Origin: Thermoplasmatota archaeon
GTDB taxonomy: Archaea > Thermoplasmatota > JAKEGO01
DNA length: 64,000 nucleotides
Reading direction: 5' to 3'
NCBI GenBank assembly: GCA_028279595.1
Contig: JANQNK010000003.1
Span: 92,404 to 156,403, forward strand
The position numbers and the translations under genes were made by a program. Of the stretch, positions 1-64,000 are shown in pieces. Position 1 is the first letter of the stretch. The number at the start of each line of letters is the position of its first letter. The notes below the pieces were generated by a model. It was not told the DNA's origin. It saw nothing but the letters and a program-made list of their open reading frames with translations, and ran no database searches.

Positions 1-1099
1 ATGTGCACATGAGTATCCCCCTCGATGTCCGTCCGAGGCCATGCCCGCTCCTTCCGATCCGCTGGGTGAACCGGCTCACCTGTCTCGGCGAATTGTACTG
101 GATGACAGTATCGATGGACCCGATGTCGATGCCGAGCTCCAGCGATGAGGTGCAGATCAGCGCCTTCAGCTCACCCGCCTTGAACGAATCCTCCATCGAC
201 TCCCTTATCTCTTTCGACAGGGACCCGTGGTGAACGCCCACCTCCTCCCGGCCGAGCATCGCGATCCGGCTGGCCATCCCCTCGGCGGCCTCGCGGGTGT
301 TAACGAAGATCAGCATCGAGTTGGAGGTGTCGATGTAATCGAGGATCCTCCGGATGGCTCCTGCGAGTTCGGGCGAACAGGACAGCTTCACCGCCATCCT
401 GCGGTCCTCACGGGAGGGTTTGACCAGGTGGAGGGAGATGTCGACATTCTTGGGCATGGGCACCTTGACGATGGTCGCCTCGTGCGGTCCGGCGAGGAAG
501 TCGGCCACCTCCCGCGGGTTCGACACGGTGGCCGATATCCCGATCCTCTGGAACCCCGGAGCATACCTCTCGAGACGTTCCAGTCCGATGGACATCTGCG
601 CTCCTCGCTCGTCGGAAGCGAGTTCATGGATCTCGTCCACGACGACGAACCTGACGTTCGAGAGCATCTCGCGCAGGCGCGAGCCAGTGAGCATCACCTG
701 GAGCGTCTCCGGCGTCGTTATCAGCATGTGCGGGGGCTTCCTGACCTGCTTGGCCCTCTCGCTCTGTGTGGTGTCGCCGTGCCTGACGGCGACCTTGATC
801 CCCAGCTCATCGCCCCACGATTCGAATCGCTGGAGCATGTCCCTGTTCAAAGCCCTCAACGGGGTTATGTACAGGAAACAGACCGGATCCGGGTTGTCCT
901 CGAGGATCCTGTGAAAGATCGGAAGGACGGCAGATTCCGTCTTGCCGACACCCGTCGGCGCGACAACGAGGACATTGTCGCCTTCCATTATCCTCGGTAT
1001 AGCCTTCGTCTGGATGTCGGACGGTGCGTCGATACCCGCTTCGTCGAGAAGTCGCAGCAGTTCGGGACGGAGCCCCCTGAACCCATTCTCTTCAGACAT
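1..1099 (-). CDS. lhr: Lhr-like DEAD/DEAH-box ATP-dependent helicase, N-terminal ~366 aa (3' end runs off the window)
   Basis: Not in the ORF track because no stop lies in the window. Reverse-strand translation from ATG at 1099: MSEENGFRGLRPELLRLLDEAGIDAPSDIQTKAIP...VVAPTGVGKTESA (Walker A)...YITPLRALNRD...VRHGDT...ITTPETLQ...VVVDEIHEL (DExH)...ISATV...QRIGRSGH (motif VI). Track ORF 227..1327 (+) is its antisense shadow. Confidence 0.85.
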   Translation of the reverse strand, partial: MSEENGFRGLRPELLRLLDEAGIDAPSDIQTKAIPRIMEGDNVLVVAPTGVGKTESAVLPIFHRILEDNPDPVCFLYITPLRALNRDMLQRFESWGDELGIKVAVRHGDTTQSERAKQVRKPPHMLITTPETLQVMLTGSRLREMLSNVRFVVVDEIHELASDERGAQMSIGLERLERYAPGFQRIGISATVSNPREVADFLAGPHEATIVKVPMPKNVDISLHLVKPSREDRRMAVKLSCSPELAGAIRRILDYIDTSNSMLIFVNTREAAEGMASRIAMLGREEVGVHHGSLSKEIRESMEDSFKAGELKALICTSSLELGIDIGSIDTVIQYNSPRQVSRFTQRIGRSGHGLGRTSRGILMCT

Positions 1100-1120
1100 C
1101 TCCGCTCCCTTCCGGGGCTC

Positions 1121-2200
1121 TCACGCCCTCCTTCCGTACTTGAACATGATGTTGCAGCTGCCCTCCGAAGAGACCATGCACGGTCCAACTGGAGAGGTCG
1201 GCTGGCACGCGCTGCCGAAAAGACCACATTCCGAAGGCTCCATGACCCCCCGGAGGACCTCGCCGCACTGACAGCCAGGTGGTTCAGGGTACTCATCCTC
1301 AAGGTCCGAGAGCCGGTCCTCGAATAGAAGCCTGGCATTGTGATCGTCGAACTCCTCACGAGGTTCCAGACCACTTCCAGGGATGACTGGGAAACCCCGC
1401 CATTTCACGTCCGAAGCCAGGAAGACCCGGTCGATGATCTCGCGGGCCTTTGCATTGCCGTCCTCCTTCACCAGGCGGTCGTAGACGTTCACGACCTTAG
1501 CCTCGCCGTCCGCGACCATCTTCGCCAGTACGTAGGTCCCCATGAGAAGGTCCAGGGGTTCGAAGCCGGCGACGACCTGCGGGATCCCGTACTTCTCGGT
1601 CAATGGATAGTAGATGCTGAGGCCGGTTATCGTGCTCACGTGGCCGGGTTCGATGAGTCCGTCCAGGTTTAGCTCCCCCGAGGAAAGGATGCCGTCAAGA
1701 GCCGCGGGAACCGTCCTGTTGCAGGAGAGGATCGACATGTTCTCCGGTATCCCCCGTGCGATCGTGGCCGCAGCCGTCGGGGCTGTCGTCTCGAATCCCA
1801 CTGAAAGGAACACGACCTCCTTGTCGGGGAGGTTCTTGGCGAGCTCCACCGACTCGTTGATGCTGTAGACGACACGAACGTCGCCCCCTTTCGCCCGCAT
1901 CTGCTGAAGCGAGGAATCGAGCGAGGGAACAGCTGCCATGTCTCCAAAGGTGGTGAGGATGGAACCCCCCATCGCGATAGCCTTCGCCTCCTCTATCTCG
2001 CGAGGCGTCGTCACGCAGACCGGACAGCCAGGCCCCTGGAGGATCCTGACGCCAGTGTCCGCGAAGAGCGAGTCCAGACCGTGCCGGACGAGCGTGTCCT
2101 GATGCGTCCCGCACACGTGCATGAACTGCACGTTGACGTCGAGAGCCTTCAGTTTCTCGACTATCTGCGAGGCCATCTCTCGGTCCCTGAGCTCGAACAT
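1121..2200 (-). CDS. hypD: [NiFe]-hydrogenase maturation protein HypD
   Basis: 359 aa with HypD motifs: MHVCGTHQD, GPGCPVCVTT, GFETTAPT, PGCQCGEVLRG. Confidence 0.9.
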   Translation of the reverse strand: MFELRDREMASQIVEKLKALDVNVQFMHVCGTHQDTLVRHGLDSLFADTGVRILQGPGCPVCVTTPREIEEAKAIAMGGSILTTFGDMAAVPSLDSSLQQMRAKGGDVRVVYSINESVELAKNLPDKEVVFLSVGFETTAPTAAATIARGIPENMSILSCNRTVPAALDGILSSGELNLDGLIEPGHVSTITGLSIYYPLTEKYGIPQVVAGFEPLDLLMGTYVLAKMVADGEAKVVNVYDRLVKEDGNAKAREIIDRVFLASDVKWRGFPVIPGSGLEPREEFDDHNARLLFEDRLSDLEDEYPEPPGCQCGEVLRGVMEPSECGLFGSACQPTSPVGPCMVSSEGSCNIMFKYGRRA

Positions 2201-2252
2201 GTCGTCGCAAGTAGGGCGATGTTAGAAATAGGTTCTGGTTGAAAAACGAGGG

Positions 2253-2813
2253 TCAAGGCTTTGGAAGCGGAAGCCGTCCGTATGCCTTGTTGACCTCGCG
2301 GTTGACAAGGACGAAGTCTGCTTCATCCGTGCACGGCCCCGATTGACCACAATCCCTCATCCATATCTCATCTCCGGAAGAGAGCGACCCATCACCATCG
2401 ACGTCGACGAAGACGATGAACAGCGTGATGTTCCTGTTCCTCAGACCATCCGGGTCCCTAGAATGGAAATAATCACCGAACGTAAGGTTGGATGCGTTGA
2501 AGGCAGCTTGACTGAACGCAGCGTCGTCCAGGTCTCCCATCATTGGTACCGGGAATCCCGACGGATCATCGATCTTCGGAAGACAGTCCCTCGGACCATC
2601 GACCCCGAATGATACGTTCGAGGCATTGATGGTCCGGATCGCATCGACCTTGATCCTCCAGGTCTCGTTGAAAGTCGTGAGATGCCATTCAATGTAGGTA
2701 GGGCCCAGTTCATCCGATCCAGTATCGAACAGGCTGTTCAAGTAGGGTGCGGTGAGGATTAAGGCTAGCAACACTATCCCTGCAATGGGTTCGATCGGTG
2801 GAAATTCCTTCAT
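2253..2813 (-). CDS. Membrane-anchored pilin-like-domain protein, divergent member of the tandem paralog array
   Basis: 186 aa. N-terminal TM (IAGIVLLALILTAPYL). C-terminal blocks shared with the next four genes: YFHSRDP, IVFVDVDGDGSLSSGDEIW, ...YGRLPLP. Confidence 0.7.
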   Translation of the reverse strand: MKEFPPIEPIAGIVLLALILTAPYLNSLFDTGSDELGPTYIEWHLTTFNETWRIKVDAIRTINASNVSFGVDGPRDCLPKIDDPSGFPVPMMGDLDDAAFSQAAFNASNLTFGDYFHSRDPDGLRNRNITLFIVFVDVDGDGSLSSGDEIWMRDCGQSGPCTDEADFVLVNREVNKAYGRLPLPKP

Positions 2814-2875
2814 AGAACAACCTCTTGTTTATCTATATTCGAACGTATTGACATCATCGGATAAGAGGTCTTGTG

Positions 2876-3550
2876 TCAAACACCTGGTAAAACCAATTCG
2901 CCATACGAATCCCCACGCTTCTCATTGACCATCCTGAACCTGAAGTCCTCGTCGGCTGGCCCCCCATTTTCAACCGATCTGATCCTGATGATGTCCCCGG
3001 CAGAAAGCTTTCCATCCGCGTTCACATCCATGTAAACGATCGCAAGTGTATGGTTTTGAGAGGCCGGCGGAGATCCAGCCGGGTCCCTTGAATAGAACCT
3101 ATTGTGTGGTGTGATGTCGGCGTCATTGTAATCGATCTGACTGAAGTTGATATCGATCAGGTCCCCCTCCATTCGGATGTTCTCATCCGAAGGATCGTCC
3201 CAGACGGTCACGAGCCTATTAAGGTTCAAGATCGACCAACTGACCTCATCGAGGGATTCAGATTTTACGTCGATGATCTCGATGATGTAATTGTCACCTT
3301 CGACACTGACCCTCCAGGCGATCGTGGTGACACCACGACAGCCAGGATCTAAATCTGGATCATTCGATGTAAATGCCATCCATCCCACCGTAAGAATAAC
3401 GATCAGTACGATGGTTATCGCCACCGCTACATTGATCGGATCTGGTCTCTTGACAGGTCTCCGGTATGGTGGTCGCTGCCAGTCTTCACCGTAGGGCGAA
3501 ATGGGTCCTGGTCTCGGTCTTCGTTTCATCGGTGGACTCCTGTCATCCAT
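2876..3550 (-). CDS. Membrane-anchored pilin-like-domain protein (paralog array member)
   Basis: 224 aa. Arg/Pro-rich N-terminus, one TM (VAVAITIVLIVILTVGWMAF). Then TTIAWRVSVEGDNYIIEII, RFYSRDP, VYMDVNADGKLSAGDIIRIRS, EDFRFRMVNEK, YGELVLPGV. Confidence 0.75.
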   Translation of the reverse strand: MDDRSPPMKRRPRPGPISPYGEDWQRPPYRRPVKRPDPINVAVAITIVLIVILTVGWMAFTSNDPDLDPGCRGVTTIAWRVSVEGDNYIIEIIDVKSESLDEVSWSILNLNRLVTVWDDPSDENIRMEGDLIDINFSQIDYNDADITPHNRFYSRDPAGSPPASQNHTLAIVYMDVNADGKLSAGDIIRIRSVENGGPADEDFRFRMVNEKRGDSYGELVLPGV

Positions 3551-3558
3551 CTTATCAC

Positions 3559-4164
3559 CTAAACTCCCGGTAATACCAGTTCGCCGTAAGCATCTTTCGG
3601 CTTCTCGTTAACCATCCTGAACCTGAAGTCCTCGTCGGCCACCCCGCCCTTCTTCACTGATCTTATCCAGACTTCATCACCGCTGTCCATCTTGTCATTA
3701 TCGTTCTTGTCGACGAAGACCACACACAGTGTTGAATTCTTGTTGACGGGAGGATCACCTGAAGGATCCCTTGAGTAGAACCTCGTACCATTTGTAGTCG
3801 TGGCAATGTCGAAGTCCGTTTGATGGTACTTGATATCGCTAAGGTCCCCCTCCATGCTCAAATTCTCACCTGATGGGTCCTGCCAGGTGGTCTTTAATCG
3901 ATTCAGATCCAGAATGGACCAGCTAACATCGGATGAATCCTGAGGTTCAACGTCGATGATCTCGATCAAATAGTTGCCATCCTCCACTGATACCTGCCAA
4001 GCAATTGTACAGGTACCACCCTGAGATCCCGTATAATTATAATCAAAATAATAATACCAGATCATCGTGGCTGCGACAATGATTGTAACGGATATGCAGA
4101 TCACTGCGAATACCTGGATGGGATCCAAGTTCCCTCCCGTCTCCAACGGTCTCATCTTTGCCAT
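3559..4164 (-). CDS. Membrane-anchored pilin-like-domain protein (paralog array member)
   Basis: 201 aa. TM (VFAVICISVTIIVAATMIWYYYF), CTIAWQVSVEDGNYLIEII, RFYSRDP, VFVDKNDNDKMDSGDEVWIRS, EDFRFRMVNEK, YGELVLPGV. Confidence 0.75.
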   Translation of the reverse strand: MAKMRPLETGGNLDPIQVFAVICISVTIIVAATMIWYYYFDYNYTGSQGGTCTIAWQVSVEDGNYLIEIIDVEPQDSSDVSWSILDLNRLKTTWQDPSGENLSMEGDLSDIKYHQTDFDIATTTNGTRFYSRDPSGDPPVNKNSTLCVVFVDKNDNDKMDSGDEVWIRSVKKGGVADEDFRFRMVNEKPKDAYGELVLPGV

Positions 4165-4173
4165 ATCCTCACC

Positions 4174-4855
4174 TCAAACAGATGGCAATACCAATTCACC
4201 ATACGCATACCCAACCTTCTCATTGACCATCCTGAACCTGAAGTCCTCCTCACCATATCCGTCGTTGCTCGATGACCTTATCCAGATGACATCCCCACTA
4301 CTTAGTTTTCCGTCCGAGTTCACGTCCATATATACAATTACAAGGGTTTGGTTCCTAGTCACTGGTGGATCCCCAACAGGCTCCCTTGAATAGAATTTTG
4401 TCGTATTCCGTCACGTCAGCCCGATCATAGTCACTTTCTGTAAAATTGATGTCGATCAGATCCCCTTCCATTCTGATCAGTTCATTGGATGGGTCCTCCC
4501 ATCCTCCATAAATTCGAGTTAGATCCAAGATCGTCCAACCGACCTCGTCGAGCGGCCGTGACTCGACATCGATTATCTCTATGAGATAGTTGCCATCATG
4601 GACTTCAACCCGCCAAGCGATTGGTGTACAATTACAAGAATCACCTGCGAATGATTGCGCCCAGACGTATATTGTCGCCAGAACGACGAGGATAATTATC
4701 GTTACAGCGATCAGAACCACTATGACCTTCCTATTGCTCGCCTTCTGCGTGATCGGTCCATCGTACATCGAAGCCCGTTTCCAATTTTTATCCTTCGGAT
4801 GTATGGGTCCCGGCCGTCGTTTGAGCGGTGGTCTGGCCCGGGTCATGACGGGCAC
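4174..4855 (-). pseudogene. Frameshifted member of the pilin-like paralog array (track ORFs 4355..4855 and 4174..4362 are its two halves)
   Basis: The upstream half ends ...DRADVTEYDKILFKGACWGSTSD*. Shifting frame at the A4 run (T4 on + strand, 4396-4399) restores ...TEYDKFYSREPVGDPPVTRNQTLVIVYMDVNSDGKLSSGDVIWIRS...EDFRFRMVNEK..YGELVLPSV, colinear with the intact paralogs. Confidence 0.8.
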
Positions 4856-5160
4856 CTCTCCATTAAGTCATTGCGGGACCTCCAGCTGCGCTGAAAGTAA
4901 GAGCCCGGGCGATCCAGGTGTATGCAACCGCCAACAAAAAAAGGTGGTGAGGTGAACAAGACGGCTATCATCGGACTGCTGTTCCCTCTTCGCCCTCGGG
5001 GTCCTCGCGTGTGCGGCCTGGGTCCTACTCGCCAGTACGTGGTCGTGTGCCTTTTTCCGCGAGAACTTCCCTTCAAGGCTGCCTGCTCATCCTGCCTCAT
5101 GGGAGGTCCCGTTTTTATTACAAACTCGGTGTATTAATAATTAATCGAGGGAAATGTCAT

Positions 5161-5772
5161 TCAGGTCGGTGGTAGAGTAATGTCGCCGATCGCTTCCCCC
5201 CTCGATTCATCGATCAATCGGAACCGGTAGTCCTCGTCGGCCGCTCCGCCGTTGTCCATCGACCTTATCCATATGACATCCCCGCTCCCGATCCGGTGGT
5301 CCCCGTCGACATCCATGAAGACGATGCAAAGCGTAACATTCGTGCTCTTTGGTGGGTCCCCGACGGGTTCTCGTGAATAGAATGTGTTGTATGGCCGGGT
5401 ATCGGCGGTGTCGTAATCGGACTGTACGAAATTGATATCGTCCAATCCTCCTTCGATTCTGATAGACTCTCCGTCCGGGTCGTCCCAGTTGGCCACCAGA
5501 AAGTTGATATTGAGGACGGTGAACCCGACATCATCGAGGTCCATGGGATCGAATTGTATGATCTCCACGATGTAATTGTCTCCCTCTACAGAGACCATCC
5601 ATGCTATCGTTGTAACCTCGCCATTGTCGCCGTACCCGCCATCGGAAGGATCCCCGTCTCCGCCGTCCATCCAGAAATAATAGAGAGCTCCCAGGGCTAT
5701 CCCGGTGATGATGTATGCGACGATCAGTATCCCTGCTGTCGAAGCGATCACGTCGTCCCTTAACCTGAACAT
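5161..5772 (-). CDS. Membrane-anchored pilin-like-domain protein (paralog array member)
   Basis: 203 aa. Short N-terminus plus TM (TAGILIVAYIITGIALGALYYFW), TTIAWMVSVEGDNYIVEII, TFYSREP, VFMDVDGDHRIGSGDVIWIRS, EDYRFRLIDES. Confidence 0.75.
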   Translation of the reverse strand: MFRLRDDVIASTAGILIVAYIITGIALGALYYFWMDGGDGDPSDGGYGDNGEVTTIAWMVSVEGDNYIVEIIQFDPMDLDDVGFTVLNINFLVANWDDPDGESIRIEGGLDDINFVQSDYDTADTRPYNTFYSREPVGDPPKSTNVTLCIVFMDVDGDHRIGSGDVIWIRSMDNGGAADEDYRFRLIDESRGEAIGDITLPPT

Positions 5773-5820
5773 ATCGGTCCCTGGAGAATGGAAAGACCTG
5801 GTTTCCTAAAAGGATTTTCC

Positions 5821-6081
5821 TCATACGTACTTCTTGCAGTATTCGCAGAACCAGGATACGAACTCGTCGTCGAAAGTGACCTCGTTCCCGCAATTGGGGC
5901 AGGTCCGCCCCCTGTCCTTCCTCGGGACCACCGGCTCCGTATCGATGTCGATCTCGATGTTCGGCAACGATGGAACTATCCCTGGAAGTGGCGCCCCCTC
6001 CTCGTTCCTCGCCCCGCAGACAGGGCACTTGGTTGCTCCGGCCAGTGCGGCCCCGCACTCGATGCATGATATCGGCTGCAA
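5821..6081 (-). CDS. Small double zinc-ribbon protein
   Basis: 86 aa. N-terminal CIECG..x..CPVCG. C-terminal TCPNCGNEVTFDDEFVSWFCEYCKKYV. The C-terminal motif is shared with 6144..7358 and 7406..7606. Confidence 0.65.
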   Translation of the reverse strand: MQPISCIECGAALAGATKCPVCGARNEEGAPLPGIVPSLPNIEIDIDTEPVVPRKDRGRTCPNCGNEVTFDDEFVSWFCEYCKKYV

Positions 6082-6143
6082 TCGCTCGACCTCGCGTTGT
6101 GATGGATAGGGACAACTCGCTTAAGACATTCCCGGTGGAAGGT

Positions 6144-7358
6144 TCAGATGTACTTGTAGCAGCCGTCGCACCACCAACGGTCGTACTGCTCGATATACCT
6201 CGTTTCCTTTCCACAGGTCCCGCATGTGTGATCGACGACCTGCGGTGTGCCGATATCGAAGACGTCCATGGCCGGCTCAGCGGCAGGGGCGCGTCTCGGC
6301 TCGCCGTAGGTCGCTGTCCTGTACGGGTCCTGATATTGTGGTGCATAACCCTGGGAATAGGCTGGCGCGGGTCCGGCATCCCTGTACGGATCGGGTCCCG
6401 GTCCGGCCTCCGCATACCTCTTCATCGCAATGCTCTCGGTGAGTTCGTCCTCCCCGACGGCGTTCCGGTGAAGTGCGATGCTGACAAGGAAGAAGACGGC
6501 TGACACGAAGGTCAGATACCAACCGACATCAGGTCGCCATTTCGATCCCACGTCCGCGGGGGTCCCGTCAATATCTATTGTCGCGGAGTCCTCTCCAGAG
6601 AACGACTTGTGTGGACCGTCATCGAACATGAACTCCAGCAACGGATTGTCGGTCGATCCCTCTCCCTCGACCTCATCCTCCCATGCGTTCGGATGGGATG
6701 CCATGAAATATCCAGCTGCAACGAGGGTCACGAGGACCGTAAGGATCCCCAGGATGATCGGAAGCCTCTTCAACACCAGGTTCCGACCGCCGGCCACCCC
6801 GGCAGCGATGATGAAGATCATGGTCAGGAGGCCCAGGATGACGGCACCTGTCATGATGGCCCTGGTGTTCTCGTAGACCTCCTTGACCTCCCCCGTATTG
6901 ATATCGTCCCAGTCCTGTGACTGGCTCTCGGATATTTGTTCGCCGTCGCCTGAGCCCTCGAGCCTCAACGTCATCTCCTCGAGGCTCATCTCGACGTCCA
7001 TGTCGAGCTCGACATAGACGCCTCCCTCCTCGGCCTCTATGGATATCGTCCACAGGTACCACGAGGTCCAGAACGATGCCAGGAGCAGGATGAAGGCCAG
7101 TATCGCGAAGATGGTCGCCATGGTGAACCGCTTGCTATTCTCACCGGAGAATCCGACCATCGGACGGCTCGGCCCGTATCGCGGTGGGTAGTTACCATAA
7201 CTCTGGCCATAAGGCTGTCCATACGGTTGCGAGTAGGGCCGCGACTGCGGCGACCCGCAACTCGGGCACATGGTCGCATCCCACGACAGCGGTATACCGC
7301 AGCCTGAACAGTAGCGTTCGGTGGTCTGTCCGTTGGTCAACTGGTTCCCCTCTGCCAC
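6144..7358 (-). CDS. Four-TM membrane protein flanked by N- and C-terminal zinc ribbons, with Pro/Tyr-rich repeats
   Basis: 404 aa. N-terminal CSGCG...CPSCG. PY-rich run SRPYSQPYGQPYGQSYGNYPPRYGPSRP. Four hydrophobic helices. C-terminal TCGTCGKETRYIEQYDRWWCDGCYKYI. Confidence 0.7.
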   Translation of the reverse strand: MAEGNQLTNGQTTERYCSGCGIPLSWDATMCPSCGSPQSRPYSQPYGQPYGQSYGNYPPRYGPSRPMVGFSGENSKRFTMATIFAILAFILLLASFWTSWYLWTISIEAEEGGVYVELDMDVEMSLEEMTLRLEGSGDGEQISESQSQDWDDINTGEVKEVYENTRAIMTGAVILGLLTMIFIIAAGVAGGRNLVLKRLPIILGILTVLVTLVAAGYFMASHPNAWEDEVEGEGSTDNPLLEFMFDDGPHKSFSGEDSATIDIDGTPADVGSKWRPDVGWYLTFVSAVFFLVSIALHRNAVGEDELTESIAMKRYAEAGPGPDPYRDAGPAPAYSQGYAPQYQDPYRTATYGEPRRAPAAEPAMDVFDIGTPQVVDHTCGTCGKETRYIEQYDRWWCDGCYKYI

Positions 7359-7405
7359 TTGATATCTGCTCTAATTATTAACGTTTATGGAATCCGTTGA
7401 TACGG

Positions 7406-7606
7406 TCATCCAACGTACTCCTTGCAGTTGTCGCAGTACCAGACCACGATCGACGGCACGAACCTGACGTACTTCCCGCACTTGGGGCAGGTGCGGCTGG
7501 CCTGGTTGAACTCCTCCTTCTTGGGAGCCGGGGCTGACCCGCAAGCGGGGCACGTGTCGGCGCCGACCCATGAGACGCCGCATTTCGAACACGTCGATGG
7601 TTCCAT
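7406..7606 (-). CDS. Small double zinc-ribbon protein
   Basis: 66 aa. CSKCG...CPACG, then TCPKCGKYVRFVPSIVVWYCDNCKEYVG. Paralog of 5821..6081. Confidence 0.65.
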   Translation of the reverse strand: MEPSTCSKCGVSWVGADTCPACGSAPAPKKEEFNQASRTCPKCGKYVRFVPSIVVWYCDNCKEYVG

Positions 7607-7636
7607 ACTGTTCCGAGAGAATCATTGATGGGGTAA

Positions 7637-11344
<3,708 letters not shown>

Positions 11345-11398
11345 CCGCTATCCTGGAACGTCGGTCAGGGAGACATTTCCGAAATGGTAGTGTGAGCT

Positions 11399-12319
11399 CT
11401 AGATCCGTCCGTCGGACTTCAGGGCCCTGATCGTGTCGCTGATGTGCTCGGTCTCGAGCTTCCCGGTGTCTTCCTTCGCCACCCTTTCGGAGGTCATCCG
11501 GGGAACGTCCTTGATGACATGCCATGGGACCTTGACGAGGTAGGGCGTCCTGAGGTTGTGCGGGTGCCCGAAGGCCATCAGCTCGCCGGCGTGGTTGCCG
11601 TGGTCCGCAGTTGCGATGACCTTCCCTGTCATGTGCTCGAGAAGCTTGTCGACCTCGCCCATGACGAGGTCCAGGTTCTTCGTGTATCCGCTCCAGACCC
11701 GGTCCATGGGGACGGCCCCCTCCTTGGCGACCTTCCAGATCCCCTTCTTGTCGACCTCCTCGAGGGCGTCGTCGACGGAATGGAACGTGCCAGCATCCAC
11801 CCTGACGAGCTCTGCGTCGGCGATGAACGGGTGATGAGGTTGATTGTAATGGACGATGAGCCGCTTGTCCGGGTAACGGTTCAAGGCCTCGATCGCGGCA
11901 AGGGTCACTTCCTCGGGCGGCACGGTCTTCAGGTCGGCCGACCAGCCGAAGTCCCAGACATCGATGACCTTGTGGAACGGGACCCTTCCGAAGGTGCGTT
12001 TCAGATGGGTGGTGGCAAGGTGCGGGTTGCCTGCGATGTACACGATGTCCTTGCACTTGCCGCCGAAGTTCCATTCGGACCATTCCTGGGTCTCGCTGCC
12101 GCCTGAGACCTTCCATGGTACATCCATCTCGAGCCTGTCTGAGTACATGTCGTACCTGCAGGCGTCCAGAAGGATCAGGTGGTCCCACTCCTCCTCAACG
12201 ACCTTGACAGCATTGGCCTTGGAGAACTTGCGATAGCGCAGCCTGGCGTATCGTCTCAGGAATCGGATGTAGTTCCGATACAAGCCCTCCCATCCGAGGC
12301 GCTTCCAAGGGTTCACCAT
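11399..12319 (-). CDS. Alkaline-phosphatase-superfamily protein (phosphodiesterase/nucleotide pyrophosphatase-like)
   Basis: 306 aa. LILLDACRYDMY and IATADHGNHAGE resemble the metal-ligand blocks of the type I phosphodiesterase/AlkP core. No finer assignment is possible. Confidence 0.45.
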   Translation of the reverse strand: MVNPWKRLGWEGLYRNYIRFLRRYARLRYRKFSKANAVKVVEEEWDHLILLDACRYDMYSDRLEMDVPWKVSGGSETQEWSEWNFGGKCKDIVYIAGNPHLATTHLKRTFGRVPFHKVIDVWDFGWSADLKTVPPEEVTLAAIEALNRYPDKRLIVHYNQPHHPFIADAELVRVDAGTFHSVDDALEEVDKKGIWKVAKEGAVPMDRVWSGYTKNLDLVMGEVDKLLEHMTGKVIATADHGNHAGELMAFGHPHNLRTPYLVKVPWHVIKDVPRMTSERVAKEDTGKLETEHISDTIRALKSDGRI

Positions 12320-12469
12320 CTCGGCCGCTCCTGGTCAACGAATTCCAAGTCCGTTATTAACGTTAACTGTCGGGCCAGATGTCTCGGACGGTTTAACGAC
12401 GCGCGCGACGCCGTCCCCGGGAGGCGTCAATGCGTGTCGCGTTCGTCATCGAGGGTCTGCCCGTGGTAT

Positions 12470-13741
12470 CTATAGGAGCATCACTGCCAGCGTCAGGATC
12501 GTGGCGTTGGCGAGGAGGTCCATCGTGCTAGTTATCATCGGTACGACGACGTTGTCCGGATCGTAGCCGATCCGGATCGCGAAATAGGTGACGTAGTATG
12601 CCAGCAGGACCGCCGCTGCGGAGACCACTGTCCCAGCCATTATCGTCAGCATCACGAACGGAGGCATAGCGGGTGTGCCGATCCCGATGGCGAGCGCAAG
12701 CGTTCCGGCGATGGTGCCAGTGAAGGGCAGTATGATCAGTCCGACGAGGAACATGGCCGCCAGGTTGGTCCTTCCGAGCGCGTCCGGCCTGTGTCCGATC
12801 CTTGTCAGGCCCATGTAGTTCGCCGAGGAAAGCCTAGCTGCCAGGATACTCCCGATGTTGCCCGCCGCGACATTGAACGGCGGCAGCAGGACCAGGATGG
12901 CGGGATACTCGAAGATCAGGTCCTGGAACGTCATGAGAAGGAGTCCGGATGCGATCATTATCAGGGCGCTCGAAGTGAGGAACGGCGTCGACTGGCCCAT
13001 CATCCTGCGAACGTCCCTGTCCCTGAGCAGGGCGGCCGACGCGAGGGTGGCCAGTACCAGGACGATCCCAGTCAATTCGATGGTGGAGGCCGGCAGGACG
13101 ATGACGAGGTATCCCGCTGCAATGATGCTTGGCACGGCGATCAGGTCTCCCATGGCCGTGACCATGGGAACCGTCACGTTATCGGGATCGAAACCGCGCC
13201 TGTAGGAAACGGTCGCCACCCCGAAGGTCGCGATGAGCAACGGGAGCGACGAGATCAGGCTCCCCATCATGGATATGAAGACCATCTCCATCGGTCCGAT
13301 GGTCTCGAAACCGACCACAGCGGCCATGACAAAGCATAGCACACCAGCGACGAGCGACATCGTCAGCGTCTGGACAGCGATCACCCGGGCGCTCTGGTCC
13401 AGCGCGTGGCCACGGAACCTCGGTTCCATCTCACCCGTGTGGAGCATCGATCCGAGACGGCTGGCCAGTGCGCCGAAGATGTTCCCGCGCATCCCGATGG
13501 CCACCGGGATCAATACGATCAGTCCGGGAAGGTCCTCCAGTATGCCGGACCAGTGGCCCAGCAGGACTCCCGCTACGAAAGCGGTCATACCGAAGGCCAG
13601 GGCAGTGCTGCTCTGAAGGAACAGGCTACGATTGGTTGAAAAGAATATCCTCAGTCTCTTTCGGCGGACGGACCTGCCGGTAACCCCGAGGGTCGAGTGA
13701 TGAGCCCTTCGGACTCTCCCGTAGCCTGTGGGAGCCGGCAT
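12470..13741 (-). CDS. Divalent-cation (Mg2+) transporter with two MgtE-type membrane domains (SLC41-like)
   Basis: 423 aa, polytopic. It has an internal duplication, each half ending in DPDNV(T/V)VPM(V/I)T..(G/M)DL, plus GMRGNIFGALASRLGS and NVAAGNIGSILAARLSS. The start is uncertain because the first ~50 aa are non-hydrophobic. Confidence 0.7.
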   Translation of the reverse strand: MPAPTGYGRVRRAHHSTLGVTGRSVRRKRLRIFFSTNRSLFLQSSTALAFGMTAFVAGVLLGHWSGILEDLPGLIVLIPVAIGMRGNIFGALASRLGSMLHTGEMEPRFRGHALDQSARVIAVQTLTMSLVAGVLCFVMAAVVGFETIGPMEMVFISMMGSLISSLPLLIATFGVATVSYRRGFDPDNVTVPMVTAMGDLIAVPSIIAAGYLVIVLPASTIELTGIVLVLATLASAALLRDRDVRRMMGQSTPFLTSSALIMIASGLLLMTFQDLIFEYPAILVLLPPFNVAAGNIGSILAARLSSANYMGLTRIGHRPDALGRTNLAAMFLVGLIILPFTGTIAGTLALAIGIGTPAMPPFVMLTIMAGTVVSAAAVLLAYYVTYFAIRIGYDPDNVVVPMITSTMDLLANATILTLAVMLL

Positions 13742-13973
13742 GTATATCCTCCCCGGGACCCGGCAGTGTGGTCCCGGCCTGTCCTTTCGTGTGGTTCGGA
13801 TTGTTCGTCCATTTCTCTCCGCCTGTGGCTCTGGTTAACGTTCGAGTATATAAAGGGTTATGCTCAGTCCAGGACGGATCGGTGGAGCCTCCAGGTCCAT
13901 ACTGGAGGCCAGTCCATCAATTTATTATACGGCCTGTCCCTTCGAACGTCAGGCAGCGGTCCAGGAGGATACG

Positions 13974-15854
13974 ATGGCCCGAAAGCGTTCGATGTCCAGC
14001 TTCGACATCCTGGCGGAGACCAGGGAGCTCTCCCAGCTTCAGGGCTCCTGGTTCCAGAAGGCCTACTCCCCCACTCCGGATTCGCTCCTTGTCCGTCTGC
14101 GGAAGCAGGGCGGTGAGAAGGCCTCCCTATTGATGCAGAACGGCCGTTTCATACTCGACACTTCGGACGAGATAGCGATCCCCGATTCCCCCGGACATCT
14201 GGCCACCATGCTACGGAAGCACATCTCCAACATACCTCTCGAAAAGATAGAACAGCACGGTTTCGACCGCGTCGTCGTCCTCTCGTTCGGTCGGGAGATG
14301 TCCGTCCAGGTGGTCCTCGAGCTCTTCGGGAAGGGGAACACGCTACTCCTCAAGGACGGCAGGATTCTCGGCCTCCAGAGGTCGGAGGTATGGAAGGACA
14401 GGACCCTGAAGCCGGGCACCGACTACGTATTCCCGTCATCGCGTGCAGATCCGACCTCGATCGACATCGGAGGACTGAAGACCGCCCTGGAGGGCGGCCA
14501 CGACCTCGTGAGAGCCCTGGCCCTCGGCCTCAACCTCGGCGGAACATACGCCGAGGAGGTATGTCTCCTCTCCGGCATCGACAAGTCGACCGCTCCGGCA
14601 GAGCTGTCGCCCGGCGATGTCGAATCCGTTTACGATGGCATCCGCGGAATAATGACCGCTCTCGACAGTCCTAGGCCCAACGTCGTCATCTCCGACGGTG
14701 AGATGGTCGACGTCCTACCGATAGTGCTCAGACGCTACGAGGACATGGAGCTCGAGTTCACCGATGACTTCAATTCAGCTCTCGACAGGTACTTCGACCT
14801 CGAGGTGAGGGAGGAGGTCACCGTCGGCGCCGTCCGCGACGACCGCACCGTCAGGATCATGGAGAGACAGCGCATGTCCCTGGAGCAGTTCCGCAAGAGG
14901 GCGGACGAGGCACAGGCCATGGGCGACCTCATCTACGAACACTACCAGGTCTTCGACGGGGCTCTTAAAAGGGTCAACGAACTGATCTCCGACACCGACT
15001 GGGGCGTCATGAACGGGTCGCTACCCGACGGCATCCGGGCTAAGGACAGGTTCGGTTCCATCGAGGTCAAGGTACCCGGGACCGAGACATGGGTCCCGCT
15101 TGACATCCACAAGGACATCAACGCCAACAGCGCCGGGTTCTACGATGAGGCCAAGAAACTACGCTCGAAGGCCGACGGTGCAGAGGTGGCCATCGAAAGG
15201 AAGGCCGCTGAGAGGCGTTCCGGCGTGAAACGACGGGTCCGGAGGCGGTCGTTCAAGGTCGACTTCTGGTGGGAGCGGTACAGGTGGTGCCATACCACCG
15301 GTGGACACCTCGTCATGGGGGGCAGGGACAGGAAGACCAACGAACTCCTGGTCCGGAAGCACCTGAAGGACGGGGACATCTACGTCCACGCCGACATCCA
15401 CGGTGCGCCCTCGTGCGTCATGCAGGGCGGTGCCGAGGCCGACGACGAGGACAGACGTCAGGCCTGCGCGTTCGCGGCGATCTACTCGAAGGCATGGAAC
15501 TCCGGACTCGGAAGCGTCCCCGCCTACTGGGTGACCCCTGACCAGGTCTCCAGGACCCCCGAGAGTGGAGAGTACCTCCCGAGGGGTGCATTCATAGTCC
15601 GAGGCAAGCGGAACCACTATCATCATCTCCCGATGGAGCTCTGCATCGGCAACGTCGAGGTCGAGGGGAAGGTCAAGCTCATGGGCGGACCGCGCGAGTG
15701 CGTCGAGGCAATGACGAAGACCTTCATCGTGCTGGCACCCGGCGATACGAAGAAGGAGCACGTCAAGGAGCTGGCGGACAGCCTCTCGACGTCGACCGAG
15801 GAGGTCATGAGGGTCCTTCCGGGCCCCTACAGGATCGTGTCAAGGGAGGGCTGA
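13974..15854 (+). CDS. NFACT-family RNA-binding protein (RqcH/Rqc2 homologue; FbpA-N plus DUF814)
   Basis: Track ORF 13860..15854 trimmed to ATG 13974, which is preceded by AGGAGG (13963-13968). N-terminus SSFDILAETRELSQLQGSWFQKAY...HGFDRVVVLSFG. C-terminus GGHLVMGGRDRKTNELLVRKHLKDGDIYVHADIHGAPSCVM. Confidence 0.85.
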   Translation: MARKRSMSSFDILAETRELSQLQGSWFQKAYSPTPDSLLVRLRKQGGEKASLLMQNGRFILDTSDEIAIPDSPGHLATMLRKHISNIPLEKIEQHGFDRVVVLSFGREMSVQVVLELFGKGNTLLLKDGRILGLQRSEVWKDRTLKPGTDYVFPSSRADPTSIDIGGLKTALEGGHDLVRALALGLNLGGTYAEEVCLLSGIDKSTAPAELSPGDVESVYDGIRGIMTALDSPRPNVVISDGEMVDVLPIVLRRYEDMELEFTDDFNSALDRYFDLEVREEVTVGAVRDDRTVRIMERQRMSLEQFRKRADEAQAMGDLIYEHYQVFDGALKRVNELISDTDWGVMNGSLPDGIRAKDRFGSIEVKVPGTETWVPLDIHKDINANSAGFYDEAKKLRSKADGAEVAIERKAAERRSGVKRRVRRRSFKVDFWWERYRWCHTTGGHLVMGGRDRKTNELLVRKHLKDGDIYVHADIHGAPSCVMQGGAEADDEDRRQACAFAAIYSKAWNSGLGSVPAYWVTPDQVSRTPESGEYLPRGAFIVRGKRNHYHHLPMELCIGNVEVEGKVKLMGGPRECVEAMTKTFIVLAPGDTKKEHVKELADSLSTSTEEVMRVLPGPYRIVSREG

Positions 15855-17164
15855 CCACGTTCGTCGGTGTCGACGACACGGACTCCGCCGACGGGATGTG
15901 CACCACATATCTGGGACTGAGGATGATCGCCTCGCTTCCCGAGGGTGTCGACCTCATCGGCCACCCCCGCCTCGTCAGATTGAACCCGAACATCCCGTGG
16001 CGCACCCGCGGGAACGGCGCCGTCTCCTTCGAGGTCGGCACGGGTGCTGGAAAACCATCGATGATCGGTGAGTTCCAGGGCAAGGGCATCCGGTCCTATC
16101 CGGATTCAACGGGAGCTACGGTCAATGGACCGGACCTTCTCGAACTTCTATCATCATTGGTCGAGGACATATCTCACAGTGACCGCGAAGGCACCGATCC
16201 TGGCCTGGTCATCTCAAATTACGAGCTGCCCGACGAGGTCTACTGGACCGGCGTTCGAGGCGTCCACGAACAGGAAGGGATTCTAGAACTCCTCGAGGAT
16301 TCGCGTTGTCACCATCGTTCATGGGGGAACGGACGCGGTCTTATCGGCGCCGCCTGCTCGATAGCATGGCCGGGAAGCCTGGTCACCTACGAGGCGGTGT
16401 CATACCGGAAGGAGAACGCCTGGGGAACGCCTAGGTCGTTCGACGAAGACCAGTTCAGACTCCTCGACAGCGAGCACGGGACGTTCAGCACATCGGATCC
16501 CGGGACGGGCCGCGTGATGGCGGTCCCGAACACACCGTGTCCGATCCTCGCAGGCATCAGGGCGGAATCCCCCGACGTCGCTGAACGGGCACTTCTATCC
16601 CTCGATACAGAGGAGCCATCCGGACACCTCGTGTGGGCAACGAACCACGCCACCGACGATCACATCTCGCCGGTGCGGTCGGTGCGGGAGATATCCCCGT
16701 TCATGTCGGTCTCGATCACCGGTACCGTGGCTTCCGCACCGAGGACGGTAAAGGGTGGTCATGTCATAGTCGCCATCGACAGCGAAGGTACGGTCGACAT
16801 CGCCGCCTACGAGCCCACCAAGGGCCTCCGGGAGACGGTCCTTCAGCTCCGCGAGGGCGACCTCGTCACCGCCGTCGGAGGCGTCCGCGAGACTCCCCTC
16901 ACCATCAATCTCGAGAAGATCCGGATAGACCGGACGGTCGATAGATTTATCAAATCGGAGAACCCTGTATGCGATGCCTGCGGCAAGCACATGAAGTCCA
17001 AGGGAAGGGGTGCGGGCTACAGGTGCCAGGTGTGCGGGGCCACCGCATCCGAGAACGATGCAGATAGGGTCACCGTTCGCGCGCCTGACACCGGATGGTA
17101 CGAAGCCTCACCATCCGCCCGTCGACATCTGACGATGCCACTGGAAAGGCTCGACCGGTGCTAG
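15698..17164 (+). CDS. tiaS: tRNA(Ile2) 2-agmatinylcytidine synthetase TiaS (start codon unresolved)
   Basis: FVGVDDTDSADGMCTTYLG and LVRLNPNIPWRTRGNG are the conserved TiaS N-terminus, beginning at 15860. The C-terminus has a zinc ribbon (CDACG...CQVCG). The only canonical in-frame start upstream is GTG 15698, which overlaps the previous gene by 157 nt. Confidence 0.8.
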   Translation: MRRGNDEDLHRAGTRRYEEGARQGAGGQPLDVDRGGHEGPSGPLQDRVKGGLTTFVGVDDTDSADGMCTTYLGLRMIASLPEGVDLIGHPRLVRLNPNIPWRTRGNGAVSFEVGTGAGKPSMIGEFQGKGIRSYPDSTGATVNGPDLLELLSSLVEDISHSDREGTDPGLVISNYELPDEVYWTGVRGVHEQEGILELLEDSRCHHRSWGNGRGLIGAACSIAWPGSLVTYEAVSYRKENAWGTPRSFDEDQFRLLDSEHGTFSTSDPGTGRVMAVPNTPCPILAGIRAESPDVAERALLSLDTEEPSGHLVWATNHATDDHISPVRSVREISPFMSVSITGTVASAPRTVKGGHVIVAIDSEGTVDIAAYEPTKGLRETVLQLREGDLVTAVGGVRETPLTINLEKIRIDRTVDRFIKSENPVCDACGKHMKSKGRGAGYRCQVCGATASENDADRVTVRAPDTGWYEASPSARRHLTMPLERLDRC

Positions 17165-17165
17165 G

Positions 17166-20100
17166 ATGGAAGACTACTTCGCGGAACTCGAGAGAGAGGT
17201 CATGCGGACCTACGACATCGCCGAGCGATGCCGCTCGAAGGGTTTCGACATCGACGATCACGTCGAGATACCGATCGCCAAGGACCTGCCCGATCGTGTC
17301 GAACAGCTCGTCGGTCCCCCGGGTATCGCTGAGGTCATCCGCGACCTCGACGACGGCAACCGCGAGAGCACCGCCCTCAGGACGAGCGTCGCCATCGCGA
17401 AGGGCTCCAACGCTCCCACCGAGAGGGCCATAGACCAGGCGGTCAGAACCGGTCTCGCCATACTGACCGAGGGCATCCTCGTCGCCCCGCTCGAGGGCAT
17501 AGCGAGCGTCTACCTAGGCAACAACCCCGACGGCACGACCTATCTCGGGATCAAATTCTCTGGACCCATAAGATCCGCGGGAGGCACGGGCCAGGCTCTG
17601 AGCGTGCTCATCGGAGATATCGTCCGGCGCGAGCTCGGCATCGGCAGGTACAGGCCGACCGAGGCGGAGGTCCAGAGGTACAAGGAGGAGATCCCGCTGT
17701 ACAAGCGGTCGGTGAGCCTCCAGTACCTGCCCTCTGACCGCGAGCTCGACATAATCGTCCGCAACTGCCCAGTGTGCATCGACGGCGAGCCGACGGAGAA
17801 GATCGAGGTCTCGGGTCAGCGCGACCTCTCCAGGATCGATACCAACCGGGTCCGCGGCGGCATGTGCCTCGTCATCTCCGAGGGGATCGCGCTCAAGGCG
17901 TCCAAGATACTCAAGAACGTGTCCGCCCTCGGGATCGAGGGCTGGGAGTTCCTCGAGGAGTTCACGAAAGGCAACGACTCCGACGGCGGCAAGACGGTCG
18001 GTCCATCGGAGAAGTACATGAAGGACCTCATAGTCGGACGTCCCGTCTTCTCGCATCCGTCGAGGAAGGGCGGGTTCCGCCTTCGATACGGCCGGGGCCG
18101 CACCACTGGACTGGCCGCCATCGCCCTGAACCCGGCGACGATGACCGTGCTGGGCGAGTTCCTTGCCCTGGGGACCCAGATGAAGATCGAGCGTCCTGGA
18201 AAGGCCGGTGCGATAACCTCATGCACGACCATCGAGGGCCCCACGGTCCTGCTCAAGAACGGCGACGTTGTCCAGGTGGATGACCATTCCAAGGCCGCTG
18301 CGATCGTCGGCAACATCGCCGAGATCATCGACGTCGGGGAGGTCCTGATACCCTTCGGCGAGTTCGTCGAGAACAACCATCCGCTGCTACCGGGAGCGTA
18401 TTCGATCGAACGCTGGGCCGCCGAGCTCATGGCAGCCACGGGATCGGACTTCAGGACCGCCATGGACACCGCGGCATCGATAGACCTGGAGAGGTCGGTC
18501 GAGCTGTCAAGGGAGCACGGTATGCCGCTCCATCCCTCGTTCAACCTTCTCTGGCACGATATCACGATCAAGGAGGTACGGGCCCTCGGTGAGGCCGTCC
18601 GTGCCTCGGGAGACGGCGACCTCGCCATCCCGAACGACCCGGAACTCAAGCGATCGCTGGAGGAGCTCGCCTGCCCTCACAGGGTGGACGGAGAGACCCT
18701 GGTGATCGACGGACACGCGGCCGTACTTCGGTTCCTCCTGGCGAACGACGTCGATCCCGGTACGGACAAGAGCGTGCTGGACTACATATCCAGGGCCGCC
18801 GGGATCACCGTTCCCACCAAGTGCGCCACGCGGATCGGCGGGAGGATGGGCCGTCCGGAGAAGGCCGCGCCCAGGATGATGAAACCACCGGTCCACGGAC
18901 TGTTCCCGCTCGGCCAGCACGGAGGGAGCCAGAGGCTGCTCAGCAAGGCATCGGAGGCCGGTGCTATCACGGTCAAGATCGGTGCGCGGAAGTGCGAGGT
19001 CTGCGAGAACATAGGGTTCAAGCGGACCTGCTGCGGAAAGAGGACCCTGGACATGCCCGTGATGTCGAGGAAGATCGACGTCGGCAAGGCCACATCGGAC
19101 GCCGTCGCCGGCCTCGGTATAGGTACAATGCCCCCGATGAAGGGCGTCAAGGGCCTGATATCGGAAGGGAAGGTCCCGGAGCCGATAGAGAAGGGCGTCC
19201 TGAGGTCGCTCCACGGCGTCTTCATCAACAAGGACGGGACGGTCAGGTTCGAGTACATGGACGCTCCTCTGACACATTTCAAACCCATGGAGATAGGAAC
19301 CTCCGTCGAGAAGTTGAGGGACCTCGGATACACCGAGGACATCGCGGGAAGACCGTTGGAGAACGACGATCAGATCCTGGAGCTCAGGGTCCAGGACTTC
19401 ATCCCATCGCAGAACGGGGGCGAGTACATGGTCAACGTGGCCAAGTTCGTCGACGACCTTCTCATCCGGTTCTACGACGAGGAACCCTTCTTCAGGGCTT
19501 CCAAGCCAGAGGACCTGGTCGGACATCTGGTCGTCGGGCTGGCCCCCCATACATCGGGTGGCGTCCTCGGAAGGATAATCGGCTTCACCCCGACGCAATG
19601 CGGTTTCGCCCATCCATTCTACCACGCCGCCAAGCGCCGGAACTGCGACGGCGACGCGGACACCTTCTTCCTTCTGCTCGACGGACTCCTCAACTTCTCC
19701 AAGAGCTACCTTCCCTCTTCAAGAGGGGGCCAGATGGATGCACCCCTGGTCATGCCGATCCGGATCGACCCGAACGAGATCGACAAGGAGGCCCTGAACG
19801 TCGACGCAGGGTGGTACTACCCCGCCGAGTTCTACGAGGCCGCCGACAGCATGGCCGACCCGAAGGACGTCGCTCCGATGATGTCCCTGGTCAAGGACCT
19901 CGTGAAGGAGGGCAACGAGTTCACGGGATTCGGATTCACACACGACACCGCGGACCTGACGATCGGGCCGAAGAGCTCGGCCTACGGCGAACTGGGGTCC
20001 ATCACCAACAAGCTCGAGGCCCAGATGGAACTCGCACTCAAGATCCGCGCCGTGGACGAGGCCGACGTCGCCACCAGACTGATCGAGGGTCATCTGCTGC

Positions 20101-20423
20101 CGGACATCATGGGCAATCTGCGGACCTTCTGCCAGCAGGGCTTCCGCTGCGCCAAATGCAACTCCAAGTACCGCCGCGTACCGCTGTCGGGCAAGTGCAC
20201 ACGGTGCGGCAACAAGCTGATGTTGACGGTCCACGAGGGGAATGTCACCAAGTACATCGACATGGCCAAGGGCATCGCGGAGAAGTACCACGTGTCACCG
20301 TACGTCGCCCAGCGCATCGAGATGCTCGACATCTCCATCAGGACGATGTTCGACGAGAACAACGGCAAGAAGAAGAAGAGGAAGAAGGAGGCGCCTTCGA
20401 CATGCCTCGAGGATTATCTGTAG
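17166..20423 (+). CDS. polC: DNA polymerase D (II) large subunit DP2
   Basis: 1085 aa. MEDYFAELEREVMRTYDIAE..., central GxxxGLAPHTSGGVLGRIIG, C-terminal Zn motif CAKCNSKYRRVPLSGKCTRCG. No intein-sized insertion is apparent. Confidence 0.93.
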   Translation: MEDYFAELEREVMRTYDIAERCRSKGFDIDDHVEIPIAKDLPDRVEQLVGPPGIAEVIRDLDDGNRESTALRTSVAIAKGSNAPTERAIDQAVRTGLAILTEGILVAPLEGIASVYLGNNPDGTTYLGIKFSGPIRSAGGTGQALSVLIGDIVRRELGIGRYRPTEAEVQRYKEEIPLYKRSVSLQYLPSDRELDIIVRNCPVCIDGEPTEKIEVSGQRDLSRIDTNRVRGGMCLVISEGIALKASKILKNVSALGIEGWEFLEEFTKGNDSDGGKTVGPSEKYMKDLIVGRPVFSHPSRKGGFRLRYGRGRTTGLAAIALNPATMTVLGEFLALGTQMKIERPGKAGAITSCTTIEGPTVLLKNGDVVQVDDHSKAAAIVGNIAEIIDVGEVLIPFGEFVENNHPLLPGAYSIERWAAELMAATGSDFRTAMDTAASIDLERSVELSREHGMPLHPSFNLLWHDITIKEVRALGEAVRASGDGDLAIPNDPELKRSLEELACPHRVDGETLVIDGHAAVLRFLLANDVDPGTDKSVLDYISRAAGITVPTKCATRIGGRMGRPEKAAPRMMKPPVHGLFPLGQHGGSQRLLSKASEAGAITVKIGARKCEVCENIGFKRTCCGKRTLDMPVMSRKIDVGKATSDAVAGLGIGTMPPMKGVKGLISEGKVPEPIEKGVLRSLHGVFINKDGTVRFEYMDAPLTHFKPMEIGTSVEKLRDLGYTEDIAGRPLENDDQILELRVQDFIPSQNGGEYMVNVAKFVDDLLIRFYDEEPFFRASKPEDLVGHLVVGLAPHTSGGVLGRIIGFTPTQCGFAHPFYHAAKRRNCDGDADTFFLLLDGLLNFSKSYLPSSRGGQMDAPLVMPIRIDPNEIDKEALNVDAGWYYPAEFYEAADSMADPKDVAPMMSLVKDLVKEGNEFTGFGFTHDTADLTIGPKSSAYGELGSITNKLEAQMELALKIRAVDEADVATRLIEGHLLPDIMGNLRTFCQQGFRCAKCNSKYRRVPLSGKCTRCGNKLMLTVHEGNVTKYIDMAKGIAEKYHVSPYVAQRIEMLDISIRTMFDENNGKKKKRKKEAPSTCLEDYL

Positions 20424-20477
20424 AACGTAGACAGGGCCAATGCTGACCGTACTGGAATTATGTAAGTTCCAACTCGC

Positions 20478-21287
20478 CTAGTAGCCCTTGATCTGGAAGA
20501 TGCAGCGGTCCGCCCCGTCCAGGATGGCGGAGTCGATGTTCATGACGACATTGCCCATGACCTCGGATACCACGCGGGAATACAGACCCCGGCAGATCAT
20601 GCACAGGATCGGATTGCTGGCCTCGCTCTCCTGCCACGGGCAGACCTCGACCATCACGGAGCCCTTTCCGTCGTCGACCTCGAGCACTATCGGGTCGCCT
20701 CCGATCTCGGAGAGGATGCTGTTCGCGAACTCCAAGGCGGAGGAAAGGTCCTGTCCCGCGGACTCCTTGGCGCCGTAGAGCTCGGAGATGTCGTTGCACA
20801 TCTCGGAGATGAACATGTTCCTGACCTCGGGCTGGACGTTCTTCAGAAGCAGCGGCGTCAGGTTGATGAGGATCTTCCTGATCTTCTCCTGGGCCATGTT
20901 CTCGTCGATGAGCTGCTTCATCTTGAGGAGACATTTCGTCCTCGCCTTCAGCTCGAGATAGTTGACCGGTTTGACCAGGAAATCGTCGGCCCCCGCCTCG
21001 AGGCCCTTTAGATAGGACTCGAAGTCAGAGAGAGCGGTTATCATGATGATGGGTATGAGGGCAGTGGACTTGTCGGCGCGCAGCCTCCGGCAAACCTCGA
21101 ACCCGTCGACCTTCGGCATCATGACGTCAAGGAGAACCACGTCCGGGTCATCGGAATGTACCTTTTCAAGACCCTCCTCACCGTCGTATGCGGTCGATAC
21201 CTCGTAACCTTCCGACGTGAGGTGCGCGTGAAGCAATCTCACGTTCTCCACGTGGTCGTCCACCACGAGCACTCTGGGTTTCTTCAT
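20478..21287 (-). CDS. Response regulator: receiver domain plus Cys-containing V4R-like output domain
   Basis: 269 aa. REC region: VLVVDDH...VVLLDVMMPKVDG...ITAL...DFLVKP. The C-terminus ...VEVCPWQESEASNPILCMICRGLYSRVVSEVMGNVV...DGADRCIFQIKGY matches the V4R-type Cys pattern. The start overlaps the kinase stop (ATGA, 21284-21287). Confidence 0.75.
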   Translation of the reverse strand: MKKPRVLVVDDHVENVRLLHAHLTSEGYEVSTAYDGEEGLEKVHSDDPDVVLLDVMMPKVDGFEVCRRLRADKSTALIPIIMITALSDFESYLKGLEAGADDFLVKPVNYLELKARTKCLLKMKQLIDENMAQEKIRKILINLTPLLLKNVQPEVRNMFISEMCNDISELYGAKESAGQDLSSALEFANSILSEIGGDPIVLEVDDGKGSVMVEVCPWQESEASNPILCMICRGLYSRVVSEVMGNVVMNIDSAILDGADRCIFQIKGY

Positions 21288-24200
21288 TGCACCGCCTCCT
21301 CTCCCTGGGCTAGTCTTGAATACATCTCAAGTTCCTTTAATAACTTGTCCTTGGAGAAGTCCTCCTTCTTCGTGATGGAGAGGACGTTCTCCCTCATCTC
21401 CTCGACCTCCCTGCGCGAGAGGTGCTTGGCCGTGAGTATCATTACTGGCACATCCCTGGTGGTGGGATCCTTCTTGAGCTCGGTGAGCACCTCGATACCG
21501 CTCATGTCGGGCATGATGAGGTCGAGAATCACGAGGTCCGGTCGCTCCTTGCGGACCATGTCCAGGCCCTCGACGCCCCCGTAGGCCTTCAGCACGCTGT
21601 AACCCTCCTTCTCGAGGATGGTCGAAACGAGCTTGACCGCCTGGGGCTGGTCGTCGACGACGAGCACGCGCATCGGTCCCTCCACCGGCTTGATGGAGAT
21701 CTTCTTGAGCCTGTCGAGGAGCTTGTCCTTCTCTATCGGCTTGACGAAGAAGTCGATCGCGCCCATGCTGATGCCCTTCGAGGTGTTCTCGAGGACTGAT
21801 ATGATGATTATCGGGATCTCGTTGGTCTCCGGCATGGATTTCAGACGCTTGAGGACGTTCCATCCGTTGATGTCCGGCAGGAGGATGTCCAGGAGTATGG
21901 CGAACGGCTCGAGCTGCTTGGCCTTCCTGATGCCAGACTCCCCGTCGATGGCCATGATGACGTCGTATCCTTCGTCCTCGAGGATGGTCTGCATCAGATG
22001 CCTCGTCTCCTCCGAATCGTCGATCACCAGCACCTTGCTCCTCTGTGTCGTCGGTTTCGAAAGGACGGGCGCTGGTTCAGGGATGCCGACCGGTCTTCCG
22101 ATGGCCTGGTCGAGCGGGGTCCCGCCCCTCGCCACCGGGCCCTGTGGCATGGTCTTCACCGGTTTCGGCGCGGGTTTCGATCCCTTTACCGGCTTCTCGA
22201 CCGCCTTCGGTCTCGGCTTCCTGGGTTCGGCCTTCGGCGCCGGTCTTGGCTTGGAGGCCTTCGGCGGTGGACCCGTCGGCCTCGGTCTCCTTATCTGTGT
22301 GGGCTTATCGAACGATAATGCTGGTGGTTCCTCGACCGTCCCTCTGGCGACCGGTCCTGCCTCGGCAGCCTCGTCGGCGAAGTTGTAGACGGGTTTCGCG
22401 ATCTCCTTCGGCACCTCAGGCACCGGGATAGGCTCTGGGACGGGTTCAGGTTCGGGTTCGGGTGCTGGCTGGATTTCCTCCATCGGCCCGACCGGCGTGG
22501 CAGCGGGCACCGTGAAGGAGAAGGTCGATCCAGCACCGACGACGCTCTTGAACCAGATCCGCCCGCCGTGGAGCTCGACCAGCTTCTTGGCCAATGGCAG
22601 TCCCAGGCCTGTTCCCTCGTGCTCCCTGGACACCGACATGTCGAGCTGAGTGAACTCCCTGAATATCGTCTCGTACTCGCTCTTCTTGATGCCGATACCG
22701 GTATCGATGACGTCTATGCGGACCATGTCCTTGACAGGTCTCGCCGTGACCCTGACCAGTCCGTACGACGGTGTGAACTTGATGGCATTGCTCATGAGGT
22801 TGTACAGGACCTGCTTGACCCTGAGGACATCGCCCTTGATCTTCGGAATGTTGTTGGGGATGTCGACGCTGAACGAGAGGCCCTTCTTGGTGTAGAGGGG
22901 CTTGACGATCTCCTGGACCTCGCGGACGTTCTCCTCGATGTCGAACACCTGGATGTGCAGGTCCATCCGGCCCGCCTCGATCTTGGACAGGTCCAGTATC
23001 TCGTTGATGAGCTCGAGCAGGTGCCGTCCCGCGCTGTGGATATCGTGAAGGAACTCCTCCTGCTGGGGCGTCAGGTCTCCGAACGAGCGGCTCATCAGGA
23101 CCTCGGAGAAGCCGATGATCGAGTTCAACGGGGTCCGGAGCTCGTGGGACATGTTCGCCAGGAACTCAGACTTGAGCTTGTCGGCACGGAGGAGCTTCCT
23201 GTTCAGCTCCGTCAGCTCCATGTTCATTCCCGAGAGCGAGCTCGTACGCTCCATGACCAGCGTCTCGAGTTCGGAGTACGACCTCACAAGTTCCCTGGTG
23301 AGACGGTTCAGCGAAATGGTCAGCTCACCGACCTCGTCCCTGGAACGCACCGGCAGTTCATACTTCTTGGAGGACTTCGGGCGCTTGCCGTCGGTCTTCG
23401 TCAGCGTGGTCATGATGCGGTTCGTGTTGTCGGTGAGTTCGGTGAGCGACCTCGTTATCTTCCTGACGAAGAGCCATGCGATGGCGCTGCCGATCACGGC
23501 GAATACGATTGTGAAGAATATGATCGCCTGTTCCAGGTCCCTTACCGGAGCCATGGCCTCGTCCTCGGGAACGACCACGCAGATCCCCCAACCCAGCTCG
23601 TCGAGGTACACGTATGCGCCCATCTCCCTCTGGCCGCTGATATCGTTCTGGAACGTCAACGTGCCGGATCCGCCCTCGAGGACCTCCTCGACGATCTCGA
23701 GGTCGCGGGCCGAGTCCAGGTCGTCTATCTCCTCCCTGTCCGGATGGGATATTATTCGTCCCTGGTAGTCCACGAAGAAGATGTAACCGTCGCTGCCGAC
23801 CTTGATGTTCTGGATGGTCTCGTCTATGAAGTCCAGCGAGAGGACGCCGTTGAGGACGCCGATGACCTCGCCGTCATCTATCACCGGTGAAGATAGGAAT
23901 ATCGTCGGGACACCGTTCTCGTTCCCTGGAGCCAATTCATCCGGCAGTACCTTGAACATGATCATCGGTGTCTTCGTCGTTATCACGGTATCAAGGAAGC
24001 TGAGGTCCTCCGTTATCCCGGCTGCATTGAAGGGATGCCTGTGCCTGATGACCTTCGAGGTGTCGAGTACCTCGATGAAGTAGTACGTCCCGTACGCATT
24101 GTACAGGCTCTCGAACTTGGTCTCGAACGTCGTCAGGTTCCATTCCCCGACAGCGGCGATGAACTCGGGGGAATCGGCCACGGAGACGATGTCTCCGAGG

Positions 24201-24409
24201 GACCCGTTGATGAAGCTCGCGATCCAATATCCGTTGTTGCGGGCGATCTCGAGGTTCCTCTCGTTGGTCTCCTCCCGGATGTTGTCGGAGAACTCGCGGT
24301 GGGTGAAGTAACCGAGGGTACCGATGGTAACTGTGATGAATGCGATGAACACAACGACCATCTTCAGTTTCATAGACTTGCGCAGGACCACCGTCTCACC
24401 CTTCTCCAC
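21284..24409 (-). CDS. Hybrid sensor histidine kinase (TM, Cache-like ectodomain, TM, HAMP, HisKA, HATPase, long Pro/Lys linker, two receivers)
   Basis: 1041 aa. H-box SHELRTPLNSI. N/G boxes LMSNAIKFT, DTGIGI, GTGLGL. Two REC domains at the C-terminus (VLVIDDSEE...LLDILLPDINGW and VLVVDDQPQ...ILDLIMPDMSG). The start is GTG 24409 or ATG 24373 (MKLKMVVVF). Confidence 0.88.
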   Translation of the reverse strand: MEKGETVVLRKSMKLKMVVVFIAFITVTIGTLGYFTHREFSDNIREETNERNLEIARNNGYWIASFINGSLGDIVSVADSPEFIAAVGEWNLTTFETKFESLYNAYGTYYFIEVLDTSKVIRHRHPFNAAGITEDLSFLDTVITTKTPMIMFKVLPDELAPGNENGVPTIFLSSPVIDDGEVIGVLNGVLSLDFIDETIQNIKVGSDGYIFFVDYQGRIISHPDREEIDDLDSARDLEIVEEVLEGGSGTLTFQNDISGQREMGAYVYLDELGWGICVVVPEDEAMAPVRDLEQAIIFFTIVFAVIGSAIAWLFVRKITRSLTELTDNTNRIMTTLTKTDGKRPKSSKKYELPVRSRDEVGELTISLNRLTRELVRSYSELETLVMERTSSLSGMNMELTELNRKLLRADKLKSEFLANMSHELRTPLNSIIGFSEVLMSRSFGDLTPQQEEFLHDIHSAGRHLLELINEILDLSKIEAGRMDLHIQVFDIEENVREVQEIVKPLYTKKGLSFSVDIPNNIPKIKGDVLRVKQVLYNLMSNAIKFTPSYGLVRVTARPVKDMVRIDVIDTGIGIKKSEYETIFREFTQLDMSVSREHEGTGLGLPLAKKLVELHGGRIWFKSVVGAGSTFSFTVPAATPVGPMEEIQPAPEPEPEPVPEPIPVPEVPKEIAKPVYNFADEAAEAGPVARGTVEEPPALSFDKPTQIRRPRPTGPPPKASKPRPAPKAEPRKPRPKAVEKPVKGSKPAPKPVKTMPQGPVARGGTPLDQAIGRPVGIPEPAPVLSKPTTQRSKVLVIDDSEETRHLMQTILEDEGYDVIMAIDGESGIRKAKQLEPFAILLDILLPDINGWNVLKRLKSMPETNEIPIIIISVLENTSKGISMGAIDFFVKPIEKDKLLDRLKKISIKPVEGPMRVLVVDDQPQAVKLVSTILEKEGYSVLKAYGGVEGLDMVRKERPDLVILDLIMPDMSGIEVLTELKKDPTTRDVPVMILTAKHLSRREVEEMRENVLSITKKEDFSKDKLLKELEMYSRLAQGEEAVQ

Positions 24410-24435
24410 CAGACAAAGGATATAGATTCTTCACA

Positions 24436-24443
24436 TATTTATA
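24436..24443 (-). promoter_or_regulatory. TATA box candidate for the histidine kinase/response regulator operon
   Basis: Minus-sense TATAAATA, 27 nt upstream of GTG 24409. Confidence 0.4.
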
Positions 24444-24458
24444 CTCGCCGATAGGCCC

Positions 24459-24494
24459 GAAACTGCCTAAAACGGCAGTTTTCTTTATAAAAAA
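24459..24494 (-). terminator. T6 tract plus hairpin between the CheY-like gene and the kinase promoter
   Basis: Minus-sense GCTTTTTTATAAAG, then GAAAACTGCC-GTTTTA-GGCAGTTTC (8-9 bp stem). Confidence 0.4.
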
Positions 24495-24565
24495 GCACGA
24501 TTTGGGCATTTTTCTGATTTCGAGTGGAAAAATGGGTCTTAAAATGTCGGATATTGGAGAGAAGG

Positions 24566-24937
24566 TCACTGTCCGAGGAACTTCTTGACGAGGTTCGGGA
24601 ATTCGACCGTGTCGATGGGCTTCGGTATGTACCCGACGCAGCCCGCCGCATGGGCCTTCTGCTCGTCACCCCGCATGGCGTGGGCGGTGAGCGCGACGAT
24701 GGGGATCCCGGACGTCTTAGGGTCCTCCTTGAGCATCTTCGTCAGCGTCAGGCCGTCCATCTTGGGGAGCTGTATGTCCATGAGGATGAGGTCGAAGTCC
24801 CTGTACTTGAGGATCTCGATGGCCTCCTCGGCGTTGAGCGCCTCCGTGACGACATATTCCTGCTGTTCCAGAAGTATGCGGACCAGCTTGAGGTTCATCA
24901 CGTTGTCCTCGACCACCAGAACGTTCTCGCCTGACAT
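24566..24937 (-). CDS. Single-domain CheY-like response regulator
   Basis: 123 aa. VLVVEDNVMN...ILMDIQLPKMDG...ALTAHAM...YIPKP. Confidence 0.88.
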   Translation of the reverse strand: MSGENVLVVEDNVMNLKLVRILLEQQEYVVTEALNAEEAIEILKYRDFDLILMDIQLPKMDGLTLTKMLKEDPKTSGIPIVALTAHAMRGDEQKAHAAGCVGYIPKPIDTVEFPNLVKKFLGQ

Positions 24938-25087
24938 ACTGGTCCCATATCCAGGACACTGCTAATAATAGTTTGCATGTTGATAATCCGCTAACGATGG
25001 CGACGGAACTCACCAGTGTCGTCTCGGCCGGGCATGGTATCACGCCGACCCCAATATCACCTGTCGCCGGAGCTTGGCCACGCATAA

Positions 25088-25096
25088 TTATTATAA
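25088..25096 (+). promoter_or_regulatory. TATA box candidate, leaderless-type spacing, NSS transporter operon
   Basis: TTATTATAA ends 22 nt before ATG 25118. Confidence 0.4.
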
Positions 25097-25117
25097 CTGG
25101 AACCATGCTTCGGGGTC

Positions 25118-26632
25118 ATGGAGGAGGTAGAGGTAGCTGAGGAGGAGCGCGACCACTGGTCGGGCAGGCTCCCCTTCATCCTCGCGGCCATGGGATCGGC
25201 CATCGGCCTCGGGAATGTTTGGCGTTTCCCCTACATCGCCTATGAGAACGGCGGCGGCGCCTTCCTCATACCCTACTTCATCGCCCTCCTGACCACTGGC
25301 ATTCCATTGATGGCACTGGAGTTCGGTCTCGGCTACAAGTTCCTTTCCGGAGCGCCGAAGGCGTTCTCGATGGTCGATCGCCGGTTGGCATGGGTCGGCT
25401 GGCTTTCCATATTCCTGGGATTCCTGATCCTATCGTTCTACACGGTCATTATGGCATGGGCCCTGATCTACATGTTCTTCTCGTTCGACTCTTCCTGGGG
25501 TTCCACCCCCCACGAGATCGAGGGCTTCTTCTTCAACGATTTCCTGAACATAAGCAGCGGACCCACCGTCATCGGCGGCTTCCAGCCCATGATATTCGTT
25601 GGTCTTATCGTCATCTGGATCTGCATCTACCTCATACTCAACAAGGGCGTCCAGAGGGTCGGGAAGGTCGTCCTGATAACGGTTCCCCTTCCGATCATCC
25701 TTCTCATCATCCTGTTCATCCGCGGTATCACATTGCCAGGCGCCATGGACGGGATCGAATACTATCTCACTCCGGACTCGTCCAAGTTGGGCGACGCCAA
25801 CGTCTGGCTGGCGGCCTACGGTCAGATATTCTTCACACTGAGCCTCGCCCAGGGCGTCATGATAGCGTACGCTTCGTATCTTCCGAAGAAATCGGAGATC
25901 ATGAACAATGCGACGATCATCAGCCTGGCCAACTGCGGGACGTCGTTCTTCGCAGGGCTTGTCGTCTTCAGCATCCTGGGTTTCGTCCAGCACGAGACCG
26001 GGCAGCCCATAGGTTCGGGCGCCTCCGGCCCCCATCTGGCCTTCATCACCTACCCGATAGCCATCTCCCAGATGGGCGGAGCCTCCGCTCTCTTCGGAGT
26101 CATATTCTTCCTCATGTTGCTCACCCTCGGGATCGACTCCGCGTTCTCCATGGTGGAGGCGCTGACGGCCGGGCTCGAGGACCTCGGATGGGAGCACGAG
26201 AAGGCGGTCCGATTCTTCGTGATAATCGGACTCTCCATCGGCCTGCTCTTCGTCACGAGCGTATCCTTCTGGTTGATCCACCTCATAGACCACTTTGCCG
26301 TTGGCATCGGGATCGTGATAGTCGGACTGATAGAGGTTCTGGTCATAGGGTACGTGATGAAACCGGAGGAGCTGCGTGAGTTCATCAACGAGCACTCCGA
26401 GGTCAAGATCGGGTACTGGTGGGACGCGATGATCAGGTACGTGACCCCCATCATCCTGATATTCATCATCGTCTGGACCCTCAAGGACGGCTTCGAGTTC
26501 ACCGGGGAGAGCGTCCCCAACAATGTGGTCGAATATCCGCCATGGTTGGTGTTCGCCGGTGGTTATGGGCTCATATTCGTCCTGGTGATCGCCGCGCTGT
26601 ACATGCAGAGGAGGTTCACCGAATGGCACTAA
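25118..26632 (+). CDS. Sodium-dependent transporter, neurotransmitter:sodium symporter (SLC6/NSS) family
   Basis: 504 aa. RDHWSGRLPFILAAMGSAIGLGNVWRFPYIAYENGGGAFLIPY. Polytopic. Confidence 0.92.
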   Translation: MEEVEVAEEERDHWSGRLPFILAAMGSAIGLGNVWRFPYIAYENGGGAFLIPYFIALLTTGIPLMALEFGLGYKFLSGAPKAFSMVDRRLAWVGWLSIFLGFLILSFYTVIMAWALIYMFFSFDSSWGSTPHEIEGFFFNDFLNISSGPTVIGGFQPMIFVGLIVIWICIYLILNKGVQRVGKVVLITVPLPIILLIILFIRGITLPGAMDGIEYYLTPDSSKLGDANVWLAAYGQIFFTLSLAQGVMIAYASYLPKKSEIMNNATIISLANCGTSFFAGLVVFSILGFVQHETGQPIGSGASGPHLAFITYPIAISQMGGASALFGVIFFLMLLTLGIDSAFSMVEALTAGLEDLGWEHEKAVRFFVIIGLSIGLLFVTSVSFWLIHLIDHFAVGIGIVIVGLIEVLVIGYVMKPEELREFINEHSEVKIGYWWDAMIRYVTPIILIFIIVWTLKDGFEFTGESVPNNVVEYPPWLVFAGGYGLIFVLVIAALYMQRRFTEWH

Positions 26633-27276
26633 CGGGCGGCGCGGTGGCGATGCTGCTCTTCGCATGCTTCATCCTCTACGGAGGTCTGCTGTACTTCATG
26701 CTCATAGCCATGGGCCGCGACCCGATCATGATGCTCCCGGACCCGCTCCGCGGTTTCTTCATGGTCCCGTGGAACCGGTACGGAACGGTCCTCCTGGTGG
26801 CGCTAGTGCTGATCGTCCCGGCCCTGGCGTCGGAGGGGATCGACGAGGACGGAGGATACTCCGATGGCCCGAGCGGCGACGAGATCAAGACGATAGACAT
26901 CCCAGAGGATGGTTATCTGGACGAGGGTGAGAACGATACCTACGATCCCGATCAGGGTTACGTCATGAAAGCGTGGTTCAATCTAACGTGGACCGACGAG
27001 GATCCGCCCATAGGACGGACAAATGAGCCAGATGAATTTAATCTGGAGGTCATCGCGCCGAACGGTGAATCCAGGAGCGACTCGGCATCCAACAGCGTTG
27101 GCGGTGATGGTAGCGTCAGCATCGGTGTCGATGTGGATGGCAATATGGGCGGAAGGTGGTACGTCATCGTGACCATGGTCGAGGCTGGGGACAATACCGA
27201 ACCCTCGGGCTACCTCACGGTCGAGGACGACGGCAACGATTACGACCTCGACATGTGGTTCAAGTACGTCGAATGA
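26623..27276 (+). CDS. Membrane protein: MetS-like NSS small-subunit-type N-terminus fused to a secreted acidic domain
   Basis: Track ORF 26419..27276 trimmed to ATG 26623, which overlaps the transporter stop (26630-26632) by 10 nt. N-terminus MALTGGAVAMLLFACFILYGGLLYFMLIAMGR, then a second TM. The following ectodomain has blocks LTWTDE, NEPDEFNLEV, WYVIVTMVEAGDN and EDDGNDYDL, shared with 61712..62311. Confidence 0.65.
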   Translation: MALTGGAVAMLLFACFILYGGLLYFMLIAMGRDPIMMLPDPLRGFFMVPWNRYGTVLLVALVLIVPALASEGIDEDGGYSDGPSGDEIKTIDIPEDGYLDEGENDTYDPDQGYVMKAWFNLTWTDEDPPIGRTNEPDEFNLEVIAPNGESRSDSASNSVGGDGSVSIGVDVDGNMGGRWYVIVTMVEAGDNTEPSGYLTVEDDGNDYDLDMWFKYVE

Positions 27277-27397
27277 ACCGTTCCGGGTACACGCATTGAC
27301 GCGGCCGCCGGGCTTCTGTAACATGTCCATGGAAAGGTTAATTAACCGATTGGGTCATCTCCCGACACGGAGGCCACATGGCCCCCGGGGGCAATCA

Positions 27398-28228
27398 ATG
27401 GTCAGAATCGAAGATGGGGTAATCGAGGCTCTTGAGGAGAGGGCCAGACAGATCCGGCGGCACATCGTCGAGTCCATCTATCATGCTAAATCCGGGCATC
27501 CCGGAGGCTCGCTTTCTGCCACCGATGTCATCACCGCGCTCTACTTCGACGTCATGGAACATCGCCCCGAGGACCCCTCCTGGGAGGACAGGGACTACTT
27601 CGTCCTCAGCAAGGGTCACGCAGCCCCGGCGCAGTACGCGGCGCTTGCACTCAACGGCTACTTCCCAGTGGAGGACCTCAACACCCTGAGGAAGCTCGAC
27701 AGCCATCTGCAGGGCCATCCGGACATGCTCAAGACCCCCGGCGTCGAGGCGTCGACGGGCTCCCTCGGACAGGGGATATCGATCGCCGCCGGTATCGCTG
27801 CGGCGATGAAGATCGACGGCAAGGACGGCCACGTCTACTCGATGATGGGCGACGGCGAACTGGAGGAGGGACAGGTCTGGGAAGCGGCCCTATTCGCCGC
27901 TCACAACGGTCTCGACAACCTGGTCGGGATCGTCGACCGCAACAGGCTACAGATCGACGGCTGTACCGAGGACGTCATGTGCCTTGAACCACTTCCTGCC
28001 AAGTGGAAGGCGTTCGGGTGGCACGTCATCGAGATCGACGGCCATAACATGCGCGAGATCCTCTCCGCGCTCTACCAGGCCAGGGACCAGGCGGACAAGC
28101 CGACGGTCATCATATCGAACACGATCAAGGGCAAGGGGATCTCATTCATGGAGAATTCCCTCAATTTCCACGGAAAGGCTCCCAATGAGGAGGAGTACCA
28201 TCGGGCGATGGAGGAGCTGGGTGATTGA
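27398..28228 (+). CDS. Transketolase, N-terminal (TPP-binding) subunit
   Basis: Trimmed from 27296 to ATG 27398 (MVRIEDGVIEALEERARQIRRHIV). SGHPGGSLSATDVITALYF, GSLGQGISIAAG, MMGDGELEEGQVWEA. Confidence 0.92.
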   Translation: MVRIEDGVIEALEERARQIRRHIVESIYHAKSGHPGGSLSATDVITALYFDVMEHRPEDPSWEDRDYFVLSKGHAAPAQYAALALNGYFPVEDLNTLRKLDSHLQGHPDMLKTPGVEASTGSLGQGISIAAGIAAAMKIDGKDGHVYSMMGDGELEEGQVWEAALFAAHNGLDNLVGIVDRNRLQIDGCTEDVMCLEPLPAKWKAFGWHVIEIDGHNMREILSALYQARDQADKPTVIISNTIKGKGISFMENSLNFHGKAPNEEEYHRAMEELGD

Positions 28229-29170
28229 ATGGTACTGATGGAGAGTCCCAGGGTGGCGTTCGGCGAGACCCTCGTCGAACTCGGCAAGGAGCACGAGGAG
28301 ATCGTGTCCCTAGGAGCCGACCTCTCTTCATCCACCAAGACCTCGTTCTTCGACGATGTCTTCCCGAAGAGGTTCTTCAACTGCGGGATCGCCGAGGCGA
28401 ACATGATGGGCGCCGCCGCTGGAATGGCGATAGCGGGCAAGGTCCCGTTCCCGAGCACATTCGCGGTATTCGCCACCGGCAGGGTCTACGACCAGATCCG
28501 GCAGTCCATTGCGTATCCCAATCTGGATGTGAAGATAGTAGCCACTCACGCCGGCATCACCGTCGGCGGCGACGGCGCTTCCCACCAGATCAACGAGGAC
28601 ATCGCCCTGATGTCCGTCCTGCCGAACATGCAGGTCATCGTCCCCGGCGACGCCCTCGAGACGCGGAAGGTCGTCCGGGCCGCCTACGAGAACCCGGGAC
28701 CCATGTACATCCGCCTTTCCCGGACGGACATGCCGAGGGTCACGGACGAAGAGACCCCGTTCGAGATCGGCAAGATGGCCGTCCTCAGGGACGGCGAGGA
28801 CATCACTCTCATGAGCACTGGCCTCATGGTCGAGCGCTGCCTGGAGGCGGCCGATAGGCTGAAGAAGATGGACATCGACGCTGCCGTCATCAACGTCTCC
28901 ACGGTCAAGCCGCTCGACAAGAAGACACTGTTGAAGTACGCAATGAAGACCGGCGCCGTTCTGACCGCCGAGGAGCACAACGTCCTCCTCGGGATCGGTT
29001 CCATCATCGCGACATCGCTCGTCGAATCGTATCCCGTGCCTCTCAAACGGATCGGGATACCCGATATCTTCTCCAGATCGGGCGAGTCGGAGGAGCTGAT
29101 GCAGATGTTCGGACTCACCGCCGAGCACGTGGTCGAGGAGGCCGTGGACCTAGTGAAGGTGAAATATTGA
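28229..29170 (+). CDS. Transketolase, C-terminal (pyrimidine-binding) subunit
   Basis: 313 aa. [30 protein letters not shown]. The start abuts the upstream stop. Confidence 0.92.
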
Positions 29171-29802
29171 GGATATTCCTTGACACAGCGAATGTTGACG
29201 AGATAGAGGAAGCCGGGACATGGGGGATACTCGACGGCGTTACGACGAACCCCACCCTTATCGCACGTGAGGGGAGGGACCTCCAGGAGGTCATCCAGGA
29301 GATATGCGCGATCGTCGACGGTCCGATAAGCGCGGAGGTCATCTCGATGGAGGCCGACGGCATGGTGACCGAGGCCAGGGAGCTCGCGAAGCTCCACCCC
29401 AACGTCGTCATCAAGATCCCGATGTGCACGGAGGGACTGAAGGCGACCAGGGCTCTTGCGGACGAGAACATCTCCACGAACGTCACCCTCGTCTTCAGCA
29501 CCAGCCAGGCCCTGCTGGCCGCGAAGGCCGGGGCGACCTACGTCAGTCCGTTCGTCGGAAGGCTGGACGACAACAGCCACGTCGGCATGGACATAATTCG
29601 CGACATCGCTGCGATCTTCGAGATATACGGCTATTCGACCCAGATAATCGTCGCATCCATCAGGAACCCGAACCACGTGGTCGAGGCCGCCCTCGCGGGT
29701 GCGCACATCAGCACCATCCCGTTCGGCGTCCTTAAGAAGATGGTCACACACCCGCTCACGGACATTGGCATCGAGAAGTTCCTCGGCGACGCCAAGAGGT
29801 GA
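29167..29802 (+). CDS. tal: Transaldolase / fructose-6-phosphate aldolase family (short TalC/Fsa type)
   Basis: 211 aa. TTG start in a TTGA overlap with the previous stop. [36 protein letters not shown] (Schiff-base Lys context), SPFVGR. Confidence 0.9.
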
Positions 29803-29812
29803 TCCGGACTTG

Positions 29813-31210
29813 ATGACCTTCCGTGAAGTGAAGGTTCTGGACGTCAACAGTGAGATACACGGCATTCCGGCAGCCATGCTCATGGAGAACGCTGGCCGAG
29901 GTATCGCCCGTTTCGTTCTCGAGGAATATTCTCCATCCAGTGTCCTGATCATCTGCGGTCCGGGCAACAACGGAGGCGACGGGTACGTCGCTGGCCGGCG
30001 CCTTTCAGAGGAGGGCGTCGACGTTGTCCTCCTTCCCGTGAGGGAGCCGTCCACCGACCTGGCGATCGATTCTGCCGAGAAGGCCGACCCCCACTTCCGG
30101 GCCATCGACATCGACGTTCTGGAGGCCGAGGCCGGGAACGCTGACGTGATAATCGATGCGATGCTCGGGGTCGGCGTCTCCGGAGACCTCAGGGAGCCTT
30201 ACGGAAGGATCGCCGAGCTCCTGAACCTGATCGAGACGCCAGTGGTCTCGGTGGACGTCCCGACTGGTATGGGGACCGATGGGGGCGTCCGACCGGACGT
30301 CACCCTCACATTCCACGACGTCAAGGAGGGCATGGATGGTCTGGACCGGATCGAGGTCATCGATATAGGGATCCCGAGGAAGGCATCGCTCTTCACCGGA
30401 CCTGGTGAACTGACGCTCATCCCCTCGCGGAGGACCGATGCCCACAAGGGATCGTCCGGAAAGGTGCTCGTGATCGGAGGAGGCCCGTTCACCGGTGCAC
30501 CCGCCCTTGCGGCCATGTCGGTACTCAGGACGGGATGCGACCTCGCCGTCGTGGCGGCACCAGCCTCCGCAGCCGGGGTCATCGCGGAGTTCAGCCCGAA
30601 CATCATCGTGCGATCCCTCCCGGGCGAGATCATCACCGGGGAGAGCATCGGTCCGCTGGAAGAGATGATCGGAGGGTTCGACGCCGTGGTCATCGGTCCT
30701 GGCATGGGGGACGATCCCGCTTCCGTCGACGCTGCCAGGGCCATCGTCGCAAGGATCGTCGACGCAGGCAAGCCGTTCATCGTCGACGCCGATGCCCTCA
30801 GGATCTACATAGGATCAAAACCCCGCGGGAACGGTGTCATCACACCCCACATGGGTGAGTTCCGGAGGATGGTCGGCGAGGGGAAGCAGGTCGAGCTCGC
30901 CCGTAACCTCGTTTCGGACTCCAACATGGTCCTCCTCCTGAAGGGGGTCGAGGACCTCATATGCAGCAGTGACCGCGTTATCCGGAACACCACCGGCAAT
31001 CCCGGAATGACCGTCGGTGGAACGGGAGACGTGCTCGCCGGAGCCGTCGGTGGACTTCTCGCACTGGGCCTGGAACCCTTCGACGCTGCCAGGGTTGCCG
31101 CTTACGTCGTCGGGTCGGCCGGCGACATCGCATTCGAGGAGTACGGCAACTCATTGCTCGCCACCGACATCATCGAGACGATGCCCGTCGCGCTGAAGGG
31201 GTCGAGATGA
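29813..31210 (+). CDS. nnr: Bifunctional NAD(P)H-hydrate repair enzyme Nnr (epimerase plus ADP-dependent dehydratase)
   Basis: Trimmed from 29699 to ATG 29813. YjeF-N: ICGPGNNGGDG. C-terminal kinase-like: HKGSSGKVLVIGG, GNPGMTVGGTGDVLAG. Confidence 0.88.
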   Translation: MTFREVKVLDVNSEIHGIPAAMLMENAGRGIARFVLEEYSPSSVLIICGPGNNGGDGYVAGRRLSEEGVDVVLLPVREPSTDLAIDSAEKADPHFRAIDIDVLEAEAGNADVIIDAMLGVGVSGDLREPYGRIAELLNLIETPVVSVDVPTGMGTDGGVRPDVTLTFHDVKEGMDGLDRIEVIDIGIPRKASLFTGPGELTLIPSRRTDAHKGSSGKVLVIGGGPFTGAPALAAMSVLRTGCDLAVVAAPASAAGVIAEFSPNIIVRSLPGEIITGESIGPLEEMIGGFDAVVIGPGMGDDPASVDAARAIVARIVDAGKPFIVDADALRIYIGSKPRGNGVITPHMGEFRRMVGEGKQVELARNLVSDSNMVLLLKGVEDLICSSDRVIRNTTGNPGMTVGGTGDVLAGAVGGLLALGLEPFDAARVAAYVVGSAGDIAFEEYGNSLLATDIIETMPVALKGSR

Positions 31211-31776
31211 GGTCGTTCATCGCCATACCGGTCAGTCCGTCCGGACAGATATCGAAGGTACTCTCGGAGCTTGGTCTGTGGCGCAGGCAGGGATTGAAGC
31301 CGGTCGAGCCCGAGAACATGCATCTGACGTTGAAGTTCCTCGGAGAGATCGATCCCGGAAGGGTTCCTGAGATCGTCGAGGCTATCGAACGGGCGATCGA
31401 GGACCATTCTCCTTTCAGGGTCCAATTCAAGGGGATGGGTGCATTCCCCAACGAGAACTACATCAAGGTCGTCTGGGTCGGCATCGATAGCGACGGGCTA
31501 GGCCCGCTCGCTTCCGACGTTATCGACGCCATGGCCGGACTCGGGTTCGAGAGGTCGAAGTTCTCCGCACACCTGACCCTGGCCCGCGTCAAAGGCCCGA
31601 AGCCGAGGGAGCGCATCCAGGAGATGATCGCCGACAACCGGGACAGGGACCTCGGCCGACTGGACGTCGACTCCATCTACCTTATGAAGAGCACCTTGAC
31701 CCCGGCTGGCCCCATCTACGATGAGGTCTCCAGGATAGAATTGGCGGGGACCAGCTCACTTTCCGTTCAGGAGTAG
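31207..31776 (+). CDS. thpR: RNA 2',3'-cyclic phosphodiesterase ThpR/LigT (2H phosphoesterase)
   Basis: 189 aa with the two HxTx motifs HLTLKF and HLTLAR. ATGA overlap with nnr. Confidence 0.88.
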   Translation: MRSFIAIPVSPSGQISKVLSELGLWRRQGLKPVEPENMHLTLKFLGEIDPGRVPEIVEAIERAIEDHSPFRVQFKGMGAFPNENYIKVVWVGIDSDGLGPLASDVIDAMAGLGFERSKFSAHLTLARVKGPKPRERIQEMIADNRDRDLGRLDVDSIYLMKSTLTPAGPIYDEVSRIELAGTSSLSVQE

Positions 31777-32166
31777 CGCCATGAATACCAGGACGACGGT
31801 CCTCTCCAGGGTGTCCGTTATCTCGACCTCGTTCCTGTACTGCGTCTTGTGGTTGGGCAGAACCCCTGTCCCGATGAGGGTGACGTGCTCCACGTCCTCG
31901 TCGACATAGGTGACGATGTCGGTCTTGTCATCGGACTCGTATCCCTCGGCCTTCGGTATCCGAATGACGTGATGGATCTCCCTAAGACCCTCAGTGTTCG
32001 GTAGCGAGATGTCAAAACGGTCCTCTCCCGTGACGTTGTACCAGATGAGATTCCCGGTCTCGTAGACCTTTGGCTCGAGCTTACGGCTAACCCTGTCGAG
32101 CATCTCTAGTAACATACCGACCTTGCGCTCCCTATCTTCGATCGTGCTCATGGAGATCACCTGCAT
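31756..32166 (-). CDS. Hypothetical protein
   Basis: 136-aa ORF with ordinary amino-acid composition and no motif I recognise. Its 3' end overlaps thpR by 21 nt (convergent). Confidence 0.5.
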   Translation of the reverse strand: MQVISMSTIEDRERKVGMLLEMLDRVSRKLEPKVYETGNLIWYNVTGEDRFDISLPNTEGLREIHHVIRIPKAEGYESDDKTDIVTYVDEDVEHVTLIGTGVLPNHKTQYRNEVEITDTLERTVVLVFMALLLNGK

Positions 32167-32268
32167 GCGGTGAGGAGCCTGCCCTGGACGGTCATTTCCA
32201 ATGGCAGCGCCCGGACCTATTACCGATTTTGTAATTTTGGGTATATAAACCCACGATGGTTATTTGAC

Positions 32269-32296
32269 AAAAACCGGAATTGAGGATCAATCCTCA
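32269..32296 (-). terminator. Hairpin plus T5 after the gene at 32328..32804
   Basis: Minus-sense TGAGGAT-TG-ATCCTCA (plus-strand 32281-32296), followed by ATTCCGGTTTTTG (T5 = plus-strand A5 at 32269-32273). Confidence 0.45.
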
Positions 32297-32327
32297 TAAC
32301 AATGATCGACGTTCGGGATCGACGGGT

Positions 32328-32804
32328 TCACTTTCGATGTTTCATCGACAATAGACCCGTGGTCTGATGTACCCCGTCGAAATTATCCTCAAGCACCCCG
32401 AGTACGTCCTTGAAGTTCCTCTTCGGAAAGGAGTACAGATCGATCCTTCCTTTCCCTGTCCGGATCTCCAGGCTGGATGCGAGCCTCTTCCCTCGGTCGA
32501 TGTCTATTGTACTGATCGATCCCTTCAGGTATATTCTCGGTTCAGGGTCACCCTCGAACAAGGGAGCTAGGTCCTGCTCTGACATAGCGCGGGATGCCCT
32601 CGATTCCCACTTGCCCGAGAAGATGCTCTTCATCACACCACCGAACCCCTTTGCATCTCTGTGGAAAAAGACTAGCCGTTCGGATGTGATCGCGAGGACA
32701 TATGCGGGGGGCCTCCCCGTCCGGAGCTCCTCCTCGTCTATGACGTCGACGACGTAAAGGAGTATCCTCTCGTTGACCTGTTCGCCGTTCATTCGATCAC
32801 GCAT
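32328..32804 (-). CDS. Hypothetical protein, possible bacterial-PH/GRAM-like fold
   Basis: 158 aa. AYVLAITSERLVFFHRD resembles the core strand motif of GRAM/bPH domains. Weak. Confidence 0.5.
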   Translation of the reverse strand: MRDRMNGEQVNERILLYVVDVIDEEELRTGRPPAYVLAITSERLVFFHRDAKGFGGVMKSIFSGKWESRASRAMSEQDLAPLFEGDPEPRIYLKGSISTIDIDRGKRLASSLEIRTGKGRIDLYSFPKRNFKDVLGVLEDNFDGVHQTTGLLSMKHRK

Positions 32805-34119
32805 ACTCTCCCTTCAGCACCAGGGAGTAGCTGTGGAGCGCTTCCAGGGCCTCCACGGCATGGCTCGGGTCCGTGTAGGCCGGGATGCCTGCCTCGATGA
32901 ACCGTCCCCGAAGGGTCCTGAAGTCTGTCCCGCCCGGGATGACGTCGACCACCGGCTTGGACGATCCCTTTAAAGCCTCGAGGATGCCATCTACATCCCC
33001 GGGGCTGAAGAAGCACGATTTCATCTGGTTTATGACGATGACGCCGTCCACCGTCTCGTCGGCCAGAACGGCCTTGAGGACATGCTTGTAACGCTCTCCA
33101 TCGGCGTCGGCGATGAGGTCGATGGGATTGATCATCTCCACACCCGGGTACTTCGAGGTCACCTGCTCGACGGTCTCCTCGACCGGTCTTGCCATCTTCA
33201 GGCCGGCCCTGACGACGGCGTCCGCGCCTAGGATGGCCGGACCGCCGACGTTGGATACGATCGCGATGCGCCTTCCCTCGAGCGGCGGCTGGTTCGCGAG
33301 CGCCACCGATGTGTGTATGAGGGACTGGATGCTGGGGACGCGGATAATTCCCGCCTCCTTGAGCGCTATGTCGAAGATGTCGTCCGAGCCCGATACGGAT
33401 GCCGTATGGGACCGTGCCCTCCTTGCTCCCTCCTTGCTGATGCCGCCCTTGAGCGCGACAATGGGCTTCACGGCCGAGACCTTCGAAGCGGTCTCGACGA
33501 AGCTCCGGCCGTCCTTCACACCCTCGACGTACATCCCGATCGCCTTGGTCTCGGGATCTTCGAGGAGGTCCATCAGGAGGTCCTCGTCGTCGATGTCTAT
33601 CTTGTCTCCGACGAACGCGAACCGTGATATTCCGCATCCCTCCGAGATCGCGGTGTCCAGGACCGCTGCCCCGACACCTCCGCTCTGGACGATGAACGAC
33701 GAGGGTCCCTTCGCAGGTGCGATACCCTCGTTGAACGCTGTGATCAGTCCTATCCCCGTGTCCAGATATCCCATTATCGAGTTGGGGCCGAGCAGCCGGA
33801 ACCCGTACCTTTCGATGTGACCGTTGTATGTGGCCCTCTGGACGGCAGTGAACCCGCCTGTGATCTGGATGATAGCCGAGACCCCGGCCTCGCCGCACTT
33901 TCCAGCCCACGTAAGGGACTCGTCCGGCGGGAGCGCGATGACCGCCAGGTCCCCCTCGATCGGTGTAGGATCGTCAATATCGACGACCCTCACGGTCCCC
34001 TTGAAACCGGCCATGTTCTCCTGGATCCCGCGGAAGAGGTCAGGATGCGTCATCCCGATCTCCTCGGTCATCGTCGATGATCCTACGAGGACAACCCTCT
34101 CGGGTCTGAGCGCCTTCAT
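32797..34119 (-). CDS. acdA: Acetyl-CoA synthetase (ADP-forming), alpha subunit
   Basis: 440 aa. CoA-binding plus succinyl-CoA-synthetase-like fold. Phosphohistidine context ARRARSHTASVSGSD. ATGA overlap with the beta subunit. Confidence 0.85.
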   Translation of the reverse strand: MKALRPERVVLVGSSTMTEEIGMTHPDLFRGIQENMAGFKGTVRVVDIDDPTPIEGDLAVIALPPDESLTWAGKCGEAGVSAIIQITGGFTAVQRATYNGHIERYGFRLLGPNSIMGYLDTGIGLITAFNEGIAPAKGPSSFIVQSGGVGAAVLDTAISEGCGISRFAFVGDKIDIDDEDLLMDLLEDPETKAIGMYVEGVKDGRSFVETASKVSAVKPIVALKGGISKEGARRARSHTASVSGSDDIFDIALKEAGIIRVPSIQSLIHTSVALANQPPLEGRRIAIVSNVGGPAILGADAVVRAGLKMARPVEETVEQVTSKYPGVEMINPIDLIADADGERYKHVLKAVLADETVDGVIVINQMKSCFFSPGDVDGILEALKGSSKPVVDVIPGGTDFRTLRGRFIEAGIPAYTDPSHAVEALEALHSYSLVLKGEYA

Positions 34120-34796
34120 TCCACCGCCCTCCCGATGACCTTCACATCCACGGCAATGGCGCCGTCCCTCCGGGCGAAGATCGGATTGACGTCGATCTCC
34201 ATGATGTCGTCCCTCGCCGCCATGAGCTCGGAGACTGACACGATTATCCTGGCCAGGGTGTCGATGTCGACAGGTTCTCCTCCTCTGAACCGCTTCAGAA
34301 CGGGCGAAGCGCGGATCTCCATCATCATACGTTTCGCCTTGTCCGTCGTCGTCGGAGCCAGCCTGTAGGAAACGTCCTTGAAAAGCTCGATCCAGACACC
34401 CCCGAGACCGAACATTACGACAGGGCCGAACTGCGGGTCCCGCAGTCCGCCGACAATGACCTCGACGCCCCTCTCGACGTGAGGCTGTACCGTCACACCC
34501 TCGATCTCCGCCTTCGGGGCCAGACGCTTGACGGATGCGACGATCCCCTCGAAAGCGTCGGCCGCATCGTCAGCGGTCCTGACCATGGTCCTGACACCCC
34601 CGACGTCGGTCTTGTGCAATATGTCCGGTGATGATATCTTGAGAACGACCGGTCCCCCGCCCAACTCAGAGAAGAGTCGTGAGGCGTCCGCTGCGGTCTT
34701 GGCCAGCACCGTCCTTGCAACGGGGATCCTGTATTCCTTCAGCAGGGCGTGCGCGTCGGCCTCGTGGAGTACCGGGCGCGGCTTGTGACCTGTCAT
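34116..34796 (-). CDS. acdB: Acetyl-CoA synthetase (ADP-forming), beta subunit (ATP-grasp)
   Basis: Track ORF 34116..35453 trimmed to ATG 34796 (MTGHKPRPVLHEADAHALLKEYRIPV), 226 aa. VLKISSPDILHKTDVGGV, EINPIF-like IDVNPIFA. The discarded N-terminal 219 aa are antisense to the radical SAM gene. Confidence 0.85.
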   Translation of the reverse strand: MTGHKPRPVLHEADAHALLKEYRIPVARTVLAKTAADASRLFSELGGGPVVLKISSPDILHKTDVGGVRTMVRTADDAADAFEGIVASVKRLAPKAEIEGVTVQPHVERGVEVIVGGLRDPQFGPVVMFGLGGVWIELFKDVSYRLAPTTTDKAKRMMMEIRASPVLKRFRGGEPVDIDTLARIIVSVSELMAARDDIMEIDVNPIFARRDGAIAVDVKVIGRAVE

Positions 34797-34890
34797 ACGG
34801 GGTGAGACGGACCGGCCTTTAAAAATATAGCGAGTGCATCGGTCCAATGATGAAGTTAGTCTTTTAGGCATCGTGATCATTCGGGTTATC

Positions 34891-35838
34891 ATGCCTCTCG
34901 ACCGGTATCTTAAGGTCCTTGCGGGTGAGGAGAGGCCAGCGTTCCAGGATTCCCGTTCATCGGGGGAACTTGGGAAGAAGGTCCTCGCTGCCAACAAGAT
35001 GATGGAGCATTGCGAGCTCTGCGAATGGAGATGCGGTGCGGACAGGGCCCACGGTGAGACCGGGAAGTGCGGTGTGGGCGAAGCCAGGATATCCTCGGAG
35101 TTCCTCCACATGGGCGAGGAAAGGGAGCTCGTCCCCTCACATACAATATTCTTCCCCGGATGCAACTTCCAGTGCGGTTTCTGCCAGAACCACGACATCA
35201 GCCAGGACCCGAAGGACGGCGAGGCCATTGAGCCCGCGGACCTGGCCAGCAAGATCGACGGACGCTTCGGACCGCGATCCGAGCCACCACCGCTATTCCC
35301 ACTCCAGGTGATGAGGGGCGGCGGCCGCAACGTCAACTTCGTCGGAGGGGACCCGACGCCGAACCTTCCGTTCATCCTCGAGGTCCTGGACCGCGTGGAT
35401 TCACCCGTTCCGGTGGTCTGGAACTCCAACATGTTCCTCACCGAGGAGGCCATGGCCCTGCTGGACGGGGCCGTCGACCTCTATCTGACCGACTTCAAGT
35501 ACGGCAACGTCGAGTGCGCCAAGAGGTTGTCCGGCGTGACCGGATACCTTGGCCCGGTCACACGGAACCACATTCTGGCCGAGAAGAACGGAGACCTCCT
35601 GATCAGGCACCTGGTCCTCCCCGGTCACGTCGATTGCTGCACCAAACCCGTAATGGACATAATCGGTAACAAGCTGGGGTCCGCCCGCATCAACATCATG
35701 GACCAGTTCAGACCGGTCTGGAGGGCCAGGGATCTTGGTCTCGACAGAATGCTTTCACCCGAAGAGTACAAGGAAGCGGTGGAATACGCCGAGAAGGTCC
35801 TCGACATGGACCGGTTCAGCCTTCAGCATCCCCTCTGA
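34891..35838 (+). CDS. Radical SAM protein, PflX-like (pyruvate formate-lyase activase homologue)
   Basis: Trimmed to ATG 34891. CELCEWRCGADR...GKCG upstream Cys cluster, then the radical SAM motif CNFQCGFCQN. Confidence 0.8.
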   Translation: MPLDRYLKVLAGEERPAFQDSRSSGELGKKVLAANKMMEHCELCEWRCGADRAHGETGKCGVGEARISSEFLHMGEERELVPSHTIFFPGCNFQCGFCQNHDISQDPKDGEAIEPADLASKIDGRFGPRSEPPPLFPLQVMRGGGRNVNFVGGDPTPNLPFILEVLDRVDSPVPVVWNSNMFLTEEAMALLDGAVDLYLTDFKYGNVECAKRLSGVTGYLGPVTRNHILAEKNGDLLIRHLVLPGHVDCCTKPVMDIIGNKLGSARINIMDQFRPVWRARDLGLDRMLSPEEYKEAVEYAEKVLDMDRFSLQHPL

Positions 35839-35839
35839 A

Positions 35840-36370
35840 TCATTCTCTGGACTCCAGCTCCTTCAGGACCTCTTCGGGTAGGAACTCCATCTGCGCAGCC
35901 ACGACCCCTGCGGAATCGTTTGCTGTCATGTACGCTTCCAGAGGCTCCCTGTTGAGTGTGATGAAGTTGGGTCCCCACTTGAACTTGGATACCAGTTCCT
36001 CGGCCTCCTGGATGTCGCCGAGGATGTACGCTGATGCGGACAACGCCTCTGCCGTCGAGAGCCTCCATGGGCGGCCGTAATTGACCGGGTTCGCCGCTAT
36101 AAGATATGGAAGCGCCCTAGCCTCTGCCGAGACCCTTGGAAATACTGTCTCCAGCGTCGCCCACGAGCAGTCCAGCCCGAGGACGCCGCGCCTGGACGCC
36201 TTCCTGTCAGCCGGGGAGAATGCAACGTCAGCCCGTGGGTCCAGTATCACACCCGACCTCTTGATCTGACGGCGGTACACACGCTCGACGATCTCGAACC
36301 TGACCAGTTTCCTGGCTGTGTTCCGTTTGGGATCGTCATCGCCCTCTATGTAGACCGAGAACCGTGTCAC
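35840..36370 (-). CDS. tsr3: 16S rRNA aminocarboxypropyltransferase Tsr3
   Basis: Track ORF 35840..36538 trimmed to in-frame GTG 36370 (MTRFSVYIEGDDDPKRNTARKLVRF), 176 aa. GLDCSW, LIAANPVNYG, LSTAEALSASAYILG, KWGPNFITLNREPLEAY. The longer ORF would overlap the small gene at 36414..36560. Confidence 0.85.
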   Translation of the reverse strand: MTRFSVYIEGDDDPKRNTARKLVRFEIVERVYRRQIKRSGVILDPRADVAFSPADRKASRRGVLGLDCSWATLETVFPRVSAEARALPYLIAANPVNYGRPWRLSTAEALSASAYILGDIQEAEELVSKFKWGPNFITLNREPLEAYMTANDSAGVVAAQMEFLPEEVLKELESRE

Positions 36371-36413
36371 AGTACCCCCAACTAGGTCGTAGGTTAAGGG
36401 TATTTCGCCAGAC

Positions 36414-36560
36414 CTACTGCTGGAAATCGAAGCAGAAACCGCACTTCTCCGTCTCCTTGGGTGGCTCGTCGCAAAGCTCCTCGCCGTCCCAGTCGATCGG
36501 GCATTCGGTCTCCTTGGGATATTTGTGTACCTTCCCACCCTTCACGAAGAACTTGACCAT
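36414..36560 (-). CDS. 48-aa Cys-rich small protein, copy 1 of a tandem pair
   Basis: Below the track cutoff. My translation: MVKFFVKGGKVHKYPKETECPIDWDGEELCDEPPKETEKCGFCFDFQQ*. It has the same length and Cys spacing as copy 2. Confidence 0.6.
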   Translation of the reverse strand: MVKFFVKGGKVHKYPKETECPIDWDGEELCDEPPKETEKCGFCFDFQQ

Positions 36561-36647
36561 GTTTATCACAGGACACCACATCGATTAATAGTCCTTCCCC
36601 GAACTACCATGATAAAAGGGTATGACGATCCGGGACCGGCGTGCCGA

Positions 36648-36794
36648 TCACTGCTGGATGTCAAAACAGAAGCTGCACTTCTTGTCGCCGTTCGGCGGTT
36701 CCTGACAGAGGACCTCGCCGTTGTGGAGAACAGTGCATTCTGTTCCCTTCGGGTGCTTGTGGACCTTTCCTCCTTTAACGAAGAATTCCTCCAT
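36648..36794 (-). CDS. 48-aa Cys-rich small protein, copy 2 of a tandem pair
   Basis: Below the track cutoff. My translation: MEEFFVKGGKVHKHPKGTECTVLHNGEVLCQEPPNGDKKCSFCFDIQQ*. Conserved with copy 1: FFVKGGKVHK.PK.TEC, GE.LC.EPP, KC.FCFD.QQ. Confidence 0.6.
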   Translation of the reverse strand: MEEFFVKGGKVHKHPKGTECTVLHNGEVLCQEPPNGDKKCSFCFDIQQ

Positions 36795-36844
36795 GGTACC
36801 GTTTAGTGACCATTCTCGGATAATATCCCTTTCCCGAAAGAGCG

Positions 36845-37072
36845 CTAATCGGAAAGGTCGTCCAGCATGTTCACGAGGCGGTCTAATTCCCGGTTGGACT
36901 TGATTATGCTACGTGTAAGGGTACCGTCGAAGTCCATGTCGATGGTGTGGCCACAGTTGCACTCGTGGTGGATGAGCCCCAACATCTTCTCGAGTGCGAT
37001 CTGATGGGTGCGCTCGCACTGGGGGCAATGAACATCCACTATCCTGATCCCTATGCGTCTGGAGCCTGTCAT
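36845..37072 (-). CDS. Small putative zinc-finger protein
   Basis: 75 aa. CPQC...HHECNCGH could form a Cys/His metal site. No family recognised. Confidence 0.45.
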   Translation of the reverse strand: MTGSRRIGIRIVDVHCPQCERTHQIALEKMLGLIHHECNCGHTIDMDFDGTLTRSIIKSNRELDRLVNMLDDLSD

Positions 37073-37215
37073 CTCGCCTCATATTATATTTGGGTCTCAA
37101 TGATAGTTATAATTTGCGCATCGAGTATAAATAGAGGACCAGTTCCGGTGTCAGATCGGTGTGCCACAAGTATTAACCCGATCACGTCCCTTCATAGCTC
37201 ACGAGGTGCCGAAGT

Positions 37216-37884
37216 ATGCTGCCCAGGATCATAACTCACACGGGAGTGAGTCTCGATGGGAGGGTGACCGGTTTCGAGGTAGATGTCGGTCTCTACTACG
37301 AACTGGCCATGGGGTGGGGCGAGGACGCAACCCTCGTGGGCGCCGACACACTTCTCACCGCCCCGGATGACGAGGTCCCGGAGGAGACGCCTGAAGCGTT
37401 CGAACCCAGGACTGTAGATCCCGAGGACCCCAGGTCCATCATCGTGATCCCCGACAGCCGCGGCAGACTCCGGAACTGGCACTACTGGCCAAGGACAGAG
37501 TACTGGAAGGACGCTGTGGCGATGATCTCGGCCTCGACCCCCGACGACTACGTTGAACACCTCAGGGAGCGTCACATCGACACGATCGTAGCTGGCGATG
37601 ACCATGTGGACCTGCGGAAGGCCCTCGAGGAACTGAATCGGGGATTCGGTGTGGAAACGGTCCGCGTCGACAGCGGCGGGACTCTTTTCTCCGTCCTGTT
37701 GCGAGAGGGCCTGGTAAGCGAGGTCAGCCTGCTAGTCCATCCGGTAGTGGTCGGGGGAGGCGACGAGAACCTGCTCTTCAAGGGGGAGATCCTCGACGAC
37801 GCGATCCTTCCGGACCTGGAATTGTTGTCCATCGAGGAGAAGAGGAACGGTATCCTCTGGTTGAAGTACGATTTGAAGGGTTGA
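37216..37884 (+). CDS. RibD C-terminal-domain reductase (diaminohydroxyphosphoribosylaminopyrimidine reductase-like / DHFR fold)
   Basis: 222 aa. ITHTGVSLDGRVTG at the N-terminus and VRVDSGGTLFSVLLREGLVSEVSLLVHPVVVGGG near the C-terminus match archaeal pyrimidine reductases. Confidence 0.6.
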   Translation: MLPRIITHTGVSLDGRVTGFEVDVGLYYELAMGWGEDATLVGADTLLTAPDDEVPEETPEAFEPRTVDPEDPRSIIVIPDSRGRLRNWHYWPRTEYWKDAVAMISASTPDDYVEHLRERHIDTIVAGDDHVDLRKALEELNRGFGVETVRVDSGGTLFSVLLREGLVSEVSLLVHPVVVGGGDENLLFKGEILDDAILPDLELLSIEEKRNGILWLKYDLKG

Positions 37885-37892
37885 TCCCCCCC

Positions 37893-38462
37893 TCATCTGT
37901 TCAGGTCCATCATGGCCGCGTTCGGGCATTTGAACCGCGCCAGACAGTTCACGCAGGCGATCATCCGGAAGACGACGAACACCCTGAACAACATCAGACC
38001 GAGGACTGACAGGAACAGCCCGAGCAGCAGGTACGAGAAATCGATGAACAGTGCGATGCCCATGCCTGCGATCGGGAGGATGAGCGCCGCCATGTACAGC
38101 GTGTTGTGGCAGAGCAATCCCTTCGCACGATCAGCGAAGCGGTTCGGGTCCCCCCTTTCAGAGAGCTCCTTCGCGATGATATTGCTCCCGGCAATGCAGC
38201 GTGATCCGCCCAGCCTCGAGTAAACGCAGTGCGGACAGACGATGAAGGGCATCAGTATGTACAGCTGGAATATCGCGAAGGCCAGGTAGAAGGCTCCGAT
38301 GATATCGCCGTATCCCAGGAACGCGAAGCCGACCGCCAGTCCGATGGCGCCGAGCACGTAATGGAGACCGAGCGAGATATGGTACACGAGCATGTGTCCC
38401 ACCGGATAGACCTTGTACCCTGTTCTGACACGTACCCTGCGTCCCGTCGGATCACCCGCCAT
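37893..38462 (-). CDS. Hypothetical four-TM membrane protein with CxxC pairs
   Basis: Track ORF 37893..38624 trimmed to ATG 38462 (MAGDPTGRR...) so that it does not overlap tyrS. CPHC and CVNC...CP motifs flank the hydrophobic helices. Confidence 0.5.
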   Translation of the reverse strand: MAGDPTGRRVRVRTGYKVYPVGHMLVYHISLGLHYVLGAIGLAVGFAFLGYGDIIGAFYLAFAIFQLYILMPFIVCPHCVYSRLGGSRCIAGSNIIAKELSERGDPNRFADRAKGLLCHNTLYMAALILPIAGMGIALFIDFSYLLLGLFLSVLGLMLFRVFVVFRMIACVNCLARFKCPNAAMMDLNR

Positions 38463-38547
38463 GGAATCCGGGACCGGGTTCAAAAGGTTTTCCGGCTGTC
38501 GGCAGGGTCCACAACCCTTTAGAACGAGCGCCGTGATACATCGGCCG

Positions 38548-39570
38548 ATGACATCGACCTTCGAGACCATAGCCCGGGACGCCGAGGTGGTCACCCAGGA
38601 CGAGCTGAAGGTCCTGCTCGACAACGGAGGGGGGAAGGCCTACATCGGGTTCGAGCCCTCCGGCATAGTCCACGTAGGCTGGCTCGTCTGCATCAAGAAG
38701 ATGAAGGAGGTGACGGACGCCGGGTTCGACCTGACCGTCTACCTGGCGGACTGGCACGCGTTCGTCAACGACAAGCTCGGCGGTGATATCGAGACCATAC
38801 GGCTCTGCGGCGAATACCTGAAGGAGGTCTTCGACGCCGCCCAGGTCCCGTGCACCTACCTGTACGCGTCGGAGCTCATGGACTCGATAGACTACTGGGA
38901 GCGTGTCATGCGGGTCATGAAGGGCACCACCCTGAAGAGGACCAAGAGGGCCATGACCGTCATGGGCCGCAAGGAGGACGAGGCAGAGGCCGACACATCG
39001 AAGTTCCTCTATCCCGCCCTGCAGGTGGCCGACATATTCGAGATGGACCTTGACCTGGCCCTCGGGGGAATGGACCAGCGCCACGCCCACATGCTCCAGA
39101 GGGACGTCGCGGACAAGCTCGGGTGGAAGAAGGTGGTGGCAGTCCATACTCCGTTGATCTCGGGACTAGCCGCCAGCGGTCGTATGGACCCGATCGAGGG
39201 TAAGATGTCGAAGTCCAACCCCGACGGTACGATATCGATCCACGATACCACCGAGGAGATCTCCCGGAAGATGAAGAAGGCCTTCTGCCCCGAGATGGCC
39301 GAGGGCAATCCGGTAGTGGAAATAGTCCAACATGTCATATTCCCCTACGAGGGCAAGTTCACCATACTCAGGGACGAGAAGTGGGGAGGCGACATCGAGT
39401 ACACCGATGTCGCGGCTCTGATCGCGGACCTCGAGTCCAAGCAGCTCCACCCGCAGGACCTCAAGATGTCCACCGCGGCCGCACTCGACAGGATCGTCGA
39501 GCCGTACAGGGCACATTTCGAGGGTAAGATGGACATGGTGGAGCGGATCAGCGCAGCAGTGGGACGCTGA
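38548..39570 (+). CDS. tyrS: Tyrosine--tRNA ligase (archaeal type)
   Basis: Trimmed from TTG 38413 to ATG 38548, 340 aa. AYIGFEPSGIVHVGW (HIGH-equivalent) and KMSKS. Colinear with my recollection of M. jannaschii TyrRS: GGMDQR..HML, NPVVEI. Confidence 0.9.
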   Translation: MTSTFETIARDAEVVTQDELKVLLDNGGGKAYIGFEPSGIVHVGWLVCIKKMKEVTDAGFDLTVYLADWHAFVNDKLGGDIETIRLCGEYLKEVFDAAQVPCTYLYASELMDSIDYWERVMRVMKGTTLKRTKRAMTVMGRKEDEAEADTSKFLYPALQVADIFEMDLDLALGGMDQRHAHMLQRDVADKLGWKKVVAVHTPLISGLAASGRMDPIEGKMSKSNPDGTISIHDTTEEISRKMKKAFCPEMAEGNPVVEIVQHVIFPYEGKFTILRDEKWGGDIEYTDVAALIADLESKQLHPQDLKMSTAAALDRIVEPYRAHFEGKMDMVERISAAVGR

Positions 39571-39595
39571 TATCCAGGATGACCTTCACGGATGG

Positions 39596-39658
39596 GGGGC
39601 GCTGTGATGATGAACGCCTCGCCGATCATTGACGACTGATGGGCAAGCTGAGCGCCCC
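39596..39658 (+). ncRNA. Candidate C/D box sRNA (2'-O-methylation guide)
   Basis: Layout: 5'-GGGGCGC-U-GUGAUGA(C box, 39604-39610)-UGAACGCCUCG-CCGA(D'-like)-UCA-UUGACGA(C'-like, 39629-39635)-CUGAUGGGCAAG(12 nt)-CUGA(D box, 39648-39651)-GCGCCCC-3'. A 7-bp all-G:C terminal stem (39596-39602 with 39652-39658) brackets the boxes. The element is 63 nt and begins 26 nt after the tyrS stop. Confidence 0.55.
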
Positions 39659-39692
39659 GCACCGCCATGCAGGAGCTGGTTTTCGACATTCA

Positions 39693-39702
39693 ATATATAT
39701 AT
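39693..39702 (+). promoter_or_regulatory. TATA box candidate for the transglutaminase-like gene
   Basis: ATATATATAT ends 21 nt before ATG 39723. Confidence 0.4.
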
Positions 39703-39722
39703 CGAAAGGCCGATTCCCACCC

Positions 39723-40790
39723 ATGGAACGGGCATCCAGGGAGGCGCGGTCGGCGGGCAGGGCGATTTCTGCACGGACCGTACTCATCGCTACGATGATG
39801 GCGTTCGTACTTGTGCATGTATCGACCGCAGTATCCGCCGGGTCCACGACGATCCACTATTCATGGGACCACGAGGGGGAGAACGTCTCCTTCGATCTGA
39901 CGGTCCAGGATGAATACATTGCCGGTTACGAGAGCTACGAGCTCAAGGAGCGCTTCGATTACGGGAGCATGTTGACCGTCCAGGACCCTCACGTCATGAT
40001 CGCAGCCATCGAGATCCGGGAGATCGCCGAGGAGCACGATTTCGACCGGGCGGAACTGGCCCTGACCTTCGTCCAGAGCTTCGAATACTCTGAGGACAAC
40101 GAGGCCAAGGGCTGCCGCGACTACGCGCGGTTCCCGCTCGAGATGCTGGTCGATTCCACCGGAGACTGCGAGGACAAGGCGATGCTGCTCACGGTCCTGC
40201 TCATCGACCTCGGTTACGATTCCGTCCTCTTCGTGATCTACGACAACACCAGCGGCCACATGGCCTCGGGTGTCGCGGGAAACGGATTCTCGGGCGGATC
40301 GGTCATGCACAACGGGACCGAGTACTTCTACGCCGAGACCACGTCCCGTGGGTTCGACATCGGGGATGTGCCGTCCGGCATCAACCTGACCGATATCGAG
40401 GTGGTGGAGAAGAGCGCCCCGAAGAGCCAGTTCCACGATCCCGAGGAGGAGACCGACGACCTCCCGCCGTGGTACTACTTCATCATGGGAGCCCTCATGG
40501 CGGGAGCGCTGGCTGCGATCGCCGCCGTCCTCGGTTCCCGGAAGGGAAGGAAGGCTGCCGAGGCGGAGGAATCCGAGAAGAAGTGGAAGGAGTACGAGCA
40601 GTACGAGCGCACTGACTCGGGACTCAACATCATCAATGAACCTCGCACACCGCCGAAACAGAGAGCGCCCAGGACCAGATCGCGTCCACCGCCCGAGGAG
40701 TACGGGTACGACAGGGACCGCAGGATGGTCAACGATTACATGGCCGACGATGACGGCGGGTCCGAGGATACCTACAACCCGTACAAATGA
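39723..40790 (+). CDS. Membrane-anchored transglutaminase-like (papain-fold Cys-His-Asp) protein
   Basis: Trimmed to ATG 39723. Signal/TM (VLIATMMAFVLVHVSTAVSA). STGDCEDKAMLL (Cys), TSGHMASGV (His), YAETTS. C-terminal TM plus a Lys/Glu/Arg-rich tail. Confidence 0.55.
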   Translation: MERASREARSAGRAISARTVLIATMMAFVLVHVSTAVSAGSTTIHYSWDHEGENVSFDLTVQDEYIAGYESYELKERFDYGSMLTVQDPHVMIAAIEIREIAEEHDFDRAELALTFVQSFEYSEDNEAKGCRDYARFPLEMLVDSTGDCEDKAMLLTVLLIDLGYDSVLFVIYDNTSGHMASGVAGNGFSGGSVMHNGTEYFYAETTSRGFDIGDVPSGINLTDIEVVEKSAPKSQFHDPEEETDDLPPWYYFIMGALMAGALAAIAAVLGSRKGRKAAEAEESEKKWKEYEQYERTDSGLNIINEPRTPPKQRAPRTRSRPPPEEYGYDRDRRMVNDYMADDDGGSEDTYNPYK

Positions 40791-40791
40791 G

Positions 40792-42129
40792 CTATCCATT
40801 CTCGAAATCGTCCAGCAATCCCCTCAGGCCTGGCCTTCGGGGATATCTTTCCCTCAGGCGTACTAGCATCGCCGGGAGTCCACTGTTGTCCTTCAGGTCC
40901 TCGAACCTTCGGCGGATGCGCCACAGGACGTCGCGTCCCTTCGACGTCAGCAGAAGGTCCGTAAGATGTTCGGCAAGCTCTATGGACGGTTCTGATTCCT
41001 CGGCTATCCATTCGACCATATCGACGTCATCCGAGCCTAACGCCAGATCGGTCAGCGCACTCACCTCGCCCACCTCCAGGAGCAGCTCGGCGAGCAGGAC
41101 CCTTGCCTCCGGGTCCATTTCGAGGGCCGTCGTGACCGCGGCGTCCGGGCTCACCTCCACGAGCCGTCCCATGACCTCCCTATCGACCCAAAGTCCAAGG
41201 CATTCCCTCAGGTGGTCTATCCTGTCATCCTCCGAGATGTCCAGCCCTGCGGCGATCAGATGAAGGGCCCGCCTCTCCCTCGGGGTCCTGTCCCCCATCG
41301 CCTCGATGACGATCGGTAGGCATTCCTCCCCCATTCCGGCGCCTTCGAGATGCTGGCAACCTTCCTCGATGGCCTCGACCGGCGCATCGGAACCGATGAT
41401 CGCAAGCAGTTCGTCCGTCCTGCCGAGGACCCCGAGCAGATGGACCCTTGCCCTCGAGGCCATGTCGGACTCGATCGGACCCGCAATCGTGGGCAGCCGC
41501 GCCAGAAGTGCCTCGGCGTCGCCCGGGGAGAACCTCCCCCTCGCGATCGCCTCGAGACCGCGCTCCGGGTCGACCTCCAGGATATCTCCGGCGAGGACTG
41601 CAGCTCCATCGGCCTCCAGCTCAGCGATGGTCCTGGTCCACTCCTCCGTGAACGGCTCGACGAAAGGCGTTCCCTCGAGGTAGGAGACAGCCCTTCTCAG
41701 GAAAGCCTCGGACTCCTCGGGGCCGAGTTCAGAGATCTCGGTCAAAAGGGTGTCCGCCCGGCGCTCAAGGGCCCTCTTCTCTGCCTTGGTCCTCATTCTC
41801 GCGGATAGGCTGACAAGGTCATCGACCTCGGCATCGAGATCCCGGTCCTCACCCATCCTTCCGGGGACCTCGGATACCTTCAGGGCCACCGCGACGGCGT
41901 GCTTGCAGATGCCGCCGAACGGGCAGTTGCAGGTGATGACCGGTTCGTCCTCGGTGATGATCCTTACCCTGTAGTCGGACGTACCCTCGACGACCGCCTC
42001 GACGACCTTCCCGTCGGTGCTGATGGGACCTACCCTGCCCTCGATGTAGTACATCCTGCCCCGGTTGTAGATCGTCGCGGAGACCCTCCTCCGCACCGCG
42101 TCGCTCAGGTCCTTCGGGTCCACGCCCAC
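40792..42129 (-). CDS. SWIM zinc-finger protein with helical-repeat C-terminal region
   Basis: Track ORF 40792..42342 trimmed to in-frame GTG 42129 (alternatively 42123) so that it does not overlap pfk. SWIM motif ITCNCPFGGICKHAVAVALKV. Confidence 0.65.
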   Translation of the reverse strand: MGVDPKDLSDAVRRRVSATIYNRGRMYYIEGRVGPISTDGKVVEAVVEGTSDYRVRIITEDEPVITCNCPFGGICKHAVAVALKVSEVPGRMGEDRDLDAEVDDLVSLSARMRTKAEKRALERRADTLLTEISELGPEESEAFLRRAVSYLEGTPFVEPFTEEWTRTIAELEADGAAVLAGDILEVDPERGLEAIARGRFSPGDAEALLARLPTIAGPIESDMASRARVHLLGVLGRTDELLAIIGSDAPVEAIEEGCQHLEGAGMGEECLPIVIEAMGDRTPRERRALHLIAAGLDISEDDRIDHLRECLGLWVDREVMGRLVEVSPDAAVTTALEMDPEARVLLAELLLEVGEVSALTDLALGSDDVDMVEWIAEESEPSIELAEHLTDLLLTSKGRDVLWRIRRRFEDLKDNSGLPAMLVRLRERYPRRPGLRGLLDDFENG

Positions 42130-42217
42130 CGAACGGCAAGGGCCGATATTAAACCGACGGGGCGGCCGAGACCACAACCCTTTTCTAACAACCTCGGCAT
42201 TGTCCCACCGTGGGAAC

Positions 42218-43300
42218 ATGACTCCAGCGCAGGGTAACGTTGATGGTGCTGGCCAGGGGAAGGGACGCATCGCCGTCCTCACCGGGGGCGGGGACGCTCC
42301 GGGACTGAACGCCGTGATAAGGGGAATAGTCCACAGGGCCAACTCCCTGGGTTACGGCGTCCTCGGTCTGAGGAACGGCTGGGCTGGCCTGACCACGGGC
42401 AAGGAGACTTTCGATCTGGACCTGGATGCTGTCAAGGACATTCATATCACCGGAGGGACCATCCTGGGAACCTCGCGGACGAACCCATACAACATCGACG
42501 GCGGGCCTGGCATGGTGAAGACGAGCCTCGATGGGTTCGGCTGCGAATACCTGATCGCGATCGGCGGCGAGGACACGCTTGGCGTGGCGAACAAGCTTGC
42601 GGCCGATGGCATAAAGGTCATCGGCGTTCCCAAGACAATCGACAACGACCTCAGCGCAACGGATTACACCTTCGGGTTCGACACCGCCTGCAACAGGGCG
42701 GCCGAGGCGATCCGCAACCTCCACACGACCGCCCGGTCCCATTCGAGGGTGATCGTCGTCGAGGTAATGGGCCGGCACGCCGGCTGGATAACCTGGAACA
42801 GCGGTATCGCCGGTGGAGCACACATCGTCCTGCTACCGGAGGAGAGGTTCTCGATGGACGACATATGCCATGTCGTCGAGGAGCGCGAGAACGCCGGTGA
42901 CCCCTACACTATCATAGCAGTCTCGGAAGGGGCGCTTCCTGACGACCAGGAGAGCCTGGCCCTCCAGACCGAGGAGAGGGACTCCTTCGGGCACGTCCGA
43001 CTTGGCGGGATCGCACAGAAACTGGCGAAGTCCATCGAGGCGCGGACAGGCAAGGAATGCCGGCACGTGGTCCTCGGGCATCTTCAGAGGGCCGGAGCCC
43101 CGTCCGCCTTCGACGTCGTCCTCGGAACCCGCCTCGGCATCAAGGCCGCCGAGATGGTCGACGCCGGAGAGTTCGGAAAGATGGCCGCCCTCAGGGGGCT
43201 GTCCATCGAGGCCGTCCCCCTCGAGGAGGCCGTCGGGACCCTGAAGACCGTCCCGGACGACATGATCGCCGAGTCGAGGTTGTTCTGGTCCCCGGATTGA
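42218..43300 (+). CDS. pfk: 6-phosphofructokinase, PfkA family (phosphoryl donor ATP or PPi not assignable)
   Basis: Trimmed to ATG 42218, 360 aa. RIAVLTGGGDAPGLNAVIRG, IGGEDTLGVA, GVPKTIDNDL, MGRHAGW. Confidence 0.88.
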   Translation: MTPAQGNVDGAGQGKGRIAVLTGGGDAPGLNAVIRGIVHRANSLGYGVLGLRNGWAGLTTGKETFDLDLDAVKDIHITGGTILGTSRTNPYNIDGGPGMVKTSLDGFGCEYLIAIGGEDTLGVANKLAADGIKVIGVPKTIDNDLSATDYTFGFDTACNRAAEAIRNLHTTARSHSRVIVVEVMGRHAGWITWNSGIAGGAHIVLLPEERFSMDDICHVVEERENAGDPYTIIAVSEGALPDDQESLALQTEERDSFGHVRLGGIAQKLAKSIEARTGKECRHVVLGHLQRAGAPSAFDVVLGTRLGIKAAEMVDAGEFGKMAALRGLSIEAVPLEEAVGTLKTVPDDMIAESRLFWSPD

Positions 43301-43315
43301 ATGGAGTGATCGTAG

Positions 43316-44437
43316 ATGTACGAACCGATACCTGGAAAGAGGATATTCAACGCCCTGCTGGACCAGGACTGCATAGTCCTTGCCTGCAACCCCCGGATAA
43401 TCCCCGGTGTGGCGAAGGGCATATTCAATGCGGCGAAGGAGCTCGACGCACCGCTCATAATGGAGCTTGCCAGGACCGAGTGCAACCAGCACATCGGCTA
43501 TACCGGTCTCAGGCCCAGCACCCTCGCGTCCCGGCTCTACGAGGTCAACGAGGAGGTCGGGCACGACATCTGGGCCCTCCACGCGGACCACATCGGCATC
43601 AAGACCGGCCTGCCGGACGACATGGCCGACGCCAAGGAGCTCGTCCAGGAGCAGATGGACTCCGGTTTCACGAGTTTCGCCATAGATGCTTCCCATCTTT
43701 TCGACTTCGACGGCGCCACGGTCGCCGAGGAGCTCGCCCCCAACATCAAGGCCACCATCGACATAGCCAACTACATCACGGATGGAATGTCCGGGAAGGA
43801 GTACGGGCTCGAGGTAGAGGTGGGCGAGATCGGAAGGACCGGCGATGGCGGCATGATATTGACGTCACCAGAGGAAGCGACCACTTTCATATCGGCCCTT
43901 AGGGACGCTGGCATAGACCCGCAGCTGATCGCCATAGCCAACGGCAGCACGCACGGGAACGTCTTCGACGCCGACGGCAATCCGATCCAGCAGGTGTCTA
44001 TAGACATCGAGAGGACGAAGGCCGTGGCCGGCGCGCTTCGTGAGGCAGGACTTGGAGTGAGGATCGCCCAGCACGGCATAACCGGAACACCGCTCGGGCT
44101 CATTGCAGAGCAGTTCCCCCACGGGGACATCCTCAAGGGCAACGTTGCCACCCTCTACCAGAACATCGTCCTCGACGCACTCAAGGAACACCACCCGGAC
44201 CTATGGCAGGAGATCTGGGACTGGACACTGACCAACAAGCCCATGGAGGGGAGGCCCGACATCGAGGTCTTCGGAAAGAACGTGAAGCACGCGCTCAAAC
44301 CCTTCTTCGACATGATCTACGAGATGTCCGAGGCCTGCGAGGCACAGATCGAGAGGGAGTCGTACAAGGCCACTGAAGCCCACATACTGGCCTTCAAGTC
44401 CGCCGGGAAGGCGGAGCTGGTCCGCCAGGCACTCTAA
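43316..44437 (+). CDS. fba: Class II (metal-dependent) fructose-bisphosphate aldolase
   Basis: 373 aa. WALHADHIG, FAIDASHL, EVEVGEIG, ANGSTHGN, AQHGITGTP are class II FBA/tagatose-BP aldolase blocks. Confidence 0.8.
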   Translation: MYEPIPGKRIFNALLDQDCIVLACNPRIIPGVAKGIFNAAKELDAPLIMELARTECNQHIGYTGLRPSTLASRLYEVNEEVGHDIWALHADHIGIKTGLPDDMADAKELVQEQMDSGFTSFAIDASHLFDFDGATVAEELAPNIKATIDIANYITDGMSGKEYGLEVEVGEIGRTGDGGMILTSPEEATTFISALRDAGIDPQLIAIANGSTHGNVFDADGNPIQQVSIDIERTKAVAGALREAGLGVRIAQHGITGTPLGLIAEQFPHGDILKGNVATLYQNIVLDALKEHHPDLWQEIWDWTLTNKPMEGRPDIEVFGKNVKHALKPFFDMIYEMSEACEAQIERESYKATEAHILAFKSAGKAELVRQAL

Positions 44438-44478
44438 GGGTGGACGGACCTCGCGCTACAATATTGATTGTTCAGCGA

Positions 44479-44516
44479 ACGCGCTCGACGCCGCCCCTGC
44501 TGGGGCGTCGACGCGT
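44479..44516. terminator. GC-rich inverted repeat between convergent fba and aminotransferase genes
   Basis: CGCGCTCGACGCC...GGCGTCGACGCG. The core is TCGACGCC/GGCGTCGA (8 bp), with an inner CCCC/GGGG pair and an outer CGCG/CGCG pair interrupted by one bulge. No T-tract, so a terminator function is uncertain. Confidence 0.3.
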
Positions 44517-44554
44517 ATCACCAATATCCTCCCAGGGGTACGGGTACCGCATGA

Positions 44555-45907
44555 TCACTTCGAAGCAACAGCGACGGCCTCGTCGAAGACGTCCATGGCT
44601 GCGGTGACCTCTTCCTCGTTTATCACGAGTGGGGGAATAAATCTGATGGCAGAGCGGCCGCACGGGAGCAGGATGAGTCCGCGCTTGTACGACTCCTCGA
44701 CTATCCTGTTCCTGAGGTCGGCGGCGTACTCCTTCGTCTCGGTGTCCTTGACGAACTCTGCCGCGATCATGAGGCCCAGTCCGCGGACGTCGCCGATCTT
44801 CGGGAAGCGTTCCTGGAGCTCCGTCAGTCTCTGCATGATGAGCTTCCCCTGGACGATGGCGTTGTCGCAGAGGTTCTCCTCCTGGATCACGTCGATGGTC
44901 GCCTCCGCAGCGGCGCTGGCAACGAGGTTTCCGCCGTAGGTGTTGGAGTGCGCTCCCTGCACGCCGAAGTCCATCTCGGCCCTAGCGGCGACGGCTCCGA
45001 TGGGCATTCCGGAACCCATCCCCTTCGCCATGGTAACGAGGTCTGGTACGAACCCGAAGTTCTCGGACGCGAACATCTTTCCAGTGCGACCGAAGCCAGC
45101 CTGCACCTCGTCCGCAACGGTCGGTATGCCGCGGTCCGCTGCGAGCCTCTGGAGTGCTGGCAGGAAGTCGTCCGGCGGGATGACGTAGCCGCCCTCTCCC
45201 TGCACCGGCTCGACGAATATGCTGGCGACCTGGTCCACCATGTATGCGTCCAGGTGCTTCTCGATGAGGTCTATCGTGAAGGTCGTGAGGTCCTCGGTGT
45301 CCACACCGGCGACCGGCCTGTATCGGTTCGGATACGGGACGTGGACGACGCCGGGCATCCACGGGAAGAACCTGTCCTTGTGGACCGGCTTGCTTGCCGT
45401 CAGACCCAGCGAACCCATGGTCCGGCCGTGGAAGGCGCCCACGAACGCGATGTGGTGCTGTCTCTGGGTGTGCCACCTCGTGATCTTGATGGCAGCCTCG
45501 ACCGACTCGGTCCCGGAGTTCGTGAAGAAGATCTTCTTGTCGTGGTCCCCGGGTGCGATGTCGACGAGCTTCCTCGCCAGGGAGACCTGGGCGTCGTAAT
45601 AGAAGTCCGTACCTGCGAAATGATGAAGCTTCTTGGCCTGCTCGGTGATAGCCTCTACCACCCTCGGGTGGCAGTGACCGGTGTTCGTGACGCCGATACC
45701 GCTGGTGAAATCGATGTACACGTTGCCGTCAACGTCCTCGACCATCGAACCCTCTCCGCGGACTCCGACGATCGGCGATGTCTTCGTGCTGGTCATCAGG
45801 AACTCATGGTCGCCATCCACGATGGCCTGGGCCTTTGTTCCCGGAGGTGTCGTTACGATATCTGGGCCTTTCAAATTCTCACCGCCCGGCGATACCGGAG
45901 TCCCCAT
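44555..45907 (-). CDS. Class III PLP aminotransferase (4-aminobutyrate/acetylornithine aminotransferase-like)
   Basis: 450 aa. DFTSGIGVTNTGHCHP, ADEVQAGFGRTGKMFA, TMAKGMGSGMPIG (PLP Lys). Confidence 0.85.
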   Translation of the reverse strand: MGTPVSPGGENLKGPDIVTTPPGTKAQAIVDGDHEFLMTSTKTSPIVGVRGEGSMVEDVDGNVYIDFTSGIGVTNTGHCHPRVVEAITEQAKKLHHFAGTDFYYDAQVSLARKLVDIAPGDHDKKIFFTNSGTESVEAAIKITRWHTQRQHHIAFVGAFHGRTMGSLGLTASKPVHKDRFFPWMPGVVHVPYPNRYRPVAGVDTEDLTTFTIDLIEKHLDAYMVDQVASIFVEPVQGEGGYVIPPDDFLPALQRLAADRGIPTVADEVQAGFGRTGKMFASENFGFVPDLVTMAKGMGSGMPIGAVAARAEMDFGVQGAHSNTYGGNLVASAAAEATIDVIQEENLCDNAIVQGKLIMQRLTELQERFPKIGDVRGLGLMIAAEFVKDTETKEYAADLRNRIVEESYKRGLILLPCGRSAIRFIPPLVINEEEVTAAMDVFDEAVAVASK

Positions 45908-45962
45908 TTAAGGCTTGTGGAAAGACTGCTGGGATGGTCGACGATGGACGACGATATTTCCC

Positions 45963-46901
45963 CTAGATCCGCTCCCCCGAACGTCCTAGTATGGACGCTG
46001 CGATCACGTCCTTCTCCCTGACCACTGCACCCGGCGAAACGATGGCGGAATCGACCACCGCACCATCGCCGACGACCGCACCCTCGAGGATGGCGCAATT
46101 GCGTATCCGGCATCCCTTTCCGATCCTCGCGCCCTTGCCAACGTCCACCGGTGCAGTGAGTTCGCTCTCCACCGAGGCATCCGGAGCCACGAGGACGGGT
46201 TCAGAGATCTCACCTCTCGAAACCCGCCTTTCCAGGAGATCGTTCATTGCGAGAAGGTAGGAGGGAAGGGTGCCGACATCGGTCCACAGTCCATCGAACC
46301 GGAAGCCGAAAAGGCCGTGCTCCACGGCCTTGGGGAAGACCTCCCTTTCGATGGAGACCTTTCCCTCCGGGATCATGTCCAGGATCTCGGGTCCCAGGAC
46401 GTACATTCCCGCGTTGATCAGGTTCGTCGGCGGGTCCGGGGGCTTCTCTACGAAGCTGGTGATCCTGTCCCCGTCCATGTCCACGACGCCGAACCTGGTA
46501 GGGTCCTCGACCTCCCTGAGGGCGATGGTCCCGATCCCTTCGTTCGCATGGTGGAAATCGATCATCGCCTTCGAATCGAGGTCGGAGATGATGTCGCCGT
46601 TGAAGACCATGAACTCCTCGTCGAGGTGCTCGGCGCAGTTCTTGATGGCGCCACCGGTCCCCAGGGGCTCCTCCTCGTCGACGAATATGAAGCGGTCCGA
46701 GTCCTCGCGGGACTCGAGGTAGGACCTGATCTCCTCTCCAGAATAGGAAAGGGTGAAGACGACCTCGGCGTCATGTGGAGCGACGTCGAGGAGGTAATCG
46801 ATTATCGGTCGCCCAGCGAGAGGGACGAGCGGTTTCGGCACGGTCTCGGTCAGTGGAAGGAGCCGGGTGCCGAAGCCTCCGACGAGCATCAGGACCTTCA
46901 T
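45963..46901 (-). CDS. Sugar-1-phosphate nucleotidyltransferase with C-terminal left-handed beta-helix
   Basis: 312 aa. MKVLMLVGGFGTRLLPLTETVPKPLVP, EEPLGTGGA, hexapeptide-like C-terminus. Confidence 0.85.
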   Translation of the reverse strand: MKVLMLVGGFGTRLLPLTETVPKPLVPLAGRPIIDYLLDVAPHDAEVVFTLSYSGEEIRSYLESREDSDRFIFVDEEEPLGTGGAIKNCAEHLDEEFMVFNGDIISDLDSKAMIDFHHANEGIGTIALREVEDPTRFGVVDMDGDRITSFVEKPPDPPTNLINAGMYVLGPEILDMIPEGKVSIEREVFPKAVEHGLFGFRFDGLWTDVGTLPSYLLAMNDLLERRVSRGEISEPVLVAPDASVESELTAPVDVGKGARIGKGCRIRNCAILEGAVVGDGAVVDSAIVSPGAVVREKDVIAASILGRSGERI

Positions 46902-46922
46902 GTGGTATCGATATCGTCTCCG

Positions 46923-46930
46923 TTATTTAA
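46923..46930 (-). promoter_or_regulatory. TATA box candidate for the nucleotidyltransferase gene (leaderless spacing)
   Basis: Minus-sense TTAAATAA, 22 nt upstream of ATG 46901. Confidence 0.4.
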
Positions 46931-46991
46931 GGCTCTCCCGGTCTCTCCCATATGGGGGGTCGATGTTCTAGAAAATGAGCCCCTGGCTCGT

Positions 46992-47654
46992 TCACTCTAT
47001 GAGGTCCAGCGCCGATTCGATCCGGTTGAGTTCGACCCCGGTCGTCGGCGTCCCTGTCGCCGCTCCCGCGTCGTTCGCCACTATAGCCGAACCGAGCATC
47101 GGTGAGCCGAAGTTCGCGGTCCCGAACTCGATCTCGAGTCCGAATACTTCCTCGAGCACAGCGACCTCGCGGGCATCGGTCTTGGGATGGCAGAGTATGC
47201 CCTTCGAATTGAGGACTGCCGCTGAACCCACGGTCTTCAGACCACCGACCGTTCCGGCGGTCATCTCGACCCCGAGGTGGTCTGCCATGTCCTTGAGGAT
47301 ACGCTTCGGGTACTTTGGATTGGCGAGGGCGGTGGCTGGCCCCAGAAGGACATTGTTCCCGACCGCGTTCAACCTGTCATGAAGTACCATGACGTTGAAG
47401 GTCTCGCGCAGTCTGGCCAGTTCCTCCGATTCGATGATGTTCGAGACGATCATCCCATCGTCGTTGGCTATGCACAATGCACCGATTACGGTCATGCCGC
47501 CGATGGTGGCCTTCTGGACCTCGACGCTCAACGCTTCCGATATCTCGTCCACTCTGGAATCCGAAAAGTTGGGTGAAACGATGCACGACGAATTGTCGGC
47601 CACGGCAAGCGTGCCGAGGTTCGGGTTGCCGTTGACGTCCAGCCTGATGAGCAT
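46992..47654 (-). CDS. eif6: Translation initiation factor 6 (aIF6)
   Basis: 220 aa. MLIRLDVNGNPNLGTLAVADN... with the five-fold pseudo-repeat pattern (..GNN..., ..ATGT..). Confidence 0.88.
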   Translation of the reverse strand: MLIRLDVNGNPNLGTLAVADNSSCIVSPNFSDSRVDEISEALSVEVQKATIGGMTVIGALCIANDDGMIVSNIIESEELARLRETFNVMVLHDRLNAVGNNVLLGPATALANPKYPKRILKDMADHLGVEMTAGTVGGLKTVGSAAVLNSKGILCHPKTDAREVAVLEEVFGLEIEFGTANFGSPMLGSAIVANDAGAATGTPTTGVELNRIESALDLIE

Positions 47655-47669
47655 GGGTAGTCCGCCCGA

Positions 47670-47945
47670 TCACTCCTCCGGGAGCGTGATCTCGACGTAA
47701 CCGCCTTCTTCGGGGAACTTGGTGACCTTGACCCTGATCTTTGAGGGGATCTTCGACGATCCCCTGGACCAGATGTGTTCATTGACCTTGTCATCGATCC
47801 AGATCGAGTCCTCGTCGACCTTCATGTGCTTGGAAACGAACGATCTGATGACCTTCATCGATCTGGGGGCCCTCTTCCATCTGGGGCTGTCCCTCATCGC
47901 TCGCAGCGGGATCGTGTATATCCTCTCGATCTCCTCGTCTGCCAT
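47670..47945 (-). CDS. rpl31e: 50S ribosomal protein L31e
   Basis: 91 aa. ERIYTIPLR...PRWKRAPRSMKVIRSFVSKHMK...IWSRGSSKIPSKIRVKV. Confidence 0.9.
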   Translation of the reverse strand: MADEEIERIYTIPLRAMRDSPRWKRAPRSMKVIRSFVSKHMKVDEDSIWIDDKVNEHIWSRGSSKIPSKIRVKVTKFPEEGGYVEITLPEE

Positions 47946-47949
47946 GGGA

Positions 47950-48105
47950 TCATCTCTTCAACTTGGACCTGCGCCAGTTCCTGCGCTTCGGGTGGTCCAT
48001 GAACCGCCTGTTCGTCCGCATGACCACCCATGCGGGCACGCGTCTGTTGCTACGCATCGCCCTGAGCAGCCTGTTCTTCTTGCCACATGGCTTGTTCCGC
48101 GCCAT
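47950..48105 (-). CDS. rpl39e: 50S ribosomal protein L39e
   Basis: Below the track cutoff. My translation: [51 protein letters not shown] (51 aa). It sits in the expected position between the PDCD5-like gene and rpl31e. Confidence 0.88.
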
Positions 48106-48114
48106 TTGATCGCC

Positions 48115-48450
48115 TCACACTCGTTTGATTGTGATCTCCCGCTTCCGTCCCTGCAGCTGACCGAGGATGGTCTTCAGGACCTCGTCCGTCACCGGCACGG
48201 GGATCCTCCCGGCCTGGACGAGGATTATGACCTGGTCCTCGATGTTCGCAGCGAACTCGGGCTTCGCCATTCGTATGTTCGCAAGCCGCGATCGGGCCTC
48301 GGGAGTGAATATCTGCCTCAGGAGCGCCTCGCGCTGAGCGCGCATCTGCTCCTCCTGGGCCTGTTCCATCCCGGCCTCCTCGGCCTGGGCCTGCGCCTGG
48401 AGCTCGAGCATCCGTCTCTGTCTCAATGCTTCGAGCTCGTCGTCCTCCAT
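48115..48450 (-). CDS. PDCD5/TFAR19-like dsDNA-binding protein
   Basis: About 111 aa. MEDDELEALRQRRMLELQ...FTPEARSRLANIRMAKPEFAANIEDQVIILVQAGRI. The ATG at 48450 overlaps the rps19e stop (TGATG). The track starts one codon earlier, at GTG 48453. Confidence 0.85.
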   Translation of the reverse strand: MEDDELEALRQRRMLELQAQAQAEEAGMEQAQEEQMRAQREALLRQIFTPEARSRLANIRMAKPEFAANIEDQVIILVQAGRIPVPVTDEVLKTILGQLQGRKREITIKRV

Positions 48451-48797
48451 CACTCCTCCTCTCCCTTCTCGGGCTCTTCGGAGGGCTCTGGCTCTTCGAC
48501 CGCCGCTTCCTCGGCGGGGGCTTCCTCGACGGGTCCTGGCTCCTCCGCAGGGGTCTCTTCGACGGTCTCCTCGACCTTCTCGGATTCCTCAGCTGGGGCC
48601 TCCTCGACCTTCTCGGGTTCCTCGGCGGGAGCTTCCTCCGCGGGTGCCTCCACGGTCTCTTCGGCAGGCGCTTCGGGCGCAGGCTCCTCTGCAGGAGCTT
48701 CCTCTGCGGCCGCCTCTTCGGCTGCGGCTTCCTCGGCAGCGGCCTTCTCGGCCTCCTTGCGCGCCTTCTCCGCCGCCTTCCTCGCCTTCTTCCGTGC
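48450..48797 (-). repeat. Low-complexity coding repeat (Ala/Glu/Pro/Lys) forming the S19e tail
   Basis: The plus strand shows reiterated gcttcctc/ggcctcctc units. The translation shows AEE/PAEE/EKVEE reiteration. Confidence 0.7.
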
Positions 48798-49244
48798 CTT
48801 CTCCTCCTCCTTGCGGATGAGCGCCAGTTCGGTCTCGACCTCGTGGGCGGCGGAGTCCATGAGCTTCATGCCGGCACCGGTGAGCTTGCGCCCCCTGATC
48901 CCGGCCTTCTCTATCAGACCCGCTCCCTCGAGCTGCTGGAAGGCGTGCCGAGTGATGGAGCGGCTGCCCTTCTTGGCCTTGTTGGGCTTGACGCCCCTGT
49001 CGGCCTTCCCACCGAACATGGACGACACGCGCTCGATGCCTATCGGTCCGTGTACGTAGACCTTCCGCATGACCGCTCCCAGCCTTACGTGCCACCATTC
49101 CTCCTGGGTCGGAGGCCTCTCCTTGTGAATGCCGGTCTTCACGAACAGAGCCCAGTCTGGCTGTGCGCATTCCGGCATCTCCCGAAGCTTCGTGGCCACG
49201 TTCTGGATCAGCGGCTCAGGCGGTACATCGTACACCGTCGTCAT
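48450..49244 (-). CDS. rps19e: 30S ribosomal protein S19e with a ~115-aa acidic Ala/Glu/Pro-rich C-terminal extension
   Basis: Residues 1-~150 are canonical S19e (TVYDVPPEPLIQNVATKLRE...PDWALFVKTGIHKERPP...WWHVRLGAVMRKVY..GPIG...GSRSITRHAFQQLEGAGLIEK). The protein then continues with KEEEKARKKARKAAEKARKEAEKAAAEEAAAEE...PAEEPEKVEE...EPEKGEEE. Confidence 0.88.
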   Translation of the reverse strand: MTTVYDVPPEPLIQNVATKLREMPECAQPDWALFVKTGIHKERPPTQEEWWHVRLGAVMRKVYVHGPIGIERVSSMFGGKADRGVKPNKAKKGSRSITRHAFQQLEGAGLIEKAGIRGRKLTGAGMKLMDSAAHEVETELALIRKEEEKARKKARKAAEKARKEAEKAAAEEAAAEEAAAEEAPAEEPAPEAPAEETVEAPAEEAPAEEPEKVEEAPAEESEKVEETVEETPAEEPGPVEEAPAEEAAVEEPEPSEEPEKGEEE

Positions 49245-49397
49245 CTTCTGGTCACTCTCCCGCTAGTCGGAGGGGTAGTCCGTGCGATAATGTTCGTAGT
49301 TATAAAGGTTATGGATGAACAGGATGGCTGATTTATACTACTGGATGCAGCCGATAACTTATTAATCGCCACATCATATGAATTATCGGGCCAAAAG

Positions 49398-50252
49398 ATG
49401 AGAGCGAGGGGACCAAAGCACCGAGCCCGCATCATTGTACTAGTTTCGATGTTCGCCCTGATCCTCATTGCCATCCCGGTAGCAGACGGGAATCCAGTTC
49501 CCTATTATCCAACCTTCACAGCAAAGGACGGCAATCCGATCCCAGCTGTCAACGATACCGACGTCTATCTGGCAGAGGAACTGTTGATATTCACATTCTC
49601 ATCCAAGAGCGTCGATGTCCAGGCTGAATATCTATTTCGAAACGACGGTCCATACCATGTCAATCTCTCGATATTCCTTCCCTTCAATGACACTGCCACT
49701 GTATTCGACCTCAAGGTCGACGGGATCGACCACTCATATCAGGAGTACCAGATGGATCTGCACCGATACTACTGGTGGGGGAGTGGACGCAGCTATCACG
49801 GTGTCCTCTTCGGTGTCTCCTTCGGACCGCACGGATCCCGTAACGTAAGCATTGGATATCAACGCGAGTTGCATGTTTCATACGACTACGAGGACAATGA
49901 CAAACTGCATCATTCGTTCAACTACATGGTATGGACGACCAAGTACTGGAACCACTCCATCGATCGTGCACGGTTCGAATTCTGGTTACCCAGGTCTCTC
50001 TACGAGGAAATAGACTATTACGACTTCAATAGCTCATATGAATCGGGAAAATATACCGTTCTCGTCGAAGAATACGAGGATTGGTCCCCGTCCGATTATT
50101 ACGGTGAGGTAGGAATAAACTGGTGGAGATTCCGTCCTGAAGAACCTGACGTGATCCCGCAGATATTCCTGATCGGTCTCGGATCAATTGCAGCCGTCAT
50201 AGTGTTCTTCGGGTCCTGGGAGTACCTGGACCGTCGAAAATCAAGGAAATGA
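49398..50252 (+). CDS. Hypothetical secreted protein with N-terminal signal/TM and C-terminal TM anchor
   Basis: 284 aa. ARIIVLVSMFALILIAIPVADG at the N-terminus and IFLIGLGSIAAVIVFFGSW near the C-terminus. Asn/Tyr/Asp-rich. Lower GC than its neighbours (lines 49921 and 49981 count 30/60 and 25/60). Confidence 0.6.
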   Translation: MRARGPKHRARIIVLVSMFALILIAIPVADGNPVPYYPTFTAKDGNPIPAVNDTDVYLAEELLIFTFSSKSVDVQAEYLFRNDGPYHVNLSIFLPFNDTATVFDLKVDGIDHSYQEYQMDLHRYYWWGSGRSYHGVLFGVSFGPHGSRNVSIGYQRELHVSYDYEDNDKLHHSFNYMVWTTKYWNHSIDRARFEFWLPRSLYEEIDYYDFNSSYESGKYTVLVEEYEDWSPSDYYGEVGINWWRFRPEEPDVIPQIFLIGLGSIAAVIVFFGSWEYLDRRKSRK

Positions 50253-50262
50253 CAGTTCACCG

Positions 50263-50940
50263 TCACTTCTTCTTCTTGTCCTTCTCTTCCTCTTCCTTGA
50301 TCGGCTCGGCGTCGATCGGTTCCGCTCCGGGCAGTTCGACGACCTCCTCGACCTCCATGACGGCGGAGTACATCTCGGCGTAGTCCTTGAGGATCTCGAT
50401 GGAGATCTGGCCGATCTCGGCCTTCCTGGCCCTCCAGGCGTCTTCAAGGTCCACTATCGGGCCGATGGCGCTCGTCCTGTAGAATTCGAAGAGGAGGATC
50501 CTGAAGAGCTGGGCCCTCACGACGTCCGTAGGGACCGTGGTGAAGGACCTTCCCGCCTCGAGGTAGTCCCTTCCGATCTCCCTGGCGACCCGCTCGACGT
50601 CGAGCCCGTTCGCGAACGTGCTGTCGAAGGTGAAGTTGAACTTGGGGAATATGGTGGAGAACGTGTCCATGTGTATCTCCATGAGCCTTCCGAAGTCACG
50701 GAACACCTGCGGTACGGTCGCACCACGATCGACAGGGAGGATCGGCATCCCGTCCGCCGGTCTTCCGATGTCGACCTGTTCGATGAGGACCCTTCCGAGG
50801 GCGACCTCGACCGATCGGTGTATCGTCCCGTAGAAGATCTTGCTCAGGGGCATGCCCGTCTCGTCGGAAATGAAATCCATCGCCTGCTTCTCCCTCACGG
50901 GGACCATCAGTCCGAACATAGCGCGTTCCATGGGTACCAC
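50263..50940 (-). CDS. Hypothetical protein with acidic/Lys-rich tail
   Basis: 225-aa ORF, ordinary composition, no motif recognised. Ends EEEEKDKKKK. Confidence 0.5.
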   Translation of the reverse strand: MVPMERAMFGLMVPVREKQAMDFISDETGMPLSKIFYGTIHRSVEVALGRVLIEQVDIGRPADGMPILPVDRGATVPQVFRDFGRLMEIHMDTFSTIFPKFNFTFDSTFANGLDVERVAREIGRDYLEAGRSFTTVPTDVVRAQLFRILLFEFYRTSAIGPIVDLEDAWRARKAEIGQISIEILKDYAEMYSAVMEVEEVVELPGAEPIDAEPIKEEEEKDKKKK

Positions 50941-51000
50941 TTTGAAATTTCTTTAAAAGAATTATAAACAACTGGGATTTATAATTTGCGTCTTCCACCA

Positions 51001-52221
51001 TCAGAGCTCGTACGTCCTCCCCTCCTCGGGGAGGAGTATGTTGTAGTCCTGAAGGTCGTCGGCGAGCACCTGCCTGCTGTCACCGTGCATGAGCACGATC
51101 AGTTCCGGGTCGCACTTCTGGGCGAACTCGACCAGTTCGGTGTGCCCCGCGTGCGCGGAGAAGTCGTACTGCACGACCTCCGCCTCCACCGGGACCTTCG
51201 CTCCGGCTATGTTGAGTGCGTGCTCGTCGAGCAGCCGCCGCCCGTTCGTCCCCTCGACCTGGTATCCGGTCAGCAGTATGGCGTTGTCCTTCGAGTTGAG
51301 CCTGTTGGTGTACTCGAGAACGGGTCCGCCGTCCAGCATTCCGCTGGTCGTGACGATGACGTCTCCCCGGAGGGCCTTCTTCCTGTCGCTCGGCCTGACG
51401 ATCTGGCGGACCTCCCGCATGGCCCTCTTGAGCTCCTTCGGTTCGTGGAGGAACCTGGGATGCTCCATGTACATCTCGGCCACCGCCCGGCCCATGCCGT
51501 CGACCCAGATCTCGAGGTCCATGTGGTAGAGCATCATCAGGACCTCCTGGGTCCGTCCGACAGCGAACACAGGAACGATCGCCGTGCCCCCCCTCTCTAT
51601 GACCTCCTCGATCTTGTCGATGAACTCCCCGATCAGCTGCCTGCGGTCGGGGTGGTCCCTGCCTCCGTAGGTGGATTCGAGCATGAGGACGTCGGTGTGC
51701 ACGGGCTCCGCACTGCCGACCAGGAGGGAGTCCGTAGCGCTGATGTCGCCGGTGAAAAGAAACTCCCTGTCGCCCTCGACCCTGAACATCGTCGCTCCGG
51801 GTATGTGCCCGGCTGTGATGGCCTCGATCTCCATCCCGTTCCAGCCCCGTGTCTCCCCGAAGATCATCGGATCGTACAGGTCCCAGGCGATCTCGGGGGC
51901 ACCCTTCCTGAAAGGAGGGTCGTAACCCTCGGCATCGGCGATCTTCTGGCTGTCGCCCGCGAGCAGGTCGCTCACCACGGCCGTGGGTTCGGTGGCCCAG
52001 ATGGGCATGCCATACCTGTCCGCCACCCAGGGGATCATACCAGAGTGGTCGAGGTGGGCATGGGATAGAAGTGTCAGATCGACCTTCGGAGCTGGTTCCG
52101 GGACCTTCGGAGGATTGGACGGCAACATGCCGTAATCGAAAAGAGCTGACCTCCCGCCTTCGGAGAGTATCATTCCGAGGCGGCCGACCTCGCTCGCGCC
52201 CCCGAGGAACCGTATATCCAT
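51001..52221 (-). CDS. Metallo-beta-lactamase / beta-CASP family ribonuclease (aCPSF2-like, no KH domains)
   Basis: 406 aa. LSHAHLDHSGMIP (HxHxDH), ESTYG, later His/Asp beta-CASP motifs (FSAHAGH, VLMHGD). Confidence 0.85.
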   Translation of the reverse strand: MDIRFLGGASEVGRLGMILSEGGRSALFDYGMLPSNPPKVPEPAPKVDLTLLSHAHLDHSGMIPWVADRYGMPIWATEPTAVVSDLLAGDSQKIADAEGYDPPFRKGAPEIAWDLYDPMIFGETRGWNGMEIEAITAGHIPGATMFRVEGDREFLFTGDISATDSLLVGSAEPVHTDVLMLESTYGGRDHPDRRQLIGEFIDKIEEVIERGGTAIVPVFAVGRTQEVLMMLYHMDLEIWVDGMGRAVAEMYMEHPRFLHEPKELKRAMREVRQIVRPSDRKKALRGDVIVTTSGMLDGGPVLEYTNRLNSKDNAILLTGYQVEGTNGRRLLDEHALNIAGAKVPVEAEVVQYDFSAHAGHTELVEFAQKCDPELIVLMHGDSRQVLADDLQDYNILLPEEGRTYEL

Positions 52222-52232
52222 TCGCAGCCGTC

Positions 52233-52607
52233 CTAGAGGAACTTGGCGAACTGTTCCTCGAAGGCTGCCTTCGGCATCGCCCCGACGAGCCTGTCCGCGT
52301 ATTCCCCGTCCTTGAATATGAGAAGTGTCGGGATGCTCATGATGCGGTGCTTCATCGCGATGCCCGTGCTCTCATCCGTGTTGAGCTTCGCGAAGGCTAT
52401 CCTGCCCTTGTAATCGCCCGCCAGCTCGTGTATCGTGGGGGCTATCATCTTGCACGGGCCGCACCAGGGTGCCCAGCAGTCGATGACGGCAACAGGGAAC
52501 TTCTTGACGAACTCCTCGAAGTTGGCATCATTCACCTCGACCGGCAGGTCTGGCGCGTCGTCGCCCAGATCGCTGAACTGTATCACGTCATCAACCATGG
52601 TTCTCAC
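52233..52607 (-). CDS. trxA: Thioredoxin
   Basis: 124 aa. VIDCWAPWCGPCKMIAP. Confidence 0.92.
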   Translation of the reverse strand: MRTMVDDVIQFSDLGDDAPDLPVEVNDANFEEFVKKFPVAVIDCWAPWCGPCKMIAPTIHELAGDYKGRIAFAKLNTDESTGIAMKHRIMSIPTLLIFKDGEYADRLVGAMPKAAFEEQFAKFL

Positions 52608-52656
52608 CGGATTTCCATCAAATCCATGACGTATAAAAAGGTATCCCCTGGGGTGC

Positions 52657-53250
52657 CTATCGGTCGCGCTCGCCCTTGAATCCCTTGGCGACGATGTAGA
52701 CCTCAGAGCTCGCCTTCCTCGATGCCTCTGGCGAGTGGCATTTCACGTTGGAGAAGGCCGACCTGTACTCGGCCAGGAGGTCCGGGAACATGTCTCCCTG
52801 GAAGACCTTGACCACGGAACAGCCGCCCTTTCGAAGGACCCGCTTCGAGACCTTGAGCGCCCACTCCGCCATGTGGACGGACCTCGCCTGGTCCATGCTG
52901 TAATGTCCGGTTATGTCCGGTGACATGTCCGAAAGTACGACGTCCACCTCTTCGCTCCAGTCCGCGACCTGTCTCAGGAACTCCTTGGACGTGACGTCCG
53001 CCCGGATGAAGACGACGCCGTCCACCGCCTCCATGCCCCTGATGTCCGCGGCGAGTACGTTTCCCGGACCGGCGAGCTCGACCGCGACCTGGGACCAGCC
53101 ACCAGGAGCGGCTCCGAGGTCCACGACCCTGTCGTCGCGCCTTATCACCTTGAACTTCCTGTCGATCTGCTTCAGCTTGTAGGTGGCCCTCGATCGGTAG
53201 CCTTCAGCCTTCGCCTTCCGGTAGTATCCGTCCTTCTTGTCGTAGGACAT
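52657..53250 (-). CDS. rlmE: 23S rRNA (uridine-2'-O)-methyltransferase RlmE/FtsJ
   Basis: 197 aa. YRSRATYKLKQID, VVDLGAAPGGWSQV, VLSDMSP, VVKVFQG. Confidence 0.9.
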   Translation of the reverse strand: MSYDKKDGYYRKAKAEGYRSRATYKLKQIDRKFKVIRRDDRVVDLGAAPGGWSQVAVELAGPGNVLAADIRGMEAVDGVVFIRADVTSKEFLRQVADWSEEVDVVLSDMSPDITGHYSMDQARSVHMAEWALKVSKRVLRKGGCSVVKVFQGDMFPDLLAEYRSAFSNVKCHSPEASRKASSEVYIVAKGFKGERDR

Positions 53251-53272
53251 CGTATTCCGAGTCCGGAGCCCG

Positions 53273-53280
53273 ATTATAAA
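53273..53280 (-). promoter_or_regulatory. TATA box candidate for rlmE (leaderless spacing)
   Basis: Minus-sense TTTATAAT, 23 nt upstream of ATG 53250. Confidence 0.45.
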
Positions 53281-53347
53281 TGTTTGTCAGGTCCACGACA
53301 GTGATCGAAGGTCCCGATTTGGACCGAAGACCGTTCACTCGACTCCC

Positions 53348-56300
53348 TCAACGCTGCTCTCGACGTCTTGCTATGAAGATGCCAAGGATCGCGAAGATCG
53401 GGACCAGCAGACCCAACTCGGGAATGTCATCCCCCTGCTCGAAAACCACAGCGTCCATCCCGGCCATCGCCCAGGCGTCCACCGTCCCGTAGGACGTGTT
53501 CCACTCCGATGTCGCCATGAGAGCCCTGTCGATGGTGCCATTCGCGTTCAATGCGAATACGTAGTACTCCCCCGCAGCGAGGGATATCCAGGCTGTACCG
53601 TGCCCGGATGGCGCCCAGTCCGTCCAGGTCGAGTTGGTGCCGCCGACCGATTTGCAGACCGCCCGCGAGGCGTCCATGGCGTATACGTACGGGCTTGCGG
53701 TCGAGCTCGCCATCGATACCCACGACGTTCCATTACCCGCATCGCCCTTCGCTGTCCAGGATGATCCGGACACCCCTCTCACCGAGGCCATGCCATCGAG
53801 TCGGAGCGCGTAAACGAAGGTCCCATCGGTGGCTATCGAGGACCATGAGGCATCCTCGCCCGCATCGCCCCATTCCGAGACAGAACCGTCCGATGTGGAT
53901 ATTCGTGAGACCGCTCCATCGGCCTTCAGGACGTAAAGCTCGGTACCTGCCGAGGTGATGGACCTCCATGAGGAGTCGTCCCCAGCGTCGGCCAGAAGGA
54001 CCCATGGTTCGCGGCCGTCGATCGATGATAGCACGCTGCCGTCGCTCTTCAGTGCATGGACCCCGTCCGGGTCCGCAGCGATGTCAACGTATCGTGATGA
54101 TACAGGTGCAGCCGGAGTGCCGGTCCCGAACCGGCTCCATCCGTCCGTGGGGTCCGCACACCGATGGACTTGTCCGTCATTGCGTTGGACCAGCAATTCG
54201 TTCTCTGCTCCTGCGGTCAGTCCGATGTATCCTGTACCTGCCGGGATCTCCGGGTCACCCGAGCCGAACTCCTCCCAGCCGCCGTCCTCGTACATGTGGA
54301 CGGATCCGTCCGCGAGAAGAACGCAGGGAGAACCCTCTGAATTCGAGATATCAACAAAGGAAGCGCTGTGCGGAAGACCTGCCGACCCGAGCCCGTTCCA
54401 GCCGGAGCCAGTATCCTCGGAGACGTGAACTGTACCGTCATTGGTCAGTACGCTGATGACCACGTCACTTCCATCCGAGCGGGTGCATATCCCTACAGAA
54501 CCTTGTCCAGGGCCTGGGTCCGCATCCTGGGCATATCGGGACCATCCCTCCGATCCGGTAGTGGTGAATACTGCACCGTCGTTCCTGAGGGCATAGAGGT
54601 CTCCCCCGTTCGAGCTGATGTCCACGAACGAGGACCCTCCGGGAGGTTCAGTGTCCGTTACCATGTGCCATCCGTCGGTGCGGGACGACGACCTGTAGGA
54701 CCGTCCGTCCATCCGCATCGTGACCACCGATCCATCGTCAGGCACTGAAGCTATCCCGACGAAACCGTCGGCGACGTTCCCCGGGTTTCCAGTGCCAAAG
54801 GGCCTCCAGCCACCGTCGACAGATACCGAATGTAGCACACTTCCGTTGCTCTGGAGGATGTACACCGTTCCGTCATCCCCGGCGGCGATGTCCTCGTACT
54901 CGACCCCCTCTGGAAGGGCGGTTATCGGCTCCCATGAGCGCCCGGTCTGCGACCAGTGCGCCGAGCCGTTGAGCGTAAGGGCGAAGGGATCGTCCTCCCC
55001 CGTCGAACCGGAGATGGTCATGGGTTCCGTGTGGTCTCCAGTGTTGTTCCTCCAGGTCGTGAAATGGAAATATACCTGGAAATCGAGATAGTCCCGGTCC
55101 ACCGAGACCTCGAGCTCCGTATGACCGTTCGCTGCTTCCACGGGCGCGCTGTCGGCGATCCACGGCCAATCGGCCGGAGCCGTGTCGGAATAGCGGTAAT
55201 GACGCGCCTCCTCTACCTCGCCGAGGTATCCAGTGACGATTATTAGCCTGTTGGCGACGATCGGGAAGCCCTCCGGACTGTATCCCTCGTCCGCAGGCAT
55301 CACACTGAGGAAGATGTATGCGGCGTCGTTGCTCACCGGAAGGGTCAATGGCAGGTCTTGCTGCGACCCGGTCCCTCCCTTGATCGCGATCGGCCGTGAT
55401 GCGGGGATCCATGCACCACCCATCATCTCCCCGTCGACGCCCAGGTAGAAGAAGACCTTGCCCTGGGAGCGGGCTCCCTTGTAGTCGGTGATATCGACGT
55501 TCCTGCGGGCATCCCCACGGACATCCTCGGTCGTGTTGGCCCACTCATGGAACAGTCCGTCGATGACGTATCCGTCCGGAGGCGCGGCCAGGTACCAGGA
55601 GCAACCGCGGAGCTCGTTCGTGACGGCCTTCGAGTTCGTGGCGACGTCCGCGACGTCCATTGTCAGCACGGTGCCCTCGGTCGCCTGGGGCGCGATGGTC
55701 ACCCTTATCGATACGCTCGATTCCCCGATGATCTCGACGTCGTCCATGTCCAGGACGACCTTCCCGTCGGACAGCAGATGGCTGTCGATCGCCGATCCGT
55801 CCCGTATCAGGGAGATCTGACCGACGTCAGTGTCGGCCACCGTTCCGGAGACCTCGACGGTGAGGTTCCTGACCTTGCACGAGCCCCCGGTGGCCTTGAA
55901 TTCGACATCCAGGACGTCGTACATGCTGTCAGGTGACAGTATCGTCCCTTCTGTGATGAGCGGGTCCGCGGATATCACGACCGGGGCCCTCTTGCCCTCG
56001 TGTACCAGAGGGAGCACGTTGCTCAGGTCCTCGTTCCCCTTGTCGTCCGAGACCCTGAAAACGAGCAGTGCATCGTCCCCGTTGTGGTAGGGCATACCGA
56101 TCTCGATCCTGCGGTTGTGGACCCTCGAGGGTACATGCGAGATGTGGCTCCAGTTCCAGTCCCTCTTCTCGGGACCGAATCCCTGGTCGGAGTATCTGTA
56201 GTAGTTCGAGGTAACGATCCCGTCCTCCCTGCCGTAGACCTCCACCAGGTACTCGGCCCCTATCCCGAGGATGCTGTATCCAGACCTGGAGGATGCGTCC

Positions 56301-56791
56301 GAGTCGACGAACACCTGCACCGACCCGCCGACGGTCCTGGTGTCGAACATGGTCCCGATCACCTCGACGTACAGGAAGAGCTGGTCGCCTTCACGGACCG
56401 CTCCCGTGGATAGCAAGTTGATACCGGAATAGGCTGCGTCACCGTCGTCGTCCATGAACAGCGAGACGTCGTCCCAGTCCGAGAAATCGCCGTCGACGGT
56501 CATGGACTCCTCCTGCGGAAGGAAGTAGATGTATGCTGAGAGTATGAGTGCCGCGACCAGCATCACCACGGCGACGACGTTCCCGATCCTGGACATGTCG
56601 CGGCCCCTCCTAGGCCTCTTGGGTGTCTGTTTCGAGGGATCGTCGTAGATGGACCTCTTTCGCCTCTTGCCGATGGTCGTCGTCACACCTGCAGCGAGGA
56701 TGACGGTGCTGGGAGTGCCATGGCTAGGCACATCGGCATACTCGATAATTCCACCCGTCTGTCCCGATACCGCCGCTGATTCCGCCACCAT
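53348..56791 (-). CDS. Large cell-surface protein: duplicated CBM9/DOMON-like modules, Ig-like region, ~11 tandem propeller-like repeats, C-terminal sorting-signal-like anchor
   Basis: 1147 aa. TM at residues ~68-90. VDGDFSDWDD... and IDGLFHEWAN... modules each end in YRYSD...W.W. Repeats of ~40-50 aa follow the form (V/I)DI...G..Y.L..DG.V......GW. C-terminus DDIPELGLLVPIFAILGIFIARRREQR. The start could instead be the internal Met at residue 66. Confidence 0.75.
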   Translation of the reverse strand: MVAESAAVSGQTGGIIEYADVPSHGTPSTVILAAGVTTTIGKRRKRSIYDDPSKQTPKRPRRGRDMSRIGNVVAVVMLVAALILSAYIYFLPQEESMTVDGDFSDWDDVSLFMDDDGDAAYSGINLLSTGAVREGDQLFLYVEVIGTMFDTRTVGGSVQVFVDSDASSRSGYSILGIGAEYLVEVYGREDGIVTSNYYRYSDQGFGPEKRDWNWSHISHVPSRVHNRRIEIGMPYHNGDDALLVFRVSDDKGNEDLSNVLPLVHEGKRAPVVISADPLITEGTILSPDSMYDVLDVEFKATGGSCKVRNLTVEVSGTVADTDVGQISLIRDGSAIDSHLLSDGKVVLDMDDVEIIGESSVSIRVTIAPQATEGTVLTMDVADVATNSKAVTNELRGCSWYLAAPPDGYVIDGLFHEWANTTEDVRGDARRNVDITDYKGARSQGKVFFYLGVDGEMMGGAWIPASRPIAIKGGTGSQQDLPLTLPVSNDAAYIFLSVMPADEGYSPEGFPIVANRLIIVTGYLGEVEEARHYRYSDTAPADWPWIADSAPVEAANGHTELEVSVDRDYLDFQVYFHFTTWRNNTGDHTEPMTISGSTGEDDPFALTLNGSAHWSQTGRSWEPITALPEGVEYEDIAAGDDGTVYILQSNGSVLHSVSVDGGWRPFGTGNPGNVADGFVGIASVPDDGSVVTMRMDGRSYRSSSRTDGWHMVTDTEPPGGSSFVDISSNGGDLYALRNDGAVFTTTGSEGWSRYAQDADPGPGQGSVGICTRSDGSDVVISVLTNDGTVHVSEDTGSGWNGLGSAGLPHSASFVDISNSEGSPCVLLADGSVHMYEDGGWEEFGSGDPEIPAGTGYIGLTAGAENELLVQRNDGQVHRCADPTDGWSRFGTGTPAAPVSSRYVDIAADPDGVHALKSDGSVLSSIDGREPWVLLADAGDDSSWRSITSAGTELYVLKADGAVSRISTSDGSVSEWGDAGEDASWSSIATDGTFVYALRLDGMASVRGVSGSSWTAKGDAGNGTSWVSMASSTASPYVYAMDASRAVCKSVGGTNSTWTDWAPSGHGTAWISLAAGEYYVFALNANGTIDRALMATSEWNTSYGTVDAWAMAGMDAVVFEQGDDIPELGLLVPIFAILGIFIARRREQR
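53432..54958 (-). repeat. About 11 tandem coding repeats (40-50 aa each) in the surface protein
   Basis: Examples: DIAAGDDGTVYILQSNGSVLHSVSVDGGW; VDISSNGGDLYALRNDGAVFTTTGSEGW; VDISNSEGSPCVLLADGSVHMYEDGGW; VDIAADPDGVHALKSDGSVLSSIDGREPW; SSIATDGTFVYALRLDGMASVRGVSGSSW; ISLAAGEYYVFALNANGTIDRALMATSEW. Confidence 0.7.
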
Positions 56792-56992
56792 GGGTTCCTA
56801 CCCCGTTCCTGTTTAACGACTGGCACACATAAAACCCTTTTCATGGATGGCTTCGGAAGGAAATCAGCTGAATCACCCCACTTGCGACAGGTACTGGCTC
56901 AGGAAAAACGCTCGCTCATTCCAGCGGTGAAGAGAGGGGCCGGAGTAGTCTGTTAACGTGTAATACGACCCCGCAGCACTGGTGGAACCGTC

Positions 56993-58030
56993 CTATGTGT
57001 TCCTCTCCGGGACGTCGTCCGGACCGAAGGGAACGAACTTCTCGGCCTTCGCCATCCTGAGCCCCTTGAGGTAACCGCGGCCCCACTCGAAGTGTCCCAC
57101 CGCTATCAGGAAGGGCGCTCCCACCACGTACCGTCCTTTGGCGTAGGGTGAATAGGACTGTGTCGCGCCGAAGAAGGCCACGATGAAATAGACGACGAGC
57201 AGTGAGAGTAGGAGGATCAGCGGATACACGCCGAACCCGAACGGGAGGACCATGCTTACGATGGAGAGCGCGAGGAGGACAGCGACCGCGATTATTCCGA
57301 TGGACGGCATGATGTGGAGCTTCCTCTTCAGATCGGGGTATCTCACGTTCGCCATGGCCCTGCCGATGCCGTACCTGTAGATCTGTCGGGCGTAACCCTT
57401 GAGCGTCGGCCTGCGCTTGTGATAGACGATGGCGTTCGGGTCGAAGAAGATCTCGTGCCCCTTCTTCTTGATCCGGTGATCGAGGGCGAGATCCTCGGCC
57501 GTCGGGAGGTCCTCGTCGAAACCCCCTGCATCCTCGATGACCGACCGTCTGTACGCTGCATTGCAGCCGGGATTGTGATATATCTTGGTGATGGTCTTCG
57601 GGATCTTGCCGTAACGAGTGTCCCCGGTCATGACCTTCGATCCGTAGGTGACGTCCGACGCCTTCCCGAGGTAGTTGTCAGTCCTTGGAGCGATGTTCGG
57701 ACCTCCGACGCTCGCGACCTTCGGGTCGTCGAAGTGCCTCACGAGGTTGCCGAGCCAATCCTCCCTCGGCATCGTGTCGGCGTCGGTGAAAACGATGATG
57801 TCGGCGTCGGTGCTCCTCAGGCCGGTGTTGCCTGCGTGGCCCCTGGTCCTTCCCTCGTCGTAGACGACGGTGGCGCCGTTCTTCCTTGCGACCTTGTCGG
57901 TCCCGTCCTTCGAGTGACCGTCCACTATCAGTACTTCGAAATCCTGGAAAGTCTGCGCTTTGAGAGCCTTGAAGCAGTCCCTCAGGTCAGCGGCGCAGTT
58001 GAGGGTCGGGATCATCACGACGACCTTCAT
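56993..58030 (-). CDS. Family 2 glycosyltransferase with C-terminal TM segments
   Basis: 345 aa. MKVVVMIPTLNCA, LIVDGHSKDGT, IVFTDADT (DxD). Confidence 0.85.
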   Translation of the reverse strand: MKVVVMIPTLNCAADLRDCFKALKAQTFQDFEVLIVDGHSKDGTDKVARKNGATVVYDEGRTRGHAGNTGLRSTDADIIVFTDADTMPREDWLGNLVRHFDDPKVASVGGPNIAPRTDNYLGKASDVTYGSKVMTGDTRYGKIPKTITKIYHNPGCNAAYRRSVIEDAGGFDEDLPTAEDLALDHRIKKKGHEIFFDPNAIVYHKRRPTLKGYARQIYRYGIGRAMANVRYPDLKRKLHIMPSIGIIAVAVLLALSIVSMVLPFGFGVYPLILLLSLLVVYFIVAFFGATQSYSPYAKGRYVVGAPFLIAVGHFEWGRGYLKGLRMAKAEKFVPFGPDDVPERNT

Positions 58031-58053
58031 GCAATTCCGTCAGTCGGTCTCAG

Positions 58054-58061
58054 TATAAAAA
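58054..58061 (-). promoter_or_regulatory. TATA box candidate for the GT2 gene (leaderless spacing)
   Basis: Minus-sense TTTTTATA, 24 nt upstream of ATG 58030. Confidence 0.45.
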
Positions 58062-58152
58062 GGTTGACGACCACTGTTTCCACTCCAGCCAGTCATCCAG
58101 CCTGGACCGCTGCCGACAGAACTTTTAAGACCGATGTATCGAATGGAGGCCT

Positions 58153-59619
58153 ATGCCGAAGGTCACGAATTTCCAGATCATAGCGGTAGTCGTTGTAGTC
58201 CTCGTGATCGTCCTGGCGGCCACGTTCACCGGCGAGGACGATGGCAATGGCAAGAAAGGGACCTCAGGTGGATGGGACACCCCGTATGACAATCATTTCG
58301 GCAACGTGAAGGTTACGGTCCAAGGCCTGCATTCTGATTCCAATACCAATGAGCCTTACATCGCCATCAATCCGAACGATCCAATGAACATCGTTGCCGC
58401 TGGGAACGATTACTCGACCCTGCTCGGTGATGTCTGGCTTGGTTATTACTACAGCTTCGACGGCGGTGCTTCCTGGAACCGCTCCTTCTTGCCCGGCTAT
58501 CCCGGAGACATACGTGGAGACCTGAGCCCGCTCTTCGGATTCATGGGAGCTGGTGATGCTGTCGTCGCATTCGGTCCCGACGGTGAGTGCTACATCTCTT
58601 TGATCGCTTTCGAACGCCCGGTGGGAGAGATACGGAATGGCATCTACGTCGCCAGGTCGAACGATGGGGGGAAGACCTTCGATGGTTCGGACATCCACAT
58701 GGTGGTCGACTTCGGAGATGGGTTCTTGGCGTTCCACGACAAGGAATGGATCGCTGTCGACCCGAACAGCGGCGATGTCTATGTCACATGGTCATGGTTC
58801 ACTGCATATTCGACCGCTCAGATCCTCTACTCGAGGTCGACCGACGGAGGCGAGACCTGGTCCGATTATCAGGTGCTCTCCCAGACGCTCGACGCTGAGA
58901 TAGGCAATCAGGGGTCCCAGGTCGTAGTGGACTCCGAAGGGGTCGTCCACGTGATCTGGGTGGATTTCGACAGGGAGGTCATCAGGTACACGAGCTCAGG
59001 TGACGGTTCCTCCTTCTCCACTCCGGTGGACCTGGTGGACATCGATCCCATCCCATATGCCCTGAACAACAATACCTACAGGACCCCGACATTACCGTCG
59101 CTTGCCGTCGATACGTCGGGAACCGATTCGGACGGGAACCTGTACATCACATGGAACGATTTCAGGAGTGGCGACGCGGACGCCCTCCTCATCATGAGTG
59201 ACGATGGTGGCGATTCCTGGACCGATCCCGTGAGGGTGAATCAGGATGAGTTCCAGAACGGAGCCGACCAGTTCTTCCCGGCCGCGTCCGTCACTCCGGA
59301 AGGGGTCGTCGGGATCGCCTTCTATGACCGGAGGGAGGACACCCACAATACCATGTTGAACATGTACATGGCGACCTCGACGGACCAGGGCGCAACATTC
59401 CAGGATTTCAAGATAACCACGGAAGACTTCGACGGTGAAGCTGGTGGGGGCTCAGCTCTCGGTCAGGCCACCAGTGGAGATGCCTTCATCGGTGATTACA
59501 TAGGCACCGTTGCGAACGACGAGTACATCTATGCCATCTGGTGCGATACTCGAAATGGTGACCCGGATGACAGGGATGCCGACCTGTACACGGCTCGGGC
59601 TGTTATTGATCGGATCTGA
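58153..59619 (+). CDS. BNR/Asp-box repeat protein (sialidase-like beta-propeller), membrane-anchored
   Basis: 488 aa. N-terminal TM (IIAVVVVVLVIVLAATF). Five Asp-box-like motifs: SFDGGASW, SNDGGKTF, STDGGETW, SDDGGDSW, STDQGATF. Confidence 0.8.
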   Translation: MPKVTNFQIIAVVVVVLVIVLAATFTGEDDGNGKKGTSGGWDTPYDNHFGNVKVTVQGLHSDSNTNEPYIAINPNDPMNIVAAGNDYSTLLGDVWLGYYYSFDGGASWNRSFLPGYPGDIRGDLSPLFGFMGAGDAVVAFGPDGECYISLIAFERPVGEIRNGIYVARSNDGGKTFDGSDIHMVVDFGDGFLAFHDKEWIAVDPNSGDVYVTWSWFTAYSTAQILYSRSTDGGETWSDYQVLSQTLDAEIGNQGSQVVVDSEGVVHVIWVDFDREVIRYTSSGDGSSFSTPVDLVDIDPIPYALNNNTYRTPTLPSLAVDTSGTDSDGNLYITWNDFRSGDADALLIMSDDGGDSWTDPVRVNQDEFQNGADQFFPAASVTPEGVVGIAFYDRREDTHNTMLNMYMATSTDQGATFQDFKITTEDFDGEAGGGSALGQATSGDAFIGDYIGTVANDEYIYAIWCDTRNGDPDDRDADLYTARAVIDRI

Positions 59620-59637
59620 GGGTTCATAGGAACAATT

Positions 59638-60762
59638 TCACAACCCAGCCAGTACTGCTTCGAGGTCCGCCATCAATTCTTCAGCATGATGCCTCTTGAT
59701 GTGGGGCATGATGACCATCCTGACGGCCTCGGGATGCCGCGTCCGGGAAAGGCACCAGCCCCTCTCCGACATGTCCGAGATCAACTTCTTGTTGTCCGTG
59801 GTACGGAAGGCGACGATGTTCATGGGAGGTTCGACGACGAGCTCCCCTCCGGCCTTCTCTATCCCCCGGGCCAGGAGCTCCGTGTTCTGCATGCACTCGT
59901 CCACGACCTGCGTGTAGCCGTCCATCCCCAGGTGCATCATCACGGCGTAAGTGGAAGCGACAGCGGCCGAACATCTCGTTCCTGAGAGCGACCTCTGGTC
60001 CTTGACGGTCAGGTATGGAGCTTCGACGGAGATCTTGTCAACGCCCTCACGATGCCGGAACAGGACCGCTCCGGACGGTATGGTGGAGAGCCCCATCTTG
60101 TGGGGGTCCACGGCCACGCTGGTGACCCCGTCGATGGAGAAGTCGAAGTCGGGTGCAGGCCTTCCCAGCCTTCTCAGGAACGGCAGGACGAATCCGCCGA
60201 ACGCAGCGTCAACGTGGAGGTAGCAATGTTCGGACGCGATGCCCGCCAGCGTTCCGATGGGATCGACCACACCGAGCTCCGTCGTGCCTGCGACGCCGAC
60301 GACGGCCAAGGTGTCGTCGGATATCCTGTCCTCCACCTCGGAGACGTCGACCTTGAAGTCATCGTCGAGTCCCACCAGCACGGGTTCCAGATTGAGCAGA
60401 TCGACGGCCTTGCTGAAGGAGAAATGAGCGGTCTCACCGAAGATGACCTCCCTCTTGCCGGTGAGGTTCCTTGCGATCCAAAGGGCCGTGATGTTCGCCT
60501 CGGTACCGCCGCCCACGATGTGGCCGGTGGCCGTCGGGTAGGACAGCATCTCGCCGAGCATGGAGAAGATGCGCTCCTCCATCTCCTGGGTCCCCGGATA
60601 GAGTCCGGCGTTCCCCAGGTTGGATTCGATGAACTTCATGTGCGCCCTTATCGCCAGCGGATGAGGGGCCGTGCACATGGAACCCACGGTCCTCCCGTCC
60701 GTGAAATGCCTGTCCTTTCGATAGAACTCCTCGAGGAGGTCCCAGACCTCCTCCTCGTCCAT
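59638..60762 (-). CDS. mfnA: L-tyrosine/L-aspartate decarboxylase, MfnA family (PLP, group II)
   Basis: Track ORF 59638..61092 trimmed to ATG 60762 (MDEEEVWDLLEEFYRKDRHF), 374 aa. GGGTEANITALW, HVDAAFGGF, DPHKMG (PLP Lys). Confidence 0.85.
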   Translation of the reverse strand: MDEEEVWDLLEEFYRKDRHFTDGRTVGSMCTAPHPLAIRAHMKFIESNLGNAGLYPGTQEMEERIFSMLGEMLSYPTATGHIVGGGTEANITALWIARNLTGKREVIFGETAHFSFSKAVDLLNLEPVLVGLDDDFKVDVSEVEDRISDDTLAVVGVAGTTELGVVDPIGTLAGIASEHCYLHVDAAFGGFVLPFLRRLGRPAPDFDFSIDGVTSVAVDPHKMGLSTIPSGAVLFRHREGVDKISVEAPYLTVKDQRSLSGTRCSAAVASTYAVMMHLGMDGYTQVVDECMQNTELLARGIEKAGGELVVEPPMNIVAFRTTDNKKLISDMSERGWCLSRTRHPEAVRMVIMPHIKRHHAEELMADLEAVLAGL

Positions 60763-60773
60763 GCCTGACTCTC

Positions 60774-61619
60774 TCAAGTTGCCCTCTCCTCGAGGTACCT
60801 CTTGATGGCTATGCTCGAGAAGATGAGGTACTTCGGGTCGTCGTCGTACTCGTAGAACTTGAGATCGAGGTTCGTCAGGCCCTCGTTGCTGGTACCCATG
60901 AGGGCTCCCGCAATGACCGTGTGGTCCTTCGGATGGATGAAGAGCATCTCGTACTCCGAGTCCTTCATCGTAATGGCGACGAGCGCAAGCGGGTGGCCGG
61001 TCGACTTGGAGATCCGCATGCTCCTGTCGGACGGGTAGTCGATCTTGCCGAAGACCTTGCCGTCCTGGCCGATGAGGTCGGTGGACATCCATCTCTGACC
61101 GTGGATTATCCCGCCGACGCCCTTGTTGTCAGGGTCGTAGAACTTCGCATCTATGAACATCGTCGAGAAGTACGGTGGGATCTCGACGTATCCGAGAAGG
61201 ACGTCGTTGTGGAATATTGAGTACTTCCCGTCGACCTCGGTCGTGAAATCGATGCCGACCGTCCTGGTTGCCTGGAAGACCTTCCCCTCTGCGATGAGGT
61301 CCGACTTCAGCTCGCCCTCGATGGTCCCGAAGGTCACCGCGGAAAGGCTGGCGATGATACTGGGCGTCTTGAGCTGCATGCAGTTCTTGCCGCCCTCCAT
61401 GGTGGTCCTGAAGCCTTCGACGGAGCGCCTAGTGATGTCAAGGACCTTGCTGGGTCCCTCGACACCTTCGGTGTAGAAGAGTATCCGTCTGTTCGTGAGA
61501 ACCAGGTTGCCCTTCTTCTCCTCCGGCATGGTCGGGTCAATGGTCAACCGACCGCTCTCCTGGTGGATAATCTTCTCGTCTATACCAAGGTCGTCCGTGA
61601 TCTTTCGCATGCGGCCCAC
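60774..61619 (-). CDS. Hypothetical protein with N-terminal GRAM/PH-like segment
   Basis: 281 aa. KKGNLVLTNRRILFYTEG resembles the GRAM/bPH core. The rest is unassigned. Confidence 0.55.
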   Translation of the reverse strand: MGRMRKITDDLGIDEKIIHQESGRLTIDPTMPEEKKGNLVLTNRRILFYTEGVEGPSKVLDITRRSVEGFRTTMEGGKNCMQLKTPSIIASLSAVTFGTIEGELKSDLIAEGKVFQATRTVGIDFTTEVDGKYSIFHNDVLLGYVEIPPYFSTMFIDAKFYDPDNKGVGGIIHGQRWMSTDLIGQDGKVFGKIDYPSDRSMRISKSTGHPLALVAITMKDSEYEMLFIHPKDHTVIAGALMGTSNEGLTNLDLKFYEYDDDPKYLIFSSIAIKRYLEERAT

Positions 61620-61711
61620 AACTCCAGCCCGATATATGCCATATTGCCTATTAATACGTTACCGGCTAAGACCAGCCTAGGACATTGATAGATGGCAGGT
61701 CCGGTGAGGTC

Positions 61712-62311
61712 TCATGCGAGCCTGTAGGACATCTCCACGGACAGGGTGTAGGAGTTCCCATCGTCTATGAATATGATCCCCGTGCCACCGCCGAGGAACG
61801 AATGATCTCCGGCGTCATCGAGGGTGACGATAGCCTCCCAGGGTCCGAAGGTGTCCGCGTCGGGTTCACCCGCCAATTGGGTTATGTTGAAGTAGAGTTC
61901 GATCCTGCCCTCCGCGCCGTGCGCGTTCGTGTCGGAATCGGATTGCACCCACTGCATGTCCGGGTCCCTGACCTCGAGCGTGAAGGTATCCCCCTCGTTC
62001 TCGTAGGTGGGCGCAGCGTCCGCCTCGTCGGTCCATGTAAGGACGAACATCGCATCTACGACGTATCCGCCCGTGTCGAAGGTGTGATTGTAACTCTCGC
62101 CCTCGTTGGCTTGACCGTTCGGGGAATCGGTGTAGTTCTTGTACTCTCCGGTGCCACCACCGCCGCCACCGCCGCCGCCGTCGCCCGGCTCGTAGTAGTC
62201 GGCGTTGGCCGCTTCCATGGCGAATACACCGTAAACGGCGGCGATTATGATGATGCCACCAACGATGGAGATCACCTGATTGTACTTCTTGATGTAATCG
62301 TCAATCTTCAT
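61712..62311 (-). CDS. Membrane-anchored secreted protein, paralog of the ectodomain of 26623..27276
   Basis: 199 aa. TM (VISIVGGIIIIAAVYGVF), a Gly9 run, then LTWTDE, NEGDTFTLEV, WEAIVTLDDAGDH, IDDGNSYTL, colinear with the other copy. Confidence 0.65.
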   Translation of the reverse strand: MKIDDYIKKYNQVISIVGGIIIIAAVYGVFAMEAANADYYEPGDGGGGGGGGGTGEYKNYTDSPNGQANEGESYNHTFDTGGYVVDAMFVLTWTDEADAAPTYENEGDTFTLEVRDPDMQWVQSDSDTNAHGAEGRIELYFNITQLAGEPDADTFGPWEAIVTLDDAGDHSFLGGGTGIIFIDDGNSYTLSVEMSYRLA

Positions 62312-62484
62312 CGGGGCATGTTAAGAAAGGAAACGTCTTATAGTTTTCTGTGGACCCGTTACGGATAACGGTATCAGTGACCGTTCCGGAAGGACGGTAC
62401 CGATCCCGGAATTCGATATCGTGGGCCCGACCATTACCACTACTGGCCCAAATCCACGACAACGGTGCCAGTGTTTGACAAAAC

Positions 62485-62493
62485 ATATATAAA
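62485..62493 (+). promoter_or_regulatory. TATA box candidate for the pilin gene
   Basis: ATATATAAA lies 47 nt upstream of ATG 62540. This leaves a ~25-nt leader that contains the GAGGAGG Shine-Dalgarno sequence. Confidence 0.5.
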
Positions 62494-62539
62494 CAACGAG
62501 ACCATTACATTTGTTACATCGTGTAGAGGAGGCTCTACT

Positions 62540-63067
62540 ATGAGAAAACTAAAGAAGATCTGGGTGGACCAGGAGGCGGTATCTCCCGTCATCGCCGTCA
62601 TTCTGATGGTGGCGATCACCGTGGTCCTCGCCGCGGTTCTGTACATGTGGGCACAGAGTTTCGTGCCGACAGGCAAGAACACGCCAGTGGCGACGGTCAC
62701 GGTAAGCAAGAGCCAGAACAACTATGAGCTGTACATCAGCAGCATCGAGCCCGCTGCAGCCGGTGACAGCGTCAAGTATCAGCTCTTGGACAGCAACCGC
62801 GTCCCGGTCGAGCAAGGTGAGTTGAACGACGTGTACAACAAGGTACTCAGGAATCCCATGAACGGAGGGATCCTGTCCAACGTCAGTTGGAGGGACTCCA
62901 ACGGGGATGACAGACTGAGCACCGGTGACACGATAGTACTCCTCGGTGCGGAGAACGATCGCTGGAACAACGAGCCAGTCGCTCCCGGCGTCGCCGATTC
63001 CGGAATGATCTTCCGGATAATCTTCGACCCGACGGAGAAATCGATCGCGTCGATCGAGCTGACCTGA
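62540..63067 (+). CDS. Archaeal type IV pilin-like protein (class III signal peptide, DUF1628-type N-terminus)
   Basis: Trimmed from 62465 to ATG 62540, preceded by GAGGAGG (62526-62532). MRKLKKIWVDQEAVSPVIAVILMVAITVVLAAVLYMWAQSF is the canonical prepilin leader plus hydrophobic helix. Confidence 0.85.
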   Translation: MRKLKKIWVDQEAVSPVIAVILMVAITVVLAAVLYMWAQSFVPTGKNTPVATVTVSKSQNNYELYISSIEPAAAGDSVKYQLLDSNRVPVEQGELNDVYNKVLRNPMNGGILSNVSWRDSNGDDRLSTGDTIVLLGAENDRWNNEPVAPGVADSGMIFRIIFDPTEKSIASIELT

Positions 63068-63087
63068 TCAGGCCCAGCTGGAACAAC

Positions 63088-63127
63088 AGAAGGACACCTG
63101 GTGTCCTTCTCCCCCCCCTATTTTACA
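63088..63127 (+). terminator. Hairpin plus pyrimidine/T-rich tract after the pilin gene
   Basis: Near-perfect palindrome AGAAGGACACC-T-GGTGTCCTTCT (63088-63110), followed by CCCCCCCCTATTTTACACTTTT. Confidence 0.5.
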
Positions 63128-63208
63128 CTTTTAACTCCGAGCTAGAGGTTGTGAGTCCTATTCAACTTGACACAACTCTCAATATATCATCCGGTCCGTG
63201 GATCGGAT

Positions 63209-64000
63209 TCAAACGGTGAACGCCAGTACGACCGCTGCTGCTCCCGATATCGCGTAAAGCCCCAGCAGTCTCCTGACAAGCTGTTTCTCGGTCATCGGCT
63301 TCTTGCTGAGGAGGAGATAGGCGAGGGTGTACCTCTCGGCACCCTTCGGAGGTTTCAATCTCCCGTCCTTCAGTATGGTCGGGTTCATGCACGCGTCCCG
63401 ACGTTCGATCCGCTTGGCCGAGTAGAATACCGTCGCGGCCATCTCGTAGAAGGCAGGAGCAATGCAGACAACAGCGAATATCTGGATGTTCCCCAGTATG
63501 GCGGCAGCACCGATGACGGCTCCCATCCCGAGGGTCCCGGTATCACCCACGAAGACCTTCGCGGGGGTCCGATTGTACATGTAGAGGGCCATGGAGCCGC
63601 CGAAAAGGGCCGTGAGGATGATTATAGAGTGAGTGCCGGAATGCACCATGTTAGGCGCCTCGGTATCCTGTATGCCGGCGGCGAGCCCGACCAGTACGAG
63701 GAAGAAGGAGACCACGGCCACCTCGCCGCTCTCGAGGCCGTTGTAACCTGCCGAGAGGTTTATCGCGTTGGCTGCGCCGGTTATTCCGATCGGGACCAGG
63801 ATCATCCAGTAGAACATGTAGACGCTGAATCCGTCATCGAAGTTCCAGATCCACCCGCCGGGGAACCATATCTCAGCCCTCACGGCGTTGTGTGCGATTA
63901 TCAGCGGAAGGCTGGCGAAGATGACCAGGATGGCCTTCTCGCGCCTCTTCAGGACCGCTATGTCGTCAAAGATACCAATGGTCGCCGCGACGAAGAAAAC
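63209..64000 (-). CDS. Glycosyltransferase family 4 (MraY/WecA/AglH-type sugar-phosphate:polyprenol-phosphate transferase), 5' end beyond the window
   Basis: The frame stays open upstream of the track start at 63883, to 64000 (VFFVAATIGIFDDIAVLKRREKAILVIF...). NAINLSAGYNGLESG. Polytopic. Confidence 0.8.
   Translation of the reverse strand, partial: VFFVAATIGIFDDIAVLKRREKAILVIFASLPLIIAHNAVRAEIWFPGGWIWNFDDGFSVYMFYWMILVPIGITGAANAINLSAGYNGLESGEVAVVSFFLVLVGLAAGIQDTEAPNMVHSGTHSIIILTALFGGSMALYMYNRTPAKVFVGDTGTLGMGAVIGAAAILGNIQIFAVVCIAPAFYEMAATVFYSAKRIERRDACMNPTILKDGRLKPPKGAERYTLAYLLLSKKPMTEKQLVRRLLGLYAISGAAAVVLAFTV

Follow-up and report, generated by a model that had tools for sequence, protein, structure and literature searches.

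A tandem array of diverged type IV pilin-like proteins beside zinc-ribbon genes in a Thermoplasmatota archaeon

Archaeal type IV pilins (Pilin_N PF07790 / TIGR02537) consist of a hydrophobic N-terminal helix followed by a beta-sandwich, and the solved examples include the Haloferax volcanii pilus (8fj5), Natrinema PilA2 (8gi2) and the Cuniculiplasma filament (8rey). The processing of prepilins needs G, A or S at position -1 (PMC4371748). ArlF and ArlG (FlaF/FlaG) are pilin-like proteins of the archaellum that are not polymerised. Zinc-ribbon proteins have already been noted in archaeal T4P-type loci, namely the double-zinc-ribbon arCOG06883 in Thaumarchaea and the N-terminal-zinc-ribbon membrane proteins arCOG07264 in the bindosome loci of Sulfolobus (Makarova, Koonin and Albers 2016, PMC4858521).

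The window analysed here, a stretch of 64,000 nucleotides, contained a cluster in which small double-ribbon and ribbon-bearing membrane proteins were likewise encoded beside pilin-like genes. This locus differed from the published ones in that ATPase and platform genes were missing and in that its ribbon type also occurred fused to a pilin-like domain. The best reading of the cluster appeared to be an array of anchored, putatively calcium-binding surface proteins served by zinc-ribbon adaptors in the cytoplasm, a reading that we hold with slightly more belief than doubt.

Layout and composition of the cluster

The original prediction had described eight uncharacterised genes on the minus strand. 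The strand and coordinates of every listed ORF agreed with it (Table 1), the spacers of 47, 62, 48, 305, 9, 8 and 62 bp were reproduced from the ORF coordinates, and 0/8 genes scored above threshold in Pfam, NCBIfam or PADLOC. No PilB, PilC or prepilin peptidase had been recognized, and T2SSE, T2SSF and Peptidase_A24 were indeed unmatched in the 40 larger ORFs of the window.

Table 1. Positions of the cluster features and of the related pilin within the window
Feature	Coordinates	Strand	Basis
DZR66, 66-aa double zinc-ribbon protein	7406..7606	-	ORF
404-aa four-TM membrane protein, ribbons at both ends	6144..7358	-	ORF
DZR86, 86-aa double zinc-ribbon protein, DZR66 paralog	5821..6081	-	ORF, 44-47% identity to DZR66/70
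203-aa pilin-derived paralog	5161..5772	-	ORF, AF2 model
Two AT-rich boxes	5112..5146	-	near-invariant in window, L001, L015
~240-nt conserved non-coding element	4872..5111	-	nucleotide conservation
Frameshifted pilin-derived paralog	4174..4855	-	two ORFs, family-profile match
201-aa pilin-derived paralog	3559..4164	-	ORF, family profile
224-aa pilin-derived paralog	2876..3550	-	ORF, family profile
186-aa most divergent pilin-derived paralog	2253..2813	-	ORF, L001 ortholog
Canonical archaeal type IV pilin, outside cluster	62537..63067	+	Pilin_N, TIGR02537, family profile

The G+C counts of the sequence line at 3901 (27/60) and of the PFOR line at 9001 (38/60) were recounted exactly. The claim that the array was AT-richer than the housekeeping genes held for the five paralogs (GC 0.46-0.54, GC3 0.51-0.67), when 26 Pfam-assigned window genes were taken as the reference (GC 0.607±0.015, GC3 0.807±0.044), and failed for the three zinc-ribbon genes with their native-like GC3 of 0.74-0.84 (DZR66, 0.84).

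Pilin-derived paralogs

As judged from the sequence, the five paralogs belong to a subfamily of archaeal type IV pilins that is rare and has no name; the tandem multi-copy organisation is common to them and these pilins. The family profile was run against 1.84 billion (1.84e9) representative proteins and yielded only 66 matches, many of which had canonical EAVSPVI(A/G)VILMVAITVVLAAVLY N-termini. Pilin_N was matched by 17 of 49 family members, and the family profile matched the solved pilins 8gi2 (7e-11), 8fj5 (9e-10), 9myg (2e-9) and 8rey (4e-7). Outside the cluster lay a sixth family member, a canonical pilin belonging to the same superfamily (Pilin_N, E 9.6e-13; family profile, E 4e-40; TIGR02537, 43.7 bits, over the 20-bit cut-off), the signal peptide of which was MRKLKKIWVDQEA|VSPVIAVILMVAITVVLAAVLYMWAQSF. 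An AF2 model of the 203-aa paralog (pLDDT 89.6) showed a helix at residues 6-36 followed by beta strands. Subunits of archaeal pili or archaella, together with FlaF, made up the best six Foldseek matches of this model; the top matches, modest in score (E ~1e-3, TM 0.31-0.44), included 8fj5, 8rey, archaellins and FlaF (soluble domain 4p94, E 4e-3). The pilin-like ectodomain predicted originally was backed by the profile homology together with the confident model.

The ectodomain (~150 aa) was larger than that of archaeal type IV pilins and contained a conserved DxDxDG...D loop undescribed in Pfam, which was kept in all array copies (D154-x-D-x-D-x-x-I-x-x-x-D165 in the 203-aa paralog). Among 49 sequences, D was recorded at position 1 in 49, D or N at positions 3 and 5 in 40 and 47, a hydrophobic residue at position 8 in 49 and D at position 12 in 48. 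The 12-residue pattern D-x-[DN]-x-[DN]-G-x-[hydrophobic]-x-x-x-D is shared with EF-hand and dockerin loops, and weak dockerin matches fell at exactly this stretch, all with scores under threshold. However, the family has a single loop in an Ig-like beta-sandwich instead of a helix-loop-helix pair or a duplicated dockerin, and the loop is regarded as a putative metal site, possibly for calcium.

The description of five single-TM paralogs was upheld with respect to their relatedness (30-54% identity) and the one N-terminal TM helix in each, but the second copy was not intact. A 1-base frameshift within GACAAAATTC at about 4399-4402 divided it into the ORFs 4355-4855 and 4174-4362, and the deletion of one A restored a protein of ~223-226 aa. 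The halves matched family-profile positions 8-116 and 117-189, and L005, an independent and 100% identical Logan assembly, carried the same frameshift. The start of this copy is likely the ATG at 4846, and its ~40-aa Pro/Arg-rich N-terminal tail was predicted to be cytoplasmic. The 201-aa paralog followed 9 bp downstream with an SD-like GGTGAGGAT ahead of it. The 224-aa paralog had a 40-aa tail, also predicted to be cytoplasmic, with the motif KRRPRPGPISP common to it, the frameshifted copy and par228 of the related contig L001. The 203-aa paralog had a short N-terminus, one TM helix and the beta-sandwich ectodomain, and no counterpart at the equivalent position in L001. The most divergent was the 186-aa paralog (30-33% identity to the other copies), which had its own AT-rich spacer upstream, a T5 run past the stop codon and an ortholog in L001 (60% aa identity, dN/dS 0.22).

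The subunits had been proposed to be secreted or anchored. A FlaFind-type prepilin-peptidase site was found in 0/5 array copies, whereas canonical relatives have one, and none of the five matched Pilin_N. Since no copy has the site, anchoring is the more likely part of that proposal, and secretion was not borne out. The loss of the site and the gain of Pro/Arg-rich cytoplasmic tails in several copies suggest that the paralogs are retained in the membrane. We proposed that they are N-in/C-out anchored surface proteins that would not polymerise, similarly to ArlF/ArlG and other non-polymerising pilin-like proteins. The single N-terminal TM helix and the external beta-sandwich are shared with ArlF/ArlG, but the window lacked arl genes and a match at the sequence level was not obtained, and the resemblance points to a possible mode of working rather than to family membership. 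An unusual peptidase may still process the paralogs in spite of the missing FlaFind motif.

The paralogs might instead be genuine minor pilins or pilus-base subunits, assembled with the pilin at 62.5 kb by PilB/PilC/PibD encoded elsewhere, with a divergent peptidase cleaving their non-canonical signal peptides. Their homology to pilins, the canonical pilin of the same superfamily in the window and a +3 proline relic (DPI/PPI versus SPV) ahead of the hydrophobic helix speak for this explanation, and high numbers and divergence are common among minor pilins (PMC4858521). Nevertheless, G, A or S at -1 with a charged -2 occurred in 0/5 copies, tails of at least 40 aa and the N-terminal zinc-ribbon fusions of relatives misfit a short cleaved leader, and assembly genes were not found in the window; minor pilins were considered quite improbable.

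Zinc-ribbon proteins and their link to the array

Four CxxC pairs were present in each of the three proteins predicted to have double zinc ribbons. The N-terminal ribbon was CxxCGx9CPxCG in all three (C6/C9/C19/C22 in DZR66; C17/C20/C31/C34 in the 404-aa protein), and the C-terminal ribbon was CxxCx12-13W[WYF]CxxCxxY (C40/C43/C58/C61 and C379/C382/C397/C400, respectively). DZR66 scored 24.6 bits against Pfam DZR, under the 27.3 cut-off. Its orthologs were found in the related contigs L001 (70 aa), L013, L015 (71 aa) and L016 (66 aa), with dN/dS of 0.10-0.11, and those of DZR86 in L001 and L015 (87 aa), with dN/dS of 0.23.

The four TM segments expected in the 404-aa protein were located between the ribbons at residues 78-96, 167-185, 201-219 and 278-296, with P/Q/Y-rich linkers between the ribbons and the membrane core. 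A full-length homolog was not found by word-indexed search; the sole homolog found was a 329-aa protein of L016 (29% identity, E 6e-35), adjoining the DZR66 ortholog. The match to MARVEL reached 18 bits only (cut-off 32.8). The proposed role of a membrane platform found no support: the gene was missing at the otherwise syntenic L001 locus, no T2SSF/PilC match was obtained and there was one homolog only. On sequence grounds the 404-aa protein is not a PilC-type platform, and it is dispensable, because one relative does without it.

When a ribbon HMM was applied to 68 family proteins, only P0028 and P0034 matched (E ~1e-9). In these proteins of other archaea the same ribbon type was joined to the same ectodomain by a linker of low complexity, rich in P/Q/Y, and a TM helix. 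The gene-neighbourhood check suggested originally showed ribbon and pilin-like genes together, in shuffled order, in 4-5 related contigs including L001, L013, L015 and L016. The relatives with syntenic loci were all close ones (91% aa identity in PFOR), which makes the co-location weak evidence; it could reflect an inherited neighbourhood rather than a functional link. Family members in L003 and L017 had no zinc-ribbon gene nearby; hence, the association is not universal. The idea of one ribbon and pilin-like module was retained on account of the fusions, the co-location and the published precedent, and not as a general rule.

It is rather unlikely that the two groups are unrelated neighbours, a native zinc-ribbon set beside PFOR with its own cytoplasmic or membrane role and an independent variable surface island. 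The two independent fusions of ribbon type and ectodomain argue against this, as do the published occurrence of zinc-ribbon proteins in T4P loci and the interleaving of paralogs with ribbon genes, not just adjacency, in the window, L013 and L015. On the other side stand the native composition of the ribbon genes, which the paralogs do not share, the promoter-like boxes and U7 run that separate most paralogs from the ribbons, the origin of syntenic loci from close relatives only, and the L003 and L017 members without ribbons. 

In the anchored-array reading, the three zinc-ribbon proteins would be cytoplasmic partners of the anchored proteins, two soluble and one with its ribbons parted by four TM helices, and may serve as bivalent adaptors, either binding the membrane-proximal tails or gathering them into clusters.

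The 305-bp region and selection on the array

The 305-bp region, formerly taken for a plain spacer, held a conserved non-coding element and ranked with the best-conserved parts of the cluster. Next to it lay the boxes ATTAATTATTAATA and TTTGTAATAAAAA. The archaeal TATA/BRE consensus is AT-rich, and the boxes are putative archaeal TATA-like promoter elements. The ~240-nt element, single-copy at each locus, had a 10-bp terminal complement (CGGGACCUCC ... GGAGGUCCCG) and, around 4943-4949, a U7 run in its interior. Blocks of 52 and >40 nt were perfectly identical and stood amid variable segments. Nucleotide identity to L001 was 79% overall, whereas the cluster genes on either side reached 58-68%. 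Rfam and tRNA searches gave no match; three compensatory pairs were seen, but the MFE z-score was only -1.05. The element is a candidate small RNA or structured/regulatory leader. Because of the AT boxes and the U7 run in mid-cluster, the cluster probably comprises at least two transcription units and not one co-transcribed eight-gene unit; the array downstream would have its own promoter-like element and the conserved element.

Purifying selection was evident. The paralogs had dN/dS of 0.15-0.23 and dN of 0.32-0.67, five to ten times that of the housekeeping genes (0.05-0.065 for PFOR and HypD). The array evolves fast, and gene gain and loss, shuffling, the frameshifted copy, high dN and low GC3 would all fit an exposed, diversifying role at the cell surface, for instance in adhesion or in contact with the envelope. 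It is hardly credible that the array is an island in decay, or one transferred recently, that now serves no function: one frameshifted copy, low GC3 and patchiness among relatives would agree with it, but four copies are intact at the above dN/dS, the calcium-loop residues are invariant and relatives keep orthologs of equally low GC3. The low GC3 of the paralogs appears long-standing, since orthologs in relatives share it; in L001, par228 and par195 both had a GC3 of 0.59.

Cluster layout and pilin ancestry of the paralogs

The eight minus-strand genes of the original prediction and their spacers, one of which is 305 bp long, were borne out by the ORF listing. The cluster lies between the genes for HypD and a single-chain pyruvate:ferredoxin oxidoreductase (PFOR), and it comprises three Zn-ribbon proteins (DZR66, the 404-aa four-TM protein TM404 and DZR86) and an array of five paralogs (Table). 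No above-threshold match was obtained for any of the eight genes in Pfam, NCBIfam or PADLOC, and a defence-system identity was rejected on the lack of a PADLOC match. In one array gene, an A-run near 4399-4402 carries a 1-base frameshift that splits the reading frame; its halves aligned to consecutive stretches of the family profile, and the removal of one A restored a full paralog. An independent Logan assembly (L005, SRR20820740) was identical over 3.8 kb, frameshift included. The frameshift may represent a true pseudogene or a shared sequencing error.

Features of the window and of related contigs
Feature	Sequence	Position	Strand	Remarks
HypD	window	1121-2200	-	flanks the cluster
Frameshifted array copy	window	4174-4855	-	
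Tiny ORF region	window	4846-4871	-	3' of the element
Tiny ORF region	L001	about 9760-9795		3' of the element
Conserved element with AT-rich boxes	window	4872-5146	-	alignment
Conserved element with AT-rich boxes	L001	9489-9761		alignment
Conserved element with AT-rich boxes	L015	1505-1778		alignment
DZR86	window	5821-6081	-	
TM404	window	6144-7358	-	
DZR66	window	7406-7606	-	
PFOR	window	7646-11344	+	flanks the cluster
306-aa ORF	window	11399-12319	-	lies between the PFOR and MgtE genes; no Pfam match
Two-component cluster	window	20478-24937	-	1041-aa hybrid Cache-sensor histidine kinase, response regulator with MetOD1 output domain, stand-alone receiver
284-aa protein	window	49398-50252	+	no Pfam match; signal-like N-terminus, C-terminal TM anchor
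Cell-surface and glycosylation neighbourhood	window	53348-63883		includes the canonical pilin
1147-aa protein	window	53.3-56.8 kb		no Pfam match
GT2 glycosyltransferase	window	56993-58030		
BNR-repeat protein	window	58153-59619		
199-aa Gly-rich acidic TM protein	window	61712-62311		
Canonical archaeal type IV pilin	window	62537-63067	+	Pilin_N, TIGR02537
GT4-family transferase	window	63209-63883		
Second pilin-like cluster	L017	6001-9194		

The label "pilin-like" given earlier to the paralogs proved correct in the sense of homology, based on Pilin_N relatives, profile matches to solved pilins, a structural model and its PDB matches. Pilin_N (PF07790) was matched by 17 of the 49 aligned family members, and a canonical archaeal class III signal peptide (…EA|VSPVIAVILMVAITVVLAAVLYVWAQSF) opens many of the profile matches. 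The array copies themselves gave no match to Pilin_N or TIGR02537 even at E<=1. Against PDB sequences, the family profile matched 8gi2 (7e-11), 8fj5 (9e-10), 9myg (2e-9) and the Cuniculiplasma filament 8rey (4e-7). Each array copy has one TM segment. The AF2 model obtained with the 49-sequence alignment (pLDDT 89.6) consisted of a helix at 6-36 followed by a beta-sandwich; a trial on an 8-sequence alignment (pLDDT 50) was set aside. The best PDB matches of the model in Foldseek were the H. volcanii pilus, the Cuniculiplasma filament, archaellins and the FlaF soluble domain, with modest scores (E 1.5e-3 to 6e-3, TM 0.31-0.44), and a BFVD fold search returned generic Ig-like matches only.

ArlF and ArlG (FlaF/FlaG) are encoded in the arl (fla) operon with ArlH/I/J, and their soluble domain binds the S-layer. 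The array copies resemble 4p94 at the fold level only, and no arl genes providing such an operon context were found among 40 scanned ORFs of the window.

When 1.84 billion representative proteins were searched with the paralog profile, 66 proteins matched at E<=1e-3, of which 18 reached E<=1e-30; the family is therefore rare. No relatives of the paralogs were present among 185,579 GTDB species representatives, where the best HypD match was 54% identical, and the loci anchored on such HypD genes (<=54% identical) lacked the cluster genes. The metagenome_contigs set, scanned with protein patterns and then with a degenerate RNA pattern, matched neither. The source lineage is poorly sampled.

The AT-richness reported for the array genes was real and the original counts were exact. 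The GC3 of the paralogs was 0.51-0.67 versus 0.807±0.044 in 26 assigned genes of the window. This low GC3 was limited to the paralogs, whereas the ribbon genes were native-like (0.74-0.84). Among the paralogs of L001, a related contig, par228 and par195 were equally low (0.59 each) and par186 was native-like (0.83). Hence, the low GC3 is a long-standing property of these genes and does not point to very recent transfer. The paralogs were found to be under purifying selection (dN/dS 0.15-0.23), and their non-synonymous change was 5-10 times faster than in PFOR and HypD.

Archaeal genomes contain many pilin-like proteins without a known role. The copies described here depart from canonical pilins at the processing site. 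The rule applied was a charged residue at position -2 and G/A/S at -1, the latter being required for prepilin processing (PMC4371748). No prepilin-peptidase site was recorded in any array copy by a FlaFind-type scan; all five lack the combination of a charged residue and a following G/A/S ahead of the hydrophobic helix, which canonical relatives have kept. The site was found in the relatives P0008, P0020, P0031, P0042 and others, as well as in the pilin at 62.5 kb of the window. The array copies retained a relic of the +3 proline, DPI or PPI being aligned to SPV. Cytoplasmic tails of 40-50 aa with the common motif RRP(RP)GPI(S/H)P were present in the 224-aa paralog, the frameshifted copy and par228 of L001. 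The loss of the peptidase site and the gain of cytoplasmic tails outline a route by which a pilin may become an anchored surface protein.

The ectodomain contains a loop, D-x-[DN]-x-[DN]-G-x-hydrophobic-x-x-x-D, of which positions 1 and 12 are the only (near-)invariant residues among the 49 sequences. EF-hand and dockerin loops have 12 residues; positions 1, 3, 5 and 12 hold acidic ligands, position 6 is a glycine and position 8 is hydrophobic. The same pattern was conserved in the 49 sequences, and the match to Pfam Dockerin_1 was weak (E 0.075). From the established knowledge of such loops, the loop of this rare and unnamed ectodomain family would be of a calcium-binding type. An N-x-T sequon was located 8-9 residues ahead of the loop in 23 of the 49 sequences, which fits an extracellular and possibly glycosylated ectodomain.

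Zinc ribbons and the pilin-like array

The three Zn-ribbon proteins share one architecture, in which an N-terminal ribbon CxxCGx9CPxCG and a variable linker are followed by a C-terminal ribbon CxxCx12-13W[WYF]CxxCxxY at the extreme end. The two small proteins are paralogs with 44-47% identity. Double zinc ribbons (Pfam DZR, PF12773, and related Zn_ribbon families) have two CxxC...CxxC knuckle pairs. The cysteine pairs were all present and conserved in orthologs; the scores of 24.6 and 24.3 bits lay under the Pfam gathering cut-off of 27.3.

TM404 carries a ribbon at either end, with P/Q/Y-rich linkers and four hydrophobic segments between them. The four segments place both ribbons on one side of the membrane, which is probably the cytoplasm. 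Platform proteins of the PilC/TadC/ArlJ type contain one or more T2SSF domains and are the conserved partner of the assembly ATPase. No T2SSF match was obtained for TM404 and no ATPase gene was located nearby; moreover, the protein was missing from L001, where the small ribbon genes are 92 bp apart. Lacking T2SSF and absent from L001, TM404 is not a pilus platform, in contrast to the membrane platform proposed earlier. A word-indexed homolog search with TM404 yielded ribbon-motif matches only. Its sole homolog, a 329-aa protein of the related contig L016 without the N-terminal ribbon, was found by reading neighbourhoods. TM404 is best regarded as a relative of DZR66 and DZR86 that is embedded in the membrane.

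Several copies of a ribbon motif, CPxCGxxLxYIxxYDRWYC, were also observed in P0002-P0005, four proteins encoded in other archaeal MAGs and 425-672 aa in length. A motif scan matched 2-4 copies in each, the fourth Cys often being E or D, and two TM segments were located at the end. These proteins look like a separate, unnamed family built from the cluster ribbon.

Double-Zn-ribbon proteins and membrane proteins with an N-terminal Zn ribbon are uncharacterised companions of archaeal T4P/bindosome loci (Makarova, Koonin, Albers; PMC4858521). The T4P-associated families include arCOG06883 and arCOG07264 (PMC4858521). The presence of such proteins in pilus-type loci has been recorded in surveys and left unexplained.

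Evidence for a link came from two family members found elsewhere, P0028 and P0034, in which an N-terminal ribbon of exactly the C-terminal type of the cluster (e.g. CPNCTNETNWIEEHSRWYCYTCQGY) is followed by a linker rich in Q, P and Y and then by a TM helix and the ectodomain. An HMM of seven cluster ribbons matched these two only among 68 family proteins. P0034 is encoded in the NCBI MAG GCA_028279645.1, and a small ribbon gene was not found near it. The link is concrete and testable: one ribbon type was seen in small free proteins, on a protein with four TM helices and as a fusion with the pilin-like ectodomain.

The published companions also count in favour of the link, as does gene order, which varied between the window contig and four contigs of relatives while the ribbons and paralogs remained together. 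The order was DZR66, TM404, DZR86, paralog, element and four paralogs in the window; DZR70, DZR87, element and three paralogs in L001; PFOR, paralog and DZR70 in L013; paralog, DZR71, DZR87, element and paralogs in L015; and DZR66 with the 329-aa TM404 homolog in L016. It counts against the link that canonical family members without ribbons occurred in L003 and L017, that the syntenic contigs were all from close relatives (PFOR 88% nucleotide and 91% aa identity) and that the ribbon genes and paralogs differ in composition.

L017 (Logan SRR20820740; 36-kb contig, GC 56%) harbours a second cluster of the pilin-like superfamily. There, the gene for a 524-aa protein that carries three ectodomains in tandem is convergent with three short pilin-like genes, and no Zn-ribbon gene was found near the cluster.

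The original observation was largely correct, and its reading as a surface-structure module stood in part. The preferred reading is a surface-protein module derived from pilins, for which the Zn-ribbon proteins are plausible partners; the cluster is not self-contained as a pilus system, and TM404 does not serve as its platform. In agreement with the earlier remark on the window, Pfam scans of 40 ORFs in the 64 kb, part of a 313-kb contig, revealed no pilus ATPase, platform protein or other PilB/PilC-type assembly gene and no prepilin peptidase of the PibD type. These results do not overturn current views; they add detail to the known set of archaeal surface proteins for a lineage that has been little sampled. 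It was also considered that the paralogs belong to an undescribed class of non-filament, pilin-derived TM proteins. A cytoplasmic Zn ribbon, present as a fusion or contributed in trans by DZR66, DZR86 and TM404, would in this case connect a calcium-binding domain on the surface with the inside of the cell and act as a receptor or anchoring device. Array expression would be under the control of an archaeal structured RNA of a new kind, either a riboswitch-like leader or an sRNA with an internal U7 attenuator. This combined proposal is improbable.

The conserved element of the 305-bp spacer

The alignment of the spacer with L001 and L015 revealed two invariant, promoter-like AT-rich boxes. They are followed by a stretch of ~240 nt in which variable segments alternate with perfectly conserved blocks of 52 and >40 nt. 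The element contains a U7 run that is also conserved, and its two ends are complementary over 10 bp. Its identity to L001 was 79%, compared with 58-68% for the neighbouring cluster genes and 82% for HypD. The 10-bp terminal inverted repeat suggested a MITE; this was rejected, as the element occurs once per locus and exceeds the coding DNA on its flanks in conservation.

No match for the element was obtained in an Rfam scan of the window at the gathering threshold or among tRNA and tmRNA, and the sole Rfam match at E<=10 was a chance-level Guanidine-I on the opposite strand. RNase P RNA, SRP RNA and C/D or H/ACA RNAs were likewise rejected, Rfam giving no support and inspection by eye being unconvincing. 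The G-U pairs and GU-to-GC changes pointed to the gene strand. The case for a defined fold was weak, with three compensatory pairs, two sequences that were effectively independent of each other, and a z-score of -1.05 for the MFE.

We read the spacer, from its sequence features, as a putative promoter combined with a small RNA whose end is at the U-run or, alternatively, with a leader that regulates the paralog operon behind it. The element may be a new archaeal regulatory RNA. A downstream operon fits the paralog spacers of 8-9 bp with SD-like sequences, and under the promoter reading, with either small RNA or leader, a single transcript of all eight genes is unlikely. The terminal helix was also considered as an anti-Shine-Dalgarno element, which is a weak reading because the main ORF has an SD of its own closer to the start codon.

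On the 3' side of the element, GGAGGU is followed after 7 nt by an AUG opening a tiny ORF of 2 codons in the window and 10 codons in L001 and L015. Overlapping stop and start codons (UAAUG, AUGA) run into the paralog start, which could reflect translational coupling or chance.

Further genes of the window

The canonical pilin at 62.5 kb shares its ectodomain superfamily with the array but is shorter and resembles P0035. Its presence implies a prepilin peptidase and a set of assembly genes elsewhere in the genome. The 1147-aa protein of the surrounding neighbourhood has an N-proximal TM segment, "DG[ST]V…"-type repeats and a C-terminal TM anchor; it was compared with the 1148-aa neighbour of P0034 and found not to be homologous.

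No counterpart of the 306-aa ORF was present over 20 kb of L001, in which MgtE directly neighbours PFOR. The 284-aa protein showed a GC3 of 0.59, as low as that of the array, and may therefore be another atypical surface gene.
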